In this document: positions 1 through 58,078 of the stretch, piece by piece | Layout: every line of letters begins with the position of its first letter | Position numbering within the stretch: position 1 is the first letter of the stretch | Notes under the pieces: model-generated | Seen by the model: the letters and a program-made list of their open reading frames with translations, nothing else | Database searches by the model: none | Told to the model about the DNA's origin: nothing | Program-made: the position numbers and the translations under genes | From: Candidatus Saccharimonadota bacterium | GTDB lineage: Bacteria > Patescibacteriota > Saccharimonadia > Saccharimonadales > UBA10212 | DNA length: 58,078 nucleotides | Reading direction: 5' to 3' | NCBI GenBank assembly: GCA_016187125.1 | Contig: JACPKF010000006.1 | Location: 1 to 58,078, forward strand

Positions 1-1054
<1,054 letters not shown>

Positions 1055-1188
1055 AGAAATGTTTGAAACATTTCAGAAATTAGGAACTAGAAATTAGAAA
1101 TTAGCTAATTGCTATTTTCTGTTTACTAATTCCTTCGCGCCTCTCGGCGCGCTGACGTTGATTTGCACTACCTAGTTTTCAATGTTCA

Positions 1189-1258
1189 CCCCGCTTAAAA
1201 ACCGAGTGCAGAAGAGGGAGAATATCCCTATTTCGGAACATCGAGTTTTTGTGTGGGG
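1189..1258. repeat. CCCCGC...GYGGGG long hairpin, copy 1 of a family, in the rRNA leader
   Basis: CCCCGCTTAAAAACC...GAGTTTTTGTGTGGGG. It is similar to 17147-17213 and 30275-30346. Confidence 0.6.
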
Positions 1259-1365
1259 AGCCTTTAAGAAATTAGCCAAATCCGTTTTCTCGGACCGGCT
1301 GCTCTGTTTTCCTGTGCCTCAAAATGGAGGCATTTAAAAGAAGAACACCCTAAAAGCTACCTCTT

Positions 1366-1395
1366 ATTATAGCGGCTATAATCCTTTCCTGTCAA
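1366..1395 (-). promoter_or_regulatory. Putative sigma70-type rRNA promoter
   Basis: The rc reads TTGACA, an 18-nt spacer, then TATAAT, ~310 nt upstream of the 16S 5' end. Confidence 0.6.
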
Positions 1396-2011
1396 CGGGG
1401 ATATTCGTTCTTTCGCTAAAGAACCAAAGGCTACTTTTGGTTTGGCCAAAAGTAGCAAAAGCCACCGGGCTGCGTTTTTTCTTGACAGACTTACTAGTCA
1501 AACCAAACAACAGGGCTCGAGGACTCCCTTCGGTCGGTCTCGCTCCTTATAGTTTTTCCCAAAGAAAAGTCGCTCGACTGTCTCTCGCCCAAGATGTTGT
1601 CTGTTTGACGTTCGTCTTCAGGAAAAAGCCGATGCCCAGACCGAAATGCTATAATTTTAGTCATAAGGAGGTATATGGCAGAAGTACTGGATAAAGGTTA
1701 CGGCGATTTCCTACGAATTAACGCACCCGAGGCTTTAATGTTGTCAGACTAAGACCTTGCTCGGACTTATGAGCGAATGAAGACGGCAGGTTTGATGGAG
1801 GGTAGGACTCAGGAAGATTTTATAGCCTTCGTAACAGCAGGACAACAAGCTACGCGGAGAGTGGTTGAAAAGCCTGCTACCTCAGAATAAGGTAGCACTT
1901 AGTCACTGCATTTCTCTCACCCAAGGCCAGACTGTTTTATAACACCGGTTTCAGTTCGCTTCGCATGCCCGCGGGAAAGATTAGTTAATCTAAATTTAAA
2001 GGCTGGAACTT

Positions 2012-2392
2012 CTAGAAGAAGCGTTCTCTAGGTTTGTTGCTATTAAGTTCTTTAACTTTTTTAGCGACATCGCCTTTAAAATTGATGTCATAGCCTTCAG
2101 CGGCCGCATCCTGCAGTGCTTGGGCATGATAGGCATCCTTGTGCTTTCTATAATGCCGCGCGCTTGCCCATTTATTCATTCTTTGTCTGGCACCCTGAAC
2201 TGTGACTAATGAAGACACTAGTGGCTCGCCAATATACATGCCATTGCCGATACCCATAAGGTAACCTTGCGATTTTTCTAAACTCTGATCTCTACCCCAA
2301 TATTGCTTAGCTTTTTGCTGATCCTCGGGACTAAGTATTTGGTTCGCTTCAGTTTTAGGAATTTGTGTTGATTTTTCTGCCGCAGCGCTCAT
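2012..2392 (-). CDS. Hypothetical protein (126 aa)
   Basis: ORF only, with no motif recognised. Confidence 0.5.
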   Translation of the reverse strand: MSAAAEKSTQIPKTEANQILSPEDQQKAKQYWGRDQSLEKSQGYLMGIGNGMYIGEPLVSSLVTVQGARQRMNKWASARHYRKHKDAYHAQALQDAAAEGYDINFKGDVAKKVKELNSNKPRERFF

Positions 2393-2481
2393 TTTTATTT
2401 TCCTTTTTTTATTTTTTCGAACTTAGCTACACATTACCATAAGCGGTTAAAAAAGTCAATGTTTTATAGTCTGGGACTCGA

Positions 2482-2617
2482 GGAAACCGATGAAGTTAGG
2501 CTGAGCGAGGGCCGAATCAAGCCAAAAGTCAGTTCCGAACCTCCTATGGAAATAGTGAGGAACCGCTTGCGTTCTTTTGGCGCGGCTCGAACCAGCCTAA
2601 CTTCAATCGTGCTTTCC
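2482..2617 (+). ncRNA. Candidate rod-like structured RNA (function unknown)
   Basis: A ~22-bp closing helix pairs GGAAACCGATGAAGTTAGGCTG with CAGCCTAACTTCAATCGTGCTTTCC. There is an inner helix GCCAAAAG/CTTTTGGC and an apical stem CCTCCTAT-GGAA-ATAGTGAGG. Confidence 0.3.
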
Positions 2618-2690
2618 GAATGTCCCGGTGGTTTGGCGCAACCTTTGCCACCCAAAGGTTGCAAAATGTTTGCTTCTTTGGAAAAGAAGA

Positions 2691-5270
2691 TTACTTACTT
2701 TTAGGCTTCGCGGAGGGTTTTTTGGATTTGGCTGGTGCTTTAACGGAAAGTTTTTTAGGTAAGGCTTTAGGTTTGGGTGCTGGCTTTTCTTCTTCCTCTT
2801 CAACTTTTTCGACCAAGGCTAGAGAGGCGACGCTGTCGCCGGCGTTGAGACGCATAATCCGGACCCCTTGGGTGGCCCGGCCCAGTGCTGGAATGTTTTT
2901 TAGCCCTAAACGGATAGTCTGGCCGGCTGTTGAGATGATAATCACTTCTTGGTCGCTGCCAGTTAGTGTTTTGACGCCAATTAAGGGACCGGTTTTTTTA
3001 TTAACCACGGCCGAACGAATTCCTACGCCACCACGCTTATGGGCCGTAAATTGGCTTACCTTAGTTCGCTTACCATAGCCAAATTCGCTAATCACAAATA
3101 TATAAGACTCCGGTTCGACAATGTCCATACCGATTACTTGATCGCCGCTTCGTAGCCGTATGCCACGGACCCCCCGTGAAACGCGGCCCATCGGCCGAGC
3201 ATCTTTTTCACTAAAGCGGATGGCTTGGCCCTGGCTAGTAGAAATAACGACTTCGTCCTCGCCGCTGGTCATTCGGATCCATTTCAATTCATCACCTTCG
3301 TCAAGATTAATGGCTATAAGACCGGAAGTACGGACGTTTTGGTATTGTTCAAATGGCGTTTTCTTAACTACTCCACGGACAGTACACATCAGCAGGTTGC
3401 CACTAGCGTTTTGTTTGCTGACATTAATGACTGAACTAACGATTTCTTCAGGCTGCAATTGCAATAAATTAACTATAGCAACGCCTTTGGCGTTCAGTCC
3501 GACGGCTGGCACTTCGTAAGTTTTGATGCGGAACACTCGGCCTTTGTTTGTGAAGAAAAGTAGATAGTCATGTGTTGAAGCATTTACAACATGTTCAATG
3601 ACATCCTCTTCACGGGTAGCCATTCCCCTTCGGCCTTTACCGCCTCGGCCTTGTTTCTTATAGTCAGCTATGGCTGTGCGTTTTATGTAATTAGCTGATG
3701 TAAGTGTTACTACGACCTGTTCATCGGGAACAAGGTCTTCATCACTCAATCTGCCAAGTTCCTGAGCAACTATTTTAGTGCGTCGCGCATCACCAAATTG
3801 TTGCTTCATTTCCAAAAGTTCGTTTTTAATAATTTTTAAAATCTGCTTCTCATCTGCCAAAACAGCCTTCAGCTTGGCGATTAGCTTTATGAGATTGGTT
3901 AGTTCGTCTTCGATTTCCTGGCGTTGCAGCCCTGTTAGACGGCGTAGCTGCATGGCCAAGATAGCTTGGGCCTGGATAGAGCTTAGTTTAAATTGTTTTA
4001 TGAGGTTGGCTTCAGCCTCTTCGGGCGTTTGGCTAGCTCGGATGGTTTTTATAACTTCGTCAATCCGGTCTAGAGCGATTTTCAAGCCCTCTAGAATGTG
4101 AGCTCGCTCCTGGGCTTTCTTAAGCTCAAACTCGGTACGATGGCGAACTACTACCTGTCGGTGTTTAATGTGCTCCTGGACGATGTCCTGAAGGCCTAGA
4201 ACACGGGGTTGGATACCATCAATAAGAGCCAGCATGTTGTAGTGGATAGCCGTTTGAAGAGGGGTTAATTTATAAAGTTGATTGAGCAATTTTTTGGGGT
4301 AAGCATCTTTTTTTAGATCAACTACAATGCGTACATTGCCTCTGGAACTCTCATCACGCAGATCCGATATGCCACTGACTTTTTTCTCCCGAACTAAATC
4401 AGCAATTTTTTCGACCAGACCGGCTTTGTTAACGGCGTATGGAATTTCGGTGATGATAATTTTATGCCGCCCGCCTTTAGCTTCTTCGATGCTGGCAACG
4501 CCTCTTACCATTACCCCTCCGCGGCCAGTGGCGAAAGCCGTGCGGATGGATTCTTTACCATAAACCACAGCGCCGGTGGGAAAATCCGGCCCTTTGACGT
4601 AATTCATTAGCTCATCGAGAGTGGCATCGGGATTATCAATTTGGGCAACTGTGGCATCGACTAACTCCGATAGATTGTGCGGCGGGATGTTGGTAGCCAT
4701 ACCAACGGCAATTCCTAGCTGGCCGTTAAGTAACAGGTTGGGTAGTTTGGCCGGTAGAACCTCCGGCTCTTGGAAGGTACCGTCGAAATTATCCCGAAAC
4801 GGTACGGTTTCTTTATCTATGTCTTCCAGTAGCGACTCACTGGCTCTAGTCATTCGGGCTTCGGTATAACGATAAGCTGCCGGCGGGTCGCCGTCCATGC
4901 TGCCAAAGTTCCCTTGCCCGTCAACTAGCGGATAGCGGGTTGAGAACGGCTGAGCCAGACGTACCATAGCGTCATAAATAGCTGTGTCGCCGTGGGGGTG
5001 GTACTTGCCCATCACCTCACCCACAATCTGGGCGCTCTTAGTGTGCTTGGCGCCACTACGCAGATTATTTTTGTCCATGACGTACAAAATGCGTCTGTGA
5101 ACCGGTTTTAAGCCGTCGCGGACATCTGGTAGCGCCCGAGCCACAATTACGCTCATGGAGTACTGCAGGTAGCTGGTCTCCATTTCTTCCTCAACCGAGC
5201 GGCCTAAAACTGTCTTGGAATGCTTGTCGGCGGTTGGAATCAAATCCTTAGAGTACTTATCAACCATCAT
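2691..5270 (-). CDS. gyrA: DNA gyrase subunit A with a Lys/Pro-rich C-terminal tail
   Basis: N-terminal [30 protein letters not shown], the active-site region [10 protein letters not shown], and C-terminal beta-pinwheel repeats. Confidence 0.98.
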
Positions 5271-5412
5271 CAGAAGCCTCCTTTGGAGATAGCGATCAAT
5301 TCACAATTTTGCAATTTACAATCAATTTTCAACCATTTAATTTTCAAGCGTTTATAGAATTGGTGCATTGGTACTTGAATAGAAATTGGAAAATGGAAAA
5401 TGGAAATTGTTT
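5271..5412. repeat. Low-complexity imperfect hairpin spacer between gyrB and gyrA
   Basis: A CAATTT/CAATTTTCAA-rich arm is followed by a GAAATTGGAAAATGGAAAATGG arm. Confidence 0.7.
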
Positions 5413-7419
5413 TCATATGTCCAGGTCCTTTACGAATTTAGCTCGTGATTGGATAAAGTTTTTGCGCATTTCCACTTCTGTACCCATAAGTTTGGAAAAT
5501 ATGGAATCGGCTTTTTCGCCGTCTTCTATTTTGACCTGGACCAGTACCCGGTTGGCTGGATCCATGGTCGTCTCCCAAAGTTGTTCGGCATCCATTTCGC
5601 CTAAACCTTTATAGCGCTGGACGCTAACTGCTGCTTGTTTGATACGGTCTTCGCTTTTGTCAACCTTAGTGCCCTTGGCTCGGCGCTCCTCGATAATTTT
5701 ATCGATAATTAAGTCGCGCTCCTGGTCGGTATAGGCATAGTGCCGAGTTTTACCGGCCGTGACAGCGTAAAGAGGTGGTTGGGCGGCATAAACGTGGCCG
5801 CCTTCCAGTACTGGGCGGAGGTGACGGAAAAACAGCGTCATCAGCAGCGTCCGGATATGCGAACCGTCGACATCAGCATCGGTCATAATAACAATCCGTT
5901 CGTAACGCAGACCCTGTATATCGAACTGATCCTCAATACCAACACCCAGAGCCTTTATCAGATTTAATATCTCTTGGTTAGCCAGCATTTTATCCAATCG
6001 GGCTCGCTCGACGTTTAAAACCTTGCCGCGCAGCGGCAGGATGGCTTGGTAAAAACTGTTACGGCCGTCTTTGGCACTACCACCGGCGGATTGTCCCTCA
6101 ACGATAAAAAGTTCGGCTTGAGAACGGTCTTTGGTAGCGCAGTCGGCTAATTTACCGGGCAAGCTGGCGCCATCTAAAGCCCCCTTGCGGATAATATTAT
6201 CCCGGGCAGCCCGGGCAGCCTTACGAGCCCTGGCGGCTAGCAGGCCTTTATTAACGATTTTGCGGCCGATTGCCGGATGTTCCTCGAGGTAATAGGCCAG
6301 CCATTCATTCATGACTTGCTCAACATAACCTCGGACTTCTGGATTACCAAGCTTATTTTTGGTCTGGCCCTCAAACTGAGGATCCGGAATTTTAACTAAA
6401 ATAACAGCCGTTAAGCCTTCGCGACAGTCTTCGCCCGACAGGTTCTCTTCTTTGTCTTTGATAAGCCCGTTTTTTCGGGCGTAGTCGTTAATAACGCGGG
6501 TCAGCGAAGTTCTAAAGCCCGTCAGGTGCATACCGCCATCGGCATTATAAACATTATTAGCAAAGGCCATGACGCTGTCGGTAAAACTGTCGCTATATTG
6601 CAGTGCAATTTCTATAACGCCGTCACCGACTTCCTTATCAATATAGAATATATCCTCGTCTAGAGGCTCTTTACCGGCATTCAAATGGCGGACATAAGAT
6701 TCGATGCCGCCTTCAAAATAAAAACCATAAGCCTGGCCAGAACGTTCATCGCGAATTGACGCCCTAAGGCCTTTAGTTAGATAAGCCTGGTGACGCAAAT
6801 AATCGACAATGCCTTCGTAATCAAACTCTATAGTGCTAAAGACTGTGCTGTCTGGATAAAATTTAATAGTCGTGCCGCTGAGATCGGTTTTTTCGCCTTT
6901 GATAACCTTAGTCTTGGGATGGCCGCGTTCGTAGTCTTGGGTCCATATGAACCCGTCGCGATAAACAGTGGCCGTCATGTGAGTAGACAAAGCATTAACC
7001 ACGCTCGAACCAACGCCGTGCAGGCCGCTAGAAACTTTGTAGCCGGTGCTACCAAACTTACCGCCGGCATGAAGTACCGTTAGAACGGTTTCTAGACTAC
7101 TTTTGCCGGTTTTTGGATGAGTTTCGACGGGAATACCACGGCCGTCGTCGCTGACAGTCACAGCGCCGTCAGTATGCATGATAATCTCCACTTTCGAGGC
7201 CTGGCCGGCCATGACTTCATCAATGGCATTATCGGCCAGCTCCTTGACCATGTGATGCAGGCCTTCGGGACCAGTGCTGCCAATGTACATGCCTGGACGT
7301 TTGCGGACCGGCTCCAAGCCTTCTAGAACTTGGATCTGGCTGGCATCATACTTGCCGCTGGACTTCTTATCTGTCTTCACTAAAATACTCTCTCTATAAT
7401 CTTTCTTTTTACCCCACAC
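5413..7419 (-). CDS. gyrB: DNA gyrase subunit B
   Basis: Motifs LEGLEPVRKRPGMYIGS, HHMVKELADNAIDE, EGQSAGGSAK and PLRGKVLNVE. The protein ends ...KDLDI followed by TGA. Confidence 0.98.
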   Translation of the reverse strand: MWGKKKDYRESILVKTDKKSSGKYDASQIQVLEGLEPVRKRPGMYIGSTGPEGLHHMVKELADNAIDEVMAGQASKVEIIMHTDGAVTVSDDGRGIPVETHPKTGKSSLETVLTVLHAGGKFGSTGYKVSSGLHGVGSSVVNALSTHMTATVYRDGFIWTQDYERGHPKTKVIKGEKTDLSGTTIKFYPDSTVFSTIEFDYEGIVDYLRHQAYLTKGLRASIRDERSGQAYGFYFEGGIESYVRHLNAGKEPLDEDIFYIDKEVGDGVIEIALQYSDSFTDSVMAFANNVYNADGGMHLTGFRTSLTRVINDYARKNGLIKDKEENLSGEDCREGLTAVILVKIPDPQFEGQTKNKLGNPEVRGYVEQVMNEWLAYYLEEHPAIGRKIVNKGLLAARARKAARAARDNIIRKGALDGASLPGKLADCATKDRSQAELFIVEGQSAGGSAKDGRNSFYQAILPLRGKVLNVERARLDKMLANQEILNLIKALGVGIEDQFDIQGLRYERIVIMTDADVDGSHIRTLLMTLFFRHLRPVLEGGHVYAAQPPLYAVTAGKTRHYAYTDQERDLIIDKIIEERRAKGTKVDKSEDRIKQAAVSVQRYKGLGEMDAEQLWETTMDPANRVLVQVKIEDGEKADSIFSKLMGTEVEMRKNFIQSRAKFVKDLDI

Positions 7420-7523
7420 ATTTTGTAGACGTTTCTGTAATCTGATTGCAGACTACTATCACCCTTAAAATGTGAGGGGTGTCGTCCGCCTCGGCGGACT
7501 CCATCTGTTTCCACTCTGTTTAA

Positions 7524-7552
7524 ATTATACCTTAAGGCAATCTGTAAAGCAA
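7524..7552 (-). promoter_or_regulatory. Putative gyrB promoter
   Basis: The rc reads TTGCTT, a 17-nt spacer, then TATAAT, ~100 nt upstream of the gyrB start. The -35 lies inside the inverted repeat GCAATCTGT...ACAGATTGC (7537-7569). Confidence 0.5.
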
Positions 7553-7659
7553 GTTATGTAACAGATTGCAATTGACCGAATTAATCTAAAAATGACCCAA
7601 AATAAAAAAACCGGCCTTTTTGGGTCGGTCTCTATGACTGAAATCCGTTAGTTTATAAA

Positions 7660-8061
7660 CTAGGGTTTTAGCGGTGGTGGAGGGAGAGTGGTTGGTGGTA
7701 AGTCCAACAGAGGATTTTTGGTTAAATCTGGTTTATCGATTGGAGAATTTTTGGACAAATCTGGTTCAGCAATCGGATCAAGAGACAGTTTGGAAACCGG
7801 AGGTTCCAAATTTCCCTTTAAATCTGGAGGAACTAAAGATGATTTAGTTTGTTTGGATCTTACCGCAGCGCCAGGATCGTCTTTTCCTTTATTTGTCGTT
7901 ATTGGATCAACTTCTCTTAGTCGTCTTTGGATTGAATCTAAACCTGTGTAAATTGGATCGCTACGACCTAAACCTTGTCCTAGATCTTCTGGTACTCTTA
8001 ACCTACTATCCTCTGCTGGATTATGAATTATAGGTTGTCGAGGTTCTCCAAGTTCTGCCAT
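7660..8061 (-). CDS. Hypothetical Pro-rich protein (133 aa)
   Basis: ORF only. A hairpin plus T-run lies downstream at ~7605-7635. Confidence 0.45.
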   Translation of the reverse strand: MAELGEPRQPIIHNPAEDSRLRVPEDLGQGLGRSDPIYTGLDSIQRRLREVDPITTNKGKDDPGAAVRSKQTKSSLVPPDLKGNLEPPVSKLSLDPIAEPDLSKNSPIDKPDLTKNPLLDLPPTTLPPPPLKP

Positions 8062-8157
8062 TTTTATTTTCCTTTCTTTGGGAGCTTAACACACTTAGAC
8101 ACTACCACAAGTGTGTAAAATTGTCAACTTTTTTAGACCTTTGTACCTGTTTTATTT

Positions 8158-11100
8158 TTATTGATAAGTTAGGTTGCCCTTTTCGTCAATTTTTAGACTC
8201 TGATCAGCATCTTGTGGCGGCGCTGCGGCCGGACTCTCGGCAGGGTCACGAGGAATTTTAAATTCGCTGTGATCAGCCGGTTGAGGCTTGGGAAGGTCTT
8301 GAGTCGGCAGCGGCGCTGGGCTACTGGGAGGGCTGCTAAAGCTGGGAGAAACGGGGCTTGGCGCTGGTGGCATTTGGGCGGTACCCATAGGCAGAGGACT
8401 TGCCGGCGGCGGAGTCGGGTACTGGCCAGTACCCGCGGGAGGGGGGTACTGGCCAGTACCCCCCGGAGAAAATGCCGATCCAGCAGGCCGAGGCGGTGCG
8501 GTGCCACTACGTTTAGCTAACCATTCGTCCAAAAACGAGCCGCCAGAACTGGGTTGAGCGTTAGCTGCGCTGGGCTGAGCTGGTGAGGACGCCAACGATG
8601 AGCTTGGCACAGCACCCAAAGAGGTCGGCGCCCTTATGGCCGGCGGCCGAGCTGGTATAGCCTGAGCACCGGCAGTTAAACCACCATAGCCGGCCTGTCC
8701 AGTGGGCAGATTATCCCATGGACTAGCCGGACGAGAAGCAAAACTCGGCGGCGGTTTAGGAGTGGTTTTAAGCCGCTCAAAAATCTCCGCCTCGACTTCG
8801 GCCCTGGGGCGGCCAAACTTGGCCGCCGAAAGCTGTTTAAGGGCGTCGGCTAGTTGCTTATTGGGATTACCCAGCGGCGGTAATCCGGCCATTGAAAACG
8901 GCTGGACCGGCACGCCGCCAATCATCATACGCACTACCATGTTGAAATTTGGTATAAACTGCAAATCATCTATATCAAAGACTGGAGCGAACTGCTTGGC
9001 CAAAAACTCGGCGTCCGTAGTGCCAACCCGGTAGGAAATGACTGTGCCAACATTGCCGAACACGGCGTCGCGGATTTCTTCGCTAAGCTGAGTAGTAAAC
9101 TGATTAGCCACTATAAGATTGAGGTGATATTTACGGGCCTGGCTCAAAATATCGGCAAAAGAGTCAGTTGAAAAGTTTTGGAACTCATCAACATACAAAC
9201 AAAAATCTCGCCGGTATTCTTCGGGTATATCAGCCCGGCTCATAGCCGCGGCTTCAAATTTCATAACGAAGATCATGCCCAGCAGCTTGGAGTTTAAATC
9301 ACCCGCCCGTCCACGCGACAGGTTGACTAGCAAAATCTTGCCCTCGTCCATTATCTGGCGCAGATTAAAAGAACTTTTGGTCTGGCCAATGATATTACGC
9401 ATCATCTCATTGCTCAAAAAAGCTCCGAACTTAGACACGAACCAGCTGATGACTTCCCCAAATTCGGTCGAGCGCTGGGATTGGGGCATTTCTTTGCGCC
9501 AAAATTCAATCACGTTTTGATCGGTTACGTGCTGCAGCTTCTTGTCGACAAACTGCGGATCGCGGAAAAGTTTAGGAATATCTACAAAAGTCCCGCCGGC
9601 CGGATCGGCCATAACCGTCAGCGCGGCATTGCGGAATATATGCTCATAACGGGGGCCGATGATGCCAGTGTGTCCCGGGTCATAAAGCTTATAAAGCATA
9701 TTAATAGCTTCCTGAATCAAAAAGTCTTTTTGGTCGGGCGAGTGATATTCAAACATGTTCAGTCCCATGGGATAGTCGGTGTCGGCCGGGGAAAAGTAGA
9801 TTACGTCCTCAGTCCGCTCTTTTGGCACCATAGCCAGCAGCTTTTCAGCCGTGTCGCCGTGGGGGTCTACAAAAGCAAAACCACGACCCTCCAGCATGTC
9901 TTGCAAGGCTAAGTTTTCTAAAAAGGTGGATTTGCCGGTCCCGGTTTGGCCAACGGCGTACATGTGGCGAGTTCTGTCGGCCTGAGACAACCGTATAGCT
10001 TTTTTGGCGCCTCTAAACATGTTATATCCCAGCAGCAGGCCTTCTTCCGGAACGTTGTGGGGCCCATCAACCTGCTTAGAGGCCTGGCGTTGCAACTGGG
10101 ACGTTGGGATGCTTTGTTGATCTGGAAAGTGGAATAAAGTAGCCAGTTCGGTAGCATTTAAGATATTGTCATCCTTGGCTTGAGGAAAAAGCCGCAGGAT
10201 ATACTCGGTCACAAAACTGTCAATATTCCGAGCCGGTACGAATTTAAAACCGTTACTGCCGGGTATATCAAACAGTGAAAAAGTAGCCACTAAATTATTC
10301 AGCACAGTCTGGGCCCTTTGAGTGATATTCGAAGAAGCCACCACTCTTATTAGAACTTCAAAACCAGGTTGTTTAGTTTTGTCTTCAATAGCTTGGGCAT
10401 GTGATTGGTCAAGCGACGAACCTTCTTCGGCTGGCTTGTCTTTATTGTCGCCACCCCGGCTCTCCGGCGGTTTAGTCAAAGCTGTAAACAGCTGTCCGAT
10501 ATACCAAAAAGTAGTCTCCATGCCCTTGGGCTTGGTCTTACCTTTTCGTTTAGCCGCGGCTTCCTTGGCGGCCTGCTTTCGCCAGGAACTAGCGGCTGGT
10601 CGCAAAAGTATTTGAATCCCGGCCCCATCTTCTTTAGTGACTGAAGATAAAGCATTCAAAAAGGCCTGCATACTATCTCTTTTAATATCCTGATAAGTGG
10701 CTATTGGATAGACATAGCTTTCCTTAAGTCTGAGCTCTCCGCCCAAAGTGCCAGTAATTCTACCTACTGGGCTAAAAATATTGTGTTCAGCAACTTCTTC
10801 TAGCCTAGCGGTTGGGTAAGCGCTGACCACGGCCTGTTCCACCACGCTTAATAGATTGACCGGAACGGCGGCGTAAAAGTGGATGGTGCTTTTGCTGGCT
10901 ACCATTTCCAGGCCGATGTGGCGCTGCCCGTAGAATCTAGACCTAAAGCCTTTTTGAAAGATACTGGCCACGATGCTGTAAAGCACCTGAGCCCGAGATA
11001 TATTCTCATCGACAATATCTCTGGTGTCGCGCCCCTGGATCTCGGTATCATCGCTAAGCGGTGGCAAGTGTATAAGCACCGGTACCATCTTGAGTCCCCG

Positions 11101-11208
11101 CTCATAATCTTTCTGCTCCCTGTAAAGCCGCCTGATATAAAAATAGCCGAAGCCAAAGCCGGCCAAAACTAAAACTAAAAAACTAGCCAAGACTATCAAA
11201 ATACTCAT
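8158..11208 (-). CDS. VirD4/TraG/TraD-like (FtsK/HerA superfamily) membrane ATPase with a ~230-aa Pro/Ser/Ala-rich tail
   Basis: It has an N-terminal TM segment, Walker A GQTGTGKST and Walker B CLYVDEFQNF. The C-terminus is low complexity. Confidence 0.75.
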   Translation of the reverse strand: MSILIVLASFLVLVLAGFGFGYFYIRRLYREQKDYERGLKMVPVLIHLPPLSDDTEIQGRDTRDIVDENISRAQVLYSIVASIFQKGFRSRFYGQRHIGLEMVASKSTIHFYAAVPVNLLSVVEQAVVSAYPTARLEEVAEHNIFSPVGRITGTLGGELRLKESYVYPIATYQDIKRDSMQAFLNALSSVTKEDGAGIQILLRPAASSWRKQAAKEAAAKRKGKTKPKGMETTFWYIGQLFTALTKPPESRGGDNKDKPAEEGSSLDQSHAQAIEDKTKQPGFEVLIRVVASSNITQRAQTVLNNLVATFSLFDIPGSNGFKFVPARNIDSFVTEYILRLFPQAKDDNILNATELATLFHFPDQQSIPTSQLQRQASKQVDGPHNVPEEGLLLGYNMFRGAKKAIRLSQADRTRHMYAVGQTGTGKSTFLENLALQDMLEGRGFAFVDPHGDTAEKLLAMVPKERTEDVIYFSPADTDYPMGLNMFEYHSPDQKDFLIQEAINMLYKLYDPGHTGIIGPRYEHIFRNAALTVMADPAGGTFVDIPKLFRDPQFVDKKLQHVTDQNVIEFWRKEMPQSQRSTEFGEVISWFVSKFGAFLSNEMMRNIIGQTKSSFNLRQIMDEGKILLVNLSRGRAGDLNSKLLGMIFVMKFEAAAMSRADIPEEYRRDFCLYVDEFQNFSTDSFADILSQARKYHLNLIVANQFTTQLSEEIRDAVFGNVGTVISYRVGTTDAEFLAKQFAPVFDIDDLQFIPNFNMVVRMMIGGVPVQPFSMAGLPPLGNPNKQLADALKQLSAAKFGRPRAEVEAEIFERLKTTPKPPPSFASRPASPWDNLPTGQAGYGGLTAGAQAIPARPPAIRAPTSLGAVPSSSLASSPAQPSAANAQPSSGGSFLDEWLAKRSGTAPPRPAGSAFSPGGTGQYPPPAGTGQYPTPPPASPLPMGTAQMPPAPSPVSPSFSSPPSSPAPLPTQDLPKPQPADHSEFKIPRDPAESPAAAPPQDADQSLKIDEKGNLTYQ

Positions 11209-11453
11209 CCCACGCCTCCCCCGGAGGCAATTATCAATTTTCCCATCCTCCGTAGCGGTTGCACCGCAACTGTGGAGGATGGGAAATTACCAATTTTCTC
11301 GTTCGAGTCTGAGCCGATTCGGCCTGAGCTCACGGTCGAAGGACCTGAGGGCTCATCCCTCAGAGTCGAAGACAATGATTTGACATTGACCATTTGCCAA
11401 TTGTGAAGTGCAAAATTAGAAATAAATGGTAAATGGAATGACAGAGTCATGAC
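11209..11453. repeat. Multi-hairpin spacer
   Basis: A 13-bp inverted repeat TTTCCCATCCTCC...GGAGGATGGGAAA, a CTGAGGG...CCCTCAG repeat, and a terminal AATGGTAAATGGAA-type tract. Confidence 0.65.
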
Positions 11454-11942
11454 CTAAGCCGCTACTGAATCGCTGGTTTGACCTTGCTGGTGGCGACTCT
11501 GGGTTACACCAAGTGAGTTATCGGTTTTGACGATCTTTTTAAACCTTTTGTGGATATAATCGGCCTTAACTTTGCTCATTTCGTTCTTTTGAGTGTACGG
11601 GTCAGATCGAGTTTTAGCGGCCACGGTTTTGACAGCATTTACCCACTGTTTTTCAATAAGGTCAACGTCTGCTGCCGACAAATTGGTTGTGTTAACCACT
11701 GTGGACTGCAGCGGATGTATGGGCTCATCTGGCAGGTCTTGTGGTGGAACTGCAACTGGAACCATGGGCGGTAAAGCCGGCGTATTGGAAGGCGGCATCG
11801 GTGGCTTACTAGCAACCGATTCTTGAGCCGCTGGTCGCCGCTCTATGGAGTGTTCAGGCGGTTTCTCAAACTCCCCACTACTGGGAACTATCGGAACGCC
11901 TAATTCTGGTTTTGGCTGCCGGCTACTGCCACCTTCATTCAT
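11454..11942 (-). CDS. Hypothetical protein (162 aa)
   Basis: ORF only, with a Pro-rich N-terminal half. Confidence 0.5.
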   Translation of the reverse strand: MNEGGSSRQPKPELGVPIVPSSGEFEKPPEHSIERRPAAQESVASKPPMPPSNTPALPPMVPVAVPPQDLPDEPIHPLQSTVVNTTNLSAADVDLIEKQWVNAVKTVAAKTRSDPYTQKNEMSKVKADYIHKRFKKIVKTDNSLGVTQSRHQQGQTSDSVAA

Positions 11943-12021
11943 GGGTAATATTATACTTTACTATGAGACAAACCTACGAGGTTTCTGCGGTTTTTCCTTC
12001 TTCAATAGATAAAAAGAATCA

Positions 12022-12441
12022 TCAAGCTCTTCTACCGAAGTAAAAAAGCAGACCAAAAACTATTAAAATAACCACCGAACTATCCAATGGGCTCAACGAT
12101 CCCGCACTTTTAAACATCGCCATTACCACTGCAAATATGCTGATTATGAATATTCTGTAACGTGTTTTAGGCCTAACGCTGCCGCCGCACGCTCTCACCC
12201 ACCAGTATCCCAGGCTAACCAACAATATTAACAGCAGTCCAAAGAAGGATAAAGCATAACTTACGTCTCTTACGGGATTTGTGCTTAAAATCAGTCCAAT
12301 CAGGGCTGCCAATGTAGTCACGGAGACGCTCAAAGGAAAGATTGTTCGGCGAGATATTAACTTCACGTTTATTATTGTATAAAGAAAAGCCCCGTAAGAA
12401 TAATTTTTGTGGGACCTGGGCAAACGCAAATATAGAGCCAA
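12022..12441 (-). CDS. Hypothetical integral membrane protein (139 aa)
   Basis: Four hydrophobic segments. Confidence 0.55.
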   Translation of the reverse strand: MALYLRLPRSHKNYSYGAFLYTIINVKLISRRTIFPLSVSVTTLAALIGLILSTNPVRDVSYALSFFGLLLILLVSLGYWWVRACGGSVRPKTRYRIFIISIFAVVMAMFKSAGSLSPLDSSVVILIVFGLLFYFGRRA

Positions 12442-12820
12442 GGCGGTAAATGCGCTCCTAAACTAATTTAATATTCAGCGCTTACCGCCTAATGGCTTGA
12501 GCCATTCGACTGTAGCCCAGGGTCAATCCTGAGCTTGCCGAACGGATTGACTGACCGCTCTTACCAGCTTTGAGCTGATTTGAGCGACAATTTAAACGGC
12601 TTTTATGGGCCGCTGTGGTGGTAAATTTTTATTTTTTTACTCACGCTTTCAACATACTACAGTCTTCAGCTTAAGTCAAGTCTACGACATTGTAGTAAAT
12701 ACAATGTGCCAGATCTGAGAGCTTGTTTTATATATCAACTTATTTACAACGAAGTGCGAAATTTTTGCCTTCTGAACAAAATTCAAACACATTTTCCTGC
12801 CCAAAACTGCATACTTTTTG

Positions 12821-13618
12821 TTATTTGCGTACTGTAAATAAACTAAATTCCAGCGTTTCTGAAAACTTGGTGCCGTGTGACAAATTTTGTAGTTTTTCAC
12901 GGAGCTCATTTTCAAAATCTCTGGTATTTTCACCAAGCTGCTTTTTGGATGCGAATGACGTGGAAAATAACTGACCAATTATTTGATCTGCGGTCCTATC
13001 AAATTTGGTTTTGTAATAATGTGTTCTGAAATCACGGAATTTAGAATTTTGTAAATACTCCTCGAAGCTCTTTTCAGGATGCGTATAAATAAATTTCCCA
13101 GCCCGTCTATCTTCTCCCAGATATTTCTTAATAACTCCTTGAACAATTTTATCTTTTTCAGATGCCTCAGGGTCGCAACTAAGGGGTTTAGCGCCGCCAA
13201 TTATCACAACACCACCGCCTGTTTCAACGAGCGTATACAACTGACTGAGCACTACTTCCTGATCCATCCAGTGGAAAGATCCTCCAATTACAACTAGCCT
13301 AAATGGGTCCTTTAGCTTATCTAACTCCTTGGATGAGCCTTTTTGCCAAATAATATTATTGATTTTGGACTTTTTAATCTTCTTTTGGCCTTCTCGGAGC
13401 ATGCCTTCATCCGGATCTATAGCTAAAACAGAGGTGAAATACTTAGCCAGGGGTATAGTAAGTTCGCCGGTGCCACAGCCTAGATCAAGCAATCGGCCTT
13501 TTCCGTCCAATTTAAAGGTCTGAATAATTTCGGCAAGTAGCGTTTTAGGGTAGCGCGAACGATATTTGGCGTAGTATTTTGCCGTACCTTCAAAAACGTC
13601 GTCACCAAAATCGCGCAT
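12821..13618 (-). CDS. Class I SAM-dependent methyltransferase
   Basis: Motif I is LLDLGCGTGELT, followed by a typical Rossmann-fold layout. Confidence 0.85.
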   Translation of the reverse strand: MRDFGDDVFEGTAKYYAKYRSRYPKTLLAEIIQTFKLDGKGRLLDLGCGTGELTIPLAKYFTSVLAIDPDEGMLREGQKKIKKSKINNIIWQKGSSKELDKLKDPFRLVVIGGSFHWMDQEVVLSQLYTLVETGGGVVIIGGAKPLSCDPEASEKDKIVQGVIKKYLGEDRRAGKFIYTHPEKSFEEYLQNSKFRDFRTHYYKTKFDRTADQIIGQLFSTSFASKKQLGENTRDFENELREKLQNLSHGTKFSETLEFSLFTVRK

Positions 13619-13762
13619 GGCTCAATGATAGCAAAATAGGCTAGGCGTTTTTGACTTGGTCGACAATGAAAATCGGCTGGCATATAAAGCCAAAATCAGA
13701 AATAGATTAAAATCTAACTAAAAGTTATACACAGGTTTATTATAAAAAGCCTTAAAATCTTG

Positions 13763-13790
13763 TTGACAATAACATAAGCGCGTTTATAAG
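13763..13790 (+). promoter_or_regulatory. Putative promoter of a non-coding unit
   Basis: TTGACA, a 16-nt spacer, then TATAAG. Confidence 0.5.
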
Positions 13791-13799
13791 ATGAAGATG

Positions 13800-14119
13800 G
13801 CACTTGAATAAAAAAAGTGCTCAAAACAAAAACACTAAATAGAACAACGGCTTCTCGCAAGCCGTTGTTCTATCCAAAAGTAATAAAACAAAGAATCGTT
13901 CGCCAACCTCCAAACCCAGCACCTAGCTTCGAGCGCTTCGCAAAAAATTATCCGTCCAAGCGGATAATCTCGGAGCTAGGTGCTGGGCAAACACCCAACC
14001 CAGTAGTAGACTTTCGCGACTATCCGCAAGGCGGATACTGGCAAAGCCACGCAAAAGCTCACTACTGGGCCAACCAAACATTACAAAATGGCCCGCAAAA
14101 CTCGGGCCATTTTGTTTTA
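13800..14119 (+). ncRNA. Candidate ~320-nt structured RNA ending in an intrinsic terminator
   Basis: Three long hairpins lie at 13840-13872, 13915-13987 and 13999-14069. The terminator is ATGGCCCG-loop-CGGGCCAT plus TTTGTTTT (14085-14119). Confidence 0.4.
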
Positions 14120-14172
14120 TAAACGCTAGCAATTTTCTTTACCTGCCACACTTGCCATAATTTAAAACAAAT

Positions 14173-15693
14173 ATGGCAAAGTCCTCAAAAAGTATTGTTA
14201 ACCGTGGTGGAACAGATGGACTAGTGGTTAACGTCGAATGCCATATCAGCAAAGGTCTGCCATCAATTATCATAATCGGTTACGCCAGTAGGGCAGTTGA
14301 CGAATCTAAAGATCGGCTTAGGGCTAGCTTTGCTAATTCCAACCTAGAGCTACCCAAAAAACGAATTACTATTAATCTGTCGCCGGCCGATATACCAAAA
14401 GATTCGACTAGCCTAGATTTATCTATGGCGGTTGCCATATTGGCTGCCAGTCAGCAGATAAAAGAAGAATCTCTAAAAAGCTGGCTGTTTTTAGGCGAGG
14501 TTGGCCTGGACGGAAGATTGCATCCGGTTCGTGGTCTGATTGGCAGAATTCTATCAGCTAAAAAAATAGGTTTCACAAGTTTTTATATCCCAAGCGCGAA
14601 TTTAGAACAGGCATTACTAATACCAGATATTAGTCTTAAACCGGTGCTTTCACTGCGGGATGTATACCTAGACCTTGCTGGTCTACTGCCTATCAAGTTG
14701 GTAAAAACCGGACAAGGTAAACAGGCCAGCCAAGTAAAGTCTGCCGAATTTTTAGATTTCTCGGAAATTGCCGGTCAAATTATTGCCAAACGAGCTTTAG
14801 AAATTGCCGCTGCTGGACACCACAATATCTTGCTTCACGGCCCGCCTGGCACCGGTAAAACCATGTTAGCTCGAGCCATGTGTGGCATTTTGCCCAAGCT
14901 CGATAGAAGCGAAGTTTTAGAAGTCACTCACTTGCATAGCTTAGCCGGCAATGATTCAGAGGCTATAATCACAACTAGGCCTTTTCGGACTCCTCACCAT
15001 ACAGCCAGCACTATCGCCATTATTGGCGGCGGAACTTATCCCAAGCCCGGCGAAGCAAGTCTGGCGCATAGGGGCGTGCTATTTCTTGACGAGCTGCCCG
15101 AGTTTAGCCGCCATTGCTTGGAATCACTGCGACAACCACTCGAGGATGGAACTGTAACGATTGCCCGCGTTAAAGACTCTGTAACTTACCCGGCTGACTT
15201 TATACTAGTCGCAACTCAAAACCCTTGCCCTTGCGGTTACTGGGGCACTTCCAAGCCCTGTATCTGCACGGCGGCGGACATTGCCCGCTACCAGAAGAAA
15301 GTTTCGGGACCTATACTGGATAGGATCGACTTACACTTACCTGTACACGATGTTGATTATGAGCGCCTGTTAGAAAACCGCAGAGGTCCGAGTGAAACAG
15401 ATCTTATCAAACCGCGAGTAGCCTTAGCCTACGTGACTCAGAAACAACGTTTTGGCAAGGCCCGCTTTAATAGTTCAATGACCAACCGCGAAATTCGGGA
15501 GCTGGCTAGCTTCTCCAGCGAGGCCAAAAGTCTGTTAGATAGTGCAGCCAGCAAGCTCGGTATTTCCGCTAGAGCTTATGTAAGAACTGTCAAAGTCGCT
15601 CGCACTGTTGCTGATTTAGCCCAGCAAGAGTCGATCAAACCTGAACACATCGCTGAAGCATTACAGTACCGCCAACCACTCCAGCCATTATAA
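14173..15693 (+). CDS. comM: YifB/ComM family Mg-chelatase-like ATPase
   Basis: It has an N-terminal Lon-protease-like domain, Walker A GPPGTGKTMLA, Walker B VLFLDELPEF and a CPCG zinc-like motif. Confidence 0.93.
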   Translation: MAKSSKSIVNRGGTDGLVVNVECHISKGLPSIIIIGYASRAVDESKDRLRASFANSNLELPKKRITINLSPADIPKDSTSLDLSMAVAILAASQQIKEESLKSWLFLGEVGLDGRLHPVRGLIGRILSAKKIGFTSFYIPSANLEQALLIPDISLKPVLSLRDVYLDLAGLLPIKLVKTGQGKQASQVKSAEFLDFSEIAGQIIAKRALEIAAAGHHNILLHGPPGTGKTMLARAMCGILPKLDRSEVLEVTHLHSLAGNDSEAIITTRPFRTPHHTASTIAIIGGGTYPKPGEASLAHRGVLFLDELPEFSRHCLESLRQPLEDGTVTIARVKDSVTYPADFILVATQNPCPCGYWGTSKPCICTAADIARYQKKVSGPILDRIDLHLPVHDVDYERLLENRRGPSETDLIKPRVALAYVTQKQRFGKARFNSSMTNREIRELASFSSEAKSLLDSAASKLGISARAYVRTVKVARTVADLAQQESIKPEHIAEALQYRQPLQPL

Positions 15694-15765
15694 AAATACT
15701 TGGCTAAATTATTGTGAATAAGCTCCAGGGCTGTTATTATCAATCAGAGTTTAAGGAGCGAGAAA

Positions 15766-16272
15766 ATCGTCAATAGTCCTAGGATAAATGAGGCCATCCG
15801 TTCTAACCAGTTACGGGTAATTGGCGATGATGGCCGGCAATTAGGGCTCTTAAGTCGAGCTGAAGCCTTAGATGCCGCCTCTGAAGCGGGTCTTGATCTA
15901 GTTGAGGTATCACCTGACGCCAAGCCCCCGGTGGCAAAAATTGTCGATTGGGGCAAATATAACTATCAAAAAACCAAGCAACTGCAAAAAAGCCGGCAGA
16001 AGAGTAAGCCCTTAGATCTCAAAGAGATGCGAATGGGTCTTAAAATCGGCGACCATGATTTATCGGTGAAACTACGAAAGGTTTCGGACTTTTTGGAAGC
16101 TGGACATAAGGTCAAAATTACGATAATCTATCGAGGACGAGAATTAGCCCATAAAGATCTGGGCTTTAAGTTAGCCGACAGAGTCAAAGACGAGCTTGGT
16201 GAGACCATAGTCGTGGATCAAGAACCGCAATTCGCGGGACGACAGATTAATTTTGTTATAAGGAAGAAGTAA
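15766..16272 (+). CDS. infC: Translation initiation factor IF-3, inferred non-AUG (ATC) start
   Basis: The frame reads RINEAIRSNQLRVIGDDGRQLGLLSRAEALDAASEAGLDLVEVSPDAKPPVAKIVDWGKY upstream of the listed ORF. AAGGAG lies at 15753-15758, 7 nt before the ATC. Confidence 0.9.
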   Translation: MVNSPRINEAIRSNQLRVIGDDGRQLGLLSRAEALDAASEAGLDLVEVSPDAKPPVAKIVDWGKYNYQKTKQLQKSRQKSKPLDLKEMRMGLKIGDHDLSVKLRKVSDFLEAGHKVKITIIYRGRELAHKDLGFKLADRVKDELGETIVVDQEPQFAGRQINFVIRKK

Positions 16273-16415
16273 CTCACTCGCCATGGTAAAAATTTTCAAT
16301 TTTCAATCATTAATTTTCAATCAATTTTCATCTAGCCAATTTTCAATGCGTTTGGTTATTGAGCCATTGGCCCTTGAATGTAAATTGCAAAATTGTAAAT
16401 TAGAAATTAACTCTT
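16273..16415. repeat. Low-complexity hairpin spacer between infC and rpmI
   Basis: AATTTTCAAT repeats are followed by a TTGAATGTAAATTGCAAAATTG arm. Confidence 0.7.
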
Positions 16416-16610
16416 GTGCCTAAGCTAAAAACCCATAGTGGTACAAAAAAACGTGTGCGCCTTACTAAAACCGGCAAGGTTGTCCGTCGTCATGCGACGG
16501 GTAATCACTTTTTAGAGAAGAAAAGTGCTTCTCGTAAGCGCCGCTTTGCCGGCGTAGAAGTCTTGAGTGGCAAGCAGTCCAAGAATATTCGTCGTCAGTT
16601 AGGAGTTTAG
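16416..16610 (+). CDS. rpmI: 50S ribosomal protein L35
   Basis: MPKLKTHSGTKKRVRLTKTGKVVRRHA... Confidence 0.95.
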   Translation: MPKLKTHSGTKKRVRLTKTGKVVRRHATGNHFLEKKSASRKRRFAGVEVLSGKQSKNIRRQLGV

Positions 16611-16788
16611 TCGTGATTGCATCACTCCAATTATCAATTAGCAATTTTCAATTCTGCCTACTCCGCCGAAGTAGCTTCGGCTACGAAGGCCGAGCAATGA
16701 ATAATCAATTATCATTTATCAATGCAGTTACATGGAAAATGGTCAATGGTCAATGGTCAATGGTCAATGGTCGCGTAGAGGATATATC
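16611..16788. repeat. Hairpin spacer between rpmI and rplT, including a TGGTCAA heptamer tandem repeat (16739-16773)
   Basis: ATGGTCA occurs four times in tandem. There is a GTAGC-TTCG-GCTAC hairpin and ATCAATTA repeats. Confidence 0.75.
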
Positions 16789-17136
16789 ATGAGGATAAAA
16801 CGGGGTGTAACTTCCCACAAACGTCATGTCAAAATCCGTCGCGCGACGCGGGGTATGACCAAAGCCCATCGCTCTTCTATTAAGCGTGGCAGGCAAGCTA
16901 CAACTAAAGCCCTGCAGTTCGCTTACCGAGACCGACGAAACCGCAAGCGCAGCTTTCGACAGTTGTGGAATGCCCGTATTAATGCCGGCGCCCGACTAAA
17001 CGGCATGACTTACAGTTTACTGATTGCGGCTATGAAAAAAGCCGGTATTACCCTAGACCGCAAGATTTTGGCTGAGCTAGCTGTAAATGAGCCGGCGGCC
17101 TTTAAGGCCGTCCTAGACGCTGCTAAAAAGAAATAG
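16789..17136 (+). CDS. rplT: 50S ribosomal protein L20
   Basis: MRIKRGVTSHKRHVKIRRATRG... AGAGGA lies 7 nt upstream of the ATG at 16789. The listed 16732 start reads through the heptamer repeat. Confidence 0.93.
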   Translation: MRIKRGVTSHKRHVKIRRATRGMTKAHRSSIKRGRQATTKALQFAYRDRRNRKRSFRQLWNARINAGARLNGMTYSLLIAAMKKAGITLDRKILAELAVNEPAAFKAVLDAAKKK

Positions 17137-17146
17137 TCAACGCTTG

Positions 17147-17213
17147 CCCCGCTTAAAAACCTGAGCGGAGTAGTCCGCAATCAGATTATGGAGCGTCAAG
17201 TTTTTGTGCGGGG
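17147..17213. repeat. CCCCGC...GCGGGG long hairpin, copy 2, downstream of rplT
   Basis: CCCCGCTTAAAAACCTGAGCGGAGTAGTCCGC...CGTCAAGTTTTTGTGCGGGG. Confidence 0.65.
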
Positions 17214-17263
17214 AACCCAAGGCTTTTGAGGCTGTGGTCAAAGCCGCCAAAACTCAAAAATAG

Positions 17264-17578
17264 TTAACTAGCAGCTCTTGGCGGCTCTATAATACCTATG
17301 TAACCGAGTAGGCCATAGGGATACTCACCTCTAGATCGTGCCGTCTCTTTGAGGCTTTCATCCCGTCGATTAGCAGCAGCTACCAATAAATCGGCTGTGG
17401 CACGATCCGGAAGGTTAATCGCCAACCAAACAGCATCTCCATCATCGGCCAGAACTCCCTCAACATGATAGAGGCTGGGATTCATTTGGCCGGGTTTAGG
17501 ATAATCATCAACGTGAACCGGGGCCTCTTGTCCTTCTTCAAAGACAAACCCTTGTTCTCTAAACATTGGTTGCGGCAT
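17264..17578 (-). CDS. Hypothetical protein (104 aa)
   Basis: ORF only. Confidence 0.5.
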   Translation of the reverse strand: MPQPMFREQGFVFEEGQEAPVHVDDYPKPGQMNPSLYHVEGVLADDGDAVWLAINLPDRATADLLVAAANRRDESLKETARSRGEYPYGLLGYIGIIEPPRAAS

Positions 17579-17653
17579 AAGAACTCCTTTAGGGATTTTA
17601 TTGTTGTTTTATTATGCCTTTGTAAATATTGGAGTGCAAGCATAAAGGCAATC

Positions 17654-17680
17654 AAAAAACTCCTCATACAAGGAGTTTTT
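17654..17680. terminator. Bidirectional intrinsic terminator downstream of rnpB
   Basis: AAAAAACTCCT-CATACA-AGGAGTTTTTT. Confidence 0.7.
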
Positions 17681-18045
17681 TAGTGGCGCCGGACAAACCG
17701 TAAGCCGGGTTCTGTTTTATCTAGCCATCTATCTAGCCCGCCAATCACTCGGCGGATCAAGCGGTTCTTATGACAAGCCGCGGATGGACTCCTCTTATAT
17801 GCGACATATCTCCTTGCAGCAGGCAGGGTTTACCTCCTCCGACAATCACTCGTCGGAGCTGTGGGCTCTTACCCCAACTCGTTTCACCATTTCCATGCTC
17901 TTTAGGGGCACGGTTGTGTTGTTTCTGTGGCACTTTCCCTGGGGTTGCCCCCGGTTGCTGTTAGCGACTACCACTGTCCATATGCTGCCCGGACTTTCCT
18001 CCAACCAAAAAAGGCTGGTAGCTAGTCGTAAGTCCGACGCCACTA
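17681..18045 (-). ncRNA. rnpB: RNase P RNA, bacterial type A
   Basis: The rc contains GGAGGAAAGTCCGGGC, GGGAAAGTGCCACAGAAA, GGTAAGAGCCCAC and ACAGAACCCGGCTTA. P1 pairs TAGTGGCGTCGGAC with GTCCGGCGCCACTA. Confidence 0.95.
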
Positions 18046-18130
18046 GGGATTATAACACGATTTACCCCTGACAACAACTAAGCCTATGCTTATGCTTGCA
18101 ACGGAGTGTTTTTAAGTAGATGATAGTTTC

Positions 18131-18658
18131 ATGCACGAGATGATCCGAGGTGAATCTTATAAAGGTGTTGATGTACGTTCAGCCAGTCCAGAAGCTCAGG
18201 AAGCCCTGGCCAGAGCTATCGAAGAGGCTTTTTTAAATCCCATTGAAGACGAGATTACAGAACATATTGATACTACCGCGGCCAGAAGAACTCAACGGCT
18301 TAACCGATCATTGCATCGTGTTAAAACTACCGGCTACTTTACTCGAAAACCGGGAAGTGAAAGCACGCCATCGGGCGTATTAGCAACTCAATCACAAGTT
18401 GCCGCTAAAACTCGAGGGAGCATTTTTCGACGATTTACTCAATCAGAATGGTCAGCGCCTGAATATTCAATGACCTACTTCTACGACTACCGTGAATATC
18501 AACAAACTGGCCGTAATATTGTCCGATTTCAATATTGGCCTGGCTCTGGTCATATGAGTATAAGCGGCAAGTCTTGGTTATTCGGGGAGCTCGGACTGGT
18601 GACGGGTGACCCCCTCGATATATTCATTAAACTACTCAAACCTTGCCATTCTAAGTAA
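18131..18658 (+). CDS. Hypothetical protein (175 aa)
   Basis: ORF only. Confidence 0.5.
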   Translation: MHEMIRGESYKGVDVRSASPEAQEALARAIEEAFLNPIEDEITEHIDTTAARRTQRLNRSLHRVKTTGYFTRKPGSESTPSGVLATQSQVAAKTRGSIFRRFTQSEWSAPEYSMTYFYDYREYQQTGRNIVRFQYWPGSGHMSISGKSWLFGELGLVTGDPLDIFIKLLKPCHSK

Positions 18659-18663
18659 ACGGG

Positions 18664-19338
18664 TTAAGATTTTCTTCGTTCCTGTTCGTCTAAAATTCGA
18701 TTCACCTCTGTATCAGCTTGGTTATTTAAAATCCTTGGAACGTGAACAAATTTAATACTCTCAAAGGTTCGTGCCAGTTTTTCTATCTGTTGATGCAGTG
18801 GCTGAAGCAAGTTATTTTTAATCTTGTAAAGACCGTTGATTTGTTTAATTACCAGTTCGCTATCCATGTGAACTATCAGTTCCTTAACCCCGACTTTTTT
18901 TGCCCTCTCCAGACCCTTAACTAAAGCTTGATATTCAGCTTGATTATTAGTAGCTATGCCGATATAGAACCCTGATTTTTCTACAACATTATTGTCCAAA
19001 TTACAGATTATAAAAGCACCAGCGGAGGGTCCAGGATTGCCTCTCGAACCGCCATCAGTATATAGTTTTGCAGCTATTAAACTAGCCTTGGAAGAGCCTT
19101 TTGTCTGTGCTTTATAGGCGGCATCTATAGCTCTTGCCAATTTGTGGTCTTTGTTCGTAATCTTGCCTTTTGTGTGGGTACTGAGCCAAATCTCCACTTC
19201 ATTCCAGTCATTTTGCCAGCGCGGGTGGTGGTTCTGCTTTTCGGCTTCGTCAGCCACTTTTGCCATAAACTTAAAAGCCGCTTTAAAATCTTTGAGCTCA
19301 AATTTTCTATATAATTGTTTGTCTTTCTCTTGCCACAT
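18664..19338 (-). CDS. Fusion of a pterin-4a-carbinolamine dehydratase (PCD/DCoH)-like domain and an RNase HI-type domain
   Basis: The N-terminus has FKFMAKVADEAEKQNHHPRW...LSTH. The C-terminus has YTDGGSRGNPGP, NNQAEYQAL, HMDSELV and NNQAD (a DEDD pattern). Confidence 0.8.
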   Translation of the reverse strand: MWQEKDKQLYRKFELKDFKAAFKFMAKVADEAEKQNHHPRWQNDWNEVEIWLSTHTKGKITNKDHKLARAIDAAYKAQTKGSSKASLIAAKLYTDGGSRGNPGPSAGAFIICNLDNNVVEKSGFYIGIATNNQAEYQALVKGLERAKKVGVKELIVHMDSELVIKQINGLYKIKNNLLQPLHQQIEKLARTFESIKFVHVPRILNNQADTEVNRILDEQERRKS

Positions 19339-19374
19339 GCATCTATCCTAGCAGAGAAAGCGTTTTAAAAAAGT

Positions 19375-20010
19375 TTATTTGGATGGTTGTTCGAAAGCGT
19401 TTCGTATCGTGTAAACAGCTTCTGGCCCTTGGTCTCTAACGATTGCTTTGGCTGTAGGCACAGGATTATGGGCTCTCCTATCGTAGGAGCTATCGACAAA
19501 CCATTCGGTATCAGTTGTGTCTCTTATAAGTGCACCGTGATAGTCGTCACCTACTGAACTTGCCGCGTAAGCGTTGTAGAGTTCTTTTGAGCTAGCCGTA
19601 AGCGGCGCAGAAAGGACAACCGTAGCTGTACTATCATGTCCTACATGATCGGTTTGAATAAATAGGGGATGATTGGGATCTGCCTGGTGCGTGCCGGGCT
19701 TAGGAGCAAACTCTGCTCTTACATGCGTTTCTCCCACTATAGGGCTGTTATTTTCAGCCTCTACTGTTACAGTCCCTGTTTCAGAGTCATAGAACTGATC
19801 ATATCTATCAGCAAATTTGATGACGAGCTTACCTAGAAGTTTCATTTCAGGTTTGATTGTCTGCTCGAGTCGCTGTCCCACCTTTGGCGTGTGAATGATA
19901 TCGCCACGGGAACTGTGGAATACACCGCGGTCGGCTGCGACCCCAAAGCCACTACCAACTGCAGCTATTGCTGCTGTGGCTGCTAGTACGTTTTTGTTTA
20001 ATTTGACCAT
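19375..20010 (-). CDS. Hypothetical secreted protein (211 aa)
   Basis: N-terminal signal-like sequence LAATAAIAAVGSGFGVAA. Confidence 0.55.
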   Translation of the reverse strand: MVKLNKNVLAATAAIAAVGSGFGVAADRGVFHSSRGDIIHTPKVGQRLEQTIKPEMKLLGKLVIKFADRYDQFYDSETGTVTVEAENNSPIVGETHVRAEFAPKPGTHQADPNHPLFIQTDHVGHDSTATVVLSAPLTASSKELYNAYAASSVGDDYHGALIRDTTDTEWFVDSSYDRRAHNPVPTAKAIVRDQGPEAVYTIRNAFEQPSK

Positions 20011-20065
20011 AGATACCTATGGTACACTACTTTGCCTAAAAAGTCAAGCACAAGAGGATTTATTA

Positions 20066-20141
20066 TGGTCGGGGTGACAGGACTTGAACCTGCGACCTCA
20101 CGGCCCCCAGCCGTACGCGCTACCAGCTGCGCCACACCCCG
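20066..20141 (-). tRNA. tRNA-Pro (GGG), CCA encoded
   Basis: The rc is CGGGGTG..GCGC-AGCTGGTA-GCGC..TACGG-CTGGGGG-CCGTG..GCAGG-TTCAAGT-CCTGT-CACCCCG-ACCA. Confidence 0.93.
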
Positions 20142-20220
20142 CCACTTGGCTATTTTATCAGAGAAGCCTAAATGGGGTCCCCGCAAAGTGCCAACGCAGT
20201 GCATTTTGTGGGGAGAGGGG

Positions 20221-20298
20221 CAACAATACAAGACCCCGCTAATTTTTGGCTACCCAGGTCGCCAAAAATTTCTAGCGGGGTTGATATTAGTTGCGACG
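20221..20298 (-). terminator. Conserved 78-nt hairpin module, copy 1
   Basis: ACCCCGC..TTTTGGC...GCCAAAA..GCGGGGT. It is ~90% identical to 37824-37898, which directly follows tRNA-Gly. Confidence 0.6.
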
Positions 20299-20431
20299 AG
20301 GTAGCCGGCTCCGGCACTCAATTACTCTGCTTTCGCAAAGTGGGTGTCCGCACGCCAAGTCCACGGACTAAAGCGCATGTAAGACTCCCTGTTGTAAACT
20401 ATTCAGAAAATTTATTGTGCCGTCACCGACT
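20299..20431 (-). ncRNA. Candidate ~130-nt small RNA (unknown class)
   Basis: On the minus strand an extended -10 TGCTATAAT lies at 20438-20446. The 3' end abuts the same module that follows tRNA-Gly. The ends can pair (CGGTGACGGCAC with GTGCCGGAGCCG), and there is a GAAA-capped 7-bp stem. Confidence 0.35.
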
Positions 20432-20450
20432 AATACTATTATAGCAGTGG

Positions 20451-21071
20451 CTATGTCAGCAGAGCGCCAGTTAGTCTGACGATAATATCCCCGAGTCCTG
20501 AGCTAAACTGATAAAACAAAAAGATGAATATAAAAAGACCCATCATGCCAAAGCCTTCGATAGCTTCCATGGCTTCCCGCAAGGGGCGCGGCGCGAAAGC
20601 ATATAACAGCCTAGAACCATCCAGCGGCGGCCAAGGAATGCTATTAAACACAAAAAACCCGATGTTGACAGCTACGGCGGTTACCAGAATATCTTGTATG
20701 ATGCCGGCCTCCGGCTGTAAAAGCCGCAAGTCAGCTGCAGCTAAAACGGCTAAGACCAAGTTTGTAAGCGGCCCGATCATTCCCACTAGCGCTCCGCCGA
20801 ATTTACCATGCCGCAGACGATAAAAATTCACCTGCACCGGCTTGGCCGCGCCAAAAATCACCGGACTGTGGCTTAAAATCAAAAAGAAGGGTATGAGCAG
20901 AGTTAAATACGGATCTATGTGCCGGGCCGGGTTAAGGGAAATACGGCCTTGAAGTCTGGCGGTATCATCACCTAGCCAGGCACTGGTGACGGCATGCATC
21001 AGCTCGTGAACCGACATCGAGATAAAGATGATAGGTAGGGCTATCAGTAAAAGATATGTCGTATCACTCAT
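20451..21071 (-). CDS. Site-2 protease family (peptidase M50) membrane metalloprotease
   Basis: HELMHA zinc motif within a polytopic membrane protein. Confidence 0.85.
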   Translation of the reverse strand: MSDTTYLLLIALPIIFISMSVHELMHAVTSAWLGDDTARLQGRISLNPARHIDPYLTLLIPFFLILSHSPVIFGAAKPVQVNFYRLRHGKFGGALVGMIGPLTNLVLAVLAAADLRLLQPEAGIIQDILVTAVAVNIGFFVFNSIPWPPLDGSRLLYAFAPRPLREAMEAIEGFGMMGLFIFIFLFYQFSSGLGDIIVRLTGALLT

Positions 21072-21112
21072 CCATAACAGTATAGCGGAAACTACAAACC
21101 GGCAAAGTTTAA

Positions 21113-21138
21113 CAAAAATCAGCGATCGCTGATTTTTG
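21113..21138. promoter_or_regulatory. 26-bp perfect palindrome, candidate operator
   Basis: CAAAAATCAGCGATCGCTGATTTTTG lies between divergent genes. A near-identical palindrome lies at 57523-57548. Confidence 0.5.
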
Positions 21139-21206
21139 TTAGGTAGGTTGATTTTATCTGTTTTTATCTATAGAATTGAGCTTTGAACCTATTTTAGGAT
21201 TTAATC

Positions 21207-21395
21207 ATGCAAAGACTAGATTTTGATAAAAAAGCCAAGCAGCACGGCCATAACGTTAGCTTTTCTATGCGCCATACCAAAAAAGTCTGGAAGCCTAATT
21301 TGCAAGTTAAAACGCTTATGATTGACGGCAAAAAGGTCAAAGTAAAAATCAGCACCACTGCCATCCGTTCCCTCAAGAAAAAAGGCCTTCTCTAA
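21207..21395 (+). CDS. rpmB: 50S ribosomal protein L28
   Basis: GHNVSFSMRHTKKVWKPNLQ. Confidence 0.9.
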   Translation: MQRLDFDKKAKQHGHNVSFSMRHTKKVWKPNLQVKTLMIDGKKVKVKISTTAIRSLKKKGLL

Positions 21396-21444
21396 ATACT
21401 TATCTTAATAAAGTTGCTAGCTAAGCAACTAATTACTATTATAG

Positions 21445-21473
21445 TTGACGTAGAATAAGTCTAATCTTATAAT
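21445..21473 (+). promoter_or_regulatory. Putative promoter
   Basis: TTGACG, a 17-nt spacer, then TATAAT, upstream of 21510. Confidence 0.55.
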
Positions 21474-21509
21474 AGATTCATCTAAAGATGTTCTGCTGAG
21501 GATTTACAA

Positions 21510-22301
21510 GTGATACTTAAACAGTTTCAAGAAGTGTTTGACATAGACAACCGGATTGTCAAAATGCACGAGCAACTCTCGGAGTTGTATAAACAACGAG
21601 CCGGCATTTTGAATCCTGATCAAGACTTGGCTTCGGACCTGTTTTTTGTTGAAACTGCGTCTGATACTACTGGCTTAGGCTCTCTGAATTCCAGAAAAAT
21701 ATGGATGATAAAAGAGTATGAGCTGCTACAAACCAAATGGCAGCACTACGCCGTAAAATTACCAAAGTACTCGGCGCTGGAAGCCAAACTCAGCTCAGCT
21801 TACAATGTTATTAGTACCATTTCGGCCCTGCTGCCGGAGTTACATGGCAAAATGGGTCTACTAGCAGTCCCGCCAAAAAAGTACTTAGACTTTCCCGTTA
21901 GCCCCGGCTTGAGACTCTTGCAGAATCCCGATATAGGTAACGACCTTCTAAGTTCGAGTTTACCAAAAACTAAAGTGAGTAAAAATTGGCGGATTTTGGT
22001 TGTCTACAGTGGACCAAGCGGTATCTACCTCGAAAATCCCAAAACAATTTTTGAACGTAAGATGCACCTTAAAGCCAACTTTGATATGAGCGCCCTGGGC
22101 CTATTAGAATATACAGCTCTGACACTGCAAAATATCGAAATCATTGACAGTGGTACCTGGACAGTTTTGATGAAAGATTACCGGGGCGATCAACTACTAC
22201 CTTATGCCACTTTTAAAGACGGGCGTTACCATTTTGAGATGGACAAAAGTGATAGCATTTACGGCAATATCCGCTTTAGACCGGCGGTAGAGGTAGGCTA
22301 A
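21510..22301 (+). CDS. Hypothetical protein (263 aa)
   Basis: ORF only. Confidence 0.55.
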   Translation: MILKQFQEVFDIDNRIVKMHEQLSELYKQRAGILNPDQDLASDLFFVETASDTTGLGSLNSRKIWMIKEYELLQTKWQHYAVKLPKYSALEAKLSSAYNVISTISALLPELHGKMGLLAVPPKKYLDFPVSPGLRLLQNPDIGNDLLSSSLPKTKVSKNWRILVVYSGPSGIYLENPKTIFERKMHLKANFDMSALGLLEYTALTLQNIEIIDSGTWTVLMKDYRGDQLLPYATFKDGRYHFEMDKSDSIYGNIRFRPAVEVG

Positions 22302-22425
22302 TGAAAGATGATAGACTGCAAGGAATTTTGTTCCATAGCAGTAAAATAGTAAATTGTAATTTAGCTCTGCCTCTTTATAGACGACTTTTTGCAAGAGTCT
22401 TTTCTAGATCAAAAAACCAGAAAAC

Positions 22426-22715
22426 CTAGAACCCATTTCAATACCTCCTTCGGAGTTCGAGAGACTCAATTCCAGGTTAAAGATGACTGATTTCTTGCGA
22501 CAAGCTGTACCCATTGGTACATCGCGAAGTGAAGCACCGCCAATAGGAGTTGGCGGCTTCCCAGATTACGGTGCGAAACCCCGCACCGAAGGCCAATGCA
22601 CCAACTATCATCCACCGACAGGAGTCGGTGGCCTTCTGGTGCGTGGGGCAAAAATCAGTTAGATTGCCTGGAATCTGGTTCGCAGAAGGAAGGTAGGTTT
22701 TGAAATGGGTTCTAG
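22426..22715. mobile_element. 290-bp TAGAACCCA-terminated inverted-repeat element (MITE-like or structured RNA), copy A
   Basis: The termini are CTAGAACCCATTTCA and TGAAATGGGTTCTAG, with the imperfect inverted repeat extending to ~25 bp. The interior is dense in GC hairpins. Confidence 0.6.
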
Positions 22716-23407
22716 CCGGATTTAAGTACAATCAGGCGTGCCGTGTCGGTAAATTCAGCCGCTTTGGGCTTATATTTATCTAGGGTCTCGCTGGGCTCCA
22801 TGGCCAGAGCCTTAAGAGCCTCAGCTAACTCAGCTTGGGGCACTTGGTACTTAATAGCTACACCTGCGTAGTGAGTTGGAATAATGACTTTAGGCTCAAG
22901 CTTCTTGATTATCTGCAGAGCCCCTGCTCCGTCTAATGTATAGCCATTGCCGCCAACCGGCACTACGGCTATATCCACCAGCCCAATTTGTTCCAGTTGG
23001 TCGTCGCTAAGCTCGGGATAAATATGGCCTAAAATCGCCACTTTCAAATCATCGGCCGAGATCGTATAGATAACGGCGTTATGGGCATCCGGCTCATCCA
23101 TCCCGTTAGAAGTCCGATTCGCTGAGCGCGAATCGGCAGATTTCTGCGAAGTCTTACTTCTAACGGGATCCATATGAGACCGGGCAGCAATGCCGTGAAT
23201 AGCCACGCCGGAAATTTCGTATTCGCCGGGCATATCGGCTTTAAAGCGAGCTTCGTGATCCGGGATGCCGGCGTGGGTGTTGAGGCTTATATCAGTTGGC
23301 TTGGTTATGGTTTTTAAACCAAGCTCTGCCAAATTGTCGTCAATAACGATAGCGGCTTTTTTGGTAGTTATACGCAGACAATTGGCACCGTAGTACTGCA
23401 GTTCCAT
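22712..23407 (-). CDS. MBL-fold metallo-hydrolase (UPF0173-like) with a 24-aa palindromic-element insertion
   Basis: It has a beta-lactamase-fold layout ending ...VIIPTHYAG. The stop TAG lies inside the terminus of element A. Confidence 0.75.
   Translation of the reverse strand: MELQYYGANCLRITTKKAAIVIDDNLAELGLKTITKPTDISLNTHAGIPDHEARFKADMPGEYEISGVAIHGIAARSHMDPVRSKTSQKSADSRSANRTSNGMDEPDAHNAVIYTISADDLKVAILGHIYPELSDDQLEQIGLVDIAVVPVGGNGYTLDGAGALQIIKKLEPKVIIPTHYAGVAIKYQVPQAELAEALKALAMEPSETLDKYKPKAAEFTDTARLIVLKSG
23096..23173. mobile_element. CCCGTTAGA palindromic element, copy 1, in frame within a CDS
   Basis: ATCCAT-CCCGTTAGAAGT...ACTTCTAACGGG-ATCCAT. The arms are 12 bp and there are two internal hairpins. 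The element plus one direct repeat is 72 nt. Confidence 0.7.
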
Positions 23408-23567
23408 TAAACGCTCCCTGCAGGAGCGTAAAGCATCAATATTGAAGCTCTAAGCTCTAGATAAGTACGAAACAATAAATTACAAATACTAAACGGTTTG
23501 GAATTTGGGGTATTAGAATTTATATATTGTTTAGAGTTTAGAGTTTCGGATTTAGGATTTATCATCT

Positions 23568-24203
23568 TTATACCGGCAAGTCCTGGGTATTGATTATAAC
23601 CTGCTTTTTGGCTTCTAAAAGATGGGTCACAAAGCGATCTTTTATTTGCTGGCGATACTTGTAATCGGGTAGTGTCATGACGGTGTATCGAATCTGTTTA
23701 TTTTCCGATTTTTCCAGCTCCTCCACAAAACGATCAATCTTGGCTTGATTGATGTCACCTACCACAACCAGGTCCACTCCGGCAATTTCGTCTCTGGTGA
23801 ACTGACCGGTCAAAACAGCCAGCTCAACATGGCCGGTAGATCTTAAACCCTTAGCCAGTGGCGTTTCCGGTAGCTCGTCAACTTTGGGTTCTACCGATTC
23901 TTTTTTGGCCTGAGCTTTAGTCTCATCTTTAGAAGTTGGAGCTAGGGTTTTGCCGCTAAAAATGGCTGCCAGTGGGCGGTAATATTTGTATTTTTGATCA
24001 ACCTCATAATACAGGCGATTATTATTAGCATCAGAAGTAATAATGCCGATGCTCAGCAAGTTAGCTAGCTCCCGGCGAACTGAATTAATCTGCTCATCTA
24101 TTTTGCGAGTAATTTCGCGCACATAAAATGAGCGATTTGGGTTCTCGTAAAACAAGCTCAGTAGTTTTACCCGGGTTTTTGATCCAAAAAGTTGCTCGAA
24201 CAT
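23568..24203 (-). CDS. Winged-helix (ArsR/PadR-like) transcriptional regulator-like protein
   Basis: N-terminal TRVKLLSLFYENPNRSFYVREITRKIDEQINSVRRELANL. Confidence 0.6.
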   Translation of the reverse strand: MFEQLFGSKTRVKLLSLFYENPNRSFYVREITRKIDEQINSVRRELANLLSIGIITSDANNNRLYYEVDQKYKYYRPLAAIFSGKTLAPTSKDETKAQAKKESVEPKVDELPETPLAKGLRSTGHVELAVLTGQFTRDEIAGVDLVVVGDINQAKIDRFVEELEKSENKQIRYTVMTLPDYKYRQQIKDRFVTHLLEAKKQVIINTQDLPV

Positions 24204-24269
24204 AGCCTCCCCTTGGTACTAATTGTACCAAATTGACATCCGGATGGTAAATCAAGTGTTCAGTAGGTT

Positions 24270-24983
24270 TTAGCGAGGGCGTTTTTGAGCCCTGATAGCA
24301 GCTTCTTTCTCCAGATGATCATCAAGAGGCTCTAGTTCAATTGTCTTGCCAGTTTGGCGAGCTAGCGCCTGCCCGAGAATTGCATCGGCAAAATGAGGGT
24401 TTTTAGACAGGATTGGACCATGCAAATACGAGCCGAACACATTTATTTGCCTTGCGCCTTCAGTCCCGTCCTGACCATTGTTACCTTGGGCTCTTAAAGT
24501 TTTCCCCAGCGCCGGTTGATTTGGACCCAGCCAGGTCAAACCGCTGTGATTCTCATAGCCAACTATAGCGCCAAAGTCCGTGGTAGCAGTAATGTTGCCG
24601 ATTAAGCGCGTATTACTGGCCCTAGTCACTAAATCAAATATGCCAATGCCGGGTAGCTTGGCGCCGTCTTGAGTTAAAAAGTAGTGCCCAAATAACTGAT
24701 ACATACCGCAAATCATTAGCATGCTTACACCGTCTTTGGCCATAGCCTGCAGCTGCGCTTGGCGCTTAGCAAGATCGCCGACGATAAGTGATTGTCCTGA
24801 GTCTTGGCCGCCGCCACCAATTATGATGTCAGTCTGGTTTGGCAGTTTATCACCGGCTCTAACTAGGTGAGTTTCTACGTCATAACCACGCCAACGCAGT
24901 CGTTGTTCTAATACCAGACGATTACCGGTATCGCCGTAAATATTCATTTCAACCGGATACAGGTGCACCAGATGGACTTTCAT
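24270..24983 (-). CDS. gatD: Lipid II isoglutaminyl synthase glutaminase subunit GatD (CobQ-type GATase)
   Basis: It contains ICGMYQLFG (Cys nucleophile) and YENHSG. GGAGG lies 6 nt upstream of the ATG at 24983. The gene is adjacent to murT. Confidence 0.85.
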   Translation of the reverse strand: MKVHLVHLYPVEMNIYGDTGNRLVLEQRLRWRGYDVETHLVRAGDKLPNQTDIIIGGGGQDSGQSLIVGDLAKRQAQLQAMAKDGVSMLMICGMYQLFGHYFLTQDGAKLPGIGIFDLVTRASNTRLIGNITATTDFGAIVGYENHSGLTWLGPNQPALGKTLRAQGNNGQDGTEGARQINVFGSYLHGPILSKNPHFADAILGQALARQTGKTIELEPLDDHLEKEAAIRAQKRPR

Positions 24984-25019
24984 GAACTGCCTCCGAAAGT
25001 CCAATTTACCATTAGCCAT

Positions 25020-25275
25020 TGGCCATTAGCTAAATTATTAGTCATTAGCAAATTAGCAAAAAATCTTTTGGTAAATGTTAAATGAAGCCTCCACGGCTTT
25101 ATACCCGTGGTATTCTTCATTTCTTCGGCGGAATCCGCCGAAGCACCCTCCTTCGCTTTCCAAGCTTCGGAGGGTCCACCGTTCGCCTTCATCCATGGGC
25201 TTAGGCCCATGGTCTTCTGCGAAGGCGGATAATACTTAATTAGTAAATGGAAACTGAGAAACGATAAATGACTTG
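25020..25275. repeat. 256-nt multi-hairpin spacer between murT and gatD
   Basis: ATTAGC/CCATT low-complexity arms, plus hairpins CTTCGGCGG-AAT-CCGCCGAAG, CCCTCC...GGAGGG and CCATGGGC-TTAG-GCCCATGG. Confidence 0.7.
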
Positions 25276-26550
25276 TCATACCCTTGCTACCCTTGTGCGC
25301 TTTGCCAGAACCCGCCTAACCGCCAGCATGGCCGTATAGGTAGCATAAATAATAGCTGTTTGGCCTTCGGTGGTCTGGGCCTCTAGCACGTCAAGCATTT
25401 GCTTGATATCTGGCGTAACTTTCTGAGGGGCTATTTGGTCATATTTTAAACGCAGAGCCATATCATAAGCTCTGACACCGCTAGTTAGGATCGGTTTAGG
25501 CACCCCACTTAAAGCTTCAAAGTCAATGTCCCATAGCCACGAAACATCGCGTCCATCGGCGTAATCATCGTTGATTACTATTGCCGTAACACTAGGTTGA
25601 TGAATATCTAAAACATGCAGGGCTTGACGAAAGCTGGCGGGGTTTTTAATTAACTGCAAAATTAGCTTGCGCCCGCGGTAGTCAATTAGCTCTCCCCGCC
25701 CAAAAGCCGGCTCGATATCGGACAAGATCTTTAGCAGATTGGCTGTATTGGCTCTCGGGTAAAGTCCTAGCAGAACCCCTAGAGCAGCGGCTGCGTTGAG
25801 CGCGTTGTGTTGGCCATCCATCTTTAAATTAACACTGTATAGTTGATCACCAATTTTATAAGTCGCCGATGAGTCAACAATCTTGGTAAGTTCTACTTCC
25901 CTTTTGTGCGGGAGGGTACGTGGCTTGTCTTGAGCGTAAAGTTGCTCATCATTAGGAAACTGAGCCGTCAGGTTTTTAGATATACCAAAGTAAGCCGCCC
26001 GGGCGGTTGCTGGAGGCGTCATTGCCGCCGCCCGATTATCATCATCATTCAGCACTATTAACTCCTTAGTGTTGTTAACTACTTGCTGGAGCAATTTGGC
26101 AGTCGTGTCAATTTCGCCAAAGCGGTCCAGCTGATCCCTGGTAACATTAAGCACCAAGCTAACCCGTGGACGGTGCAGACGCACAAACCGCGCGGCGTAA
26201 GCCTCGTCTAGTTCGACAACAGCCATGTCATAAGGCAGTTTTGCGCTTAAAGAAGCAGCTTGAGCCACCGTCGAAAAGATGCCTCTTACAAAATTACCTC
26301 CGGTTTTATTAGTCAGCACTCTTCTGTTTTGAGACCGCAGCAGCTGAGTGATTATCTTGGTAGTTGTGGTTTTACCGTTAGTACCGCTAACAACAATCAC
26401 GCCTTCCGGCAACTGGTGTAGCATCGAATCTAAAAAGCCCGGATGGAGTTTCTCAACAATTAAGCCCGGCAGCGCCGCGCCGTGGTGGCCAGTGGCCCGC
26501 AGCCCCCAACCCAGAACCTTGGCAAACCAAATAAAGACAATGTTTAACAC
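25276..26550 (-). CDS. murT: Mur ligase family protein MurT
   Basis: It has the P-loop VSGTNGKTTTTK and a C-terminal DUF1727-like region. It is paired with gatD. Confidence 0.85.
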   Translation of the reverse strand: MLNIVFIWFAKVLGWGLRATGHHGAALPGLIVEKLHPGFLDSMLHQLPEGVIVVSGTNGKTTTTKIITQLLRSQNRRVLTNKTGGNFVRGIFSTVAQAASLSAKLPYDMAVVELDEAYAARFVRLHRPRVSLVLNVTRDQLDRFGEIDTTAKLLQQVVNNTKELIVLNDDDNRAAAMTPPATARAAYFGISKNLTAQFPNDEQLYAQDKPRTLPHKREVELTKIVDSSATYKIGDQLYSVNLKMDGQHNALNAAAALGVLLGLYPRANTANLLKILSDIEPAFGRGELIDYRGRKLILQLIKNPASFRQALHVLDIHQPSVTAIVINDDYADGRDVSWLWDIDFEALSGVPKPILTSGVRAYDMALRLKYDQIAPQKVTPDIKQMLDVLEAQTTEGQTAIIYATYTAMLAVRRVLAKRTRVARV

Positions 26551-26553
26551 TGC

Positions 26554-27444
26554 TTATAGTTTAGCTGATTTAACAGCTAAAAACGCCTCATCGGCTGAAC
26601 TGAACCATTTAATGAAAGGGTTGCGCTTAAACCAGGTCTTTTGACGACGGGCATATTGCCACTCAGCGGCAATTATCTGTTCTATCGCCTGGTTATGATT
26701 CAGCTCGCCGGCCAAATAATCCAAGGCCGTTAAATATGGAATACCGCCGGTTTTTTTGAGCTTCGGCTCGCCATATTGGCTCACCAGTGTTTTTGTCTCC
26801 TCTACTAAGCCATCAAAATTGGCGTGAGCCCGTTTGGCAATCCTCTGCTTAAGTTCCCCGTCTGGTAGTTTTAGGCCAATAATCATTGTGCCGACGTTTG
26901 GCTTTGGACTGCTTGAACCACTTCGGCCTTGAGTTTCAATCGTCCGAATTAGATGTCGTTTGTTCTGGCGGTTTTCGGGCATTTTGTAACCGAACTGGGT
27001 AATTTTGGCTTGTAGCCGCTCCACGCTCATGGATTCAAGCTGCTGTCTAAGTCTGGCCCCGGCCTTCGGTAGAAAACCAAAATCAAACACTACACCATCA
27101 ACGTACAACCCAGTGCCACCGACTAAAATTGGTAACTTGCCTCGCCTGACGATGTCGGCAATCTTGCACTCGGCGTAAATCTTAAACTTATGGGCGTTAA
27201 AACTTTCGCCGGGTTCAATCAAATCCAGACCAAAATGCCGGATTTTGCGTCTATCCTCAGCGCTTGGCTTGGCGGTGCCAATATCCATGCCTTTATAAAT
27301 TGTGCGAGAGTCGGCAGCAACAATCTCACCATTAAATTCTTTGGCGATCTGTAGAGCCAGAGCTGATTTACCGCTCGCCGTAGGACCAACAATGGTTAGT
27401 AGTTGGCATTTGGTAGATGGTAGATGGGGGTTTTTGGATTTCAT
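26554..27444 (-). CDS. miaA: tRNA dimethylallyltransferase
   Basis: GPTASGKSALA, DSRTIYKGMDIGTAKP, VGGTGLY. Confidence 0.92.
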   Translation of the reverse strand: MKSKNPHLPSTKCQLLTIVGPTASGKSALALQIAKEFNGEIVAADSRTIYKGMDIGTAKPSAEDRRKIRHFGLDLIEPGESFNAHKFKIYAECKIADIVRRGKLPILVGGTGLYVDGVVFDFGFLPKAGARLRQQLESMSVERLQAKITQFGYKMPENRQNKRHLIRTIETQGRSGSSSPKPNVGTMIIGLKLPDGELKQRIAKRAHANFDGLVEETKTLVSQYGEPKLKKTGGIPYLTALDYLAGELNHNQAIEQIIAAEWQYARRQKTWFKRNPFIKWFSSADEAFLAVKSAKL

Positions 27445-27481
27445 GAAGTTTTTTTATCTGCCATTTACTAACTGCTATCTG

Positions 27482-27799
27482 CTAAAGTGGCGGCTGCCAT
27501 AACAACTTTTCTATATCTACCTTAAAGTCCTCGTCAACTTTTACGCCTTCGGCCATTAGCGCCGCCTTGTGTCCTTCTGTGCCCCCGGGGTAACCTTCGG
27601 CCAATGAGCCATCTTTTTTAATGACTCTCTGCCACGGCAGTAACGGATCACCCCAGTGAGCGATACCGCCAACAATACGCGCAGCATATGGATTGCCGGC
27701 CAAGGCCGCCAGTTGGCCATAGGTCATAACCCGGCCGCTTGGTATTTGCGATACTAATGCGTAAACCTTTTGCTTAAAATCAGTATCAACTCTGTCCAT
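27482..27799 (-). CDS. MGMT-family DNA-binding protein lacking the active-site Cys (alkyltransferase-like)
   Basis: It has IPSGRVMTYGQLA and carries PWQRV where Ogt/Ada have PCHRV. Confidence 0.75.
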   Translation of the reverse strand: MDRVDTDFKQKVYALVSQIPSGRVMTYGQLAALAGNPYAARIVGGIAHWGDPLLPWQRVIKKDGSLAEGYPGGTEGHKAALMAEGVKVDEDFKVDIEKLLWQPPL

Positions 27800-28397
27800 C
27801 GAAGTATGCTAAAACCTCCGGCCAGTCTTTGGTCCGGGTTATGTTTTTAGGCAACGGACCTTCCATCTGATTCCATTTATAATCACCGAATAAAATAGTT
27901 TTGATACCGGCTCTAGCGGCTGCGCTACAGTGTTTCAGCTGGTCGTCTATCAGATAATCAGCCCCGACTTCCTGACATAGTTCAGTTTTAGTCATCTTAA
28001 GTCGTTCAAGTACAGAAATATTCTCCATATCCCACATTTTGGCAAAATGAATTTCCGTAAACACCGCCGGGAATTCTTGGTTAATCCATTCCAGAGTATC
28101 AGCTTGCACGTGAGAACTTCTTGAGCTGACAACTACAAGCCTATAGCTCTTAGCTAGTTGCTTAAGAATTGGCTTTGCTTCATCAAAGAGACGGTATTTT
28201 GTAAATAACTTCTCACCGTGCATGATTTGCCTTCTTTTTTTAACTTCATCAAAGTCAATACCCCACATTTCGGCCCAGTGTTCGGTATAGTCATCTGATC
28301 TTAGATTAGTCCCCCACCGTTTATTACTAAATTTTAAGAAGCCATCAGCACTAGCCGCTAGAACATCATCAATATCTATGGCGATAGTCTTTTTCAT
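27786..28397 (-). CDS. HAD-superfamily 5'(3')-deoxyribonucleotidase-like hydrolase
   Basis: HAD motif I is IAIDIDDVLA and the C-terminal region has YLIDD. Confidence 0.7.
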   Translation of the reverse strand: MKKTIAIDIDDVLAASADGFLKFSNKRWGTNLRSDDYTEHWAEMWGIDFDEVKKRRQIMHGEKLFTKYRLFDEAKPILKQLAKSYRLVVVSSRSSHVQADTLEWINQEFPAVFTEIHFAKMWDMENISVLERLKMTKTELCQEVGADYLIDDQLKHCSAAARAGIKTILFGDYKWNQMEGPLPKNITRTKDWPEVLAYFDGQS

Positions 28398-28406
28398 AGT
28401 GCCTAG

Positions 28407-29651
28407 TCACTTACTACGAGATGAGGCTTGCTCAGCTATTTTAGCCAGAAAATCGTCGATAGCCATAGCTTGAGCCGGCTGTTTGCCCAAGTCGGAACGC
28501 ACCCGCGGCACTATTTTTTTAGAATCGAGTTCCTTTTGACCAATAACTACTGCGTAAGGCACCTTCATAACCTCGACGTTGCGGATCTTTTTGCCAACCG
28601 ATTCATTACTGTCATCGAGCTCTGCTCTAATACCTAACTGCTTAGCACTTTCTACAACGTTTTTGGCCATTTTTAAGATAGATTCTTCGTCATTCAGTGT
28701 CATAATCCGCAATTGCTCAGGGGCTAGCCATAGTGGAAATTTTCCGCTGGTATGTTCGATATAGATGGCCAGGAATCTTTCGATAGATCCCAGCAGTGCA
28801 CAGTGAATCATTACCGGTCGCTGCTCATGACCTTTTTCATCTATGTATGACAGTTTAAATCGTTCTGGTTGGACAAAATCAAGCTGAACGGTTGCTAACT
28901 GCCACTCCCGGCCCAGTACATCTATGGCGATAAAGTCTATCTTAGGACCATAAAAGGCAGCATCGCCGGGAGCTACAGAATATGCCAGTTTTTCGGCTTT
29001 TGCTACTTGTTCCATAATTTTTTGGGCTTTATCCCATAGCTCAGATGATCCCAAATAACCCTTCCCTTTATCTCTAAATGACAGTCGGAATTTAAGCCCC
29101 ATGCCTATGGTTTCATAAGTTTCTTGAGCGGCTTCAATTAACTCCTTGACTGAGTTTTCGATTTGGTCGGGCCGGCAAAAAACATGGCTGTCATCCATAC
29201 TGATAGAACGGACTCTAGCTAAACCCTGTAGTTCTCCGCTTTTCTCGTCTCGGTAAACTGTGGCTGTTTCGAGGTACTTAAATGGTAATTCTCGGTAGCT
29301 GCGGGGTCTAGAGGCGTATATCTGGGTATGGTGGGGGCAATTCATCGGTTTTAGGACTAATTGGTCTTTTGTTTCCTGGCTTTTTACCAAAAAAAGCTCT
29401 GCGCCAAATTTATCCCAATGACCTGAGGTCTTATAGAGATCCGTCTTAGTTATATGAGGCGTCCATACCTTGCTAAAGCCTCTTCTCTCTCTGAGTTCAT
29501 TAGAATAGGCCATTAACTGCTCCCGTAGAACAGTTCCACGCTGTGTCAACATCGGCAAACCCGATCCCACTAGTTCACTCGTGACAAATAGGTCAAGTTC
29601 CTGGCCTAGCTTACGGTGATCGTTGTCATCCAATTTTTGCGGCTCATCCAT
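28407..29651 (-). CDS. thrS: Threonine--tRNA ligase, short form without TGS and editing domains
   Basis: It contains DHRKLGQELDLF, class II motif 2 YRDEKSGELQGLARVRSISMDDSHVF, motif 3 GSIERFLAIYIEH, and an anticodon-binding C-terminus. The start is placed at ATGGATGAGCCG, while the listed ORF starts at 29666. Confidence 0.93.
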   Translation of the reverse strand: MDEPQKLDDNDHRKLGQELDLFVTSELVGSGLPMLTQRGTVLREQLMAYSNELRERRGFSKVWTPHITKTDLYKTSGHWDKFGAELFLVKSQETKDQLVLKPMNCPHHTQIYASRPRSYRELPFKYLETATVYRDEKSGELQGLARVRSISMDDSHVFCRPDQIENSVKELIEAAQETYETIGMGLKFRLSFRDKGKGYLGSSELWDKAQKIMEQVAKAEKLAYSVAPGDAAFYGPKIDFIAIDVLGREWQLATVQLDFVQPERFKLSYIDEKGHEQRPVMIHCALLGSIERFLAIYIEHTSGKFPLWLAPEQLRIMTLNDEESILKMAKNVVESAKQLGIRAELDDSNESVGKKIRNVEVMKVPYAVVIGQKELDSKKIVPRVRSDLGKQPAQAMAIDDFLAKIAEQASSRSK

Positions 29652-29762
29652 CCCGTTAGATCTCACTTAACTTTCTAATATATTAGTTAATGCCTGAAAA
29701 GCGCTCACGTGTTCAATCGTGCAACTATTTACGGTCGTCTTCTGAGATCTAACGGGATCCAT
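29646..29762. mobile_element. CCCGTTAGA palindromic element, copy 2, inserted directly behind the thrS start codon
   Basis: ATCCAT-CCCGTTAGATCTCA, then 77 nt, then TGAGATCTAACGGG-ATCCAT. The arms are a perfect 14 bp. Confidence 0.75.
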
Positions 29763-30167
29763 AATTCACTCCATCATAACACCTGTAATGAGACAAAACC
29801 TAGGTTTTTTCTTTATCGTTTATTGGCCAAGCCAAGCTCAAAAGAGTAAATTTACGATTTTTTTGACCAATAAATGCCCTAGTTCAACAAAAAACTGGCT
29901 TGAGCAGCCTCGCAATGCTGTTCAAGCCAGTTTATGTGATGCTTTAACACATCGGCAAAACTCAACCTACGAAAGAGTATATATACGCTAGCCATAAAAT
30001 GCTAGTACTTTTTTGTTAGTTTATCCACAGCTGTGGATTAGTATCTTTTATACCATATATGATAGCCCTGCAGCAAAGTCTTGCCTACTCTATATCACAT
30101 AAGGTAAGTTCCGCGACGCTACAGTTGGAATCCCGATCGAGGCACGGGGAGTTATAATATTTATTAA

Positions 30168-30243
30168 GGGCAATTAGCGCAGGGGCTAGCGCGCTTCGTT
30201 GACATCGAAGAGGTCACAGGTTCAAATCCTGTATTGCCCACCA
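30168..30243 (+). tRNA. tRNA-Val (GAC), CCA encoded
   Basis: GGGCAAT..CTTCG-TTGACAT-CGAAG..ACAGG-TTCAAAT-CCTGT-ATTGCCC-ACCA. Confidence 0.93.
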
Positions 30244-30274
30244 ATGTAAATACGGTTGACAGGTCACGGGTCTA

Positions 30275-30346
30275 CCCCGCACCAAACCCTGAGCGGAGCA
30301 GTCCGCCTGCGGCGGATTACGGAGCTTCAAGATTTTGGTGCGCGAG
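30275..30346. repeat. CCCCGC... long hairpin, copy 3, downstream of tRNA-Val
   Basis: CCCCGCACCAAACCCTGAGCGGAGCAGTCCGC...TTCAAGATTTTGGTGCGCG. Confidence 0.6.
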
Positions 30347-30466
30347 TTCAAGTTTTGTACCGACCACCGTCCTTTTTCTTTATAAGCAAGAGCACTATGC
30401 TTTTTGGCTATTCCCTGTTATATTAGCTTCACTTTGGGAAAGCAAACACCGGTTTTTGAAGTAGAA

Positions 30467-31555
30467 ATGGTGGGCTTTGGACAAAAGTTACCCCGAGAGC
30501 GCTATTCTAACCGGCGTCTTATAAGAGAATTTGGGTTAGACTCAACACCCAAGGAGACTTATGAACTCACGGGTATGAGGTTTCGTTACTTATGCACCGG
30601 AGATGAAAATGTCGTAACTTTAGGAGCCGAAGCCGGACTACGAGCTCTTAGATACGCAGGGATTAAAGCGCCTGCAGAAATTGATTATCTTTTTGTGGCC
30701 AGTTCCACAGCCGATACTTATAGGCCTATCAACGGTGCCCATCCAGGTATTCATAAGCTATTAAATGAAAAGGGTTACCACGCCGTAGCCAGCGATGATC
30801 GCAATCTAGCCTGCACCGGACTAGTAAATGCGTTAGAAGCTGGCTATAAAAGATTCAATACTGACGGCATTGATCTTGCATTAGTTATTGGTACTGAAGC
30901 ATTATCAAAAAAAATAGGCTTTTTTGACAAATCTCCAGAAACTATAGATGCCCTTGAAGCCGCCTATGAAACCGCTAGGGATGAAGAAAGAGGAATAGAC
31001 ACGGATTTAGCTGTGGCTATCGAAGCTCTGTTATCAGGATACACAGGGAAAATAGACAGGGGGACAGCCAGTGTCTTAGGCGATGGCGGTGGAGCAGTTG
31101 TCTTAGCGCGTCAGCCTGGTAGTGAAAGCGGTATGCACGGTTGGTGGCAGGAAACCGATAGTAGCCAAGAGGAAATTCTCTATGCTAATTCTGGAGAGTA
31201 CGTATATATGAATGGCCGTGAAGTGCTAAAGGTAGCTAGGAGAGTGATGGTACAAATTGGAAACGCCGCACTAGAAAAAGCTAATGAGAATACCGGTTTC
31301 AAAAGAGAACAAATCAACTGGGTAGTTCCCCACCAAGCCAACATTAGAATTATTGAATATGCCAACGAAAAACTTGGTTTTAGAAGAGACCAGTTAGTAG
31401 TTGACTTAGACAGGCACGGCAATACCTCTACTGCCTCTATTCCTCTCGCCTTACTACGAGCTGTTAGAGATGGCAGAATTAAGAAAGGAGATAACATACT
31501 AATGCCTAGTTTTGGCGGTGGAATGACCTACGAAGCATTAGTATTAACCGTTTAA
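30467..31555 (+). CDS. 3-oxoacyl-ACP synthase III (FabH)-like condensing enzyme with an internal insertion
   Basis: The Cys-His-Asn triad contexts are NLACTGLVNALE, VPHQANIRII and HGNTSTASIP. The ATG at 30467 is preferred over the TTG at 30404. Confidence 0.85.
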   Translation: MVGFGQKLPRERYSNRRLIREFGLDSTPKETYELTGMRFRYLCTGDENVVTLGAEAGLRALRYAGIKAPAEIDYLFVASSTADTYRPINGAHPGIHKLLNEKGYHAVASDDRNLACTGLVNALEAGYKRFNTDGIDLALVIGTEALSKKIGFFDKSPETIDALEAAYETARDEERGIDTDLAVAIEALLSGYTGKIDRGTASVLGDGGGAVVLARQPGSESGMHGWWQETDSSQEEILYANSGEYVYMNGREVLKVARRVMVQIGNAALEKANENTGFKREQINWVVPHQANIRIIEYANEKLGFRRDQLVVDLDRHGNTSTASIPLALLRAVRDGRIKKGDNILMPSFGGGMTYEALVLTV

Positions 31556-31556
31556 T

Positions 31557-32978
31557 ATGAGCGAAAGAAACACAGTTATAACCGGCGTCGGGGCGATTAC
31601 TCCGCTTGGCCGGACCTATCGAGAAACTATGGATGCGGCTTGGCAAGGGCAAATAGGTATAAGCTATCAGGAGGCTTGGCTCGCCGAGCAGGCCCAGCCC
31701 GACTGGCTAATCAAAATTCATGAAGCAATTGAGGAAGCTGCTCAATCGACTCGCTCTAAAAAAACTAGAGAACTGCTGCTAGGCGTAGAAACCGAAAATG
31801 GCCATAGAGGCGGTCTTATAAATATGCTACCGGGCTATCAAAGACTTAGATCCAAGGTAGCTGGCCGGATAATCGGCTACAATTTAATTGAAGATCCTGA
31901 TTATCCTTTCGCTGATTTGATTCCTGCCAGATCTGTTCCCCGCGAATTTACGCCTTCCGGTAGTTTAGGTCTTCGGGCGGCGGCCGAAGCCGCCACAAAG
32001 GCCGCCATAGTTGATGAAAATTTAAAACCGCTGGTCGATACTTCACGATATTCAGTCGTAGTTGGCAGCGGTATCGGCGGCGCCATTAAGTTAGCCGAAG
32101 GCGCTTATAAGATATTAAGGAATATTCGGCCGTCTTCGACCGACATGTTCCAAATGATGCCGGAAAGCCCGGTAATAACGATTGCTGATGTCATGGGTGC
32201 CGAGGGTGGGCACTATTTAATACCGAAAGCCTGCTCTAGTAGTATCGCCGCCCTTATACAAGCCCATCGGCAAATCAAGCTCGATGAAGCCGATGTTGTT
32301 CTGGCCGGCGGTATAGAAGCACTTAATTACTACACCTTAGTCGAGTTTGAAGCCACCGGGGCAGCATACGAAGGCAGTGATTCGAAACGTGCTTCCCTCC
32401 CATTCAATCCGGCCCGTGAGGGCGCGGTCATATCCGAGGGGTCGGTTTTCTTTGTACTTGAGGACGAAAAATATGCTAGGAATCGCGGCGCTGTCATTCT
32501 AGCTAGACTCACCGGCTACGGGGAAGCCGGTGGTCCTGGTGAGCGTACTGAACTTAGCCCCAAGCATCTCTTCAACGCTGTAGAACTCTCCCTCAAAAGA
32601 AGCAATTGGGAACCGTCCGATCCAACAGCTTATGGGGCCCACGCCACGGCCACCAAACGCGGCGACCCCGGAGAAATCAAGGTCGTAAATTGGCTTGATG
32701 CAAAGCTTGGCGTTGATTTAGAAAGTAGAGTTATGGCCACCAAGGGTAGAGCCGGACATATGCTTGGCAATGCTGGCGCTATGGCCGCGGCAGAGATGCT
32801 TGAGGCCTTAGATACTCAAAGTTTGCCGCCGGCCGTTGGCAGTGAGGAGGTTGAAGACGATATGGAAAAATATATAACTAGCGCCACTGAAGTCACCGAG
32901 CGTGAGATTAAGAAAGGCATCGTTGTTGGCGCTGGTTTTGGTAATCAGAACGCCGCTATAGTGCTTGAGGCTTATTAA
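31557..32978 (+). CDS. Beta-ketoacyl synthase (KAS I/II or PKS KS-type)
   Basis: Active-site Cys in PKACSSSIAAL, His contexts in AHATATKRGD and KGRAGHMLGNAG. Confidence 0.85.
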   Translation: MSERNTVITGVGAITPLGRTYRETMDAAWQGQIGISYQEAWLAEQAQPDWLIKIHEAIEEAAQSTRSKKTRELLLGVETENGHRGGLINMLPGYQRLRSKVAGRIIGYNLIEDPDYPFADLIPARSVPREFTPSGSLGLRAAAEAATKAAIVDENLKPLVDTSRYSVVVGSGIGGAIKLAEGAYKILRNIRPSSTDMFQMMPESPVITIADVMGAEGGHYLIPKACSSSIAALIQAHRQIKLDEADVVLAGGIEALNYYTLVEFEATGAAYEGSDSKRASLPFNPAREGAVISEGSVFFVLEDEKYARNRGAVILARLTGYGEAGGPGERTELSPKHLFNAVELSLKRSNWEPSDPTAYGAHATATKRGDPGEIKVVNWLDAKLGVDLESRVMATKGRAGHMLGNAGAMAAAEMLEALDTQSLPPAVGSEEVEDDMEKYITSATEVTEREIKKGIVVGAGFGNQNAAIVLEAY

Positions 32979-33127
32979 GAAGCCGCTTAACGCTAGTCGG
33001 GCCGGTCGGAGCCACCTTCGCTTATAAATCTTTCTTGGTCTAAATCCGGTGCCAGAATTTCGCGCATTTTCGGTTTTGGCGGCAAAAATAGGGTTATTAT
33101 CCTCGGCAAGTTAGGCCAAGAAGCTAC

Positions 33128-34366
33128 TTAATTTCTGTAGTCTTCCGTAAGGCGGGCCAGGTGTCGCAGATTATGTAATGAGGCAAGTGAACCAGCTAAC
33201 GGGTCGCCTACTTTAAACAGATGGCGCAAGAAGGCACGGCTGTAGCCGGCTTGGCAGGTCTGGCAATCGCAAGTTTTGTCTACCCCAGTGGAACCGGCTT
33301 TGCCGTTCGCCGTAGGCGAAGTTCCACGGAGTAGACCCCGTGAAATTTCGCTTTCAGCGGACGGATTTGATTCATCAAATTCGATTTCACCAGGGTCTAT
33401 AGGCCTTGGATCATCCTTATACTTTTCGTTGAGTAAGTTTATACGCCTATCGCCGTCTATCCAAACCTGCCCATGTCTGCCGTTTCTCGTGGGAAGGACG
33501 CAATCAAACATATCAATGCCATGTTCAATAGCCAGTCGCATGTCCTTTGGTTCCCCCACCCCCATCAGATAGCGAACACGGCTGGTATCGTATTGCGGCG
33601 CCAAAAATTTCAGCATATCGTACATTTCAGGCCTACTCTCGCCAACCGCCAACCCGCCAATGGCTATTCCATCAACAGATTGAGACTGGACGAAGTCCAG
33701 ACTTTTTTTGCGTAATTTTTTATCTAACCCGCCTTGCACGATGCCAAACAACAGCGGCCTCTTTCTGTGATAGGTTAAACCTATCACACTAATGCTTACA
33801 AGGCGGTTGAATTCGGTGATACAGCGCAACAGCCAGCGATGAGTGCGCTCTACAGCCTCGCGGGTTCTGGGACGATCTTGCAAAGACAGTCCGGTCAGAT
33901 CGTCAAAGGCCAAAATAATATCAGAGCCCAAATCAAACTGTATTTGCATTGATTTTTCGGGACTAATCAACACCTCCTTGCCGCTAGCCGGATCTTTAAA
34001 TAAAACCCCTTCCTCGGAGATTTTACGGACATTGGACAGCGAAAAAACCTGAAAGCCGCCGGAGTCTGTCAAAATCGGTCCTTCCCAGCTACTAAAATTA
34101 TGTAGTCCACCGAGTTTTTTTATCAGTTTCTCGCCTGGCTGGACATGCAAATGATAAGCGTTGGCCAGCATAACCTGGATACCGGTAGCTTTAAGATCTT
34201 CCGGTTTCAGGCCTTTGACTACGCCGCGGCTGCCGCACGGCATAAAAAAGGGTGTTTTAACACTACCACGCCTAGTTCTTAGTGTTCCGCTGCGAGCTCC
34301 CAATCTAGATTTAGTTAGCTGACGAAAGTAGTTGCTGTTCACCCTCCGGTAATTGTAGCCCAGCAC
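33128..34366 (-). CDS. tgt: Queuine tRNA-ribosyltransferase with a ~40-aa insertion before the zinc motif
   Basis: LTDSGGFQVFSL, LFGIVQGG, GLAVGE, and CDCQTC...H. Confidence 0.93.
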   Translation of the reverse strand: MLGYNYRRVNSNYFRQLTKSRLGARSGTLRTRRGSVKTPFFMPCGSRGVVKGLKPEDLKATGIQVMLANAYHLHVQPGEKLIKKLGGLHNFSSWEGPILTDSGGFQVFSLSNVRKISEEGVLFKDPASGKEVLISPEKSMQIQFDLGSDIILAFDDLTGLSLQDRPRTREAVERTHRWLLRCITEFNRLVSISVIGLTYHRKRPLLFGIVQGGLDKKLRKKSLDFVQSQSVDGIAIGGLAVGESRPEMYDMLKFLAPQYDTSRVRYLMGVGEPKDMRLAIEHGIDMFDCVLPTRNGRHGQVWIDGDRRINLLNEKYKDDPRPIDPGEIEFDESNPSAESEISRGLLRGTSPTANGKAGSTGVDKTCDCQTCQAGYSRAFLRHLFKVGDPLAGSLASLHNLRHLARLTEDYRN

Positions 34367-34487
34367 CTAGGTCTGAGACTAGCCATTTTCTAGTGCCTAC
34401 TTGCGAAGCATTCAGCCCTAAGTGTTGGGTAGCAAAAAATGAGGCAGAACAGATTGAAAACATAAGCATTTACTAGTCTAGGATATA

Positions 34488-34516
34488 TTGACAATAATAT
34501 GTCAACACGTTAGAAT
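34488..34516 (+). promoter_or_regulatory. Near-consensus promoter of an orphan short unit
   Basis: TTGACA, a 17-nt spacer, then TAGAAT. Confidence 0.6.
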
Positions 34517-34541
34517 ATTTAGGTTAATCAGAGAGATTTTT

Positions 34542-34661
34542 GTGAGTGCCAAAAAAGGTAGCCCACTAGAGAATTTTAAGCTTTTTTACGAAGAGATAGC
34601 CAGGCCCAAGCGTGCGCAGTCGCGGATTCGCCGCCTGCGAACCAGTATTCTCAGCAATTAA
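34542..34661 (+). CDS. Candidate 39-aa Arg-rich small protein (or sRNA body)
   Basis: A GTG-start ORF encoding VSAKKGSPLENFKLFYEEIARPKRAQSRIRRLRTSILSN lies between a strong promoter and a terminator. Confidence 0.3.
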   Translation: MSAKKGSPLENFKLFYEEIARPKRAQSRIRRLRTSILSN

Positions 34662-34680
34662 ACAAACAGTTCAGACAGCC

Positions 34681-34716
34681 AGAGCCGGACAATCAATGTC
34701 CGGCTCTTTTATTTAT
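34681..34716 (+). terminator. Intrinsic terminator
   Basis: AGAGCCGGAC-AATCAAT-GTCCGGCTCT followed by TTTTATTTAT. Confidence 0.7.
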
Positions 34717-34789
34717 CCCCGGAAAATTTCTCTTATCCACTAGCTTTTTGCCTACCGTTATGACAACATGTTGACATGGTTAGGCATAA

Positions 34790-34920
34790 AGCCGTTCACA
34801 ATTTACCATTCACTGTTTACCATGCATTTTCAATTAACCGTTATCAGTTCACCATGGATAACGGAAAACGGATCAAGGATAATGCACAGAAAACGGAAAA
34901 GGGTTAAAGGTAAATGCAGA
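34790..34920. repeat. ACCATTCAC...ATGGATAACGGAAAACGGAT element, copy 2, directly upstream of nrdR
   Basis: It shares TTTACCATTCAC, ATGGATAACGGAAAACGGAT and AATGCAC with 851-963 and 37225-37355. Confidence 0.7.
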
Positions 34921-34921
34921 A

Positions 34922-35359
34922 GTGAAATGTATATATTGTGGTGGTGAAACTGAAGTCACTAACAGTCGAGCACAAAAACGCAGTAATCAGATATGGCGAC
35001 GCAGGCAGTGCCTGCACTGCAAGAGCATTTTTACGACTCACGAGGCCATTGAGCTAAGCAGTTCCCTATTTGTAGAGGCTAAGGGCTCGCCTAAGCCCTT
35101 TTTAACCGATCTTTTGTTTACAGAGGTGCTTTTAGCGCTCCAGGATCGGAAAAACTGTTATGTAGAAGCTCGTGAGATTACCTCAACCGTTATACGCCAA
35201 CTCTTGAGCTTACCCGATAAGCCACTGCTCAAACCGCACCAGATAAGCGAAGTTACAGCTAATGTCCTAAAACATTTTAACCGACGAGCTTGGTTGCGCT
35301 ACGTGGCTGAACACGACTCTTTACAAGGCCCGGCCTTGCAAAGAGTCGCTAGGCTCTAG
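34922..35359 (+). CDS. nrdR: Transcriptional repressor NrdR
   Basis: Zinc ribbon CIYCGG...CLHCKSIFTTHE, followed by an ATP-cone-like remainder. Confidence 0.9.
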   Translation: MKCIYCGGETEVTNSRAQKRSNQIWRRRQCLHCKSIFTTHEAIELSSSLFVEAKGSPKPFLTDLLFTEVLLALQDRKNCYVEAREITSTVIRQLLSLPDKPLLKPHQISEVTANVLKHFNRRAWLRYVAEHDSLQGPALQRVARL

Positions 35360-35629
35360 TTGTTAAGTCGCTAGTCTCGAATTTTCATCAAAATGGTTAT
35401 AAGTTATTATGTCAGTCCCAGAAGCACACGCTTGAGCACAGTTCAAGGAAGTTACGCGCAATTAGGCTAGAGCGACACACTCGAATAAAGCGCACGGCGC
35501 CAGCGAGGATCGAACCGAGGTGTATAAATAATACATCGAGGGAGAACCGGGGCTGGCAACAAAGCGATTTGCCGAGAACCTGACGGTGTGTCCAGCTTTG
35601 CTGGACGGCAGGTCAGGCGGTGTGTAGCT

Positions 35630-37222
35630 CTAGTCTTTTCTGACGGCTTTTTCTGTTACAACAAAACCCAAATACCAGCCAAGCATTAGCCTGGTCTGAG
35701 AGTAAATGGCAGCAAATGCTCCATAAATAATTGTGGTAGGGACCAGATATGCCCATTGGAAAATCATCCAGAAAGTTCGGCGACGCTTGTAGCGGGCTGG
35801 TTTGGGCGGCAGGCTGCGGAAACTCAAAAAAAGAGTCACCAAAATACCAGTCATTGCCAACGTCTGCAGGCGGCTGGCTAACTGCGGCAGTTGATTAGCG
35901 ATATAGCTGTTAGGATTAATGAAGAACGGAACCAGCGCGGCCAGAAGCAGGATTAGAGGCGCTGTAGCCCAGCTGACATGTGTTTCTAAAAGTCTTAAAA
36001 ACTTGGCCCAAACTTTATATTTGGGAATGTGGTTTTTCTTAAAAAATCCCTGATTGGCCACGTAGGCTACATCTGAAGCCCCCCAGGCCCAGCGCCGTAC
36101 CTGAATAAACTGCATCTTCAAAGTCTTGGTATATTTATCGGTAAAAACCACGTCTTGATAAATAGGCACGTAAATCGGAAAAACTTCATGGTGGCCGTCA
36201 TAGCGGAACCAAGTACGCCAGAATTGATGGCCATCTTCTACGATGGTCCGAACGCTCCAAAAATCAGTATCAATCAGGGCTTCCATTGATTGAGAATGGG
36301 CCGAGAAATTACGCAGCAAATGTTGGCGCAGAGATAGCACCGTATTCCAAAGAGAGTTGCCGGTAGCAATCACCCGCATCGGCGCCGGCGCGTCCCAGAT
36401 GTTATTGGTGTACATGGTTATCGGCTGGTAAGAAGCATGCTTGGGCTGCTCGGTCGAACAATACGTATAGGTCAAAACCGCGAAATATTGCTTGTGCGGC
36501 CGGTTGTCGGAGTCGAGTGTCGTTACTAAAACATTTTTAGAGTCAATTTTTTCTTTTTCTAAATAGCTTTTTAGCCAGCGCGCAGCGTAAGTTACATTAC
36601 CGCCCTTGCCGATAATTTCGCCGACTATCGGCCAAGGATGCATTACCGCCTCGGCATGGTAAAAGTAGTGACCATATTTTTCGACTAAATCTTTGGCCGT
36701 GGTTTCCACTTCCGGGCCACCGCGCTGCTCATAGGCCAAAATCAGAATCAACTTTTTTAGATCGTAATTGCTATTTATAACGGATTGAACTGTCGGTTCT
36801 ACCACGCCGCGCGATTCGTTATAAAAAGCAATAAAAACGGCGTGATAAATCTGGCTCGGGGCAATACGCTGGGAGGCCGGAATATACTGACTGACCCTTG
36901 CCAAGTTCTTGATATGCCAAGCAAGGGTCCGGTTAGGCTTTATGTCCGGATTTTCTAGATCTTGGTTGAGTTTTTCCCAATCAAGTTTTTGATGTTCTTC
37001 CTTTAAACGCCACCCTTGAAGAGCCCTAATATTTAAACCAATGACTCGTACAAACCAAAGTAGCAGAAAGGCTACTATAAAGTAGGCGGCTAGTTTTTGA
37101 TTTATCAGGCTCAAGCCGGCCGGCAAAAACAAAATTGTCCAGGTCAGGGCGCCCGGCAAAATTTCAAAAGCCCGATATCGCCAATCGCGCTCGTCGGGCT
37201 GTGGAATTTCGATTGATCTCAT
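35630..37222 (-). CDS. Processive family-2 glycosyltransferase (cellulose/chitin synthase-like), membrane bound
   Basis: It has TM segments at both ends, plus TLDSDN and QVRRW (QxxRW) motifs. Confidence 0.8.
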   Translation of the reverse strand: MRSIEIPQPDERDWRYRAFEILPGALTWTILFLPAGLSLINQKLAAYFIVAFLLLWFVRVIGLNIRALQGWRLKEEHQKLDWEKLNQDLENPDIKPNRTLAWHIKNLARVSQYIPASQRIAPSQIYHAVFIAFYNESRGVVEPTVQSVINSNYDLKKLILILAYEQRGGPEVETTAKDLVEKYGHYFYHAEAVMHPWPIVGEIIGKGGNVTYAARWLKSYLEKEKIDSKNVLVTTLDSDNRPHKQYFAVLTYTYCSTEQPKHASYQPITMYTNNIWDAPAPMRVIATGNSLWNTVLSLRQHLLRNFSAHSQSMEALIDTDFWSVRTIVEDGHQFWRTWFRYDGHHEVFPIYVPIYQDVVFTDKYTKTLKMQFIQVRRWAWGASDVAYVANQGFFKKNHIPKYKVWAKFLRLLETHVSWATAPLILLLAALVPFFINPNSYIANQLPQLASRLQTLAMTGILVTLFLSFRSLPPKPARYKRRRTFWMIFQWAYLVPTTIIYGAFAAIYSQTRLMLGWYLGFVVTEKAVRKD

Positions 37223-37224
37223 AG

Positions 37225-37355
37225 AAAGCCTTTAACCATTCACTGTTTACCATTCACGTCGCATTAGCCATTGACCATAATCTATTTACTATGGATAACG
37301 GAAAATGGATCACCGTCAAGGCACGGTAAAAGGAAAAAGGATAACGGAAAATGGA
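37225..37355. repeat. ACCATTCAC...ATGGATAACGGAAAATGGAT element, copy 3
   Basis: Same family and same orientation as 851-963 and 34790-34920. Confidence 0.7.
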
Positions 37356-37357
37356 CT

Positions 37358-37714
37358 TCATTGGAGTGAAATCAGAGAATTAGCCACAATCGTAGATAAA
37401 ATTAGAAGAAATAAACCACTGACTAAAATAAAAACCGATACATAGCGCTGAACAAAGTAGGTTCGGGCACTCAAAACCACAGCCGCAAAAGCCGTGATAA
37501 TCATAAAAAGAGCCAGGCTATAAATATCAATCGGTTTGCCACTTTGATAACTACTACCGGAGATATTAGGCCGGTAAGCCACAATTGTTGTTGGGTTATT
37601 AGAAACATCAAACCGCAGCAGCACTAAGCTAACTCCTACAACCAGAACCACCGCTAGTAAACTAATAAGCAGTAGAACCAAGCGGTCGTGTAAAAATTTT
37701 TTAGGTAATTCCAT
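37358..37714 (-). CDS. Hypothetical membrane protein (118 aa)
   Basis: Three hydrophobic segments. Confidence 0.55.
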   Translation of the reverse strand: MELPKKFLHDRLVLLLISLLAVVLVVGVSLVLLRFDVSNNPTTIVAYRPNISGSSYQSGKPIDIYSLALFMIITAFAAVVLSARTYFVQRYVSVFILVSGLFLLILSTIVANSLISLQ

Positions 37715-37823
37715 AAAAATTTAGCTGTTAGTCTCTAGCTCAAAGCTCTTAGCCATAAGACTTATTCTACACCGGAAAGTTGGGGCCCCCAAGCCGTGAG
37801 AATACGGCTTGGGGAAAAGGAGT

Positions 37824-37898
37824 AACAATACAAGACCCCGCTAAATTTTGGCTACTTGTTCGCCAAAATTTCTGGCGGGGTTGATATTAGTTGCGACG
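37824..37898 (-). terminator. Conserved hairpin module, copy 2, directly 3' of tRNA-Gly
   Basis: ~90% identical to 20221-20298. Confidence 0.65.
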
Positions 37899-37972
37899 TG
37901 GTGCGAGTGACGGGAATTGAACCCGTATCCCCAGCTTGGGAAGCTGGTATACTGCCACTGTACTACACTCGC
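37899..37972 (-). tRNA. tRNA-Gly (CCC), CCA encoded
   Basis: The rc is GCGAGTG..CCAGC-TTCCCAA-GCTGG..ACGGG-TTCAATT-CCCGT-CACTCGC-ACCA. Confidence 0.92.
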
Positions 37973-38068
37973 CTCACCACTGCTACGGTCGCCGACGCTC
38001 CATAGCTATGGCGACGGAGCGAGGATGGAGGAAGCAAGCGTACTACCATTATACTAATTTCGCAGGAT

Positions 38069-38144
38069 GCCGATATAGCTCAGTTGGTAGAGCAGCACTT
38101 TCGTAAAGTGAAGGCCGGCGGTTCGAATCCGCCTATCGGCTCCA
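38069..38144 (+). tRNA. tRNA-Thr (CGT), CCA encoded
   Basis: GCCGATA..GCACT-TTCGTAA-AGTGA..GGCGG-TTCGAAT-CCGCC-TATCGGC-TCCA. Confidence 0.92.
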
Positions 38145-38203
38145 CATGACGAAGTATATCAAATCTATGGTGTTGGCTGAGCAAACGCGGTAATATTGAA
38201 CTG

Positions 38204-38926
38204 ATGAAATTTAAAAGAGTTCTTTTAAAACTGTCCGGCGAGCAATTTGCCGGTATACGCCTTAGTGGCATTGATGCCAAATTTGTCAATAATCTTACTA
38301 AAGAACTCAAGCAAGTAATAGACGAAACCGGCGCCCAGATTGCCATAGTAGTCGGCGGCGGTAATTTTATGCGAGGTGCTTCTATATCCGATCATGGCGT
38401 CGAACGGGCTACTGGTGATTATATGGGCATGCTGGCAACCATTATTAACGGCATGGCGCTGGTAGATACCTTGGAGTCCAATAGCCAGCCTGCCCGTCTT
38501 CAATCCAAATTGAGAGTCGAAGGCGTTGCCGAGCCATTTATTCGCCGCCGGGCAATCAGACATATGGAGAAAGGCCGAGTTGTAATTATTGCCGGTGGCA
38601 CCGGCAATCCCTACTTTACTACCGATACGGCGGCTGTTACGGCCGGCCTTGAACTAGATTGCGAAGCAGTCTTAAAGGGTACTAAGGTAGATGGTGTCTA
38701 TGATAAGGATCCTGTGCGTCACCCTGATGCTAAAAAATATGATTCAATCTCGCACACCGAAGCCCTGCAAAACCCGGAAATCAATGTTATGGATAATGCT
38801 GCCATCTCGCTAGCCATGGATAATAAACTGCCAATAATTGTTTTTGAGCTCAAGCCCGGCAATCTTAAAAAAGTCATTGAAGGTGAAGCTATCGGTTCGA
38901 TAGTCGCTCACAAACAGCAAACTTAA
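38204..38926 (+). CDS. pyrH: UMP kinase
   Basis: FKRVLLKLSGE, VVGGGNFMRG, TGNPYFTTDTAA, KGTKVDGVYDKDP. Confidence 0.95.
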   Translation: MKFKRVLLKLSGEQFAGIRLSGIDAKFVNNLTKELKQVIDETGAQIAIVVGGGNFMRGASISDHGVERATGDYMGMLATIINGMALVDTLESNSQPARLQSKLRVEGVAEPFIRRRAIRHMEKGRVVIIAGGTGNPYFTTDTAAVTAGLELDCEAVLKGTKVDGVYDKDPVRHPDAKKYDSISHTEALQNPEINVMDNAAISLAMDNKLPIIVFELKPGNLKKVIEGEAIGSIVAHKQQT

Positions 38927-38929
38927 TAC

Positions 38930-39096
38930 TAGAACCCATCTCATAATAATTTTGGATAGCAAAAAACGAATATTCTTTGAGCGACAAGCCTGAAGCGCGA
39001 GGAAGTGTAATCATAGTTACATTGACGAGTGATAAAGGTTCTGCAGCCAAATAAGGCCGTTTTTCGGCCCAAAACTTTATTATGAGATGGGTTCTA
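38930..39096. mobile_element. 167-bp TAGAACCCA-terminated inverted-repeat element, copy B
   Basis: The termini are TAGAACCCATCTCATAATAA and TTATTATGAGATGGGTTCTA. It shares the internal motifs GCGACAAGC and GGTTC(T)GCAG with copy A. Confidence 0.6.
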
Positions 39097-39417
39097 AACA
39101 AAAGCTGGTTTTCGGGTACCGAGTAAGGCCTTGCTGCCGAGCTGCTTGGTGACTTGGCGCCGCTCACGAGCTTTCTCAATTTTCCCAATTACATAGCTTT
39201 GAAGTATATCTATCGCTGCCAACCCAAGAAGAATTGGCTGCTCAAAAACAATTCCAGCGGCAGCAAGTACGGCTGCGCTGACTTGGTTAAATCTCTTCCA
39301 GGCATTTAAAAAACCGCCCTTTTTCTCCATGCCCGGTTGTAATTCGTGACTCCTACTCATACTTATATTATAAACCTCACATTTAATCTTAATGCATCCT
39401 TCATAACTCACGATCAA
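39094..39417 (-). CDS. Hypothetical membrane protein
   Basis: ORF only. Its stop TAG lies inside the terminus of element B. Confidence 0.4.
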   Translation of the reverse strand: MIVSYEGCIKIKCEVYNISMSRSHELQPGMEKKGGFLNAWKRFNQVSAAVLAAAGIVFEQPILLGLAAIDILQSYVIGKIEKARERRQVTKQLGSKALLGTRKPAFV

Positions 39418-39930
39418 GGCGAGTGATGGAAGATGGCAGGCTCGTTACTCTGGGTGTTAGATCTTGTGGTCCCTGCATGGATTCCCGATCAATTCTAGCC
39501 ATTTTACTATTTCCCTTTTTTTATTTATTCGGAAGATTTAAATATCCTGACGTTGGTACACCAAGACCAATTTCTAGAGGACGACCCAAGGAATCGTTTA
39601 TTGGCTCGCCTATAACATTCAATGGATGAGCTATTGGCAAACCCATCCCTCTTTCACTTTCGATTTCGAAAGGCAAACCGGGTATCGTTTCCTAATTGCC
39701 CAAATCGGATTCGAACCCGAGAAGTGGCCCGACCGACTAGAGCATAACTTACCCGATGTCCAAGCCGGATTCGAACCCGAGAAGTGCCAGTGGCACTTCG
39801 AGTTCACGCAGATAATGCAAGTGTTTTTATAAATCTAACTAATATGCTTTGACCAAGTGTAAGCAAGGCGATGAGGTTCGACCGGTTTGGGCTCCACGAA
39901 AAGGACCCCACTCGGTAGGAGTTGGGGTCC

Positions 39931-39954
39931 TTTTCGTGGCGGGCCCGACCGGAT
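39931..39954 (-). repeat. 24-nt duplicate of the tRNA-Asp 3' end plus flank (att-like scar)
   Basis: TTTTCGTGGCGGGCCCGACCGGAT is identical to 40106-40129. Confidence 0.75.
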
Positions 39955-40111
39955 AGCGTACGCCTACGGCGTACTTTTCCCTCGCTGCTCGGTAAAATTA
40001 TGTAAACACAATTTTACTTCCGCGGCTGTGTTCACCGAACCGCAGGTTTGCGGTTCGGATCCGGTTCAAAACAGCACGAAAAAACGCCACCAAAAAGGTG
40101 ACGTATTTTCG

Positions 40112-40188
40112 TGGCGGGCCCGACCGGATTCGAACCGGCGATCTTCTCCGTGACAGGGAGACGTGTTAGGCCTCTACACTACGAGCCC
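40112..40188 (-). tRNA. tRNA-Asp (GTC), CCA encoded
   Basis: The rc is GGGCTCG..TCTCC-CTGTCAC-GGAGA..GCCGG-TTCGAAT-CCGGT-CGGGCCC-GCCA. Confidence 0.93.
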
Positions 40189-40362
40189 TTATTCTTGCTT
40201 ATCTAAAAATTTGTAAACCAAGCCAAGCTGTCTACAGATTTTAGAGGAGGAGCCGACAAGAACTTAAGACTCAAATAAATTATGTTCCTATTTATTTGAG
40301 GTCGAAAGTCAAAGTCGTGGTCCGACGAGAACAGATGTAAGTTTAACAAAAAGAGAGGGTAG

Positions 40363-41481
40363 TTAAAAGCGGACGTAGGTCTTGGATGGTTCTTTAGCCT
40401 GCAAGTCTTTAATGTAGAACGAGATGTCTTTTAGATTGAAAGAAATATGCTGAGCCGTGACAGTTGTGCCGTCGCTCCCGATAACTTTAACAATTTCTAG
40501 GGTGTCGGGCTTATTAATATCCACCCGGCTGGCTAAAATTATGCCCGAAACTTGGCCGGCTTTGAGTTTAAACAGCTCATTAATAACCTCTGGGGACACA
40601 TTGGGATTAGTTTTGGTGATGCCAAAACCCCAGTCGCCGTTACTGGCCTTACTGGGATCGTCGGAGTTTTGGGCGGCCAGGCTGCCAAAATCAGCCCCAG
40701 CATTAGACTGGGCTAAAACCGATTGGGCTTTAGCCTGTGCGCCGACGTCGAGTTTGGCTACCACTCTCTCAGCCAGCATTTGGTCCTTTAGACTGCGTCT
40801 AAAATCGGCGATCGACCAACCCCAATAATCCCGCAGCACATCAGCAAACACTTTATTGTTGCTACCCAGGCGGTTTTGCTGACGGACTTCATTTATCCGA
40901 GCGTCGACTTCGCGGTCCGAGACTTTAACACCGTTTTTCTTGGCCAGGGTTTTTACATAGCCGTTATTGATCACGTTTTGCAGAGCCTGCTTCCTAAACT
41001 GATTTATTTGCTGCTGGCCGCCAAACAAGCGCTGTTGTTGAGTTTGGTAATAATGAATATAGTGTCGCAGTTCAAACAAATAATTCTCGTAATTCACGTA
41101 TGCATCGCCGGCACGGGCTATGGGAAACGGAATAACTTGGGTAACCCGGTAAAGGAAAGTGTTGTACTGGTAAAACTTATAAAGCGCTAAGCCGCAGTAA
41201 ACCAAAAAAGTTATTATGGTAACGGCTGCGATACCACTGCTAATAACCAAAATGCGGTGCTTAGAATGGGCCAGCGGATAAATATATTTACGGGCTCCAG
41301 ACAGCACCTCTTCCCTGTGCTCGGTAATAGTTTCACTGGTAATATGCGGAACATCCTTAAGAGATATCGGCTCTGGTGGCCGGGGCAACGGACTAAAACT
41401 GGCGGCCTTTTCGGTTACCACGTCCGGCAATAGTTTTTTGACCTTTTTAACTCTTTTTTTGAAATGCTTTCTCAGTTTCAT
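40363..41481 (-). CDS. Membrane-anchored SurA/PrsA-like parvulin peptidyl-prolyl isomerase
   Basis: It has a TM anchor, a SurA_N-like region and a parvulin segment ...FGSLAAQNSDDPSKASNGDWGF... Confidence 0.75.
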   Translation of the reverse strand: MKLRKHFKKRVKKVKKLLPDVVTEKAASFSPLPRPPEPISLKDVPHITSETITEHREEVLSGARKYIYPLAHSKHRILVISSGIAAVTIITFLVYCGLALYKFYQYNTFLYRVTQVIPFPIARAGDAYVNYENYLFELRHYIHYYQTQQQRLFGGQQQINQFRKQALQNVINNGYVKTLAKKNGVKVSDREVDARINEVRQQNRLGSNNKVFADVLRDYWGWSIADFRRSLKDQMLAERVVAKLDVGAQAKAQSVLAQSNAGADFGSLAAQNSDDPSKASNGDWGFGITKTNPNVSPEVINELFKLKAGQVSGIILASRVDINKPDTLEIVKVIGSDGTTVTAQHISFNLKDISFYIKDLQAKEPSKTYVRF

Positions 41482-42098
41482 AGCTCTTCGTCGTCTTGAT
41501 CATGGTCTTTTTCAGTACCGGGCCGCATAGTATGATGAATTCCCAAATCTCTCAAAATGTGCACCATTTTTTTCTGGACTTTTTCTGGGTGGTGCACTTC
41601 GTTAATCACCAAATCTCCCACGTAAGTTTGTACGACTATTGTACCAAAACCCAGCATCGTCTGTTCTAGTCCGGCGATTTGATAATTAATCATTTGTATC
41701 TGTTCTAGGCCAATATCCACTACATTTACCTGGAGCAAGCTGCGGGTTTGTTGAATAAAACGCTTGTCGGTCATTATATAAACGCTGAAGTACCAGCGGA
41801 CCCACCAGGGGAATAATATGAGTACAAACAGTAAGAAACCGCCAACTAGCCCGCCAAAAAAAACACCGTACTGTGGTTTTATAAGCGCTGGAGTCATAGC
41901 CAAAAGCAGACCAGCCGATGCAAATATTATTCCCCGGCGCATAACAATCGGGTGTTTTCTAAACACCAGCATTGTCTCTTCGTCTTCAAACTGCTCTTTA
42001 AAATATTTGGGCTTACCCGGTAGTGAGTCCGCCTCGGTGGGTCTACTACCGGGCCTCTTGACTTCAACTTCATTCTCTTTGGCTGGCTTTTCGCTCAT
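41478..42098 (-). CDS. Bacterial PH-domain (YdbS/YdbT-like) membrane protein
   Basis: Two TM segments are followed by the bPH_2-like YIMTDKRFIQQTRSLL...GFGTIVVQT. The start is placed at ATGAGCGAA (42098). Confidence 0.7.
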   Translation of the reverse strand: MSEKPAKENEVEVKRPGSRPTEADSLPGKPKYFKEQFEDEETMLVFRKHPIVMRRGIIFASAGLLLAMTPALIKPQYGVFFGGLVGGFLLFVLILFPWWVRWYFSVYIMTDKRFIQQTRSLLQVNVVDIGLEQIQMINYQIAGLEQTMLGFGTIVVQTYVGDLVINEVHHPEKVQKKMVHILRDLGIHHTMRPGTEKDHDQDDEEL

Positions 42099-42294
42099 CC
42101 CGTTAGAACCCACTTACCTTCCGTAGTTTGGTTAACGATTGAACGCGGGCGCTTGCCCAGTAGTGAGCTTTCGAGATTATTCGCCTTCGGTGAATATTCA
42201 TCTGTTCTTGCAGATGGACTCGAAAGTCTACTACTGGGCTTGCTTCAACGTAAAAATAAATATTGTAGGTCTTTTGGGTTCTAACGGGACTCAT
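42094..42294. mobile_element. CCCGTTAGA palindromic element, copy 3, inserted directly behind a start codon
   Basis: CTCAT-CCCGTTAGAACCCA, then 162 nt, then TGGGTTCTAACGGG-ACTCAT. The arms are 14 bp. Confidence 0.7.
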
Positions 42295-42393
42295 GGCTAC
42301 ATTATATCCGGCCTTCGTAGCCAAAGCTACTTTGGCGGAGTAGGCTAGGTTAGAGGTTGTAGGTTACAGGTTGCGGACTTAAAATACATGTAC

Positions 42394-42468
42394 GCCCCCA
42401 TAGCTCAATGGATAGAGCAACTCCGTCCTAAGGAGATGATCTGCGTTCGAGTCGCGGTGGGGGCACCA
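42394..42468 (+). tRNA. tRNA-Arg (CCT), CCA encoded
   Basis: GCCCCCA..ACTCC-GTCCTAA-GGAGA..TGCGT-TCGAGTC-GCGGT-GGGGGC-ACCA. Confidence 0.88.
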
Positions 42469-42474
42469 ACTTTT

Positions 42475-42981
42475 TTAGTTTTTTGGATTTTGGGTGAGGT
42501 GTTCGTGAGCCGTTTTATAATCGAACAGCTCGTTTTCAGAAAACCAATGAGCAATTTCTTCTTTAGCTTCCTGAGTATTCCCAGAGGCATGGATAAGATT
42601 TGGCAGTGCTCCGCCCTTTTCATTAGCATGCTTAATGCTCATATGAGAATAGTCGCCTCTAACCGTGCCAGGAGCTGCAGCCTTTGGTTCGGTATCGCCA
42701 ACTATTTTTCTTACCAAACTAACGGCTTCTACGCCTTCTATAACAGCTGCAATCACCGGTGCCGACAGCATAAAATCAGTATTTTGTTTATACGTTTCTT
42801 CGCTGACCCTAGATTTTAGTTTGCTGATAGTTTCATAATGATGATGATAGTGCTGTTCATTAGGATGCACCATCTTCATGCCCACTATTTTTAGACCGGC
42901 TTTTTCAAAGCGGCTTAGAATTTCGCCCAGTAAACCGCGCTGCAGCGCATCGGGCTTCAGGATAATTAATGTTCTTTCCAC
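42475..42981 (-). CDS. ndk: Nucleoside diphosphate kinase
   Basis: MERTLIILKPDA, TVRGDY, NLIHASG (active-site His). Confidence 0.93.
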   Translation of the reverse strand: MERTLIILKPDALQRGLLGEILSRFEKAGLKIVGMKMVHPNEQHYHHHYETISKLKSRVSEETYKQNTDFMLSAPVIAAVIEGVEAVSLVRKIVGDTEPKAAAPGTVRGDYSHMSIKHANEKGGALPNLIHASGNTQEAKEEIAHWFSENELFDYKTAHEHLTQNPKN

Positions 42982-43180
42982 TTGGCCGCCTAAACTTTTA
43001 AGTTTAAATTATAGGGATCTAAGGTTGTATATTTCATAATTTTCCCAGCCAATCCGTATCTATATAAAAAGTTTGGTGGCTAAAATTATTTTAACAAAAA
43101 ATACAGATATCACAAGCGTTTTAGGATTGGCTGAATAATTTTTTTGTTCTAAGCTGAACTTTTCCAATATTAAAATCTTC

Positions 43181-43218
43181 CACCTATTCTAATATTCTTA
43201 AGAATATTAGAATAGGTG
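43181..43218. promoter_or_regulatory. 38-bp perfect palindrome, candidate recombination (dif-like) or operator site
   Basis: CACCTATTCTAATATTCTT|AAGAATATTAGAATAGGTG, 44 bp upstream of the xer start. Confidence 0.45.
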
Positions 43219-43261
43219 AATGCGGTTGATATTGTACGACGCTTAAGTTTAAACTAAGCAT

Positions 43262-44182
43262 ATGAGCTATGAAGACGCTGTCGCCCAGTTCTTAGAATAT
43301 CAAGAGCTAGAACAAAACCGCTCAAGCAAAACCATTGAAAATTACAGCCATTACTTAACTCGCCTTAGCGACTTTGCCGGTGATATTAAGCTCAAAGATA
43401 TTGACGTCGAGCTAATCAGGAAATGGCGGTTGTGGCTTAATCGCTTGGGCACCAACACCTCTGATGAGCTGTCTAAGGTGACTCAAAACTACCATCTTAT
43501 TGCTCTGCGCAGTTTTTTGCGTTTTTGCGCCAAGAGAGGGATAACCGCCCTTGCCCCAGATAAGATAGAGCTGGCTCGAACCACTCGCCCCCAAGTGACC
43601 TTTTTAACTTCTGAAGAGCTCGAAAGATTGACTGCCCAGCCTAATGTTGCGACTCTGAATGGGCTGAGGGACCGGGCTATTATTGAACTGTTGTTTTCCA
43701 GTGGGCTGCGAGTCAGCGAGTTAGTAAGCCTCGACAAAGATCACATCAATCTTCGGCGCCGGGAGTTTATGGTCCGCGGCAAGGGCCAAAAAGACCGGCC
43801 AATTTTTATCAGCGCTGAGGCAGCTGACTGGATCCAAAGATATTTGGACAAGCGTCAAGATAATACAAAACCGTTATTTATCAGATACAGTGGCAGTAAA
43901 AAGGTCGATTTATCCGGTAATTACCATCGCCTGACGGCCCGCAGTGTCCAGCGTATGATTGCCCGCTACGGCTTGGCCGCCGGCATCACTAAACACGTAT
44001 CCCCCCATACTTTAAGACATTCGTTTGCAACCGATTTATTGATGAACGGAGCTGATTTGCGCTCAGTTCAAGCCATGCTGGGCCATAGCAACATCGCCAC
44101 TACTCAAATCTACACTCATGTAACTGATCCACATCTCAAAAAAGTTCACGAGCAGTTCCATCGAGCGGCCAAAAGAAGTTAA
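43262..44182 (+). CDS. xerC: Tyrosine recombinase, XerC/XerD family
   Basis: It has an N-terminal SAM-like domain, plus GLRVSELV, HTLRHSFAT and LGHSNIATTQIYTHV. Confidence 0.9.
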   Translation: MSYEDAVAQFLEYQELEQNRSSKTIENYSHYLTRLSDFAGDIKLKDIDVELIRKWRLWLNRLGTNTSDELSKVTQNYHLIALRSFLRFCAKRGITALAPDKIELARTTRPQVTFLTSEELERLTAQPNVATLNGLRDRAIIELLFSSGLRVSELVSLDKDHINLRRREFMVRGKGQKDRPIFISAEAADWIQRYLDKRQDNTKPLFIRYSGSKKVDLSGNYHRLTARSVQRMIARYGLAAGITKHVSPHTLRHSFATDLLMNGADLRSVQAMLGHSNIATTQIYTHVTDPHLKKVHEQFHRAAKRS

Positions 44183-44523
44183 GCAGCGCTATTAGGCGGG
44201 GGTTGTAGCCAATCAGCTAATGGACTTCCGCTCTCTAATGCCTCTTCTCTACGTTTCCTAAAGGCTAGAGGATCATGAACAAAGGGTCCATTCACCGCTG
44301 GTCCTCCTGGGCTTCCAAAACGTTGTTGTGAAGAAGGAGTGTAGTTTCTTGGCCAGCCATTCATCTCAACTACAACAATCTGATCCGCGAGACTAAGCAC
44401 CCCAAGTGGGTAGCTTAGTCCTTTATCAGAACCGCCAAATAGCCGTTCGGCAGTACTTCTCATAAGTTTTTTATACCGCTTAATTATCAATCTTGCAAGA
44501 GCAATTCGCAAATTCCACCGCAA
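44179..44523 (-). CDS. Hypothetical protein (114 aa)
   Basis: ORF only. Confidence 0.4.
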   Translation of the reverse strand: MRWNLRIALARLIIKRYKKLMRSTAERLFGGSDKGLSYPLGVLSLADQIVVVEMNGWPRNYTPSSQQRFGSPGGPAVNGPFVHDPLAFRKRREEALESGSPLADWLQPPPNSAA

Positions 44524-44559
44524 AGCTGGTAATTAAACCCGGGGTCTTACGCATAGTAA

Positions 44560-44680
44560 CCTGACTCTCAAAACCCTATAGTTGTGGGAATAAATTCAGC
44601 GACCGCTGAATTTATTCCCATGTTTAGAGATCAGAAACCAAGTCGAAATTAAATCTTCAGACACAGTTTTGAGAGTCAGG
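44560..44680. repeat. Nested inverted repeats
   Basis: The outer 15-bp repeat is CCTGACTCTCAAAAC / GTTTTGAGAGTCAGG. The inner 16-bp repeat is GGGAATAAATTCAGCG / CGCTGAATTTATTCCC. Confidence 0.7.
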
Positions 44681-44729
44681 TATAGAAATGCACGGCCGTT
44701 TTACTATCAGGACATAGTAGTTGATGATG

Positions 44730-47054
44730 CTATCGGATAGCGCTATAGGATCGCTGGTTCCCCCGGGGCTTAACTATGCAAGCCCTGAGCTTGGACTTTC
44801 GATTGACTGGCGCCGGTTTTTGAGTTTTTGGGAACTGACGCCTATTGGACTGGCAAGCAATCTTGCCCTTGTAATTAGGTGGCGCTAATTTCGGGATTGG
44901 CTTAGGCAGAGATTTGGGAACGGATGGGGGTCTTTGGTTGGAGCGGGGTCTTGAATTGGATCGGGGTGGTGAGGCCGGAGGTGGAGCTGATTCAGGACCG
45001 CGGACAGGCGTTGATCGCGGGGTTGGGGATGGAGTCAGCTCAGGACCGGAGGCAGGTGTTGATGTTGAGGACGGAGTTGACTCTCGGCTAGGAGCTGGTG
45101 CTGCTGAAGGTGAAGTTGGATGCGGGGATAGCTCGGAGCTAGGAGCCGGTGATTGTGCGGGAGAAGTAGGAATTGAAGTTGACACGGAATTTGGTGAGGA
45201 TGCGGGAGTCAAGGTTGGCTCAGAGGTGCGAGCTGATGGAGGGGTTGGAGACGAGGTCAGCTCAGGACCACGGGCCGGCGATGATGTGGAAGGTGGAGTT
45301 GAGGATGGAGTCAGCTCAGGACCACGGGCCGGCGATGATGTGGAAGGTGGAGTTGATTCAGAAGCAGGAAGGGGTGATGTAGCGGATGGAGTAGGTGGAG
45401 CAGCTGGGGGTGATTCAGGACCAGCGGCTGGCGCCGGTTGTGGAGCTGGCTCAGGGCTAGGCGCTGGTGCAGAAGGTGGGGTTGATGACTCAGGACCAGG
45501 CGCTGAAATCGGCTTATCAGGTGTAGAAGCCGGTGTAGAAGCACTGGTAGCGCACGCCATTGGCGGGCCCTGCACCATACTACCCTCCATGGCATTGGCG
45601 GGCACATCAATTATTGGCGGATTGCCCAAACATACCAACATATCTTTAGAGGAGACGTAGCGGTACTGTCCGCCGATACTTTCGAAGACTTGGCCATTGG
45701 ACATGTTGCGAAAGAAGGCTCCTTGAGGTGGAGCCATAGCGGAACCTTGATAAAGTCCATATATTGCCCGTGTTTCGCGTAAATCTGGGCTGCCATTAGT
45801 ATGCAGGTATTTTAAGAGTGGGGTTGGATAAGGGTGAAGCACATACCCCTCGTTTTGATTATTGCCAGTAACGCGAAATTGCTTAAGATCCTCAGGCGTT
45901 TTTACCACTATCTGCGGTGGGAAGGCACAAAGTACCGGTACGCTTGAGTCGTGAATCTCGACAGTTCGGCGGGCAGATTGAGGAACTATATTAATAGTCG
46001 ATCTGCCGCTTGTGATTTTAATACATTCCAAAACGGCATTGTTATTAGCATGCAAGCCAAACCAGCCATATGACCGTAGATTTGCGACCCTTACGGTAGG
46101 ATCGCCGGCAACCCTGTAAATCATGCCGTTTTCCATGGGCAATGGTTTACCGGTAAAGTCCCATAGCCGCATAGTATTTGGGATCATCTGAGCCTTGTTG
46201 CGCACATTCAAATCATCTACTTCACCCTCGGTAATGGTATAAGCGTTTTGACCGTAAAAATAATATTGTTGTTTTTCGTCTTGTCTATAAACTGCAGTGC
46301 CGTGACCGGGTGGATGGTCTCCTGGCCCAGGATATCCGACTTCGTTATTGTGCACATCCTCAGTACTGACAGTTGCGCTTGGCTTTTCACCCCAAGTTTT
46401 AGTATCGGCGTCTGTCCATTGATCCATATGCTTTATCCACCACAGCCGCCCTCCAACCTTTGTATAGGCATGCCGTTCCTGCGACATAACTTCTCCACCC
46501 TCACCTATCTGGTTATATGCAACAGTGCTAGGCGCCGTATTCCCGCCATTAGAGCCTGTTGAGCCACTCAGCCTGTTACCAACTCCGTTAACGTCAATAT
46601 AGTGATCGGCATCTACTTTACTTGTGCCATAAGCTTCGCCCCGCTGAGTAAAGTTTCCATGTTCATCTTTATTAAATTCAGAAACATTGACCGATCCATC
46701 TGGATTAACACTATCAACGAATGCGACGTGAGTGCTATCCCATTGGGCTATATCACCGGCTTCCGGTCCAGTCTTTTCTGGGTCCAGCCCAGAAACTTTA
46801 TAGCCGTCATCATGTGCGCCCGTATCCCATGTATTAGCACTACCCCAATCCGATGGAATATTGACTCCGAACTCTTTATTAGCCCGCCACGCCGCATAAG
46901 AAGTACAGTTCCTGACAACAAAACCCCAGGGGTCGCTTTCATGATATACATCATTTGTTCCGGGTTTGGTGACATTGAAGGTGTTACATGTTCCTGCTGC
47001 TTGCATAGCCGGCTGACATTCCGTATAGCCCCAGTCATAGACAGGTTGATTCAC
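44730..47054 (-). CDS. CHAP-domain cell-wall hydrolase with a large middle region and a Pro/Ser/Thr-rich repetitive tail
   Basis: CHAP motifs are NCTSYAAWR (Cys) and THVAFV (His). The C-terminal tail is low complexity, with a 54-nt tandem repeat at ~45247-45356. Confidence 0.85.
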   Translation of the reverse strand: MNQPVYDWGYTECQPAMQAAGTCNTFNVTKPGTNDVYHESDPWGFVVRNCTSYAAWRANKEFGVNIPSDWGSANTWDTGAHDDGYKVSGLDPEKTGPEAGDIAQWDSTHVAFVDSVNPDGSVNVSEFNKDEHGNFTQRGEAYGTSKVDADHYIDVNGVGNRLSGSTGSNGGNTAPSTVAYNQIGEGGEVMSQERHAYTKVGGRLWWIKHMDQWTDADTKTWGEKPSATVSTEDVHNNEVGYPGPGDHPPGHGTAVYRQDEKQQYYFYGQNAYTITEGEVDDLNVRNKAQMIPNTMRLWDFTGKPLPMENGMIYRVAGDPTVRVANLRSYGWFGLHANNNAVLECIKITSGRSTINIVPQSARRTVEIHDSSVPVLCAFPPQIVVKTPEDLKQFRVTGNNQNEGYVLHPYPTPLLKYLHTNGSPDLRETRAIYGLYQGSAMAPPQGAFFRNMSNGQVFESIGGQYRYVSSKDMLVCLGNPPIIDVPANAMEGSMVQGPPMACATSASTPASTPDKPISAPGPESSTPPSAPAPSPEPAPQPAPAAGPESPPAAPPTPSATSPLPASESTPPSTSSPARGPELTPSSTPPSTSSPARGPELTSSPTPPSARTSEPTLTPASSPNSVSTSIPTSPAQSPAPSSELSPHPTSPSAAPAPSRESTPSSTSTPASGPELTPSPTPRSTPVRGPESAPPPASPPRSNSRPRSNQRPPSVPKSLPKPIPKLAPPNYKGKIACQSNRRQFPKTQKPAPVNRKSKLRACIVKPRGNQRSYSAIR

Positions 47055-47069
47055 TTCGGCAGCGTTAGC

Positions 47070-47240
47070 TCAAGGATATCCACCGTCACCTCCTTTTGCA
47101 GACTTTGGTAGCCCCAAGAAACTAACAGCAACTAAAGACATGGCTATGGCTTTACCAAATTTACTGCCCAAAACTGCTCTCGCAAAATTGCCGATGCTTA
47201 CAAGGCTCTCTGTTTCTGGTGATTTTCTTAGGTGGTTCAT
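47070..47240 (-). pseudogene. Signal-peptide segment of the CHAP gene, separated from it by an in-frame TGA
   Basis: MNHLRK...KAIAMSLVAVSFLGLPKSAKGGDGGYP-TGA-ANAAEVNQP... is in the same frame as 44730-47054. Confidence 0.55.
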
Positions 47241-47271
47241 TTTACGTCCATCGACCCGCTTATAACAAAAG

Positions 47272-47769
47272 CTATCTGCCCACAAGTTCTAATGTCTTAC
47301 TAATCGCTTCAACTAGTTCAGTTACTTCTATAGCAAAACCACGGTTTTCATCCACGTTAAATCTGTTATTCTGATTACACCCTACTGAGCTAGGAGCAAA
47401 TTGGTAGGTATATCCATCAATTACCTTAAAGGGGGTCGGGAAAAATTCATTCGGATTTTCATTAACAGAAGTACGAAATAGTCCTTTAGAAAGACCGATT
47501 TTATCTGCTCCACACAATGGCTCCACTTGGGCATATTGTTTAGATCCAAAGTTAATAACATTACGCTGTTTATCATATGAGTAATAAACATCGTTTGCTA
47601 TGTCTGAAGGAAGTTTAAACTTCACGCCCCATTCTTTGATGACAAGGTATTGACCGCTGTCAGCCGGTGGTTGATTGTTTTTTTTATTTTGCCAGGGTTG
47701 CCAAATGGCCAGAGTCGCTGCCGCGGCTAGGATTATGACTAGGAAAGTTACTATTCCCCAGCGTTTCAT
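47272..47769 (-). CDS. Hypothetical secreted or anchored protein (165 aa)
   Basis: N-terminal hydrophobic segment IVTFLVIILAAAATLAIW. Confidence 0.6.
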   Translation of the reverse strand: MKRWGIVTFLVIILAAAATLAIWQPWQNKKNNQPPADSGQYLVIKEWGVKFKLPSDIANDVYYSYDKQRNVINFGSKQYAQVEPLCGADKIGLSKGLFRTSVNENPNEFFPTPFKVIDGYTYQFAPSSVGCNQNNRFNVDENRGFAIEVTELVEAISKTLELVGR

Positions 47770-48158
47770 GGTTACCCTCTTTTCATCCGCAGTCTATAGA
47801 AAAACTGTTTTGGATGTCAACCACAAGCAAAATATTTTTCTAAAAACTACAACGGTTCAAGGGATTAATTAAACAAAAACCTAATTTTTAAAATTACCGT
47901 CTTACAAGGTTCCTTGCAATCCTTGCAAGTTGCAAGGCCTGGCCTTGCTGCATTGTAGAGTGACAGAGCCGGGTCTTGGAAACCAGAAGTTTGGGCTTTC
48001 TTTGCAAGGTAACACCTTGCAAGAGGGTGGTCTGGCGTGTGGGTCTTGGGCCGAGGGCAAATGCGATGTTCTGGCGCTGGTTTTAAGGAGTTGCGGGCGG
48101 AGTTTTTAAAGATTTAACTAAATAAAAAATTCCACCGTAAGAAGTAATCTCTTATAGC

Positions 48159-49373
48159 TTAATTAGTTGCAGTGTGACCAACAGACCAGCCAGCATGTTT
48201 ATCATCGCATGGAGTCCCTAAGCCATCTAGAGTTGTCCAGCCATCAGAGAAATAATTAAACCCCTCTTGATAATCAGCTTGTTTACCAGTAGGGTCTCTG
48301 CTAATAATGCCGGTTCCTACAAACATCTTACCCGGACCATAAGTCTCCATTGGATAATGATAACTTCCTGCACCCTTTAGATCTGTTTCACACTGAAGAC
48401 CATCATCCCCGCGGTAGATCATGTATGTGTATGTAGTACCGGTAATTCCAGATTCACACCTGATTGATTTTTTATTTGCCAAAAGGTAGCCTGATTGGAC
48501 GTCTGCCGCCTCGCTCACATAATTACACTTATCGCCACTCGGTGTATATATAGCCTCTGAAGCAATACCACCGCCCTTTAATGTATACAATGATGTAATT
48601 AGTTTTGGCTTGCTTATGGTCAAACCAGTTATTACGCTAACTGAAGAACCGTCAGAAGACATACTAACAGCTGTATTTGGCGAGCTAACAAGCAATGGTT
48701 GAGGGGCACAAAGTACAAGTGAATCGGCTTTACTAAATACCCGTTTTCTGGTGGCATTACCTTTTAGACCTTGATATGAAGCTGATAGTTCGAAATTTGC
48801 TCTAAGGATGGGTGGCATAGCACCACCTATAGGCTTCTCTACTACATTAGCTGGAGCTTTAGGTGTACTGAACTTATCACCTGCACCTGAACCAGAATAG
48901 CCAGAAACAGTACACTCACCAACAAAATCTCTTGAGGTCTCCGTCCAACGCCATGTCAAATTCTTTTCTGGTACTGAGGCATAGGCGACAAACTTGGGTC
49001 TTCCCTTTTTATCCGTTAGAACATTACCAATTTTGCAACCAGAAGTCTTTTTTTCTGGCTTAATAAAGCCTCCAGCGATTACTATATTACCAATAGTACA
49101 TTTTATAGTGTCTTGGCCATCAACCCGGGCGGCTTCGGCTCTGGATGAGGCACCTTTTTCACCACTGGCATTGGCTGTACCGCCAGCTAAAGCCAGGGCT
49201 GATACTAAGGCAGCGGTTGTAGCAATAACTTCTCTACCAGCCAAATGTTTGAGAGAATCAATAATCATTGAGCCAACTGCTCGAGGTCGACCGATCAAGG
49301 TAGGGTCAGCTTCAACAGTCACACCATCAAGAGCTTGTTCTATACCTAATTGCTCTCTATTACCGATTGTCAT
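48159..49373 (-). CDS. Hypothetical secreted protein (404 aa)
   Basis: Signal-like TTAALVSALALAGGTANASG. The protein is Gly/Ser/Thr rich. Confidence 0.6.
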   Translation of the reverse strand: MTIGNREQLGIEQALDGVTVEADPTLIGRPRAVGSMIIDSLKHLAGREVIATTAALVSALALAGGTANASGEKGASSRAEAARVDGQDTIKCTIGNIVIAGGFIKPEKKTSGCKIGNVLTDKKGRPKFVAYASVPEKNLTWRWTETSRDFVGECTVSGYSGSGAGDKFSTPKAPANVVEKPIGGAMPPILRANFELSASYQGLKGNATRKRVFSKADSLVLCAPQPLLVSSPNTAVSMSSDGSSVSVITGLTISKPKLITSLYTLKGGGIASEAIYTPSGDKCNYVSEAADVQSGYLLANKKSIRCESGITGTTYTYMIYRGDDGLQCETDLKGAGSYHYPMETYGPGKMFVGTGIISRDPTGKQADYQEGFNYFSDGWTTLDGLGTPCDDKHAGWSVGHTATN

Positions 49374-49441
49374 TATCTAACTCCTAGCTGCAAAACCATA
49401 CATTGTAATATTACACTAATTTATGCAATATGTCAAAAAAC

Positions 49442-50146
49442 TTACTGGTTGATCTGTAGGCCATCAATTATCTGTTGCCAAGTCTTTTGATTATCTTGCC
49501 AATTTTTTTCGGCGGTAGCTATAAAAAAATAGTAAAAATTATTGTTATGGATAGCATAGATTGCTTTACCCTTATACGTTCCAGCTTTACTACTAGGATC
49601 TTTGGTGCTGATTGCAAATTGCCAAGCGTTATCCTTAATAGTTTTATTGGTAAAGGGTTTTGCCTTTTCTAGACTAACTTGCCAATCCGATGGTAGCCAA
49701 TTCTTTACAAAACTTTCAATTGGACCGGCAACTAATGAATAGTTCTTATCTGGAAATGCAAAATTTGCTTTTAGGGCTAACAATTCTATATCTGTGTAAG
49801 CAGTCGCTTCTGATGTTGAAGCAGCTGATAAAAATGCTGCGCTTACTTGATTGTTTTTTGAATTAACCGATTCTTGTCTTAGGGCAATCTGGTCATTAGC
49901 CTTTTTATAATCCTTAAAACTAGAAGGTTTTAAAAATACTACGCCGCTGCCCGTTATACTACCTTCTAGATGGTAAGACCCCAAATTTGAGTAGGTATAT
50001 TTGGTTTGTGGATTATAAATTAAAAAATAATAAGTTATGGCAAACAACCCAGCTAAGACAGCAATAATAGCCAGATTTCTTTTAACTAAAGCATCACTGG
50101 ATAAACTCGCTTTTTCTGTAAGATTTTTATGCCGCCATAATTTCAT
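49442..50146 (-). CDS. Hypothetical membrane-anchored protein (234 aa)
   Basis: A single N-terminal TM segment, LAIIAVLAGLFAITYYFLIY. Confidence 0.6.
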   Translation of the reverse strand: MKLWRHKNLTEKASLSSDALVKRNLAIIAVLAGLFAITYYFLIYNPQTKYTYSNLGSYHLEGSITGSGVVFLKPSSFKDYKKANDQIALRQESVNSKNNQVSAAFLSAASTSEATAYTDIELLALKANFAFPDKNYSLVAGPIESFVKNWLPSDWQVSLEKAKPFTNKTIKDNAWQFAISTKDPSSKAGTYKGKAIYAIHNNNFYYFFIATAEKNWQDNQKTWQQIIDGLQINQ

Positions 50147-50167
50147 CTGTTTTTCCTTATTTATAGC

Positions 50168-53100
50168 TTAATAGAAAAGCGTAGCAAAGGCTGTGCCCAC
50201 CCAACCATCTTCTTTAGATGTGCAGGATACCGTTATGCTGCCACCGGGATGCAAACCACCAATAGAAAATGTGCCCGATGGATACGGAATTGGACCGCTT
50301 CCAGAACCATTATTAGCTGACCAGGACTCGTTGCAGCGTAATATTGTACCATTTGCTTGCGAGGAAGCATAAGACACTGAGGTGCGATTACACTTGCGTT
50401 GGGCATTTCTCGAGATGCATCTATTGTCAGTAATAGTAACGATCACATCTCCCCTAGGTGGCCCTGGTGGGGGTGGGGGTGGGGGGTTTGAGCAGTCATT
50501 TTGAGCCGCATCAGTGGCATATATACCTTGTTGGCCTCTATCGGCACAGGTTTTCCAACGAACTGTTTTGCTATCACTCCCACGTACACTGCCATACTCT
50601 GGTTTTGGTACACATGAAACATATACATCCTTTATAAAATCATAGTTGTTACCCGGTTGAGTATAGCGAGGGAGATCAAACCAACCAATGGTGTAGTCGA
50701 TCCATTTGCCCTGCCTAGACCAATGCTGCGAACCACGGCCATTATTAGAAGTATTTATCTTTACTCCCCCGGTAGATATTTCACAATATGCTATCTTCGA
50801 TCGATTATCAAAAGTGTCCGTTCCTTGATAGGCATCTATGTCAAAACAAAGTACTAACCTATGTAGTCCATCACGGCAGTCATTAGGCGTTAGAGGTTGT
50901 GATGTCTTGAAGCTAAAGTCATAATCGGAATCCGGCCAGATCCAGATAGTTGAGGGTTTGGATATAATAACGTGGACTGGTGGCGCGACGACGTCAAAGG
51001 ATTTATTGGCGCTGCTAGCTCTGGTACCCCAGGGCTCCACTCCTGAATGAAATGTGCCGCTATAGTGGCCAGGGCCTACCGTTTGGCTGGCGGCATTACC
51101 TACCCCCCTACAGCCGTTTGTAACGGCGGCCAGCTCTGGCGTACAGTCAGTAAAGTAATAAAACCCGGCGCCGGCAGCAAATGTCGGGCAGGCTCCATTC
51201 CAGGATAAGGTTCCGGTTCCATCGCCTTTGTCAACTAGATTCCAATCCGCAGTACAGGTTGGGGGGGATTTTTTTGTATCCCCATTAATACCAACATTCC
51301 AAGTCCTAGAGAAAGAACCGCCAGGATTATCGCAAGTAATAGTGTAAGTTTGGGTGCCATTATCTCTCCAGTTAGTAGCTATGGTTTGGTTGTCGTTTTT
51401 AGGCTGGCCTTTAAGACCCGACAGTGAAATTGGCGTCGGCCAACCGGAAGAACTACAGCTGCTGGAATTGCCGACTGACCAGCTTAGGGTGAAGGAATCA
51501 CCGGCAGTGATAGAACTTGGTCCAGAAATTGTAACCGTGGGCGGCGGCCAGGTAACTGTTAAGTTACGAGTATAAGTAGCCTCTCGAGCGGGAGGATCAT
51601 TACAAGTAATAGTGTAAGACCGGGCGCTGGTATCATCCCAATCGGTAGCTATGGTTTGATTGCCACTAATGGGTGCACCGCCGGGGTTGGAAACAGGCGA
51701 AATAGCTGGCGTCCAGTCATCGCTAAATTGGCACTGACTGGCATTATTAGCATTCCAAGTTAGAGTAAAGGAAGTACCGGCCACAACTGGGCCGGGATCC
51801 GATATGGAAGCCGTGGGGGGCGGCCAGGCGGTGACGGTTCTTTCGAGTGGGGCTCCGCCGCTGCCGGGGCCGCTACAAGACAGCGTAAAAGTAGTTCTAT
51901 TGGTTATGCTAGGGATGTTTTGACTGCCGGTGTTGGTTGAGCCGGACCAGGTTGAGGGAGGCAGATTTTTATTGCCGCTCCAGTCAGCCCTTGGCGCGGC
52001 GGCCCTGGCGCTACAGCCACCAGCGGCATCGGTACTGGTCCAAGCCAGCGCGGCACTGCTGTCAGTGTAAGCGGTGCCTTTTTGGCCAAAGTCATCAGTG
52101 GTTTCGCTGTCTACGGCGTTAATTGTGAAATCTAGAGTCGGCGCCGGCGTATATATAATAGGATCGCCCAATTGATTACAGACGGCTGGAGGGCCATCTA
52201 ACTGGGTATAGCTATAGGGACTAGTAATGCCAACCAGACGCTTGCAAACAGCGCCGGCGGAACGGAGGGCGTACTCCGGTATGGAGTCGCTGAAAGGATC
52301 AATATTTTCATCGCTGCCGCTAATATCGAGTCTAGCCTGCAGCCGCTTAGCCACCCCGCCTGAGGTAGCCGTAGCGTCAATTAATGCTTGTACACGCAAG
52401 ATTTTCAAGATTTGACCGCCGGCGTTGTTAGCTTGAATTCTGACATCAGCTTGATTGTAAATGGGCGTAAGCCGCAGATAAAAATAATCGAGCTTGTCGG
52501 GCAGCGCGATAGCCGCGGCCAGGTTGCTAATAATAAGGTTGCAGGTGAAGTCGGCACTGCCGTTAAAGCTGCCAACCCCGAGTTCTTTAGTGCAAGCCAC
52601 CGGCAATGGACTACCGTTCTTCATGGCGGAGTAGCTCTGCGTCGGCACCGGACCTGAACTGCTTTGAGGGTATAAGAAGACGGTTTTAGAATTAGCCTCT
52701 AAATTAGCCACGCTACCGCCGGTTGGCACCGGATAAAGCGTGAGCCTGAGCAGCGGCAAATAGTTGTTGGCGGAACCGTTCCAAGTTGTTATATCCAAAA
52801 GCGGGGTACTCGACGGAGGATAGCCGGTGACTTGAGTATTTGTCGGCTGCCAAGATAGCATGATTTTATCTAGTTCGCCGGGACTGGCCGAAGTGGTCAT
52901 CTTGATAACCCGGGATTTACTGGGCGGCAGTCGTTGGTAAAGGAGGTCTTTGGGCTCTTGATTAACTAATAAGCAAGTGTAGCGGGTACTGCGCCCGGCA
53001 TCGCCGGACAGATTGGAATCATTATAAAACGGGCCGGGTGCGGTTGAGCTGCCTATCAAGCTTCCCTCGCCGCTGCAACTAGTCGAAGCAGCCGTGGGGT

Positions 53101-53347
53101 GATCCTTGATATAACTAGCCGCGTCATTAATAGCCGACTGAGCGCCGTAACTGGCAATATTACTGGCTTGATTGTTGGTTGAGTTGTTAACCGAGCGGTC
53201 CGTGAGGCGGGCAAAACCCAAACTTATTAGGGTTATAACCACCGTCAGCACCGTAACCACGACAACCGAGGCCAAGCCCCTTTCACCACGCACCTGTTTA
53301 GGCATAGGCATAAGCTTAATTCTACTAGATTGGCGCCCAATTTTCAT
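50168..53347 (-). CDS. Giant PilX-N-domain protein (pilus-associated adhesin-like) with three tandem ~95-aa domains
   Basis: The N-terminus ERGLASVVVVTVLTVVITLISLGFARL resembles PilX_N. Repeats have the form WPPPT..I....V.AG.SFTL.W......C......YTITC. There is a poly-Pro tract PPPPPPPGPP. Confidence 0.7.
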   Translation of the reverse strand: MKIGRQSSRIKLMPMPKQVRGERGLASVVVVTVLTVVITLISLGFARLTDRSVNNSTNNQASNIASYGAQSAINDAASYIKDHPTAASTSCSGEGSLIGSSTAPGPFYNDSNLSGDAGRSTRYTCLLVNQEPKDLLYQRLPPSKSRVIKMTTSASPGELDKIMLSWQPTNTQVTGYPPSSTPLLDITTWNGSANNYLPLLRLTLYPVPTGGSVANLEANSKTVFLYPQSSSGPVPTQSYSAMKNGSPLPVACTKELGVGSFNGSADFTCNLIISNLAAAIALPDKLDYFYLRLTPIYNQADVRIQANNAGGQILKILRVQALIDATATSGGVAKRLQARLDISGSDENIDPFSDSIPEYALRSAGAVCKRLVGITSPYSYTQLDGPPAVCNQLGDPIIYTPAPTLDFTINAVDSETTDDFGQKGTAYTDSSAALAWTSTDAAGGCSARAAAPRADWSGNKNLPPSTWSGSTNTGSQNIPSITNRTTFTLSCSGPGSGGAPLERTVTAWPPPTASISDPGPVVAGTSFTLTWNANNASQCQFSDDWTPAISPVSNPGGAPISGNQTIATDWDDTSARSYTITCNDPPAREATYTRNLTVTWPPPTVTISGPSSITAGDSFTLSWSVGNSSSCSSSGWPTPISLSGLKGQPKNDNQTIATNWRDNGTQTYTITCDNPGGSFSRTWNVGINGDTKKSPPTCTADWNLVDKGDGTGTLSWNGACPTFAAGAGFYYFTDCTPELAAVTNGCRGVGNAASQTVGPGHYSGTFHSGVEPWGTRASSANKSFDVVAPPVHVIISKPSTIWIWPDSDYDFSFKTSQPLTPNDCRDGLHRLVLCFDIDAYQGTDTFDNRSKIAYCEISTGGVKINTSNNGRGSQHWSRQGKWIDYTIGWFDLPRYTQPGNNYDFIKDVYVSCVPKPEYGSVRGSDSKTVRWKTCADRGQQGIYATDAAQNDCSNPPPPPPPGPPRGDVIVTITDNRCISRNAQRKCNRTSVSYASSQANGTILRCNESWSANNGSGSGPIPYPSGTFSIGGLHPGGSITVSCTSKEDGWVGTAFATLFY

Positions 53348-54378
53348 GGCCCCTGCCCCCTATATACGCCCGTAGCCAGACGGCTAACGGCGCAGAATTG
53401 TTGGTTAGAGGAACCGCCTTTGCAAAAAACGGTGCTGGGATCATTGGCGACTGTGAAGTCTAAAAGCTCATCATCACCATAAGCTACCACCACCGAGACA
53501 TTGTAGAAATTGGGGCTGACACTTAGGTTTTGTTGCAAGTTAAATGACTCCAGGCGCATATTATTGCCAAGTATTTCTATAGGCTGATTAAAGGCCACGG
53601 CTCCGGCCGGACAGGCTCCGCCGGCAAGATCATCGCAGGGCGTGGCGCAGGCCGTAGCCCCCGGCAGTACATCTTTTAAAAGACCAAAGTTACCGCCAGC
53701 GGCCAGCGGAGCGTGTTTGGGAGTATCCGCCAAGTTGACTTTTTTGCCAATATTATAAGTGTAGCGGCTATTGCCGATACAGTAGTAGCTGTAGCCACCA
53801 GCGTTTTGAGGCGATGAAATATTAGCGGCCGTTTGGAAATTGCCGACTATGTCCTGGAACAGTTGATTAACCACGCTTTGAGTTTGGGTGGATGATACGC
53901 CTTGATAAAACAAACGGCCGATTTGCAAAAACCCGGCCAGGGCTGTCATCAGTACCAAAGAGAACACGGCTGTAGCTATTAGAAGCTCAACAATAGTAAA
54001 TCCCCCAGAACTTTTTGGCCGGGCTGGTCTGTTTTGGGCAAAGCCCAAATTCTGCCAGCCCTCTTGGCGCATTGCGGTGTCAGCTGCGTCCGTTACTCGC
54101 TCACCGTATTCTCCCATACGGCTCGCTCGCTTCACACCTTTGCTTTCTTGCACTGCATCCAAGCCAAAATGTCTGGCCTTTTTGTGTATCCTTCGTTGCA
54201 TAGACAATATCCAGCTCTGAAACCAGGTTTTTTTCTTCCCCTGGCTGGCTTGCGCTTTACTCAAGCACGTACGCCAGATGCTACTAACTACAGTAATAGA
54301 TCGGCTCGGTCCTAAATGCTGGATAAATTTCTTATTCACGCAGGCCGTTTTATGATTATTAGTGTTCTTCATGGTCAT
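53344..54378 (-). CDS. Type IV pilin-like (pseudopilin) protein 1; start uncertain, probably 54117 or 54072
   Basis: The prepilin motif is SSGG|FTIVELLIATAVFSLVLM. The stop overlaps the PilX-like start (ATGA). Confidence 0.8.
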   Translation of the reverse strand: MTMKNTNNHKTACVNKKFIQHLGPSRSITVVSSIWRTCLSKAQASQGKKKTWFQSWILSMQRRIHKKARHFGLDAVQESKGVKRASRMGEYGERVTDAADTAMRQEGWQNLGFAQNRPARPKSSGGFTIVELLIATAVFSLVLMTALAGFLQIGRLFYQGVSSTQTQSVVNQLFQDIVGNFQTAANISSPQNAGGYSYYCIGNSRYTYNIGKKVNLADTPKHAPLAAGGNFGLLKDVLPGATACATPCDDLAGGACPAGAVAFNQPIEILGNNMRLESFNLQQNLSVSPNFYNVSVVVAYGDDELLDFTVANDPSTVFCKGGSSNQQFCAVSRLATGVYRGQGP

Positions 54379-54390
54379 TGCCTGTTGTTT

Positions 54391-55230
54391 TTACGGCCCC
54401 GGACCCGACACAAAACTATTATTGGGCTTGTAATACAGAGTGGTTTGATTAGGCACATTATTGGCCGACTGCCATGTGACTGTAGCCGTAAAAGTCTTAG
54501 AGGCCAAACTGTAATTATCAACCACGCTGTAGGGGCTCTGGTTATCGGGATTAGTCTCGCCAATAGGCAACGAGCAGACTCTGGTAGTGCTATCCACTTC
54601 TTGCAGCTTAGCGTCTGAAGGATTTATACAAAACGGCCGGTTGAGCTTGTAAGCGCCAACTGTAGGCGGCCGCTGGTTGTCGGCTGTTTTTATAAGTTCT
54701 ATTTGGGCCCGGGCATAGGTTAGGGCTTGGTCGCGGTACTTAGCATTAAGGCCGCTTTGCAGGCTATGCGTTGAAGAAGTGTAGGCCGTGGCTAAGACAA
54801 TAGCTAGTACTGCTGTGCTTATCATTACTTCTACAATCGTATCCCCCCTGCCGGATCTTACAGGCCCCGCCAGCCTGTTCAATGGCACAGCCATTGATGC
54901 CGCTGGCGGTTTTGGCGAATCACTGCGTTGCAACTTGCGATACTCATTCAGCGTATTACATATACGCCTCACTGCGTTTCTCAGTTGCGCCTTGTGCTTC
55001 ATCCAAACCTGGAATCTCCGGCTCGGCAGTTGATGTTGCCCGTCGCTCAAGTGCGCACGGCTGGCACTCGGCACCCAGTTCTGAAACCAGTTATTTCTAC
55101 TGGGACTGCTTGCTTGCAGCGTATCCAAGCCAAAAGCTCTAGCAGTTTTGAGCATCCAGCTCTGAAGCCAGGTCTTTTTGTCGAGCCTGCTTTTTACTTT
55201 TTGCTTATTGCTGATTACTTTCATGGGCAA
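54391..55230 (-). CDS. Type IV pilin-like protein 2; start uncertain, probably 54894
   Basis: The prepilin motif is SGRG|DTIVEVMISTAVLAIVL. Confidence 0.8.
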   Translation of the reverse strand: MPMKVISNKQKVKSRLDKKTWLQSWMLKTARAFGLDTLQASSPSRNNWFQNWVPSASRAHLSDGQHQLPSRRFQVWMKHKAQLRNAVRRICNTLNEYRKLQRSDSPKPPAASMAVPLNRLAGPVRSGRGDTIVEVMISTAVLAIVLATAYTSSTHSLQSGLNAKYRDQALTYARAQIELIKTADNQRPPTVGAYKLNRPFCINPSDAKLQEVDSTTRVCSLPIGETNPDNQSPYSVVDNYSLASKTFTATVTWQSANNVPNQTTLYYKPNNSFVSGPGP

Positions 55231-56477
55231 CCTTCCAGATTCAGTCTGGTGGTAATGCCGGTAGCGGTGCCTTGGACGGCAAGTTGAGCCCTCTTGCTAC
55301 CGGTTGAGTTGGCAACACACAAATTCCAGCTTTTGCCGATAAGCGGATATTCGGTCCCCGAGCCGCAACTGCTCCCCTCTATGCACGAGCGTAAGCGCAC
55401 TGATTTGGCATCGGTGGAGCTAAAGGCGTAGTTGCGAGTGGAGGCCGTGATTTGGCTTCCGGAAGTATTATTATTTTGTAAACTGCTATAAAGCGTCAGT
55501 AGGTCTTGTTCGCCAGAATCGGCCGCTGTGGCCGAGACAATACTCAACCCATTTAAAAGTTGATATTGTTCGACTAATAAAAAGTTGCCGCTGGAGTCCA
55601 GAGCTGGCTCGGGGTTAGCGGCCGCGACGCTGGCCGGAAAATCTCCGGTGTCTACGGTACCGTTATGAACCGTGCGCAACCCAAAAACCGGATAGTTATA
55701 GATACTGTCGCTGCCGGGGATTATCTGGATGGCCCGGCCTAGATAAATACAGTCCTGGTTAGTGGTGTCGCTGCTGCCGGCCGGCGCGGTGGCAAGTACT
55801 GGATAGACTTTGCCATCCGGCATCAGACTGCTAACTTGGCAGGTATAAGCCTCGCCCGCAGGCAAAGCCGCCGAGCTGACTGAATTGGCGTAGTTTTGAA
55901 ATTTGGACTGCAGATCGTACACCGCTTGAGAAAACTCTGTGGCTGCTTTGCGGCCACCAAATACGCCAATTGAGCTGACTAGTATTGTGCCGCTGATAGC
56001 CAACACTATTAAAACCTCTATGATGGTGTACCCCCCAGCCAACATACGCACTACAGCAGCCTGCCCGCCAGCGGAGCTGGCAGCGCCGCTGCTGTTTTTG
56101 GCGCTGTACGGCGTTACAGGCTGCGATACTCGCTCACTGTATTGCATATACAGTTCCCTGCGTTTCTCGCCTGCGCCTTGTACAGCATCCAAATGCGTAC
56201 CTTGGCCATTCATTGTCTTTACGGCTCTTCTGTAGAGATTATTGCGTTGCTTGTCTTTTCCTTGTGCTGCATCCAAGCCAAAAAGTCTGGTACTTTCGGG
56301 CATCCAGTTCTGAAACCAGGGTTTCTTACCATACCTGTCTATACGCCTCACTGCGTTTCTCGGTTGCGCCTTGTGCTTCATCCAAACCTGAAACCTCCGG
56401 CTCAGTAGTTGACCTGGCATTTTACTTAAGTGCGTGCGCCTGGCACAGCGTCCCAATGCGAATGTTGGCCCACTCAT
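55221..56477 (-). CDS. Type IV pilin-like protein 3; start uncertain, probably 56147 or 56045
   Basis: The prepilin motif is MLAGG|YTIIEVLIVLAISG. Confidence 0.8.
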   Translation of the reverse strand: MSGPTFALGRCARRTHLSKMPGQLLSRRFQVWMKHKAQPRNAVRRIDRYGKKPWFQNWMPESTRLFGLDAAQGKDKQRNNLYRRAVKTMNGQGTHLDAVQGAGEKRRELYMQYSERVSQPVTPYSAKNSSGAASSAGGQAAVVRMLAGGYTIIEVLIVLAISGTILVSSIGVFGGRKAATEFSQAVYDLQSKFQNYANSVSSAALPAGEAYTCQVSSLMPDGKVYPVLATAPAGSSDTTNQDCIYLGRAIQIIPGSDSIYNYPVFGLRTVHNGTVDTGDFPASVAAANPEPALDSSGNFLLVEQYQLLNGLSIVSATAADSGEQDLLTLYSSLQNNNTSGSQITASTRNYAFSSTDAKSVRLRSCIEGSSCGSGTEYPLIGKSWNLCVANSTGSKRAQLAVQGTATGITTRLNLEGCP

Positions 56478-56593
56478 TATCTAGAGTATAGCATAAGCGG
56501 ATAGGGGTGGTTCCCCTATAGCCATTAGCTTCTAGCTCATAGCCACCAGCCTGAAATGTTTGGGCTAAGTACTAAAAGCTAGGTACTTAAAAG

Positions 56594-57481
56594 CTAAATT
56601 AGTAGCTGTGTGTACCAATCAATGATTGGCTCGCCAAACAGTAGCGTCAGAGCCGTAGATAAAATAAGCCAAGGACCATAAGGCAGTTTGGAACTAAAGC
56701 TTTGTCGCTTGGTAATCAAACGTGGAATTACAAACAGGGTGCCTAAAACCGAGGCCAGAAAAATCATTAAAAAACTTTTGGCCGGACTGGCTAAAACGCT
56801 GCCGGTTATCAGCCCCAGACGAATGTCGCCGTAGCCAATCCAGCGGCCGGAAGAAATCATAAATAGTACCCAGAAGATACCGCTAGCCACCAAAACGCTT
56901 AGCCCTAAAAGCCAAAAACTGCGGGCTTTGTCCTGAGCAAAAAACAAAATATAGGCCAGTCTACCACCAAGCGCCAACGCCAATGTTGGATATAAAATGC
57001 GGCTGGGCAATATCATCCAGCGCAAATCATAAACAGCCAGTGCTAGCAGGCCAACGCTAGTTGCCAGCCAGCTTACCAACAAAACCCATTGGCCGGCCGC
57101 GATATGAAGCGGCCAAAAATAGTAAGACGCTACAAAAACTGTAGCGCCGGCAATTTCTACCAACGGATATTGTACCGAAATTGGCTTTTGACAGTAGCGG
57201 CAGCGACCCCTCAAAAATAGCCAGCTCAAGACCGGCACCAAATCCTTAGACACTAGCAGGTGGTGGCAATTTACACACTGGCTTCGCCCGGAGAGAATTG
57301 AGAATTGAAAATGAGTAATTGGCAAATCTTTGGAGTTTATCGCTTTTTGCTTATTGCCTGTCCACCGTAGCCTTAGCGAAGGCGGGCTTATTGCTTGCTG
57401 GCGCACTCGCCAGACCAGAGCGTTAACAAAGCTGCCAAAACAAAGCCCCAAGCCAGCCAAAAGCATAAGAGTTAAGATCAT
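56594..57481 (-). CDS. pilD: Prepilin peptidase (A24 family)
   Basis: A Cys-rich box CVNCHH...CRYC, then PLVEI, GYGDIRL, and a polytopic membrane layout. Confidence 0.88.
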   Translation of the reverse strand: MILTLMLLAGLGLCFGSFVNALVWRVRQQAISPPSLRLRWTGNKQKAINSKDLPITHFQFSILSGRSQCVNCHHLLVSKDLVPVLSWLFLRGRCRYCQKPISVQYPLVEIAGATVFVASYYFWPLHIAAGQWVLLVSWLATSVGLLALAVYDLRWMILPSRILYPTLALALGGRLAYILFFAQDKARSFWLLGLSVLVASGIFWVLFMISSGRWIGYGDIRLGLITGSVLASPAKSFLMIFLASVLGTLFVIPRLITKRQSFSSKLPYGPWLILSTALTLLFGEPIIDWYTQLLI

Positions 57482-57522
57482 TCACTTATGCTATCACACA
57501 ATTAACAGATACACACTTGCTT

Positions 57523-57548
57523 CAAAACTCAGCGATCGCTGAGTTTTG
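57523..57548. promoter_or_regulatory. 26-bp perfect palindrome overlapping the -35/spacer of the downstream promoter
   Basis: CAAAACTCAGCGATCGCTGAGTTTTG. TATAAT lies at 57550-57555, 6 nt before the ATG at 57562. Confidence 0.5.
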
Positions 57549-57561
57549 TTATAATTTGTCT

Positions 57562-58078
57562 ATGAGTTCAAGGGAAGAAACAAGCTCGTTAATCGACGGT
57601 ATTTTAAGATTTGTAGCAATTGGCGGAACTATTACAGCTTCGTTAGTTCTGCCCGGCCTGGCTATAGGCCTTGATAAGCCACTAAATAAATTTCTGGATA
57701 GCTTGGATAAACGTGGACGTGAACGAGAAATAAAGCGTGTTATTAAATACATGAAACAGAAACATTTGATAGATTACAGTTCAGCCGAGAGATTTGAACA
57801 CGGTATCACTATTACCAAAAAAGGTCGTGCCAGACTTGCCCACAGTCATTTTAAGTCCTTGCGTATAGCTAGACCCGATAAATGGGACGCAAAATGGCGA
57901 TTGGTAGTTTTTGACATACCCGAAGATCGCAAATTAGGACGTGATGCTCTAACTGCTAAACTCTACAGGCTTGATTTTCGACCTCTTCAAAGAAGTGTGT
58001 GGATCCATCCCTTCCCTTGCCATGAAGAGATTCAGGCGGTTGTGCTTTATTACAAGCTAGAAAATTACGTGACCTATA
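57562..58078 (+). CDS. PaaX-like / Cas2-fold-like transcriptional regulator (partial, runs off the window); not in the ORF track
   Basis: The frame is open from the ATG at 57562 to the window end. It encodes ...WDAKWRLVVFDIPEDRKLGRDALTAKLYRLDFRPLQRSVWIHPFP... Confidence 0.65.
   Translation, partial: MSSREETSSLIDGILRFVAIGGTITASLVLPGLAIGLDKPLNKFLDSLDKRGREREIKRVIKYMKQKHLIDYSSAERFEHGITITKKGRARLAHSHFKSLRIARPDKWDAKWRLVVFDIPEDRKLGRDALTAKLYRLDFRPLQRSVWIHPFPCHEEIQAVVLYYKLENYVTY

Follow-up and report, generated by a model that had tools for sequence, protein, structure and literature searches.

Does the palindrome inside the MBL-fold hydrolase gene of this 58,078-nucleotide stretch (the window) belong to the gene, or is it mobile DNA that the gene carries in frame? 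The features of the locus were defined as follows.

22712..23407, minus strand: host gene, MBL-fold hydrolase (Pfam Lactamase_B_3), 231 aa with the insert versus 207 aa in orthologues.
23102..23167, minus strand: 66-nt palindromic element core, CCCGTTAGAAGT...ACTTCTAACGGG on the coding strand, encoding PVRSKTSQKSADSRSANRTSNG; absent from the orthologous DNA of L003 and L004.
23156..23167, minus strand: 5' terminal inverted repeat CCCGTTAGAAGT, which pairs with 23102-23113.
23102..23113, minus strand: 3' terminal inverted repeat ACTTCTAACGGG, defined by sequence and fold.
23138..23154, minus strand: internal hairpin 1, variable in sequence within the subfamily and covarying (ten 66-nt copies compared).
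23114..23136, minus strand: internal hairpin 2, CCGATTCGC-loop-GCGAATCGG, which the 63-73-nt subfamily conserves.
23168..23173, minus strand: upstream copy of the direct repeat ATGGAT, the Met-Asp of ...SHMD, defined by sequence and empty-site comparison.
23096..23101, minus strand: downstream copy of ATGGAT, the Met-Asp of MDEPD..., defined in the same way.

The minus strand of 23096-23173 reads ATGGAT CCCGTTAGAAGT...ACTTCTAACGGG ATGGAT and continues with GAGCCG. The 12-nt arms are perfectly complementary. A 90-nt stretch forms the terminal stem and two internal hairpins with a folding energy of -43.7 kcal/mol, compared with -23.0 ± 3.2 kcal/mol for shuffled controls (z = -6.4; 0 of 200 as good). 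Six of the seven pairs in helix 2 are changed on both sides among the ten 66-nt copies, which indicates covariation. These data confirm the palindromic element of the initial annotation, with its 12-bp inverted ends, two internal hairpins and flanking ATGGAT repeat. Within the window, exact CCCGTTAGAAGT occurs solely as the inverted pair of this element, and there are only three inverted CATCCCGTTAGA/TCTAACGGGA pairs, all three on gene coding strands. The element plus one repeat is 66 + 6 = 72 nt, and the translation of ORF 22712-23407 (minus strand), ...HMD PVRSKTSQKSADSRSANRTSNG MDEPDAHNAV..., bears out the proposed 24 in-frame codons without a stop. An in-frame TGA is present on the antisense strand.

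Orthologues were used to distinguish filled from empty sites. Nearly all of the best 120 homologues listed are 207 aa long, the length obtained when 24 residues are subtracted from 231, and the alignment recommended in the initial annotation shows the 24-aa indel as a clean 24-column gap exactly at the element position. At the DNA level, two closer orthologues (L003 and L004) have one ATGGAT, no element and the empty site CATATGGAT/GA, and at the filled sites (window, L001 and L002) ATGGAT flanks the element on each side. The element was expected to occupy a loop, with ...SHMDEPD... restored on its removal, and the AlphaFold model agrees: residues 78-104 have pLDDT below 50 and no secondary structure, and they lie between strands 68-74 and 111-118. 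The closest solved relative of the hydrolase is 1VJN (TM0207), and the insert region is variable in that alignment. The same protein segment in other lineages without the palindrome had been named as the observation that would count against an insertion. Homologues P0003 and P0005 do carry the segment, and the insertion stands because both keep the palindromic nucleotide structure. The palindrome in the MBL gene is thus a genuine insertion, in frame, of a very small mobile element.

A public scan for the element ends returned at least 120 loci, most of them in Patescibacteria and the remainder in Planctomycetota, Omnitrophota and further groups; the pattern itself demanded exact 10-nt ends, T...A included. 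Exact 10-nt ends common to several phyla are unusual for an insertion-sequence family, but here they were demanded by the search pattern. The copies analyzed (3 in the window and about 170 in fetched loci) are 59-190 nt long and share the ends (T)CCCGTTAGA...TCTAACGGG(A). Among the matches listed, the direct repeat has an exact 4-bp core in 95 of 148 copies, led by TGAA (45), TGGA (14), TTGA (13), TGAG (7) and TAAA (6), and about a third of the copies are without an exact direct repeat. The bases adjoining the element in these matches are always T and A, as set by the scan pattern, and the more distal ones vary. In a second subfamily, whose ends are C...G, the repeats are TTTA, TCAA and TTAA. 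Nested copies also are present among the matches listed. There, 61 of 108 copies have a 12-bp terminal stem, with a pattern of nine fixed plus three variable base pairs, and the interior sequence is not conserved across the family. Stem positions beyond the nine fixed pairs comprise 340 Watson-Crick pairs, 1 G-T and 2 A-C in the same matches. Selection on RNA structure was considered and rejected: the essential absence of G-U pairs from the stems is evidence against it, and sense and antisense strands fold at -26.7 and -26.2 kcal/mol, with the sense strand the more stable in 61 of 110 copies listed.

The family has these traits of a MITE: inverted ends, a target duplication established against empty sites, small size, dispersed copies and no transposase gene. 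No autonomous partner with the same ends was found in the window, nor a long end pair in the ~1 Mb of fetched loci (collection scans covered spans of up to 600 bases), and a Pfam scan of 35 window proteins (ORFs of at least 110 aa) detected no transposase domain. Rfam gave no match over the elements at the gathering threshold in the window and 18 loci, and none at E ≤ 10 over the third window copy. Plasmid and phage collections contained no meaningful match, and full-text literature searches that included both end sequences did not find a description of the family. The family is large, spread over several bacterial phyla and apparently undescribed.

The other two family members in the window are located at start codons.

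29652..29756, minus strand: second family member, 105 nt long and located precisely at the start codon of thrS, with ATGGAT at 29757-29762 and 29646-29651.
29773..29778, minus strand: TATGAT -10-like box (from sequence), 10 nt before the upstream ATG of the thrS copy.
42099..42288, minus strand: third family member, 190 nt long and located where the gene for a bPH_2 membrane protein has its start codon, with ATGAGT upstream (42289-42294) and ATGAGC downstream (42093-42098).
42156..42238, plus strand: a different CCC-ended palindromic element nested in the third copy, CCCAGTAG...CTACTGGG, 83 nt (from sequence).
42301..42306, minus strand: TATAAT box (from sequence), 6 nt before the upstream ATG of the third copy.

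The thrS copy lies outside the protein, exactly at the start codon, which is the main habitat of the family. The frame from its upstream ATG, MDPVRSQKTTVNSCTIEHVSAFQALTNILES followed by a stop, ends 15 nt before the thrS ATG. Relatives L151-L153 provide the empty sites, and the GGTGTTATGAT context of the TATGAT box is the same upstream of the empty thrS start in L151. The MBL and thrS copies do have the identical junction noted earlier, ATGGATGAGCC; thrS orthologues natively start ATGGATGAG (Met-Asp-Glu), and the shared junction is therefore explained by native target sites that resemble each other and not by element sequence. Two N-terminally extended ThrRS homologues (P0143 and P0153) were considered as in-frame start-codon insertions and proved to be gene-calling artefacts in which the element is absent. 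In the third copy, the upstream ATG begins a 64-codon frame that is open throughout the element, including the nested insertion, and terminates in the right inverted repeat, whose TAA lies 4 nt ahead of the ATG of the bPH_2 gene. The nested element has its own 4-bp direct repeat, CTTG (42152-42155 and 42239-42242), and element plus repeat is 87 nt, or 29 codons, which keeps the upstream reading frame open. The TATAAT box 6 nt before the ATG is the layout expected for a leaderless transcript. As listed, the window thrS and bPH_2 ORFs start from GTG inside the element.

The same arrangement recurs across the family. Among the matches listed, about 60% of the copies adjoin a real gene's ATG, in many cases with a TATAAT box 6-7 nt upstream, and some of the others are located in -35 boxes. 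Reading frames were restored computationally for 24 in-gene candidates among the matches listed, and 17 inserts are stop-free and multiples of three; all cases with long ORFs on both sides pass, save one viral contig. Of the start-codon copies in these matches, 34 of 59 have an open frame from the upstream ATG, compared with 11 and 14 for the other two frames, and in 29 of 59 the length is 1 mod 3, which brings the frame to its end at the TAA of the repeat. Copies inside genes thus obey a frame rule, and copies at start codons have an excess of open upstream frames.

Insertion relative to empty orthologous sites, inverted ends, a direct repeat, multiple and nested copies, and spread across phyla all are observed, and the element is probably a non-autonomous, MITE-like piece of mobile DNA that has inverted ends, duplicates its target and is tolerated because it can be translated through. 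Its ends are the inverted repeat (T)CCCGTTAGA plus 3 bp ... 3 bp plus TCTAACGGG(A), it presumably moves by the cut-and-paste action of a transposase, and insertion would duplicate a 4-bp core, usually in an A-T[G/T][A/G]A-T context. In the MBL gene the element would have landed at CAT A/TGGA/T GAG in a surface loop, and it may persist there because its 72 nt are open in the host frame and would be translated as a 24-residue loop insert. Insertion at the A/TGAA or A/TGGA of a start codon would regenerate ATG on both sides. Ribosomes starting at the old ATG, often the 5' end of a leaderless transcript, would then enter the element with one of three outcomes: the upstream frame may fuse in frame with the downstream gene, terminate at the TAA that the right repeat carries 4 nt ahead of the gene's ATG, or end in a TGA that overlaps this ATG. 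Read-through, or termination followed by reinitiation, would then bring about translation of the downstream gene, a form of translational coupling.

The preference for start codons admits more specific readings. One tentative proposal is that these are multi-phylum mini-transposons specialized for translation and transcription start signals. They would insert in the A-TGAA or A-TGGA first codons of often leaderless genes and in the TTGA of -35 boxes, their end bases would rebuild the split signal, the TAA 4 nt before the ATG would couple the host gene, and some lineages may have acquired translational switches. A related and somewhat more doubtful proposal is that the elements are targeted to start codons or have been recruited as a translational control module, in which a 5' hairpin hides the start region until translation of the short upstream frame opens it, and some copies supply their own Shine-Dalgarno sequence or promoter. 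This proposal overlaps with the MITE-like reading because the element would then be a mobile element with a function. Targeting would account for the distribution: among the matches listed, true-start-like ATGs hold 49% of the elements versus 4.2% of all sequence-matched AT[G/T][A/G]A sites, a 12-fold enrichment, and the -10 boxes are most frequent 6-7 nt before the upstream ATG. However, about 26% of AT[G/T][A/G]A sites in non-coding DNA are at true-start-like ATGs, and the roughly twofold excess that remains can arise by selection against promoter or terminator hits. A control function is suggested by interior motifs with a sense-strand bias in the matches listed (CGGGA 30 versus 4, GGAGG 12 versus 0), by sense-biased Shine-Dalgarno-like motifs 13-19 nt before the ATG, and by a class that carries ACYTGT on the left, where the upstream ATG is absent and the TGT can pair with AUG only by G-U pairs. 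The 66-nt subfamily also is uniformly oriented relative to the gene in these matches, but the stop codon on the antisense strand explains this bias. The lack of G-U pairs in the stems again argues against selection on RNA structure, the genes downstream of start-codon copies are housekeeping genes with unrelated functions among the matches listed, and the MBL copy has no plausible regulatory role.

The history of the MBL site was considered separately. The three insert-bearing orthologues fall in three separate clades, each with a closer insert-free relative, and all have the element at the same insertion site. A single ancient insertion, inherited vertically and precisely lost many times by slippage between the ATGGAT repeats, is an unlikely source of this pattern. 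Direct repeats around a palindrome are a classic substrate of precise deletion, and the window and L001 copies share the derived hairpin 1 states T18/A26 and A27. Against this, three insert-bearing clades among best homologues listed that are mostly 207 aa long would require dozens of independent precise losses. The L002 copy is 63 nt and is placed by the subfamily tree in a different subgroup from the window and L001 copies, with a shorter hairpin-2 loop; this position in a separate 63-nt subgroup also led to rejection of the idea that it arose by a frame-preserving 3-nt deletion. The window and L001 elements are 91% identical in genes that are ~74% identical at the protein level, a difference that fits either recent independent insertions or constraint on the element and decides neither. 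Given the saturated synonymous divergence of the genes, 91% identity is hard to square with great age.

The MITE-like reading assumes a transposase, and movement by a tyrosine recombinase or a single-strand hairpin pathway instead of a DDE transposase, with the flanking repeat as the crossover region, is improbable. Joined ends would form TCTAACGGG-ATGGAT-CCCGTTAGA, two 9-bp inverted arms around a 6-bp spacer that resemble a recombinase core site. The repeat is 6 bp in 35 of about 95 copies and at least 5 bp in most among the matches listed, the three-helix fold is conserved and its pairs covary, as is the case for elements that work in folded single-stranded form, and a XerC/D-like recombinase gene is present in the window at 43262-44182. 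However, the target sites have no similarity to recombinase arms, and the mismatches in the repeats fit a 4-bp duplication plus element-borne end bases, the T and A next to the element. The variable triplet is uncorrelated with the target, which argues against guide-like recognition. The element was examined as an integron attC site, since TCTAAC and GTTAGA resemble the consensus, but the order on either strand is 5'-GTTAGA...TCTAAC-3', the reverse of 5'-RYYYAAC...GTTRRRY-3', and the attC assignment was rejected for this reason.

It is highly improbable that the insert is removed or skipped in expression to yield a 207-aa protein, by RNA-level excision or by ribosomal bypassing between GAU codons, for although identical ATG GAT codons surround a very stable hairpin, in-gene copies keep to stop-free multiples of three, a rule that would be unnecessary for a removed or skipped insert, there is no stop codon after the take-off codon, the Rfam searches gave no intron or ribozyme match, and the interior is not conserved across the family.

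The family illustrates how selfish DNA can survive in Patescibacteria, whose genomes are tiny and gene-dense: whether the interrupted signal is a start codon, a reading frame or a -35 box, it is rebuilt from the element's own ends and the duplicated target. In uncultured lineages the TCCCGTTAGA...TCTAACGGGA signature is a marker of true start codons and of probable leaderless promoters, and the element accounts for N-terminal or loop insertions of 20-35 residues and for some start errors of gene callers. The MBL gene offers a directly testable case of protein-loop evolution by mobile DNA outside Rickettsia. If targeting is active, the element would be a rare transposon aimed at translation start sites.

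Rickettsia palindromic elements (RPEs) are small palindromic repeats that lie in frame in unrelated housekeeping genes, encode a peptide that fits the host fold and are patchy among orthologues (PMC10969869). The window element is likewise in frame and stop-free, as are the other in-gene copies among the matches listed, and the inserts presumably are translated. The initial annotation called the element RPE-like, and the likeness holds for in-frame behavior, in-gene copies being stop-free multiples of three, and not for membership in the RPE families. RPEs are ~100-150 bp and confined to Rickettsia and relatives, whereas this family is 59-120 nt and occurs in other phyla, and the 66-nt element of the MBL gene is half the RPE size; assignment to RPE-1 to RPE-10 was rejected on size (66 nt) and host (Saccharibacteria-like). 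The family also differs from RPEs in its sharply defined 12-bp inverted ends, its 4-bp target duplication, and a main site at the start codon and not in the gene interior.

The byp elements of yeast mitochondria and the T4 gene 60 gap are also short structured inserts in coding sequence with matching flanking codons. The ribosome skips those inserts, which need not preserve the frame, whereas in-gene copies of the present element are in frame and stop-free. A T4 gene 60-type bypass was rejected on the same grounds, stop-free multiples of three, together with the lack of a stop after GAT. Palindromes derived from IS200/IS605 and REP sequences do not correspond either: they lack inverted ends and a target duplication and insert 3' of a fixed tetra- or pentanucleotide that a guide sequence specifies, whereas in the present family inverted ends and a duplication are present and a triplet-target correlation is absent.

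The piggyBac/IS1380 transposons have a 4-bp palindrome-like duplication (TTAA), ends that start with CCC and a patchy spread consistent with footprint-free excision. The T-N-N-A duplication, CCC ends and likewise patchy spread of the present family are a lead only toward this group: no related transposase was found in the window by Pfam, and the target center is GA, GG or TG and not TA.

In organization the family resembles bacterial MITEs such as the Correia elements of Neisseria, ERIC and Nezha, which share terminal inverted repeats, a short target duplication, no transposase coding and a high copy number per genome, and which likewise insert into one another and now and then form in-frame fusions. 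The present family departs from them in having no known autonomous parent and ends conserved across phyla, as the scan pattern demanded. Its terminal stem is fixed (9 + 3 bp) and perfectly paired, its interior is a three-helix junction and not one long hairpin, and its copies are enriched 12-fold at gene starts.

The palindromic insertion in the MBL-fold hydrolase gene is real, and the element is a member of a large, apparently undescribed MITE-like family. Besides the MBL copy, only two further inverted CATCCCGTTAGA/TCTAACGGGA pairs occur in the window.

Main-family elements in the window, and the element nested in copy 3
23096-23173 (-): MBL copy with its repeats; ATGGAT, CCCGTTAGAAGT AAGACTTCGCAGAAATCT GCCGATTCGCGCTCAGCGAATCGG ACTTCTAACGGG, ATGGAT, then GAGCCG
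29652-29756: thrS copy; 105 nt, between ATGGAT and ATGGATGAGCCG, the thrS start
42099-42288: bPH_2 copy (copy 3); 190 nt, flanked by ATGAGT and by ATGAGCGAA, with which a bPH_2 membrane-protein gene starts
42156-42238: element of a different family nested in copy 3; CCCAGTAG...CTACTGGG, own 4-bp repeat CTTG

The 12-nt arms of the MBL copy are perfect complements, and the 90-nt stretch holding the element forms a terminal stem that encloses two hairpins, with a folding energy of -43.7 kcal/mol compared to -23.0 ± 3.2 kcal/mol for shuffles (z = -6.4). The ORF at 22712-23407, whose product is a Lactamase_B_3 (MBL-fold) protein, continues uninterrupted across the element; the antisense strand has an in-frame TGA. 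Sequence, fold and ORF bear out the 12-bp arms, two hairpins, ATGGAT repeat and in-frame read-through described in the initial annotation. The MBL protein has 231 aa versus 207 aa in nearly all of the best 120 homologues listed, and the homologue alignment has a single clean 24-column gap between ...ARxHMD and E..., which confirms the proposed 24-residue indel. In the two closest insert-free orthologues (P0002, 89% identity, locus L003; P0004, 83% identity, locus L004), the DNA reads CATATGGAT directly followed by GAA/GAG, with ATGGAT once only. The ATGGAT-element-ATGGAT arrangement is present in the window and in two other MBL orthologues. In an AlphaFold model (34 homologues), residues 78-104 have pLDDT <50 and no secondary structure and fall between strands 68-74 and 111-118. 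TM0207 (1VJN), the closest solved relative, has a variable, indel-bearing region at the insert position. Model and relative support the suggested loop position, and the original description was correct for each detail checked (sequence, alignment, empty sites and loop model).

The three insert-bearing MBL proteins fall in three clades, and for each of them a nearer relative lacks the insert (89%, 87% and 70% identity). A metagenome scan with the 3' half of the MBL-copy subfamily found 20 loci, the majority at start codons of other genes. In the subfamily copy tree, the MBL copies of the window and of L001, a second insert-bearing locus, are neighbours, and the copy of L002, the third, joins a 63-nt subgroup with a shorter hairpin-2 loop. 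The separate clades and the placement of L002 make two or more independent insertions at the one MBL CATATGGATGA site the simplest reading, and a single ancient insertion with many later precise losses an unlikely one. The CATATGGATGA site agrees with the preferred target A-TGGA-T.

The thrS orthologues start MDE... and are 410-413 aa long, and the empty thrS site ...ATGGATGAG occurs in three relatives with the same GGTGTTATGAT context upstream. The junction ATGGATGAGCC is common to the thrS and MBL copies as first noted, but these starts and empty sites mean that it is native to both targets and not element sequence. Subtracting the nested element leaves ~103 nt of copy 3, similar to the thrS copy. 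The bPH_2 copy has TATAAT-N6-ATG upstream, and its 64-codon upstream frame, uninterrupted by the nested insert of 87 nt (29 codons), terminates at the right-repeat TAA; the upstream frame of the thrS copy ends 15 nt before the thrS ATG. Mechanical ORF calls for thrS (28407-29666) and the bPH_2 gene (41478-42113) begin at GTG within the element, giving the miscalled N-termini MRSNGMDEP... and MGSNGMSEK.... TAAGTGRG directly precedes the right repeat in both 105-nt-type copies, so that gene callers are prone to extend the protein by 5 spurious residues. Similar start-calling errors occur, without any element, in homologues P0143 and P0153. The window ThrRS (28407-29651, -) is a 414-aa short form in which the editing and TGS region at the N-terminus is absent; the same search gave other Saccharibacteria ThrRS homologues of 593-643 aa with a tRNA_SAD domain (PF07973). 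Two mutually inverted copies of a GC-rich 37-nt hairpin, GCCTACTCCGCCGAAGTAGCTTCGGCTACGAAGGCCG, lie at 16656-16692 and 42309-42345 (95% identity), one of them directly upstream of the copy-3 promoter.

A public scan of one genome per species with the pattern TCCCGTTAGA-N40-70-TCTAACGGGA matched at least 120 loci, with ~34 expected by chance by our estimate. Patescibacteria account for most matches listed (Saccharibacteria, Nomura-, Kerfeld-, Yanofsky-, Levyi-, Kaiserbacteria and others); further hosts among these are Planctomycetota, Omnitrophota, WOR-3, Stahlbacteria and Nitrospirae, and some host MAGs bear the label Gammaproteobacteria or Bdellovibrionales. The element is also present on six viral contigs. 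Family statistics were drawn from roughly 150 copies. The terminal stem is 12 bp in 61/108 copies, with nine fixed and three copy-variable pairs. Positions outside the nine fixed pairs are 340 Watson-Crick, 1 G-T and 2 A-C, a near-exclusive pairing that points to DNA-level symmetry rather than RNA-pairing selection. The direct repeat has a 4-bp core, exact in 95/148 copies (TGAA 45, TGGA 14, TTGA 13, TGAG 7, TAAA 6). The element-adjacent bases are T and A, partly imposed by the search pattern, and the repeats in a subgroup with C...G ends are TTTA, TCAA and TTAA. Nested copies are common. Inverted ends, duplication and nesting are hallmarks of a MITE-like transposon. The 66-nt copies (n = 10) keep the three-helix junction, with 97.9% of cells paired versus 93.0 ± 0.8% when shuffled. 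Only helix 2 is informative for covariation because the helix 1 and 3 arms are partly fixed by the search pattern; 6 of its 7 pairs change on both sides, and the covariation score of the ten copies was matched by 0/500 shuffles. The 35 window proteins scanned against Pfam (ORFs of at least 110 aa) include no transposase, only a XerC/D-like recombinase (43262-44182), and no long element bounded by main-family ends was seen in ~1 Mb of fetched loci. If joined, the ends would place a 6-bp spacer between two 9-bp arms. This layout is recombinase-like, and recombinase-based movement is retained as a minority alternative.

Palindromic elements of other families adjoin at 13915-13987 (CCCAGCACCTAG...CTAGGTGCTGGG, 4-bp repeat CAAA) and 13999-14069 (CCCAGTAGTAG...CTACTGGG, repeat CCAA), with a partial copy near 34359 and a relative of the second nested in copy 3 (42156-42238). 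They have CCC ends and a 4-bp duplication in common with the main family. Just upstream of tRNA-Pro and tRNA-Gly lies a repeat of 90 nt (20210-20302 and 37812-37902; 89-95% identical). It includes a short palindrome, CCCCGCTAA...TCTAGCGGGG, and the palindrome arm CCCGCTAGAAAT differs from the main-family end at two positions.

The MITE-like family is distinctive in occupying start codons and -35 boxes, with both preserved. An ATG opening at least 60 codons adjoins 92/150 copies, and element removal leaves a true-start-like site in 73/150; this fraction is 4.2% for all AT[G/T][A/G]A sites of these loci and ~26% for the non-coding ones. The downstream genes are ordinary housekeeping genes (dnaA, dnaG, ndk, tyrS, glyS, ruvC, mreB, ribosomal proteins and hibernation factors). 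A TATAAT-like box often lies 6-7 nt before the upstream ATGNN copy, with 14 boxes at a 6- or 7-nt spacer versus at most 3 at any other single length. This spacing is leaderless-gene geometry. A second class occupies A-TTGA-C at -35 boxes, and a -10 box follows 17 nt downstream. In the start-codon and -35 classes alike, the target duplication and the element end base together rebuild the signal beside the gene. Relative to the non-coding sites available, starts are over-represented about two-fold, which either selection by itself or genuine targeting or function could explain; CGGGA and GGAGG motifs biased to the sense strand of the elements and an ACYTGT class with no upstream ATG bear on this question. 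A composite conserved in two genomes (public loci L022, 3212-3380, and L120, 413-580) has an ATGAAT-flanked outer element that encloses a promoter of TATAAT type and, just before the gene ATG, an entire inner element; promoters directed at the downstream gene can thus be carried by elements.

Translation of the insert was inferred from coding rules across copies. The element and one repeat were removed, and an ORF of at least 70 codons was required on each side of the junction. Inserts in 17/24 candidates are multiples of three and stop-free; 6 of the 7 exceptions have a merely marginal 70-79-codon frame on one side, and the remaining one, from a viral contig, lacks a direct repeat. This rule would not arise if the insert were removed at the RNA level or bypassed by the ribosome, which makes either event highly improbable. 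All start-codon copies of the MBL-copy subfamily have one orientation because the antisense strand has the in-frame TGA. The upstream-ATG frame is open across the interior in 34/59 start-codon copies, versus 11 and 14 for the other two frames, and the window thrS and bPH_2 copies conform. Length is 1 mod 3 in 29/59, so that the upstream frame ends at the TAA in TCTAACGGG, 4 nt before the gene ATG.

Other window features include a large inverted repeat at 38930-39096 (39-nt arms, TAGAACCCATCTCATAATAATTTTGG..., 89 nt apart) beside the tRNA-Thr/amino-acid kinase region. A partial 16S rRNA gene (1-1054, -) covers model positions 1-871 with 1054 bases and therefore has a ~180-nt insertion; such insertions are common in Candidate Phyla Radiation rRNA genes. 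One ORF (18664-19338, -) fuses pterin-4a-carbinolamine dehydratase to an RNase H (RVT_3) domain, a fusion also called in L001. A block of large ORFs, most without a Pfam match, spans 44730-57481. Its products include a CHAP-domain protein of 774 aa (internal tandem repeat at 44964-45356), a protein with an N-terminal methylation motif and a prepilin peptidase, and it contains paralogous ORFs at 54391-56477; the block resembles an island for type IV pili or surface proteins.

No Rfam family matched the elements (window, 18 loci and copy 3), and full-text literature yielded no description of the main-family element. An integron attC site was rejected on the reverse order of the boxes, and IS200/IS605-type guide targeting was ruled out as the variable stem triplet is uncorrelated with the target. 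Membership of the Rickettsia element families was rejected on size and host grounds. The initial interpretation of an RPE-like insertion in the MBL gene, probably translated, is upheld, and the main-family element behaves similarly to Rickettsia palindromic elements (PMC10969869).

Follow-up and report, generated by a model that had tools for sequence, protein, structure and literature searches.

In the stretch of DNA analyzed here (58,078 nt of a Candidatus Saccharimonadota contig, hereafter called the window), a palindromic segment lies directly behind the start codon of thrS, the gene for threonyl-tRNA synthetase (ThrRS). ThrRS is an essential enzyme, and the locus raises the question of how it is still produced. 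An earlier note on this DNA had named three routes, namely, termination-reinitiation, ribosomal bypass between two identical ATGGAT hexamers, and excision at the RNA level. The reading that we favor, with a probability of approximately 0.65, is that a hairpin inserted at the thrS start, that the ATG was rebuilt in the process, and that ThrRS is made by translational coupling.

The insertion at the thrS start codon

The coding strand of thrS (minus) reads GGAGTGAATT ATGGAT CCCGTTAGATCTCA, followed by 77 nt and then by TGAGATCTAACGGG ATGGAT GAGCCG; the perfect 14-bp arms, the ATGGAT repeats, and the period of 111 nt that had been described for this locus were all found as such. Two further outward pairs (AT/AT) bring the arms to 16 bp, and the period consists of a 107-nt element and a 4-bp duplication. 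The features of the locus, called copy 2 in the order of the window, are as follows:

29773–29781, minus: extended -10 box TGTTATGAT in the thrS promoter, 10 nt 5' of the original ATG
29760–29762, minus: original thrS start codon, uninterrupted in relatives, which now opens the element-borne upstream ORF
29758–29761, minus: left target-site duplication (TGGA) of copy 2, from flank statistics over 141 copies
29651–29757, minus: element copy 2, T-CCCGTTAGATCTCA ... TGAGATCTAACGGG-A, 107 nt with the terminal T...A
29743–29757, minus: left arm of the terminal stem, the perfect complement of 29651–29665
29667–29762, minus: upstream ORF, 31 codons and TAA (MDPVRSQKTTVNSCTIEHVSAFQALTNILES)
29671–29676, minus: purine box AGAAAG (SD-like), 4 nt 5' of the GTG
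29664–29666, minus: GTG in the thrS frame directly 3' of the TAA, a candidate restart codon that would add MRSNG
29651–29665, minus: right arm of the terminal stem, the final A of which is base 1 of the regenerated ATG
29649–29651, minus: regenerated thrS ATG, composed of the terminal A of the element and the duplicated TG
29647–29650, minus: right target-site duplication (TGGA) of copy 2, from the same flank statistics
28407–29651, minus: thrS ORF, intact, 414 aa counted from the regenerated ATG

The 107-nt segment is a real insertion into A-TGGA-T within the first two codons of thrS. In five related Saccharimonadales genomes, the ThrRS proteins of which are 72–78% identical to that of the window, the site is empty and reads ...TGTTATGAT-N8-12-ATGGATGA..., which bears out the previous proposal that the removal of 111 nt restores the 5' end of the gene. 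The 9-mer CCCGTTAGA present at the element ends was absent from the thrS locus in all five relatives, and a search for the 107 nt as a conserved leader showed that this is not the case, the start being uninterrupted in each of them. The filled site carries an identical element in three independent assemblies. The product contains the class-II core and anticodon-binding domains (Pfam PF00587 and PF03129), and its N terminus, MDEPQKL..NDHRKLG, agrees with the clade consensus M-D-E-x-x-K-L..NDHRRLG.

Regarding the flanking repeat, ATGGAT is present on both sides as had been noted; however, flank statistics led us to drop a 6-bp duplication in favor of one of 4 bp (TGGA), in which the adjacent T and A are borne by the element. 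The 31-codon ORF (29762–29667), which had been reported to stop 15 nt before the proximal ATG, does so. In contrast, the view that the distal ATG has the sole SD did not hold because the GGAG is not conserved in the relatives, in which the conserved feature is instead the extended -10 box, kept as (G)GTGTTATGAT or TGTTATTAT 8–12 nt 5' of the thrS ATG. Since the relatives lack an SD and have this box so close to the ATG, thrS appears to be transcribed as a near-leaderless mRNA.

A family of hairpin elements and its target sites

The 9-mer CCCGTTAGA occurs six times in the window, as three facing pairs, whereas 0.35 occurrences are expected from shuffled sequences; none of 100 shuffles reached six, and the expectation for the paired pattern is 0. 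All three copies have perfect arms of 12–16 bp, relatives are empty at the orthologous positions, and a search of the window for degenerate further copies yielded none. Both of the additional copies that the earlier note had placed at ATG-containing duplications exist, although copy 1 is gene-internal. Their features are as follows:

23101–23168, minus: copy 1 of the element (68 nt, termini included), inside the MBL-fold gene 22712–23407
23169–23172 and 23097–23100, minus: duplications (TGGA) of copy 1
42098–42289, minus: copy 3 of the element (192 nt, termini included), at the start codon of gene 41478–42098
42290–42293 and 42094–42097, minus: duplications (TGAG) of copy 3
42301–42306, minus: -10 box TATAAT, 6 nt 5' of the original ATG at the copy 3 locus
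42155–42239, minus: 85-nt hairpin that is nested in copy 3 and belongs to another family (GTAG-type)

Copy 1 is located midway through a gene of 231 codons, in frame and free of stops, and not at a start codon. Together with its duplication it comprises 72 nt, or 24 codons, and the homologues of 207 aa correspond to the window protein minus 24 residues; two relatives (loci L132 and L133) have empty DNA sites, and the insert is predicted to fall within a loop that connects two strands of the fold. Copy 3 is on the start codon of a gene for a PH-domain membrane protein, with empty sites in two relatives (L203 and L204). Its upstream ORF has 63 codons and ends at a right-arm TAA, 4 nt 5' of the regenerated ATG, and the removal of the nested hairpin leaves exactly 105 nt that are alignable to copy 2. 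A hairpin related to the nested one is found at 13999–14075. An extended target site was also considered for the 12 nt ATGGATGAGCCG common to copies 1 and 2 and was rejected, these nucleotides being ancestral at each of the two loci, the proteins of which share M-D-E-P.

Beyond the window, the anatomy was defined from 141 copies in more than 100 genomes. The unit has the form Y-CCCGTTAGA...TCTAACGGG-R with a 4-bp target duplication TnnA, and its 14-bp stem, which is conserved across the 141 copies, consists of two outer, nine invariant, and three covarying pairs; the three inner pairs covary among A-T, G-C, C-G, and T-A, and pairing ends at bp 12. The TnnA positions are the same on both sides in 72–80% of copies, against approximately 50% for the outer positions and a background of 20%, and the target logo is r-TnnA-y with nothing beyond. 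The duplication is perfect in 85 of the 141 copies; TGAA/TTCA accounts for 32 of these, TAAA/TTTA for 18, TGGA/TCCA for 12, and TTAA for none. Copies range from 62 to 190 nt and contain short ORFs only, with minimal versions of 30–45 nt.

This anatomy also explains how a start codon survives the insertion. When the element lands in A-TGnA, its terminal purine and the duplicated TG rebuild an ATG or GTG before the intact ORF, and in copies flanked by ATGAAC on the left and GTGAAG on the right, the first base of the start codon is seen to come from the element. The preference for start codons that had been suggested from the three copies is a habit of the family: in 58 of 140 copies (41%), the right hexamer is an ATG or GTG that opens an ORF of 80 codons or more, while the other two frames account for 9 copies each. 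The expected share is 6.3%, which corresponds to an approximately 6.5-fold excess (p of about 2e-32, multi-phylum sample). Copies embedded in open frames, such as copy 1, number 8 of 133 in the broad set, versus 55 at start codons. In a metagenome scan for the subfamily to which the window copies belong, 34 of 36 copies were on start codons, with an orientation of 32:2; for the broad set, the interiors are too diverse for orientation to be called. The leaderless-promoter motif TANNNT, placed 5–9 nt upstream after a published criterion (PMC3160421), was found at 25 of 57 host genes of the family versus 186 of 994, with a peak at a spacing of 6.

The hosts of the subfamily include 19 distinct genes, among them another thrS and other essential genes, with intact ORFs. 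This bears on the idea that the thrS of the window is inactive or weakly expressed and that the cell depends on a ThrRS encoded elsewhere, which we consider very improbable. Among Saccharibacteria, ThrRS occurs both in a short form of about 411 aa and in a long form of about 614 aa that has an editing-related domain, and the genome has been seen over 58 kb only, both of which speak for such a gene; however, the thrS ORF is intact, its N terminus fits the clade, three samples are fixed for the filled allele, the window has one thrS only, and the subfamily sits on the starts of many other essential genes, including the thrS of a second lineage, without damage to the ORFs. The insertions at thrS in the window and in that lineage (L169/L177) were also examined as one orthologous event; this was rejected, the interiors being 60% identical against a random-pair median of 57%.

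The family was found in at least 120 stretches over many phyla, including Omnitrophota, Planctomycetota, and Desulfobacterota, and the same 10-nt termini are kept across them, which rules out a MITE private to the CPR lineage. The statement that no such family had been described in CPR bacteria stands insofar as a literature search by sequence and by behavior yielded no published description, and the family is apparently undescribed so far; it is not restricted to CPR. As to how it moves, the element is a non-autonomous, MITE-like hairpin, the term MITE describing its form and not a mechanism. In about 1 Mb of loci, we found no long end pair enclosing an ORF, as would be expected of an autonomous partner or transposase; the scans of sequence collections for end pairs covered spacings of up to 600 nt. 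The ends left without a partner belonged to 103-nt copies with mismatches or to tandem arrays, or matched by chance. Two candidates were rejected: a phage vector, because only three of 16 pattern-matching viral contigs showed the typical anatomy, and recombinase-type core matching, for which within-locus concordance of the duplications (6 of 12 versus 2.6, P 0.035, one pair being a duplicated region) is only weakly suggestive. The strictly conserved, covarying 14-bp stem and the TnnA duplication point to some transposition or recombination activity.

Proposed translation of ThrRS across the element

According to the favored reading, ribosomes would begin at the original ATG using the native promoter and initiation signals, and translation through the element, the energy of which is approximately -32 kcal/mol, would melt its stem of 14–16 bp. 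They would then terminate at the TAA of the 31-codon ORF and restart either at the abutting in-frame GTG, before which the purine box is located, or at the ATG 15 nt downstream. The stop and the GTG form a continuous TAAGTG (29669–29664).

The evidence for coupling comes mainly from the subfamily. The upstream ORF remains open up to the last 20 nt before the restart codon in 25 of 26 unique copies, while shuffled interiors give 5.7 ± 2.1, and since the interiors are only about 57% identical and the frame is nonetheless open, it is kept open by selection. In 24 of the 26 unique copies, the upstream stop is either the right-arm TAA located 4 nt before the ATG (UAA-CGGG-AUG) or part of an AUGA overlap, whereas the distance at thrS is 15 nt and not 4 nt; all five mutated right arms in the subfamily retain a stop. 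A purine box with the consensus G-R-A-A-G at -24 to -20 is 80–92% conserved and unpaired, and the G at -15 is kept in 24 of 25 copies, stem position 15 being paired in only one of 25. An open frame and a stop at the restart codon favor termination-reinitiation over the bypass and RNA excision that had been listed beside it, and under both of these an open frame would be pointless.

The bypass, in which ribosomes would take off at the first ATGGAT, skip 111 nt, and land on the second in the manner of T4 gene 60, is extremely unlikely. The layout at thrS, with identical hexamers flanking a stable hairpin, is what invites it. However, the identity of the hexamers is a by-product of the 4-bp duplication and the element termini, and the two hexamers of most copies differ at base 6 (ATGAAT/ATGAAA and ATGAGT/ATGAGC), such that the second codon is unmatched. 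There is also no stop after the take-off hexamer (CCC GTT AGA is read as P-V-R), the nascent peptide is too short for a signal, the gaps vary from 70 to 270 nt, and interior stops would be irrelevant, contrary to the open frame of the subfamily.

Besides coupling, ribosomes may initiate independently by binding the purine box with the GTG, or the regenerated ATG, on a transcript produced by read-through or by an element-internal promoter, in which case the upstream ORF would be incidental. We regard this as rather unlikely, even though SD-independent starts are usual in these genomes: SD-like motifs precede 16–18% of gene starts, and 12 of the 39 genes in the window. The purine box and the GTG, both conserved and unpaired, are compatible with it, as are -10-like hexamers inside copy 2, e.g., TATATT 10 nt 5' of the GTG, and a class of copies with the left flank AC(T/C)TGT that has no upstream ATG at all. 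On the other hand, independent initiation leaves unexplained the open frame in 25 of 26 diverged copies and the stop abutting the restart codon, and both the GTG and ATG would be held in the stem of 14–16 bp unless it is melted. Moreover, neither -10-like hexamers nor SD-like 4-mers have a fixed distance to the restart codon in the broad set, in which GGAG-like 4-mers 10–11 nt before the restart occur in only 9 of 58 copies.

Removal at the RNA level appears quite improbable. A structure- or double-strand-specific RNase would cut the stem and leave an mRNA with its 5' end at or near the regenerated ATG, to be read like the ancestral near-leaderless mRNA. The strict conservation and covariation of the stem and the enrichment of leaderless-type promoters at host genes are consistent with this, and RNase III cleaves the Correia/NEMIS MITE hairpins in Neisseria mRNAs (reviewed in PMC2229807). 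However, a conserved stem would be shown by the ends of a mobile element in any case, and removal gives no reason for an open upstream frame or for a stop at the restart codon. In Rfam 15, the window had no match at the gathering score, and for 29560–29860 no family or ribozyme-like match was obtained even at E <= 10. Furthermore, cleavage within a coding copy such as copy 1 would ruin that mRNA.

Termination-reinitiation is therefore the route that the comparative data favor, with reservations on the coupling it entails. The selection for an open frame could mirror the avoidance of Rho-type polarity and not reinitiation itself, and the stem could hinder the first ribosome to load on an mRNA with a short leader. 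In the broad set, the upstream ORF is open in 18 of 46 copies versus 7.3 expected, which is the same trend; considering that approximately 60% of upstream ORFs in the broad family end early and that the AC(T/C)TGT class has no upstream ATG, coupling is not a universal solution.

Comparison with known elements and implications

Similar to Correia/NEMIS, RUP, and ERIC, the elements are short (about 65–125 nt), have stem-forming terminal inverted repeats and no transposase gene, duplicate their target, occur in many copies with empty and filled sites, and are presumably carried in host mRNAs. Known bacterial MITEs are lineage-specific and mostly intergenic and duplicate TA (PMC2229807; PMC3184786). 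In contrast, the present family spans phyla, duplicates TnnA, rebuilds start codons, and includes one subfamily with a maintained upstream ORF, and the approximately 1 Mb of loci yielded no parent IS that shares its ends. Like copy 1, the palindromic elements of Rickettsia are mobile units that are translated in frame within protein genes; they have no association with start codons (PMC2229807), in-frame embedding is the minority case here, and there is no sequence relation between the two.

A parallel to the start-codon habit is REP2 of Neisseria, which supplies an RBS and an ATG fused to downstream ORFs and also a promoter (PMC3184786); the initiation signals of the subfamily are the purine box, the GTG, and the regenerated ATG. 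However, REP2 is without terminal inverted repeats or target duplication, whereas the present family re-uses the host start for an upstream ORF. REP/REPIN elements, which are mobilized by RAYT (HUH) transposases, share the hairpin doublets, the compensatory evolution of the arms, and the short, very variable interiors. REPINs are not known to leave a target duplication, unlike the 4 bp observed here, and REP sequences are species-specific.

Among cut-and-paste transposons, piggyBac targets TTAA and has ends of the form CCCTAGAAAG..., and the IS1380 family generates duplications of 4–5 bp. The 4-bp T..A duplication and ends starting with CC(C) may resemble those of piggyBac or IS1380-type elements, but TTAA was found in 0 of 85 perfect duplications, the CCC is set apart from the duplication by one additional Y/R base, and no transposase was found. 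In integron attC sites, the order is RYYYAAC ... GTTRRRY, and recombination takes place in the 3' core site. An attC site was rejected here: ATCTAAC and GTTAGAT are both present in reversed order (GTTAGA first and TCTAAC last), and there is no cassette or array context. With T4 gene 60 and the mitochondrial byps, the thrS locus shares a hairpin insert in a coding region between identical short sequences and a host protein that is still made; it differs in that the second codons usually do not match, no stop follows the take-off site, and the interior frame is kept open by selection.

Taken further, these observations may be read as a hitherto unrecognized, cross-phylum, hairpin-dependent mobile class that actively targets first codons, especially those of leaderless genes, with the initiation complex or melted promoter DNA perhaps serving as the landmark. 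Such elements would be translationally transparent through the rebuilt start, disposable ORF, purine box, and GTG, and would be moved by an enzyme that has so far been tied to no IS family. We put this forward tentatively and consider it doubtful as a whole.

If the favored reading is correct, a mobile element has a way to colonize very compact genomes on start codons instead of between genes. Its hosts include essential genes, such as those for aminoacyl-tRNA synthetases and cell-wall enzymes, and the damage would be offset by the rebuilt start and coupling. The many replicates across phyla represent a natural experiment on reinitiation and on SD-independent or leaderless initiation in uncultivated bacteria. 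The elements are also a hazard for annotation because gene callers may add MxSNG-type extensions or overlook short ORFs. Separately, the N-terminal extensions of some ThrRS homologues (P0023 and P0033), considered as candidate elements, were gene-caller artefacts.

Insertions in thrS and at two further sites

The window contains six occurrences of the motif CCCGTTAGA (0.35 expected), arranged as three facing pairs that delimit three hairpin elements:

23101-23168: copy 1, inside an MBL-fold gene (Pfam PF13483)
thrS (ORF 28407-29651, minus strand): copy 2, in the first two codons
42098-42289: copy 3, at the start codon of a gene for a PH-domain membrane protein

Regarding copy 2, the minus-strand reading of the earlier note, GGAGTGAATT ATGGAT CCCGTTAGATCTCA (77 nt) TGAGATCTAACGGG ATGGAT GAGCCG, was reproduced. 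Its arms form 14 perfect bp, with 2 bp more on the outer side, and are flanked by ATGGAT repeats with a period of 111 nt. A 31-codon ORF (MDPVRSQKTTVNSCTIEHVSAFQALTNILES) begins at the distal ATG, and directly 3' of its TAA lies a GTG in the thrS frame (TAAGTG), which had been overlooked. At this junction of TAA and GTG in the 105-nt, in-frame copy, AGAAAG is present 4 nt upstream and an ATG 15 nt downstream, and either the GTG or the ATG could be the restart codon of thrS.

Three assemblies, obtained independently from separate sequencing runs, have a 100% identical ThrRS and are identical to the window in DNA, the element included. In the Candidatus Saccharimonadales relatives that come next (72-78% identity), thrS was uninterrupted, reading (G)GTGTTATGAT, 8-12 nt, ATGGATGA(G/T/C)..., and CCCGTTAGA was absent from the locus. 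The ORF behind copy 2 is the intact ancestral thrS because its N terminus matches the clade form M-D-E-x-x-K-L..NDHRRLG. This is the only thrS in the 58-kb window; the rest of the genome may encode a second ThrRS. The ThrRS of this clade (homologues P0075-P0120) is a short form of about 411-414 aa without N-terminal domains, and other Saccharibacteria have a ThrRS of about 614 aa with PF07973 (tRNA_SAD), with about 65% identity over the shared part. The -10 box of thrS, TGTTATGAT, was kept in relatives and the GGAG of the window, previously taken as an SD, was not; therefore, thrS initiation is probably driven by something other than this "SD".

Essentially all homologues of the copy 1 host have 207 aa, the length of the window protein minus 24 residues, and two close relatives have the empty DNA site ...CATATGGATGA(A/G)C.... 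In the predicted structure (pLDDT 69, moderate quality), the insert falls between two strands, where the chain is unstructured. The copy 3 site is empty in relatives (...TACAAT-gttagc-ATGAGCAAAAAAGAG), and a hairpin of 85 nt from a different family is nested within copy 3, the remainder being exactly 105 nt and alignable to the thrS copy. Copy 2 is a real insertion, as are copies 1 and 3, and the core idea of the earlier note, a palindromic element inserted at the start of thrS, is upheld.

The element family and its position on start codons

Scanning one genome per species with the pattern CCCGTTAGA, 46-106 nt, TCTAACGGG returned at least 120 stretches, with Saccharibacteria, many Parcubacteria-type lineages, Omnitrophota, Planctomycetota, Desulfobacterota, and others among the matches listed. 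Over 141 copies, the stem comprised the 9-mers, exactly three covarying base pairs inward (A-T, G-C, C-G, T-A), and two outward, with pairing collapsing at position 12. Between the two sides, the flanking hexamers were 72-80% identical at their central four positions (TnnA) and about 50% identical at the outer two (background, 20%). Copies of the ATGAAC...GTGAAG type show that the last left-hand base and the first right-hand one are invariably complementary; therefore, the element reads as Y-CCCGTTAGA...TCTAACGGG-R with a target duplication of 4 bp. Information in the target logo was confined to r-TnnA-y, and interiors were unconstrained except that the end motif was sometimes partly repeated there. 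Lengths clustered around 64-79, 92-106, and 112-124 nt. An Rfam search gave zero family matches, even at E <= 10, and no enzyme gene carried by an element copy was found. In tandem arrays, two elements share exactly one R-TnnA-Y hexamer, which lies between them (loci L044, 2943-3104; L059, 7674-7895; L188/L202; L199), the target site being recreated at each junction; some mix subfamilies, a 66-nt type preceding a 103-nt type before one start codon.

Insertion into a start codon's TGnA leaves an ATG or GTG before the untouched ORF, rebuilt from the element's terminal purine and the TG of the duplication. An ATG/GTG in the right hexamer began an ORF of 80 codons or more in 58 of 140 copies (9 in each of the other two frames), and the open frame upstream of such copies was short (median, 9 codons). 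Under a null in which all rTnnAy sites in the same loci that are non-coding or on start codons are equally usable, 6.3% of copies were expected on start codons and 41% were observed (p about 2e-32). The skew in duplications (TGAA/TTCA 32, TGGA/TCCA 12, TTAA 0) fits this habit. The excess on start codons may reflect either targeting or merely sites where insertions survive. A -10-like hexamer 5-9 nt upstream, a published signature of leaderless genes (PMC3160421), was enriched at element-bearing starts (25/57 vs 186/994, OR 3.4, peak spacing 6), and SD-like motifs were rare both there and in the comparison set (16 and 18%).

The upstream ORF and expression of the host gene

A metagenome scan with the asymmetric left end common to copies 2 and 3, CCCGTTAGANCNCANAAGAC, returned 53 stretches. 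Among the 36 complete copies of this subfamily, 31 were 103-106 nt long and 34 were on start codons; relative to the gene, the orientation was that of the window copies in 32 cases vs 2. Host genes belonged to 19 distinct families, including, from N-terminal sequence, Ile/Val-type aaRS, MurB, Mur ligase, MurJ, and DprA. A second thrS host, an orthologue with 63% identity, has the insertion at the same codon, closer relatives being empty, and the elements in the two thrS genes were no more similar than random pairs.

The decisive observation concerns the upstream ORF, which is opened by the host's original ATG: subfamily interiors were only about 57% identical, yet this frame ran open until at most 20 nt before the regenerated start in 25 of 26 unique copies (5.7 +/- 2.1 with shuffled interiors; P < 0.0005), and copies with nested inserts of 85 and 160 nt also kept it open. 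The ORF ends at the right-arm TAA (UAA-CGGG-AUG) where the core length is 1 mod 3 and in an AUGA overlap where it is 2 mod 3, and a stop was kept in all five mutated right arms. Counted from the right end, two features were 80-96% conserved although unpaired: a purine box G-R-A-A-G (-24 to -20) and, at -15, the G of a GTG in the host frame. The same tendency, albeit weaker, was found in the broad set (18/46 vs 7.3 expected).

We favor translational coupling, in which ribosomes would start at the original ATG of the host, read through the element while melting its stem, and terminate beside the restart codon; this would make sense of the open frame, the adjoining stop, and the right-end signals. 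Among the three routes that had been proposed for thrS, termination-reinitiation is favored by the frame kept open in 25 of 26 copies. If the element were instead hopped over by the ribosome or cut out of the RNA, the open frame, the stop position, and the right-end signals would be irrelevant, and these alternatives are therefore disfavored.

Coupling does not account for every copy. In the broad family, about 60% of upstream ORFs stop early, and elements with the left flank AC(T/C)TGT have no upstream ATG, so that the downstream gene must be expressed in another way; because of both observations, some copies must depend on something else, for instance RNA processing or direct initiation independent of an SD. 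In the AC(T/C)TGT class (CCCGTTAGA elements; L058, L092, L098, L100, L117, L147), the conserved left flank replaces the repeat of the right-hand ATGxxx, and a TATAAT-like box often lies just upstream of the element.

Related systems and other repeats in the window

The stem covaries, which suggests that a hairpin is required, as with REPIN/RAYT systems; unlike the present family, these are not known to leave a duplication. The T..A duplication and CCC ends are reminiscent of piggyBac or IS1380, although TTAA is never used here. In its inverted ends, duplication, small size, and empty sites, the element is a MITE in form. Precedents include in-frame RPE inserts, Neisseria REP2 repeats contributing an RBS and ATG, and Correia hairpins cut by RNase III (reviewed in PMC3184786, PMC2229807). 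Our literature search found no mention of the element's sequence and no description of an element sitting on start codons, regenerating them, and maintaining a coupling ORF.

The hairpin nested in copy 3 (42155-42239) belongs to a second family with GTAG-type arms, (G)CCCAGTAGTAGAC ... CTCACTACTGGG(C), which look like GTAG-tagged REP-like repeats; its other members (13999-14075 and about 13916-13990) are in the intergenic region at 13.9-14.1 kb. A short GTAG-type hairpin, CCCGGTAGTAGAC-CCACCGAGGCGG-ACTCACTACCGGG (about 42019-42056, minus strand), is in frame within the PH-domain ORF (41478-42098) and encodes ...PGSRPTEADSLPGKP...; a few homologues (P0243, P0249, P0272) have a similar extra segment and most are without it. 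This is a second kind of mobile hairpin, one predicted to be translated into protein. A 37-nt hairpin, GCCTACTCCGCC-AAGTAGCTTCGGCTAC-GAAGGCCG, occurs at 16656-16692 and, inverted and 95% complementary, at 42309-42345, one copy directly preceding the promoter of the copy 3 host gene. A XerC/XerD-type tyrosine recombinase gene (PF00589, PF02899; 43262-44182) is located about 1 kb from copy 3.

Three palindromes around GCGATCGC (CAAAAATCAGCGATCGCTGATTTTTG; 21103-21141, 44590-44618, 57523-57558) probably act as intrinsic terminators or represent a HIP1-like motif. A direct repeat of approximately 90 nt, 89-95% identical, adjoins tRNA-Pro (20066-20141) at 20210-20302 and overlaps the end of tRNA-Gly (37899-37972) at 37812-37902. 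Short tandem runs of (A/T)ATGG(T/A)CAATGG and GGAAAA(C/T)GGA were present at 904-971, 5382-5404, 16729-16770, 25243-25278, and 37262-37361, several of them near RNA genes.

Follow-up and report, generated by a model that had tools for sequence, protein, structure and literature searches.

A MITE-like element at the start codons of Saccharimonadales genes and its possible tolerance through termination-reinitiation

Introduction

How could a gene still be translated once a long hairpin-forming sequence has entered its own start codon? The question is raised by a gene for a PH-domain protein in the DNA analysed here (the window, meaning the whole stretch of 58,078 nt from contig JACPKF010000006.1 of a Candidatus Saccharimonadota bacterium), which has one ATG next to a -10 box and another at the head of the intact reading frame, with an element bounded by inverted repeats between the two. 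The original prediction, made from the letters of the sequence, was that a discrete element had been inserted behind the start codon of a putatively leaderless gene and had duplicated its target, that the distal ATG opens a 63-codon ORF, and that the element is related to two others at 22426 and 38930. As we describe below, the discrete insertion, the target duplication, the fit to a leaderless mRNA and the 63-codon ORF have all stood, but the relationship to the other two elements has not.

Results

Structure of the insertion at the bPH_2 gene

The minus strand runs from TATAAT (42306..42301) through gtagcc (42300..42295), ATGAG (42294..42290) and a T to CCCGTTAGAACCCA (42288..42275); 162 nt further on comes TGGGTTCTAACGGG (42112..42099), followed by ATGAGC GAAAAG (from 42098), which is written ATGAGCGAAAAG. 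This reading confirms base by base the predicted layout of TATAAT box, 6-nt spacing, ATGAG repeats, arms and 162-nt gap. The features are as follows.

42301..42306, minus strand: TATAAT, the -10 box of bPH_2; 6 nt separate it from the distal (original) ATG, which lies downstream
42290..42294, minus strand: distal ATGAG, containing the original start codon; the upstream ORF begins here, as does, presumably, a leaderless mRNA
42099..42288, minus strand: E3, a CCCGTTAGA-family element of 190 nt, delimited by its inverted repeat, its fold and its alignment to canonical copies
42275-42288 and 42099-42112, minus strand: the E3 arms, a perfect inverted repeat of 14-15 nt
42111..42113, minus strand: in-frame GTG in the 3' arm of E3, 15 nt before the proximal ATG, used as the start by gene callers (MGSNGM..., 211 aa)
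42094..42098, minus strand: proximal ATGAG, the duplicated copy and putative working start codon of the bPH_2 gene, 4 nt past the stop of the upstream ORF
41478..42098, minus strand: bPH_2 (bacterial PH domain) gene, 206 aa, intact, with 65-70% identity to its orthologues over the full length

The length of E3 becomes 192 nt if the terminal T/A (42289, 42098) is counted, and its region folds with -83.9 kcal/mol (z = -7.75 against shuffled sequence). The window has six occurrences of the motif CCCGTTAGA where 0.35 would be expected, arranged as three inverted pairs, named E1, E2 and E3. The PH-domain call for the downstream protein was matched by the Pfam comparison, which found a bPH_2 domain in it. 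An exact-protein look-up gave no match on record for the 206-aa protein, and found the 211-aa GTG form on record from a single 2-kb contig (L001), starting inside the element.

Judged by the relatives of its bPH_2 protein, the window belongs to Candidatus Saccharimonadales. The orthologous bPH_2 site carries no element in three relatives (L002, L003 and L007). It reads gtagccATGAGCG in L002 (in a longer reading, tatataatgtagccATGAGCGCC), actagcATGAGCG in L007 (longer, gttacaatactagcATGAGCGCC) and cctataatatagccATGAACAAA in L003, and deleting the element together with one ATGAG from the window restores the layout of these relatives. E3 is therefore an insertion and ATGAG its target-site duplication, so that the ATGAG(T/C) repeat noted at its flanks is a true duplication, present as a single copy at the three empty sites; the same sites bear out that a discrete element sits behind the start codon, and show that it is not a conserved leader. 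Furthermore, the arrangement TA(T/C)AAT-N6-ATG aligned in the window and in the three relatives, with the 6-nt spacing fixed in four of four genomes and with no SD sequence, as expected if the box lies at the proper distance for a leaderless mRNA. A two-hexamer promoter scan found no -35 partner for this -10 box and no promoter-like site. Because the element-free relatives read TA(T/C)AAT-N6-ATG, the bPH_2 gene is plausibly leaderless.

E3 is longer than most members of its family. When it was compared with canonical copies of about 103 nt (L065, L029, L026 and L003b), it aligned from end to end except for one extra block of 87 nt, which begins after GAAGCAAGC, and the nhmmer profile of the family matched it in both halves. 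This part of E3 contains a second element.

42157..42237, minus strand: nested hairpin element of a second family, 81 nt, CCAGTAGTAGACTTTCGAG...CTCGAAAGCTCACTACTGG with two variable hairpins between

The direct repeat GCAAGC stands on either side of the nested element (42238-42243 and 42151-42156), whose insertion adds 87 nt, that is 29 stop-free codons, which keeps the frame of E3 open. Judging from this alignment, E3 is best described as a canonical element of about 103 nt that holds a nested 81-nt hairpin element of the second family. E3 would have entered the ATG of the leaderless bPH_2 gene first, and the nested element would have arrived later.

A family of MITE-like elements

Metagenome contigs scanned with a 3'-end pattern that contains no ATG returned 84 stretches, when only a handful would be expected by chance, and an arms-only search (at most one mismatch per arm, 55-200 nt between the arms) gave 69 distinct copies of the family. 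Copies measure 63-190 nt, with 103 nt (36 copies) and 104 nt (18 copies) dominating, and small subfamilies of 63-66 and 76-77 nt have only the ends in common with the main family. The other two copies in the window are these.

29652..29756, minus strand: E2, a canonical 105-nt copy at the start codon of a ThrRS-like gene, ggagtgaattATGGAT...ATGGATGAG
23102..23167, minus strand: E1, a copy of the 66-nt subfamily, whose terminal repeats are the same; it lies within a Lactamase_B_3 gene (22712..23407), at an internal ATGGAT

The start orthologous to that of E2 is empty in L002. E1 adds 72 nt in frame and without a stop, giving a 24-residue insert, DPVRSKTSQKSADSRSANRTSNGM.

The terminal inverted repeats of the family have 10 invariant bp, TCCCGTTAGA...TCTAACGGGA, which consist of the invariant CCCGTTAGA/TCTAACGGG plus T/A and are extended by five covarying positions. 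In the CCCGTTAGA family only CCCGTTAGA is invariant, and the ACCCA that follows it is one covarying variant among others (CTCCA, CCTCA, ACTCA); at arm positions 11-13 the covariation amounts to 27, 27 and 21 double changes. All 69 copies of the arms-only set are flanked by ATG(A/G/C)(A/G) on the gene-sense side. Among the duplications, ATGAA accounts for 32, ATGAG for 21, ATGGA for 12, ATGCA for 3 and ATGCG for 1, and in 57 of the 69 copies the two flanks agree over 5-6 nt. The base 3' of the distal repeat is T in every copy (69/69), whatever the orientation, and this fits symmetric ends TCCCGTTAGA...TCTAACGGGA with a 4-bp duplication TGRR that is preceded by A and reads as ATGRR. About 70% of the copies lie one way relative to the gene and about 30% are inverted, their mean column identity is 67% and their interior has no consensus structure.

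These copies have the structure of MITEs, that is, no transposase gene, terminal inverted repeats, a variable target duplication and presence/absence polymorphism. No autonomous partner with the same ends was found in 759 kb of loci, where no CCCGTTAGA pair lies 125-3000 nt apart except the L003 neighbours described below, and viral contigs gave no family match. With Rfam 15, the window as a whole had no match that reached the gathering score, and E3 and E2 had none even at E <= 10; a search of the literature found no description of the family or of its arm sequences. The family is apparently undescribed, widespread, MITE-like and non-autonomous.

Several copies deserve separate mention. The search for diverged relics at non-start sites with the nhmmer profile returned only a weak partial match in L023 and a 5'-truncated copy (L057 3317-3387, profile positions 33-103), which has lost the distal start and the left arm in front of an intact gene; the orthologue of this gene in L033 has a full copy. 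L003 has a tandem pair of CCCGTTAGA-family elements (3534-3716; one of the 66-nt type and one of the E3 type) between the bPH_2 stop and a SurA-like start, two codons that in the window simply overlap as ATGA; pairing is perfect between the two outer arms of these elements, and likewise between the two inner ones. In L015 (5430-5533, the same as L016) the flanks are inverted rather than direct, GCTCAT...ATGAGC, which suggests an inversion that may have arisen by recombination between two oppositely oriented copies. The only young pair that we found is in L080 (6044-6146 and 7887-7989), with interiors 95% identical, 1.8 kb apart and with different flanks; one copy is at a 530-codon gene, and the other precedes an ORF of 30 codons overlapping the start of lepA.

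Association with start codons

In almost every copy, an ORF of 100 codons or more starts at the proximal ATG, preceded by no more than a short open stretch. The exceptions are ORFs of 86, 99 and 30 codons, and the last lies 90 nt upstream of lepA. By comparison, 22% of the control ATGRR sites in the same DNA (n = 4513) open an ORF of at least 100 codons and 9% resemble gene starts. The family is found, then, almost only at the first codon of genes and in either orientation. Moreover, about 510 ATGRR sites in the same loci lie outside any long ORF, so that tolerance alone would predict many intergenic copies, contrary to what is observed, as we saw no family copy at these sites.

Many pairs of orthologous starts are empty in one genome and filled in another. 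A gene start can also be filled independently, as the L021 copy is inverted relative to those of L037 and L080, and one and the same start has a 63-nt type in L052 and a 102-nt type in L063. The occupied genes include both leaderless-like and SD-led starts.

The reading frame through the element

In E3, the frame of the distal ATG crosses the whole element.

42103..42294, minus strand: upstream ORF, 63 codons, from the distal ATG through the whole of E3 to a TAA (42105..42103) in the 3' arm

This TAA lies 4 nt before the proximal ATG and in a different frame from bPH_2 (the offset in E3 is 196 nt, frame +1), so the 63-codon ORF described in the original prediction was found as it had been drawn. 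It is the only ORF in E3 and has no Pfam match. The same frame is open throughout the family: none of the 47 sense copies and none of the 20 inverted copies has an internal stop in it, whereas the other two frames have 2.3-3.0 stops each, and in the arms-only set 68 of the 69 copies are open in this frame on the strand that is sense in situ, against 31 of 69 for the equivalent frame of the opposite strand, although the copies are related by descent and these counts are not fully independent. As openness is tied to the strand that is sense in situ, the constraint tracks the direction of translation and not descent.

In every copy this ORF ends at -18, -14, -7 or +1, counted from the proximal ATG. 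These ends correspond to the TAA of TCTAACGGG at -7, the TGA of ATGA at +1 and the TAA of TAAGTG at -18, and position -14 is used in two copies. The distal start is kept as ATG, GTG or TTG in 65 of 67 copies. Variability within the ORF is equal at the three codon positions, with no codon periodicity, which indicates that the avoidance of stops is selected and the sequence of the peptide is not; a selected peptide can be ruled out on these grounds. A sense frame without stops that ends at the proximal ATG, together with the retention of the distal start, argues that ribosomes have to pass through the whole element, beginning at the original start, and in our view this pattern, seen so far in sequences, would be the signature of termination-reinitiation coupling.

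Discussion

We consider it probable that this MITE-like element, presumably moved by a transposase, is tolerated at start codons because its upstream ORF would be translated and ribosomes would then reinitiate at the gene. According to this, transcription would begin, as before the insertion, at the original (distal) ATG, and ribosomes starting there would translate the ORF that spans the element, melting the hairpin in passing. They would be released at a stop that belongs to the 3' arm or to the target (the TAA at -7, the TGA of ATGA at +1 or the TAA at -18) and reinitiate at the duplicated ATG, which in the case of the -7 stop lies 4 nt downstream, so that expression of the gene would be kept. 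For E3 this would mean a 63-codon upstream ORF from a 5'-terminal AUG, a UAA stop, CGGG and then AUG. It is known that termination-reinitiation takes place when a stop lies within a few nt of the next start (ATGA, TAAnnnnATG) and that it does not require an SD sequence (PMC12548453). The difference from ordinary pairs of this kind is that the upstream "gene" would be here the product of a mobile insertion, with no selected peptide. Two observations do not fit easily: a 14-bp G+C-rich stem begins 7 nt past the 5'-terminal AUG and should hinder initiation, which speaks against coupling, and the covariation of arm positions 11-13 would not be needed by an ordinary DDE transposase, which speaks against movement by such an enzyme.

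More tentatively, the family may do more than favour ATGRR and persist where it does no harm: it could actively recognise translation starts, for example by way of the open promoter or of the initiation region, or by pairing with AUGAG/AUGAA in the manner of an initiator tRNA, or else it could be a recruited mobile translational control module. We regard this as a possibility with perhaps some merit but still rather doubtful. If true, this would be the first transposable element to home on start codons, and its read-through design would work whichever way it is inserted.

It is unlikely that the element simply carries initiation signals of its own (an SD-like tract, the GTG/TTG at -15, an outward promoter) and that the upstream ORF is incidental. 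The tract GGAG or GAGG is present at -13..-10 in 36 of the 69 copies (also 36/69 for GGAG, GAGG or AGGA 9-10 nt before the proximal ATG), but E3 has only GGG there and no 4-nt SD core in its TGGGT arm, and pairing in the terminal stem hides the SD-like tract. An in-frame start at -15, GTG in sense copies and TTG in inverted copies, is used by the gene callers, and in L057 just the 3' half of a copy remains before an intact gene, as such an explanation would have it. However, it accounts neither for 68 of the 69 copies being open in the distal frame, a property confined to the sense strand, nor for the retention of the distal start codon, and the scan found no promoter-like site. The SD-like tract and the in-frame GTG/TTG at -15 might serve as additional routes of translation.

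We think it less probable still that the copies are kept as regulators, the hairpin and the upstream ORF together forming a mobile translational control that depends, for example, on temperature, RNase or ribosome load. Compensatory changes have kept the arms paired (the 27, 27 and 21 double changes), the copies are old and diverged (67% mean column identity) and none is seen at a non-start ATGRR despite the roughly 510 such sites outside long ORFs in the same loci, all of which speaks for regulation; yet about 30% of them are inverted, so that the RNA of their interior is completely different, the host genes are unrelated housekeeping genes whose orthologues are often empty, and no Rfam match even at E <= 10 and no consensus structure of the interior were found. 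That the insertion damaged expression, leaving the bPH_2 gene silenced or decaying, seems to us very improbable, as the 206-codon ORF is intact and retains 65-70% identity to its orthologues and dozens of genes of the essential type, such as that for ThrRS, show the same arrangement, even though a strong hairpin right after a leaderless AUG and a real start that is no longer 5'-terminal could well be harmful. Finally, a conserved cis-regulatory leader, a known RNA family, an intron or a translational-bypass gap can practically be dismissed in spite of the strong predicted structure and the matching codons that flank the element, because the empty sites in relatives rule out a conserved leader or riboswitch, the same 63-190-nt elements, with no intron core and no Rfam match, occur at unrelated genes, and an intron or bypass gap could sit at any position in a gene without harm, with no need for an open frame ending at the proximal ATG.

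With tolerance through termination-reinitiation as the preferred explanation, the closest known system is that of the MIRUs (mycobacterial interspersed repetitive units), described as apparently mobile repeats that insert at start codons and have an internal ORF translationally coupled to the gene (2025 review PMC12548453, citing Supply et al. 1997). In both cases the start codon is occupied by a repeat whose internal ORF ends against the gene start, and for the present family the coupling is putative. MIRUs are direct or tandem repeats of 46-101 bp in which no terminal inverted repeats or hairpin are known; they are oriented with the operon, are not known outside mycobacteria and are coupled by a -4 (ATGA) overlap. 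The present family, in contrast, has a hairpin, terminal inverted repeats and a 4-5-bp duplication, is found as single copies in both orientations in a Saccharimonadales host, and has a frame that is open on whichever strand is sense and ends at -18, -14, -7 or +1. MIRUs are the only precedent that we have found for insertion at start codons with a coupled ORF, and this second, structurally unrelated example beside them suggests, from the comparison of both, that such an arrangement could be a convergent solution.

The elements also resemble the bacterial MITEs (Correia/NEMIS of Neisseria, ERIC, RUP, MITEAba12) in being short and non-coding with inverted ends, a target duplication and many copies, in their polymorphic occupancy and in being co-transcribed as mRNA hairpins. 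Those MITEs are mostly intergenic, duplicate TA or a longer target of no particular sequence, and exert their effects by means of promoters, terminators or RNase III sites; none of these families is known to be specific to start codons or to keep a read-through frame. The Rickettsia palindromic elements (RPE) likewise survive within reading frames by staying open, as E1 does, and become part of the host protein at internal positions, with no known preference for start codons; E3, in contrast, is out of frame and ends at a TAA, and only E1 is in frame. As regards the enzyme, IS1380 and piggyBac-like transposons have ends beginning with CC and a 4-5-bp target duplication, like the present family, but we know of no ATGRR target or covarying arms among them. 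Palindromic elements derived from IS200/IS605 (PATE) are not known to make a target duplication and insert in one orientation 3' of a fixed tetra- or pentanucleotide, so the variable target duplication and the two orientations rule out an origin of this type. We also considered an integron attC site, whose core motifs are GTTRRRY/RYYYAAC; the arm GTTAGAC/GTCTAAC fits these motifs, but in the reverse order, and target duplications are present, so this was rejected as well.

These data show how a selfish element can colonise the most gene-dense genomes known by hitting the start codon and regenerating it through target duplication, and the stop-free frame would deliver ribosomes to the regenerated start. 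The family would thus provide a naturally repeated experiment on termination-reinitiation and leaderless translation in Patescibacteria (candidate phyla radiation, CPR). There is also a practical consequence: as gene callers start at the GTG within the element (MGSNGM...) and assemblers break contigs there, the N-termini and the contiguity of metagenome-assembled Saccharibacteria genomes are systematically affected.

Other repeated elements in the window

Two more elements, those that had been linked to E3, are bounded by inverted repeats and end in CTAG.

22426-22715 and 38927-39096: the two CTAG-ended elements, bounded by CTAGAACCCAT(T/C)TCA inverted repeats

The link is unsupported, as these elements have only TAGAACCCA in common with E3 (at 22427/22706 and 38930/39088). 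They lack CCCGT, their flanks fit a TA duplication and they lie at stop codons and not at starts; in fact, the TAG of the arm is the stop codon of the Lactamase_B_3 gene and of the ORF 39094..39417, respectively. The element at 22426-22715 has 290 nt and a very strong multi-hairpin fold (z = -9.6). No copy of either was found in 94 related loci, and neither has an Rfam match.

A gene for an XerC/D-like tyrosine recombinase lies 1 kb from E3 (window 43262-44182; Phage_integrase, E = 8.8e-46), and no link between it and the elements was found.

The second hairpin family, to which the element nested in E3 belongs, has the plan CCNGTAGTAGACTTTCGAG, two variable hairpins and CTCGAAAGCTCACTACNGG, with short flanking direct repeats, and gave no Rfam match. 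Its homologues are found at 13999-14069 of the window and in five metagenome loci (L014, L016, L044, L053 and L082), and its settings include intergenic positions, the interior of E3 and the coding region of the bPH_2 gene, where there is a mini copy.

42016..42053, minus strand: mini copy of the second hairpin family, 38 nt, CCCGGTAGTAGAC...CTCACTACCGGG, within the N-terminal coding region of the bPH_2 gene

The intergenic copy is part of a string of strong hairpins (13839-13873, 13915-13987 and 13999-14069), followed by a terminator-like hairpin, that occupies positions 13839-14115 between the ORFs 12821..13618 and 14173..15693.

Follow-up and report, generated by a model that had tools for sequence, protein, structure and literature searches.

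A dispersed, folded repeat element of Saccharimonadales lies in the long leaders of three pseudopilin genes

Introduction

In the window analysed here, a 58,078-nt stretch of a Candidatus Saccharimonadota genome, three neighbouring pseudopilin genes have open reading frames that extend far upstream of the prepilin cleavage motif. Known type IV pilin leaders are short, and leaders of 126–149 residues would be far longer. The extensions share DNA modules that are read in different frames. This raises the question of what the modules are, and whether the extensions are translated. An earlier note on this DNA suggested that the modules could be structured 5′ leaders, regulatory target sites or substrates for recombination among pilin loci, and that translation likely starts at internal ATGs. 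Here, we show that the modules are pieces of an interspersed element with a conserved fold and weigh what this element may be.

Results

The pseudopilin operon and its leaders

All genes of this locus are on the minus strand. A prepilin peptidase gene of the A24 family (56594..57481; Pfam A24_N_bact 3.3e-27, Peptidase_A24 7.2e-09) lies directly upstream of the three pseudopilin genes and encodes the enzyme expected to remove their leaders. The mature part starts at 56030 (YTIIEVL) in ORF3 (55221..56477, 418 aa), at 54843 (DTIVEVM) in ORF2 (54391..55224, within the open frame 54391-55230) and at 54000 (FTIVELL) in ORF1 (53344..54378). All three genes encode a G|(F/Y/D)T(I)(V/I)E N-methylation motif and a hydrophobic helix, and their orthologs are named prepilin-type proteins by their sources. 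Pfam N_methyl (PF07963) matches residues 122-147 of ORF1, 131-150 of ORF2 and 148-167 of ORF3; the first match passes the cut-off of 21.2 bits (24.6), and the other two are below it (18.3 and 17.0).

The extensions described earlier are real in all three ORFs. Counted from the upstream ATGs, the leaders comprise 149 codons in ORF3 (56477-56031), 127 in ORF2 (55224-54844; protein P0057, starting MKVISNK) and 126 in ORF1 (54378-54001), so that, if these conserved starts are used, the leaders would not be short as is usual for prepilins. Most database orthologs are about 270 aa long and have no N-terminal extension. In element-free orthologs the genes overlap and the leaders have from a few to about 25 residues, e.g. 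MRG|YT and MIRRQGG|YT.

As the earlier note had stated, the extensions consist of shared nucleotide modules. Module CCTGGTTTCAGAACTGGATGC has four matches with up to three mismatches (0.01 expected by chance). Module TTGGCTTGGATGCAGCACAAGG has two matches against 0.00 expected; the core TTGGATG..ACAAGGCGCA was found four times, again with 0.01 expected. The 71-mer at 54963-55033 shares 66 of 71 positions with that at 56342-56412 (93%), and a repeat search lengthens this pair to 107 nt at 84% identity, while the mature pilins reach only about 29-30% identity when their proteins are aligned globally. Within ORF3, translation of one and the same module gives QVWMKHKAQPRNAV in one place and HLDAVQGAGEKRRE elsewhere. 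What is conserved is thus the nucleic acid and not the protein, and more exactly a secondary structure with compensatory base changes.

Fold of the element

The complete element is about 170-185 nt long, and one of its strands folds as a three-way junction. The closing helix P0 differs in sequence from copy to copy and is always self-complementary. Helix P1 (cTTGGATGCAG.. with ..ATGCGCCAAg) encloses a P3/P2 hairpin (GCCGTAT-loop-ATACGG), and P4 is a long hairpin that is interrupted by a conserved internal loop and has a GC-TNN-GC tip. RNAalifold on nine copies yielded 42 pairs, 26 of them with compensatory changes. In 14 copies, 95.4% of cells were paired, against 31-39% when the partners were slid, and 29 of the 42 pairs covaried; none of 500 shuffles reached the observed values. 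That a single strand folds follows from the strand bias of the mismatches, with 144 G-U pairs against 39 A-C pairs. The P0 duplex has a mean energy of -22.5 kcal/mol with its own partner and -10.0 kcal/mol with non-self partners, and its own strand was the best partner in 39 of 57 copies. The fold is thus supported by strong covariation across copies. Rfam 15 had no match in 53800-56700 at E-values up to 10; at the gathering score, the whole window had matches to rRNA, RNase P and tRNAs only.

Element copies and fragments in the window

A covariance model found four full copies in the window, and each pilin leader is composed of one full copy and several 3′-truncated fragments. In the ORF3 leader, the full copy W3c (56038..56207; core 56042-56197 plus P0; minus strand) scored 155 bits and is read in frame f2 (HLDAVQGAGEKRRE...), with ATG 56045 inside the 3′ strand of P0. 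Its minimum free energy fold reproduces P0, P1, P2, P3 and P4 (-94.3 kcal/mol, z = -6.1). The copy of the ORF2 leader, W2b (54850..55024; core 54856-55011 plus P0; minus strand; 160.9 bits), is read in frame f0, its stops per frame being 0, 6 and 3; ATG 54894 is located in the 5′ arm of P4, and its P0 self-duplex has -27.8 kcal/mol. The copy of ORF1, W1 (54005..54178; core 54010-54167 plus P0; minus strand; 129 bits), is read in f2, has ATG 54072 in the 3′ strand of P1 (AATGCGCCAAG) and has same-locus copies in two related loci (L003 and L004).

The remaining leader sequence consists of fragments, likewise on the minus strand. The head of the ORF3 leader (56340..56471) contains 3′-truncated fragments, identified by repeat family D2 and by alignment with L004. 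A P0/P1 5′ remnant (~56471-56440) begins right after codon 2; the 107-nt fragment (56446-56340; D2, 84%) carries P0-5′, P1-5′, P3-5′ and P2-5′, includes the 71-mer and is read in f0 (QVWMKHKAQPRNAV). A weak covariance-model match lies at 56269-56390. Further downstream, in 56208..56327, module A (TGGTTTCAGAACTGGATGC, 56318-56300) is a variant P1 5′ strand that aligns with the P1 5′ strand of L004a/L005-type copies. It has module B (TTGGCTTGGATGCAGCACAAGG, 56281-56260) on its 3′ side, after which an internally deleted copy ends in GGCCAAGG. The truncated fragments of the ORF2 leader (55040..55179; families D1 and D4) are modules A′ and B′ (55179-55110), module A″ (55089-55071) and a CGCACTTGAGCG-type P1 5′ remnant (~55060-55040). 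In the ORF1 leader, a module A fragment (TGGTTTCAGAGCTGGATAT) is present at 54207..54225.

The modules also occur outside the pilin locus. The fourth full copy is on the plus strand (35465..35634; core 35476-35629; 119.8 bits), with a P1 5′ fragment just upstream (~35428-35452). It occupies a convergent intergenic site between an NrdR-like gene (34922-35359, plus strand) and a gene for a 530-aa protein (35630-37222, minus strand), has stops in all three frames (1, 2 and 2), and the terminal CTAG of its P0 supplies the TAG stop codon of the latter gene.

Distribution in other genomes

We scanned 185,579 species genomes and re-checked the matches with the covariance model. The scan yielded 43 loci. 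The model supported 40 of these, with 44 matches, and nearly all come from Saccharibacteria/Saccharimonadales metagenome-assembled genomes; the element is thus an interspersed element specific to Saccharimonadales. Three matches of the family-specific pattern outside Saccharibacteria are chance matches. A scan of viral contigs for the element found none.

Intergenic copies occur in either orientation: relative to the flanking genes, about ten are sense tandem, nine antisense tandem, five convergent and five divergent. In-frame copies are also present inside housekeeping genes, namely those for LigA, Fpg, an MGMT-like protein, UDG, TlyA/FtsJ and a Mur ligase. Compared with PDB 2owo, this LigA carries an insert of 61 aa within its zinc finger. 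A profile of the f2 peptide matched 240 protein clusters, with hosts including FolD, DHFR, TruB, Dus, TilS, PrmC, NrdR, MPG, Y-family polymerases and malic enzyme.

Reading frame and start codons

In the set of 38 intergenic copies, just nine have any frame without stops, and the core lengths of the set are spread over the three classes modulo 3 (13/14/11). In contrast, the frame in use contains no stop in any of the six genic or 13 leader copies, and the core length is a multiple of three in 6/6 genic and 10/13 leader copies. The leader sample is biased towards open frames because part of it was found via protein matches to long ORFs; the unbiased leader copies are only five (L021, L003b, L004b, L004c and L008). 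In the window, the gene frame has no stop in any of the three leaders, while the other two forward frames have 10 and 4 (ORF3), 10 and 7 (ORF2) and 8 and 9 (ORF1). The earlier note named, as evidence against its reading, peptides from the extensions together with orthologs that keep them as protein in one frame. The extensions are indeed open in one frame in relatives, but their peptide sequence is not conserved. The open frame alone is kept in the leaders.

Several features indicate that the start codons probably lie upstream of the insertions. A conserved box, GCTTATGCTATACT (TGn-TATACT, extended -10-like; 56485..56498, minus strand), ends 7 nt before ATG 56477. Its columns do not vary among five loci; one of these, L008, lacks the element, and there the aligned ATG opens MIRRQGG|YTII. 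Box GCTTATGCTATAMT and the ATG are therefore conserved in loci with and without the element. A simple sigma-70 scan missed this box because it has no -35 match. It is probably the operon promoter, and the mRNA would then be leaderless or nearly so. ATG 55224 of ORF2 overlaps the TGA of ORF3 as ATGA and is preceded by GGAAGG; the ATGA is retained in L004 as well. The internal ATGs (56045, 54894, and 54072 or 54117), earlier taken as the likely true starts, are thus probably not the main ones, given the conserved box and ATG, the ATGA overlaps and the stop-free leader frames; they could serve in addition to or instead of the upstream starts.

Age of the copies and selection on the fold

Full copies from the same genome share 52-69% identity and are not more alike than copies from different genomes (mean 61%), so there is no sign of recent mobility. 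The one exception is the 71-107-nt fragment, which two neighbouring leaders carry at 84-93% identity. When the sequences flanking 57 copies were inspected by eye, no target-site duplication was evident. The P0 ends always pair, but the only terminal sequence found to be shared is a loose C(T/C)AG...CT(A/G)G. Same-locus copies from different species differ by 7-14 compensatory pair changes against 0-4 breaks, which argues that the fold is under selection where it sits.

Discussion

In this study, the modules in the pseudopilin leaders were traced to a repeat family with a covarying fold. On balance we favour, with some reservation, the view that they belong to a dispersed selfish element resembling the Rickettsia palindromic elements (RPE), which is translated within long, cleavable prepilin leaders. 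The element would have inserted in the past at many sites, in intergenic regions in either orientation and in genes in sense and in frame. In the window, the insertions would have hit the three pseudopilin genes directly behind their start codons, in the part that encodes the leader peptide. Translation would begin at the ancestral ATGs, i.e., 56477 after the -10-like box, 55224 in the stop overlap and 54378 or 54372, and ribosomes would read through the element mosaic to yield leaders of ~126-149 residues. The adjacent prepilin peptidase would then cut at G|(F/Y/D)T, and the mature pilins would be unaffected because the leaders are cut off. That one module is found in different frames would follow from fragments having landed in different places. 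Past mobility, as well as translation and removal of the leaders, is deduced from sequence. A purely selfish, dead element leaves the compensatory changes at shared loci unexplained.

These changes speak for a host-functional RNA, and a structured module that is kept by selection at each locus and tunes individual pseudopilins is a possible, though clearly less probable, explanation. It might act as a processing or stability site for RNase III/RNase E, as a translational gate in which P0 covers the Shine-Dalgarno sequence or start codon, or as an antisense terminator, and it could still have originated as a mobile element. The copies are old, yet about 95% of their cells are still paired. In many intergenic copies in sense orientation, the 3′ strand of P0 contains or immediately precedes the Shine-Dalgarno sequence and start codon of the downstream gene; putative examples, named from their translations, are yebC (L001, L039), rplJ-like (L015), ybaB-like (L035), rpmA-like (L014), metG-like (L017) and obg-like (L020). 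In addition, the reverse complement of P4 with a T run scores as terminator-like, and about 15 antisense copies begin 0-6 nt past the stop codon of their neighbour. However, intergenic regions in these genomes are short, so that nearness to start and stop codons is partly unavoidable. Moreover, the copies take various orientations with respect to their neighbours, no function is shared by the host genes, and a regulatory role is hard to see for copies in the middle of an ORF. An untranslated, pilin-specific 5′ leader or intercistronic regulatory RNA, with the internal ATGs as true starts, is unlikely. The strong structure proposed in the earlier note was borne out by the W3c fold, the internal ATGs are found immediately ahead of the G|FT motifs, and the usual lack of an extension in orthologs would fit as well, but the element is dispersed and not specific to pilins. 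All leader copies are open in the gene frame and most intergenic copies are not, the box and ATG upstream of the insertions and the ATGA overlaps with the preceding gene have been retained, and the internal ATGs have no recognisable Shine-Dalgarno sequence and are buried in P0, P4 or P1.

Two further readings are much less probable. Recombination as a means of shuffling or varying the three pilin genes, as in antigenic variation, appears very unlikely. The 71-107-nt stretch shared by the ORF3 and ORF2 leaders at 84-93% identity suggests recent duplication or gene conversion, but the repeats match the leaders only and lie outside the variable mature parts, and the same element is present at many non-pilin sites, including a convergent intergenic region and unrelated housekeeping ORFs. 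Contigs from four metagenome runs, which drop rare variants, showed no joints or length variants across the locus. The position of the repeats and the uniform contigs also make a pilin variation cassette or a diversity-generating retroelement improbable. That the extensions are a genuine, repeated N-terminal protein domain is hardly credible. The ORFs are open, and translation in f2 yields a peptide profile (xLDxVQGxxExRxxxYxxYxE...AKS..G..GSA..QA), but the modules are read in f0 in W2b, L004a and L005 and in f2 elsewhere, and the changes compensate base pairing and are not conservative for residues. The fold is also kept in intergenic copies with stops in all frames, and the peptide is found at arbitrary positions in unrelated enzymes.

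Among described systems, the RPE are closest to the element. They are dispersed fold-back repeats of ~150 bp, mobilised by an unknown mechanism, and are found in intergenic regions and often in frame in unrelated housekeeping genes, where they add a hydrophilic peptide and leave the ORF intact (PMC10969869). The Saccharibacteria element is likewise dispersed, self-folding, intergenic and genic in frame, a likeness in general features. Its multiple copies of ~100-200 nt, its stable self-complementary fold and its in-frame insertions in unrelated genes make it most likely an RPE-like in-frame palindromic repeat by functional class. It differs from RPE in its occurrence in another phylum, where the genome scan found it almost exclusively, in its three-way junction, strong covariation, strand bias (G-U >> A-C) and copy-specific closing helix, and in the stacking of fragments and a full copy inside cleavable prepilin leaders. 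No description of it was found in the literature, and it is apparently an undescribed folded repeat of Saccharibacteria.

With MITEs and other small repeats (Correia/NEMIS, ERIC, BOX, MIRU) the element shares a short, non-coding size, dispersal, self-complementarity and positions near gene boundaries, and some copies give Shine-Dalgarno-like or terminator-like signals. Pneumococcal BOX elements have a modular or truncated make-up as seen here, and MIRU, like the element, keep open frames between operon genes with overlapping stop and start codons. Unlike those of MITEs, its copies within a genome are far from near-identical; at their ends they share a loose CYAG...CTRG, and target-site duplications are not evident. 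The conserved multi-helix fold with covariation is reminiscent of a cis-regulatory leader RNA or riboswitch, as is the presence, in several sense copies, of the downstream gene's Shine-Dalgarno sequence or start codon within the closing helix. A riboswitch has a constant sense position upstream of its gene, whereas the element occurs in mixed orientations, in convergent intergenic regions and inside genes; it is also tied to no coherent gene set and has no Rfam match. The pilin genes themselves agree with class III signal peptides in their N-methylation motif, hydrophobic helix and neighbouring prepilin peptidase gene, but if the upstream starts are used, their leaders would consist largely of repeat-element sequence.

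It is tempting to speculate that the element is a previously unrecognised structured module, either a host RNA signal or a new kind of mobile element, whose fold is selected at each locus even inside ORFs; we regard this as a tentative reading that has perhaps a minor but real chance of being correct. As a host signal, it would act in processing, stability, translational gating or termination and would be read by a lineage-specific protein. As a mobile element, it would move through a structured RNA or single-stranded DNA intermediate that is recognised by its shape and not by conserved terminal repeats. In that case, the cleavable prepilin leaders of Saccharibacteria would be safe harbours for the element.

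The pseudopilin leaders contain copies of one structured element

Three pseudopilin genes lie downstream of a prepilin peptidase gene (56594-57481, minus strand; Pfam A24_N_bact and Peptidase_A24). In Pfam searches the N-methylation motif starts at residue 148 of ORF3 (55221-56477), residue 131 of ORF2 (54391-55230) and residue 122 of ORF1 (53344-54378), all on the minus strand. The window comes from a member of Candidatus Saccharibacteria, the label that orthologs of its genes carry in the database protein comparison. Type IV pili are described as central to the episymbiotic lifestyle of this group. Near the pilus genes lies a gene (44730-47054, minus strand) for a protein of 774 aa that starts with a CHAP domain. 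The window also harbors RNase P RNA (17685-18037, minus strand) and, at its edge, a partial 16S rRNA gene (1-1054, minus strand).

An earlier note had described nucleotide modules shared upstream of these pilins. Its observation is confirmed, and its interpretation is partly supported. Three module searches gave 4, 2 and 4 occurrences, against 0.01, 0.00 and 0.01 expected. The segments 54963-55033 and 56342-56412, reported as a 93% identical ~70-mer, share 66 of 71 bases, and the repeat can be followed over 107 nt at 84% identity; the mature pilins are indeed far more diverged (~29-30% identity). Within ORF3, one module is translated as QVWMKHKAQPRNAV at one site and as HLDAVQGAGEKRRE at the other. 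Conservation at the nucleotide level was thus borne out, and it extends to the structure, as seen from covariation.

A covariance model identified one full copy of the element adjoining the cleavage site in each leader (minus strand; 129-161 bits): W3c in ORF3 (core 56042-56197), W2b in ORF2 (core 54856-55011) and W1 in ORF1 (core 54010-54167). Upstream of each full copy lie two to four fragments that have kept only the 5' part of the element, namely the 5' strands of helices P0 and P1 and at times the sequence through the 5' strand of P2. These fragments sit in different frames, which explains the two translations of one module within a single ORF.

Relatives of ORF3 are mostly ~270 aa long without an extension, and only a few have one. 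One match of the ORF3 search is ComEC, whose called ORF starts and finishes in the same kind of sequence; the ComEC stop is separated from the YebC start by an element copy that contains stop codons. An ORF1 ortholog shows the same arrangement as the window. At the first-pseudopilin site, two other loci carry a diverged subfamily in frame 0 (L004, 1106-1264; L005, 4027-4182), and the window (56042-56197) and L006 (6080-6235) carry the common type in frame 2. This difference at one pilin site suggests either replacement or independent insertion. The 1059-aa pilin-like protein encoded downstream of the three pseudopilins (50168-53347, minus strand) has a short leader ending …RGERG|LASVVVV, and its counterpart in locus L008 (9888-12626) has a full element and a fragment in the leader, so that element presence differs between the two loci.

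The element has a branched, strand-specific fold

The fold prediction and covariation analysis proposed in the earlier note was run across copies and gave a well-supported fold. In an alignment of nine full copies (~155 nt; window and five other loci), RNAalifold predicted 42 base pairs, and compensatory changes occur in 26 of these. In the covariance-model alignment of 14 copies, 95.4% of cells were paired, against 31-39% when partners were slid by 1-3 columns, and both sides had changed in 29 of the 42 pairs; the observed values were reached by none of 500 shuffles. One of the repeated modules (TTGGCTTGGATGCAGCACAAGG) forms the 5' side of helix P1 and pairs with ..ATGCGCCAAG ~85 nt downstream. 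Another (CTGGTTTCAGAACTGGATGC) is the P1 5' strand of a variant subfamily, in which CTGG is paired with CCAG, as in copy L004a and locus L005. Downstream of P1, P4 forms a long hairpin whose internal loop is conserved and whose tip reads GC-TNN-GC.

A closing helix, P0, is formed by ~15 nt that precede the core; they pair with its final nucleotides and with a few that follow it. The P0 sequence varies between copies, and the 5' flank of each copy matches its own 3' end: mean duplex energy is -22.5 kcal/mol for self and -10.0 kcal/mol for non-self combinations, the best partner is the copy itself in 39 of 57 cases, and self ranks first to third in 52 of 57. Core and closing helix together make a complete element of ~170-185 nt with a three-way junction. 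The minimum-energy structure of W3c is exactly this fold (-94.3 kcal/mol, z = -6.1). G-U pairs (144) are far more frequent than A-C combinations (39), which indicates that one strand folds, here the sense strand of the pilins. It was considered that P0 might stem from insertion into pre-existing terminator hairpins. This was rejected, since genic copies also have P0, including a 61-aa insert in LigA that corresponds to P0 plus core. No Rfam family was found for the element, either in this region at E values up to 10 or in the whole window.

The element is dispersed in Saccharibacteria genomes

The earlier note had suggested the modules as possible structured 5' leaders. The element is not specific to pilins: the window has a fourth full copy, and other genomes have the element at non-pilin sites. 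The fourth copy (core 35476-35629, or 35428-35634 with a preceding P1 5' fragment; plus strand; covariance model) follows an NrdR-like gene, in the gap between two convergent genes, and each of its three frames contains stops. Its terminal CTAG provides the TAG stop of a 530-aa minus-strand gene, and in locus L041 an element copy occupies the same position beside the ortholog of that gene.

A degenerate-pattern scan, blind to reading frames, of one genome per species (185,579 species) returned 43 loci, of which the covariance model confirmed 40, with 44 matches. Nearly all confirmed loci are labelled Saccharibacteria or Saccharimonadales; three carry the labels Patescibacteria group, Binatia or just "bacterium". 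The Candidatus Binatia MAG contig (L040, DATKKU010000043.1) has a full-scoring copy at 145 bits and may be a misbinned Saccharibacteria contig. Pattern matches in a Dehalococcoidia MAG, Paenibacillus and Ferrimonas were not confirmed by the covariance model and were taken as chance. A scan of viral contigs gave no element matches. Many copies from the genome scan are intergenic, in either orientation (~10 sense tandem, 9 antisense tandem, 5 convergent, 5 divergent). A pilin-specific riboswitch was therefore rejected, as neither position nor orientation of the element is constant.

Copies lie in frame within unrelated enzymes

Several copies from this frame-blind scan lie in sense orientation within long ORFs. 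By Pfam, the hosts are NAD-dependent DNA ligase, Fpg, an MGMT-like protein, uracil-DNA glycosylase, a TlyA/FtsJ methyltransferase and a Mur ligase, and in all six the insert divides the domain match or lengthens it. The LigA insert of 61 residues is located in the zinc finger, between the positions of residues 417 and 420 of E. coli LigA (PDB 2owo).

An exhaustive search of 1.84 billion representative proteins with a frame-2 peptide profile matched 240 clusters, as compared with only 8 short ORFs in a word-indexed search with the same profile. Roughly two thirds of the matches listed (P0060-P0211) are predicted proteins of 50-70 aa, which appear to be intergenic element copies called as genes and would then be a systematic artefact in Saccharibacteria MAGs. 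Longer matches include FolD, a TsaD-family protein, TruB (twice), DHFR, methylpurine glycosylase, NrdR, PrmC (twice), Dus, TilS, an RluA-type synthase, Y-family polymerases (twice), malic enzyme and pilins. Many hosts function in DNA repair or replication (LigA, Fpg, UDG, MPG, the MGMT-like protein and Y-family polymerases; L016, L047, L018, L050; P0111, P0133, P0164, P0192), and many other in-frame hosts are tRNA- or rRNA-modifying enzymes. An enrichment of DNA repair, suggested by the first six genic cases, was dropped, because the wider search gave tRNA/rRNA-modification, folate and other enzymes. A reading as a protein repeat domain was also rejected. We conclude that the element is almost certainly a dispersed family of structured repeats with in-frame genic copies.

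The pilin leaders are probably translated

Of 38 intergenic copies, only 9 have any frame free of stops (frame 2 in 7, frame 0 in 2, frame 1 in 1), and core lengths are evenly spread modulo 3 (13/14/11). In all six genic copies frame 2 is open, and their lengths are divisible by 3. Of the copies located in leaders of pilins or ComEC, 13 of 13 contain no stop in the frame that continues into the downstream gene (lengths multiples of 3 in 10), a set biased to open frames in that some were obtained through protein matches. The five unbiased leader copies (L021, L003b, L004b, L004c, L008) are all open, which has a chance of ~8e-4 when ≤24% of non-coding copies are open in any frame. The window leaders have no stops in the gene frame over 149, 127 and 126 codons, and 4-10 in each of the other forward frames.

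Upstream of ORF3, a box (GCTTATGCTATAMT; 56485-56498, minus strand) with an ATG 7 nt on is invariant in five loci (window, L004, L005, L006, L008). In L008, where the first gene is element-free, this ATG opens MIRRQGG|YTII; in the window it is position 56477, and element sequence starts after codon 2. The box is a putative extended -10 promoter (TGn-TATACT) with a leaderless or nearly leaderless start. A simple promoter scan did not report the box, which has no -35 match and is recognized solely by its conservation across loci. The ORF2 ATG (55224) follows GGAAGG and overlaps the ORF3 TGA (ATGA). Such ATGA overlaps occur at both junctions in L004, the closest relative, and pseudopilin genes overlap likewise in element-free loci.

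The earlier note had placed the likely true starts at internal ATGs (56147 or 56045, 54894, and 54117 or 54072). This is unlikely, as these lack a recognizable Shine-Dalgarno sequence and fall within P0 (56045), P4 (54894) and P1 (54072). Frame preservation, stop-free leaders, the conserved box with its ATG and the stop/start coupling instead suggest that translation starts upstream. Translation from there would read across the element mosaic, and the neighboring peptidase would then cut off the long leader. The full explanation, including long leaders that are translated and cleaved, is somewhat better than an even bet in our judgment.

Insertion history and possible use by the host

Orthologous loci differ in the presence of the element, and inserts are found within enzymes conserved across bacteria, which demonstrates past insertion. 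Identity among the full copies of one genome is 52-69%, which does not exceed that between genomes (mean 61%), and nothing points to recent activity. The examined copies showed no conserved terminal repeat, target duplication or transposase. The earlier note had also suggested looking for recombinant or length variants. The pilin region was found in only four metagenome runs, all of groundwater DNA, and their contigs contained no joints, deletions or recombinant forms of it, only short partial matches from other element copies in those samples. Recombination or variation cassettes of pilins were rejected.

The main rival explanation is that the element serves a function for the host. When copies at one locus are compared between species, 7-14 pairs have changed in a compensatory way and 0-4 are broken, pointing to selection on the fold after insertion, unless gene conversion exchanges copies. 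Three further points concern the ends of the element. Intergenic copies often end in CTAG...CTAG, the TAGs being stop codons of the flanking genes; in many sense copies the next gene has its Shine-Dalgarno sequence and start codon within or just after the P0 3' strand; and antisense P4 followed by a T run resembles a terminator (56078-56094 and 54017-54029, plus strand). In ~15 intergenic copies among L010-L052, the stop codon of a gene on the other strand is 0-6 nt away from the element 3' end. Together, the stops, the start signals and the terminator-like P4 suggest that the element ends carry signals making an insertion harmless or even useful.

Relation to known repeats and implications

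Among known systems, a dispersed repeat with in-frame copies in unrelated genes resembles the Rickettsia palindromic elements (PMC10969869). The present element works like these, but differs in taxon and probably does not belong to them by sequence. The likeness to MITE, ERIC, BOX and MIRU is looser, again probably without membership by sequence or taxon, and the element appears to depart from MITEs on several criteria. It differs from riboswitch-like leaders in its inconstant position and orientation. Integron attC-like sites were rejected, as neither integrase nor cassette array is present and the core is conserved. No description was found in a full-text literature search or in Rfam 15. The element is thus an apparently undescribed in-frame interspersed palindromic repeat. 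Unusual for this class are its branched, strand-specific, covarying fold, the copy-specific closing helix and the stacking in cleavable prepilin leaders.

For annotation, the element leads gene callers to predict long N-terminal extensions on pilins and ComEC as well as many short "hypothetical proteins" of 50-70 aa, and a covariance model would flag both kinds of artefact. Its strand-specific, well-supported fold and the compensatory evolution at single loci make it well suited to structure probing and to a search for the protein that recognizes it. With this element, the ultrasmall, streamlined genomes of the CPR harbor an old interspersed repeat in frame in essential enzymes (the LigA zinc finger, DHFR, FolD, TruB), as is known from Rickettsia. 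This is a second and independent case, again in a symbiont with a reduced genome. If they are made, leaders of >120 residues would be an unusual substrate for a prepilin peptidase, and would suggest that the cleaved leader is a site where insertions cost nothing.
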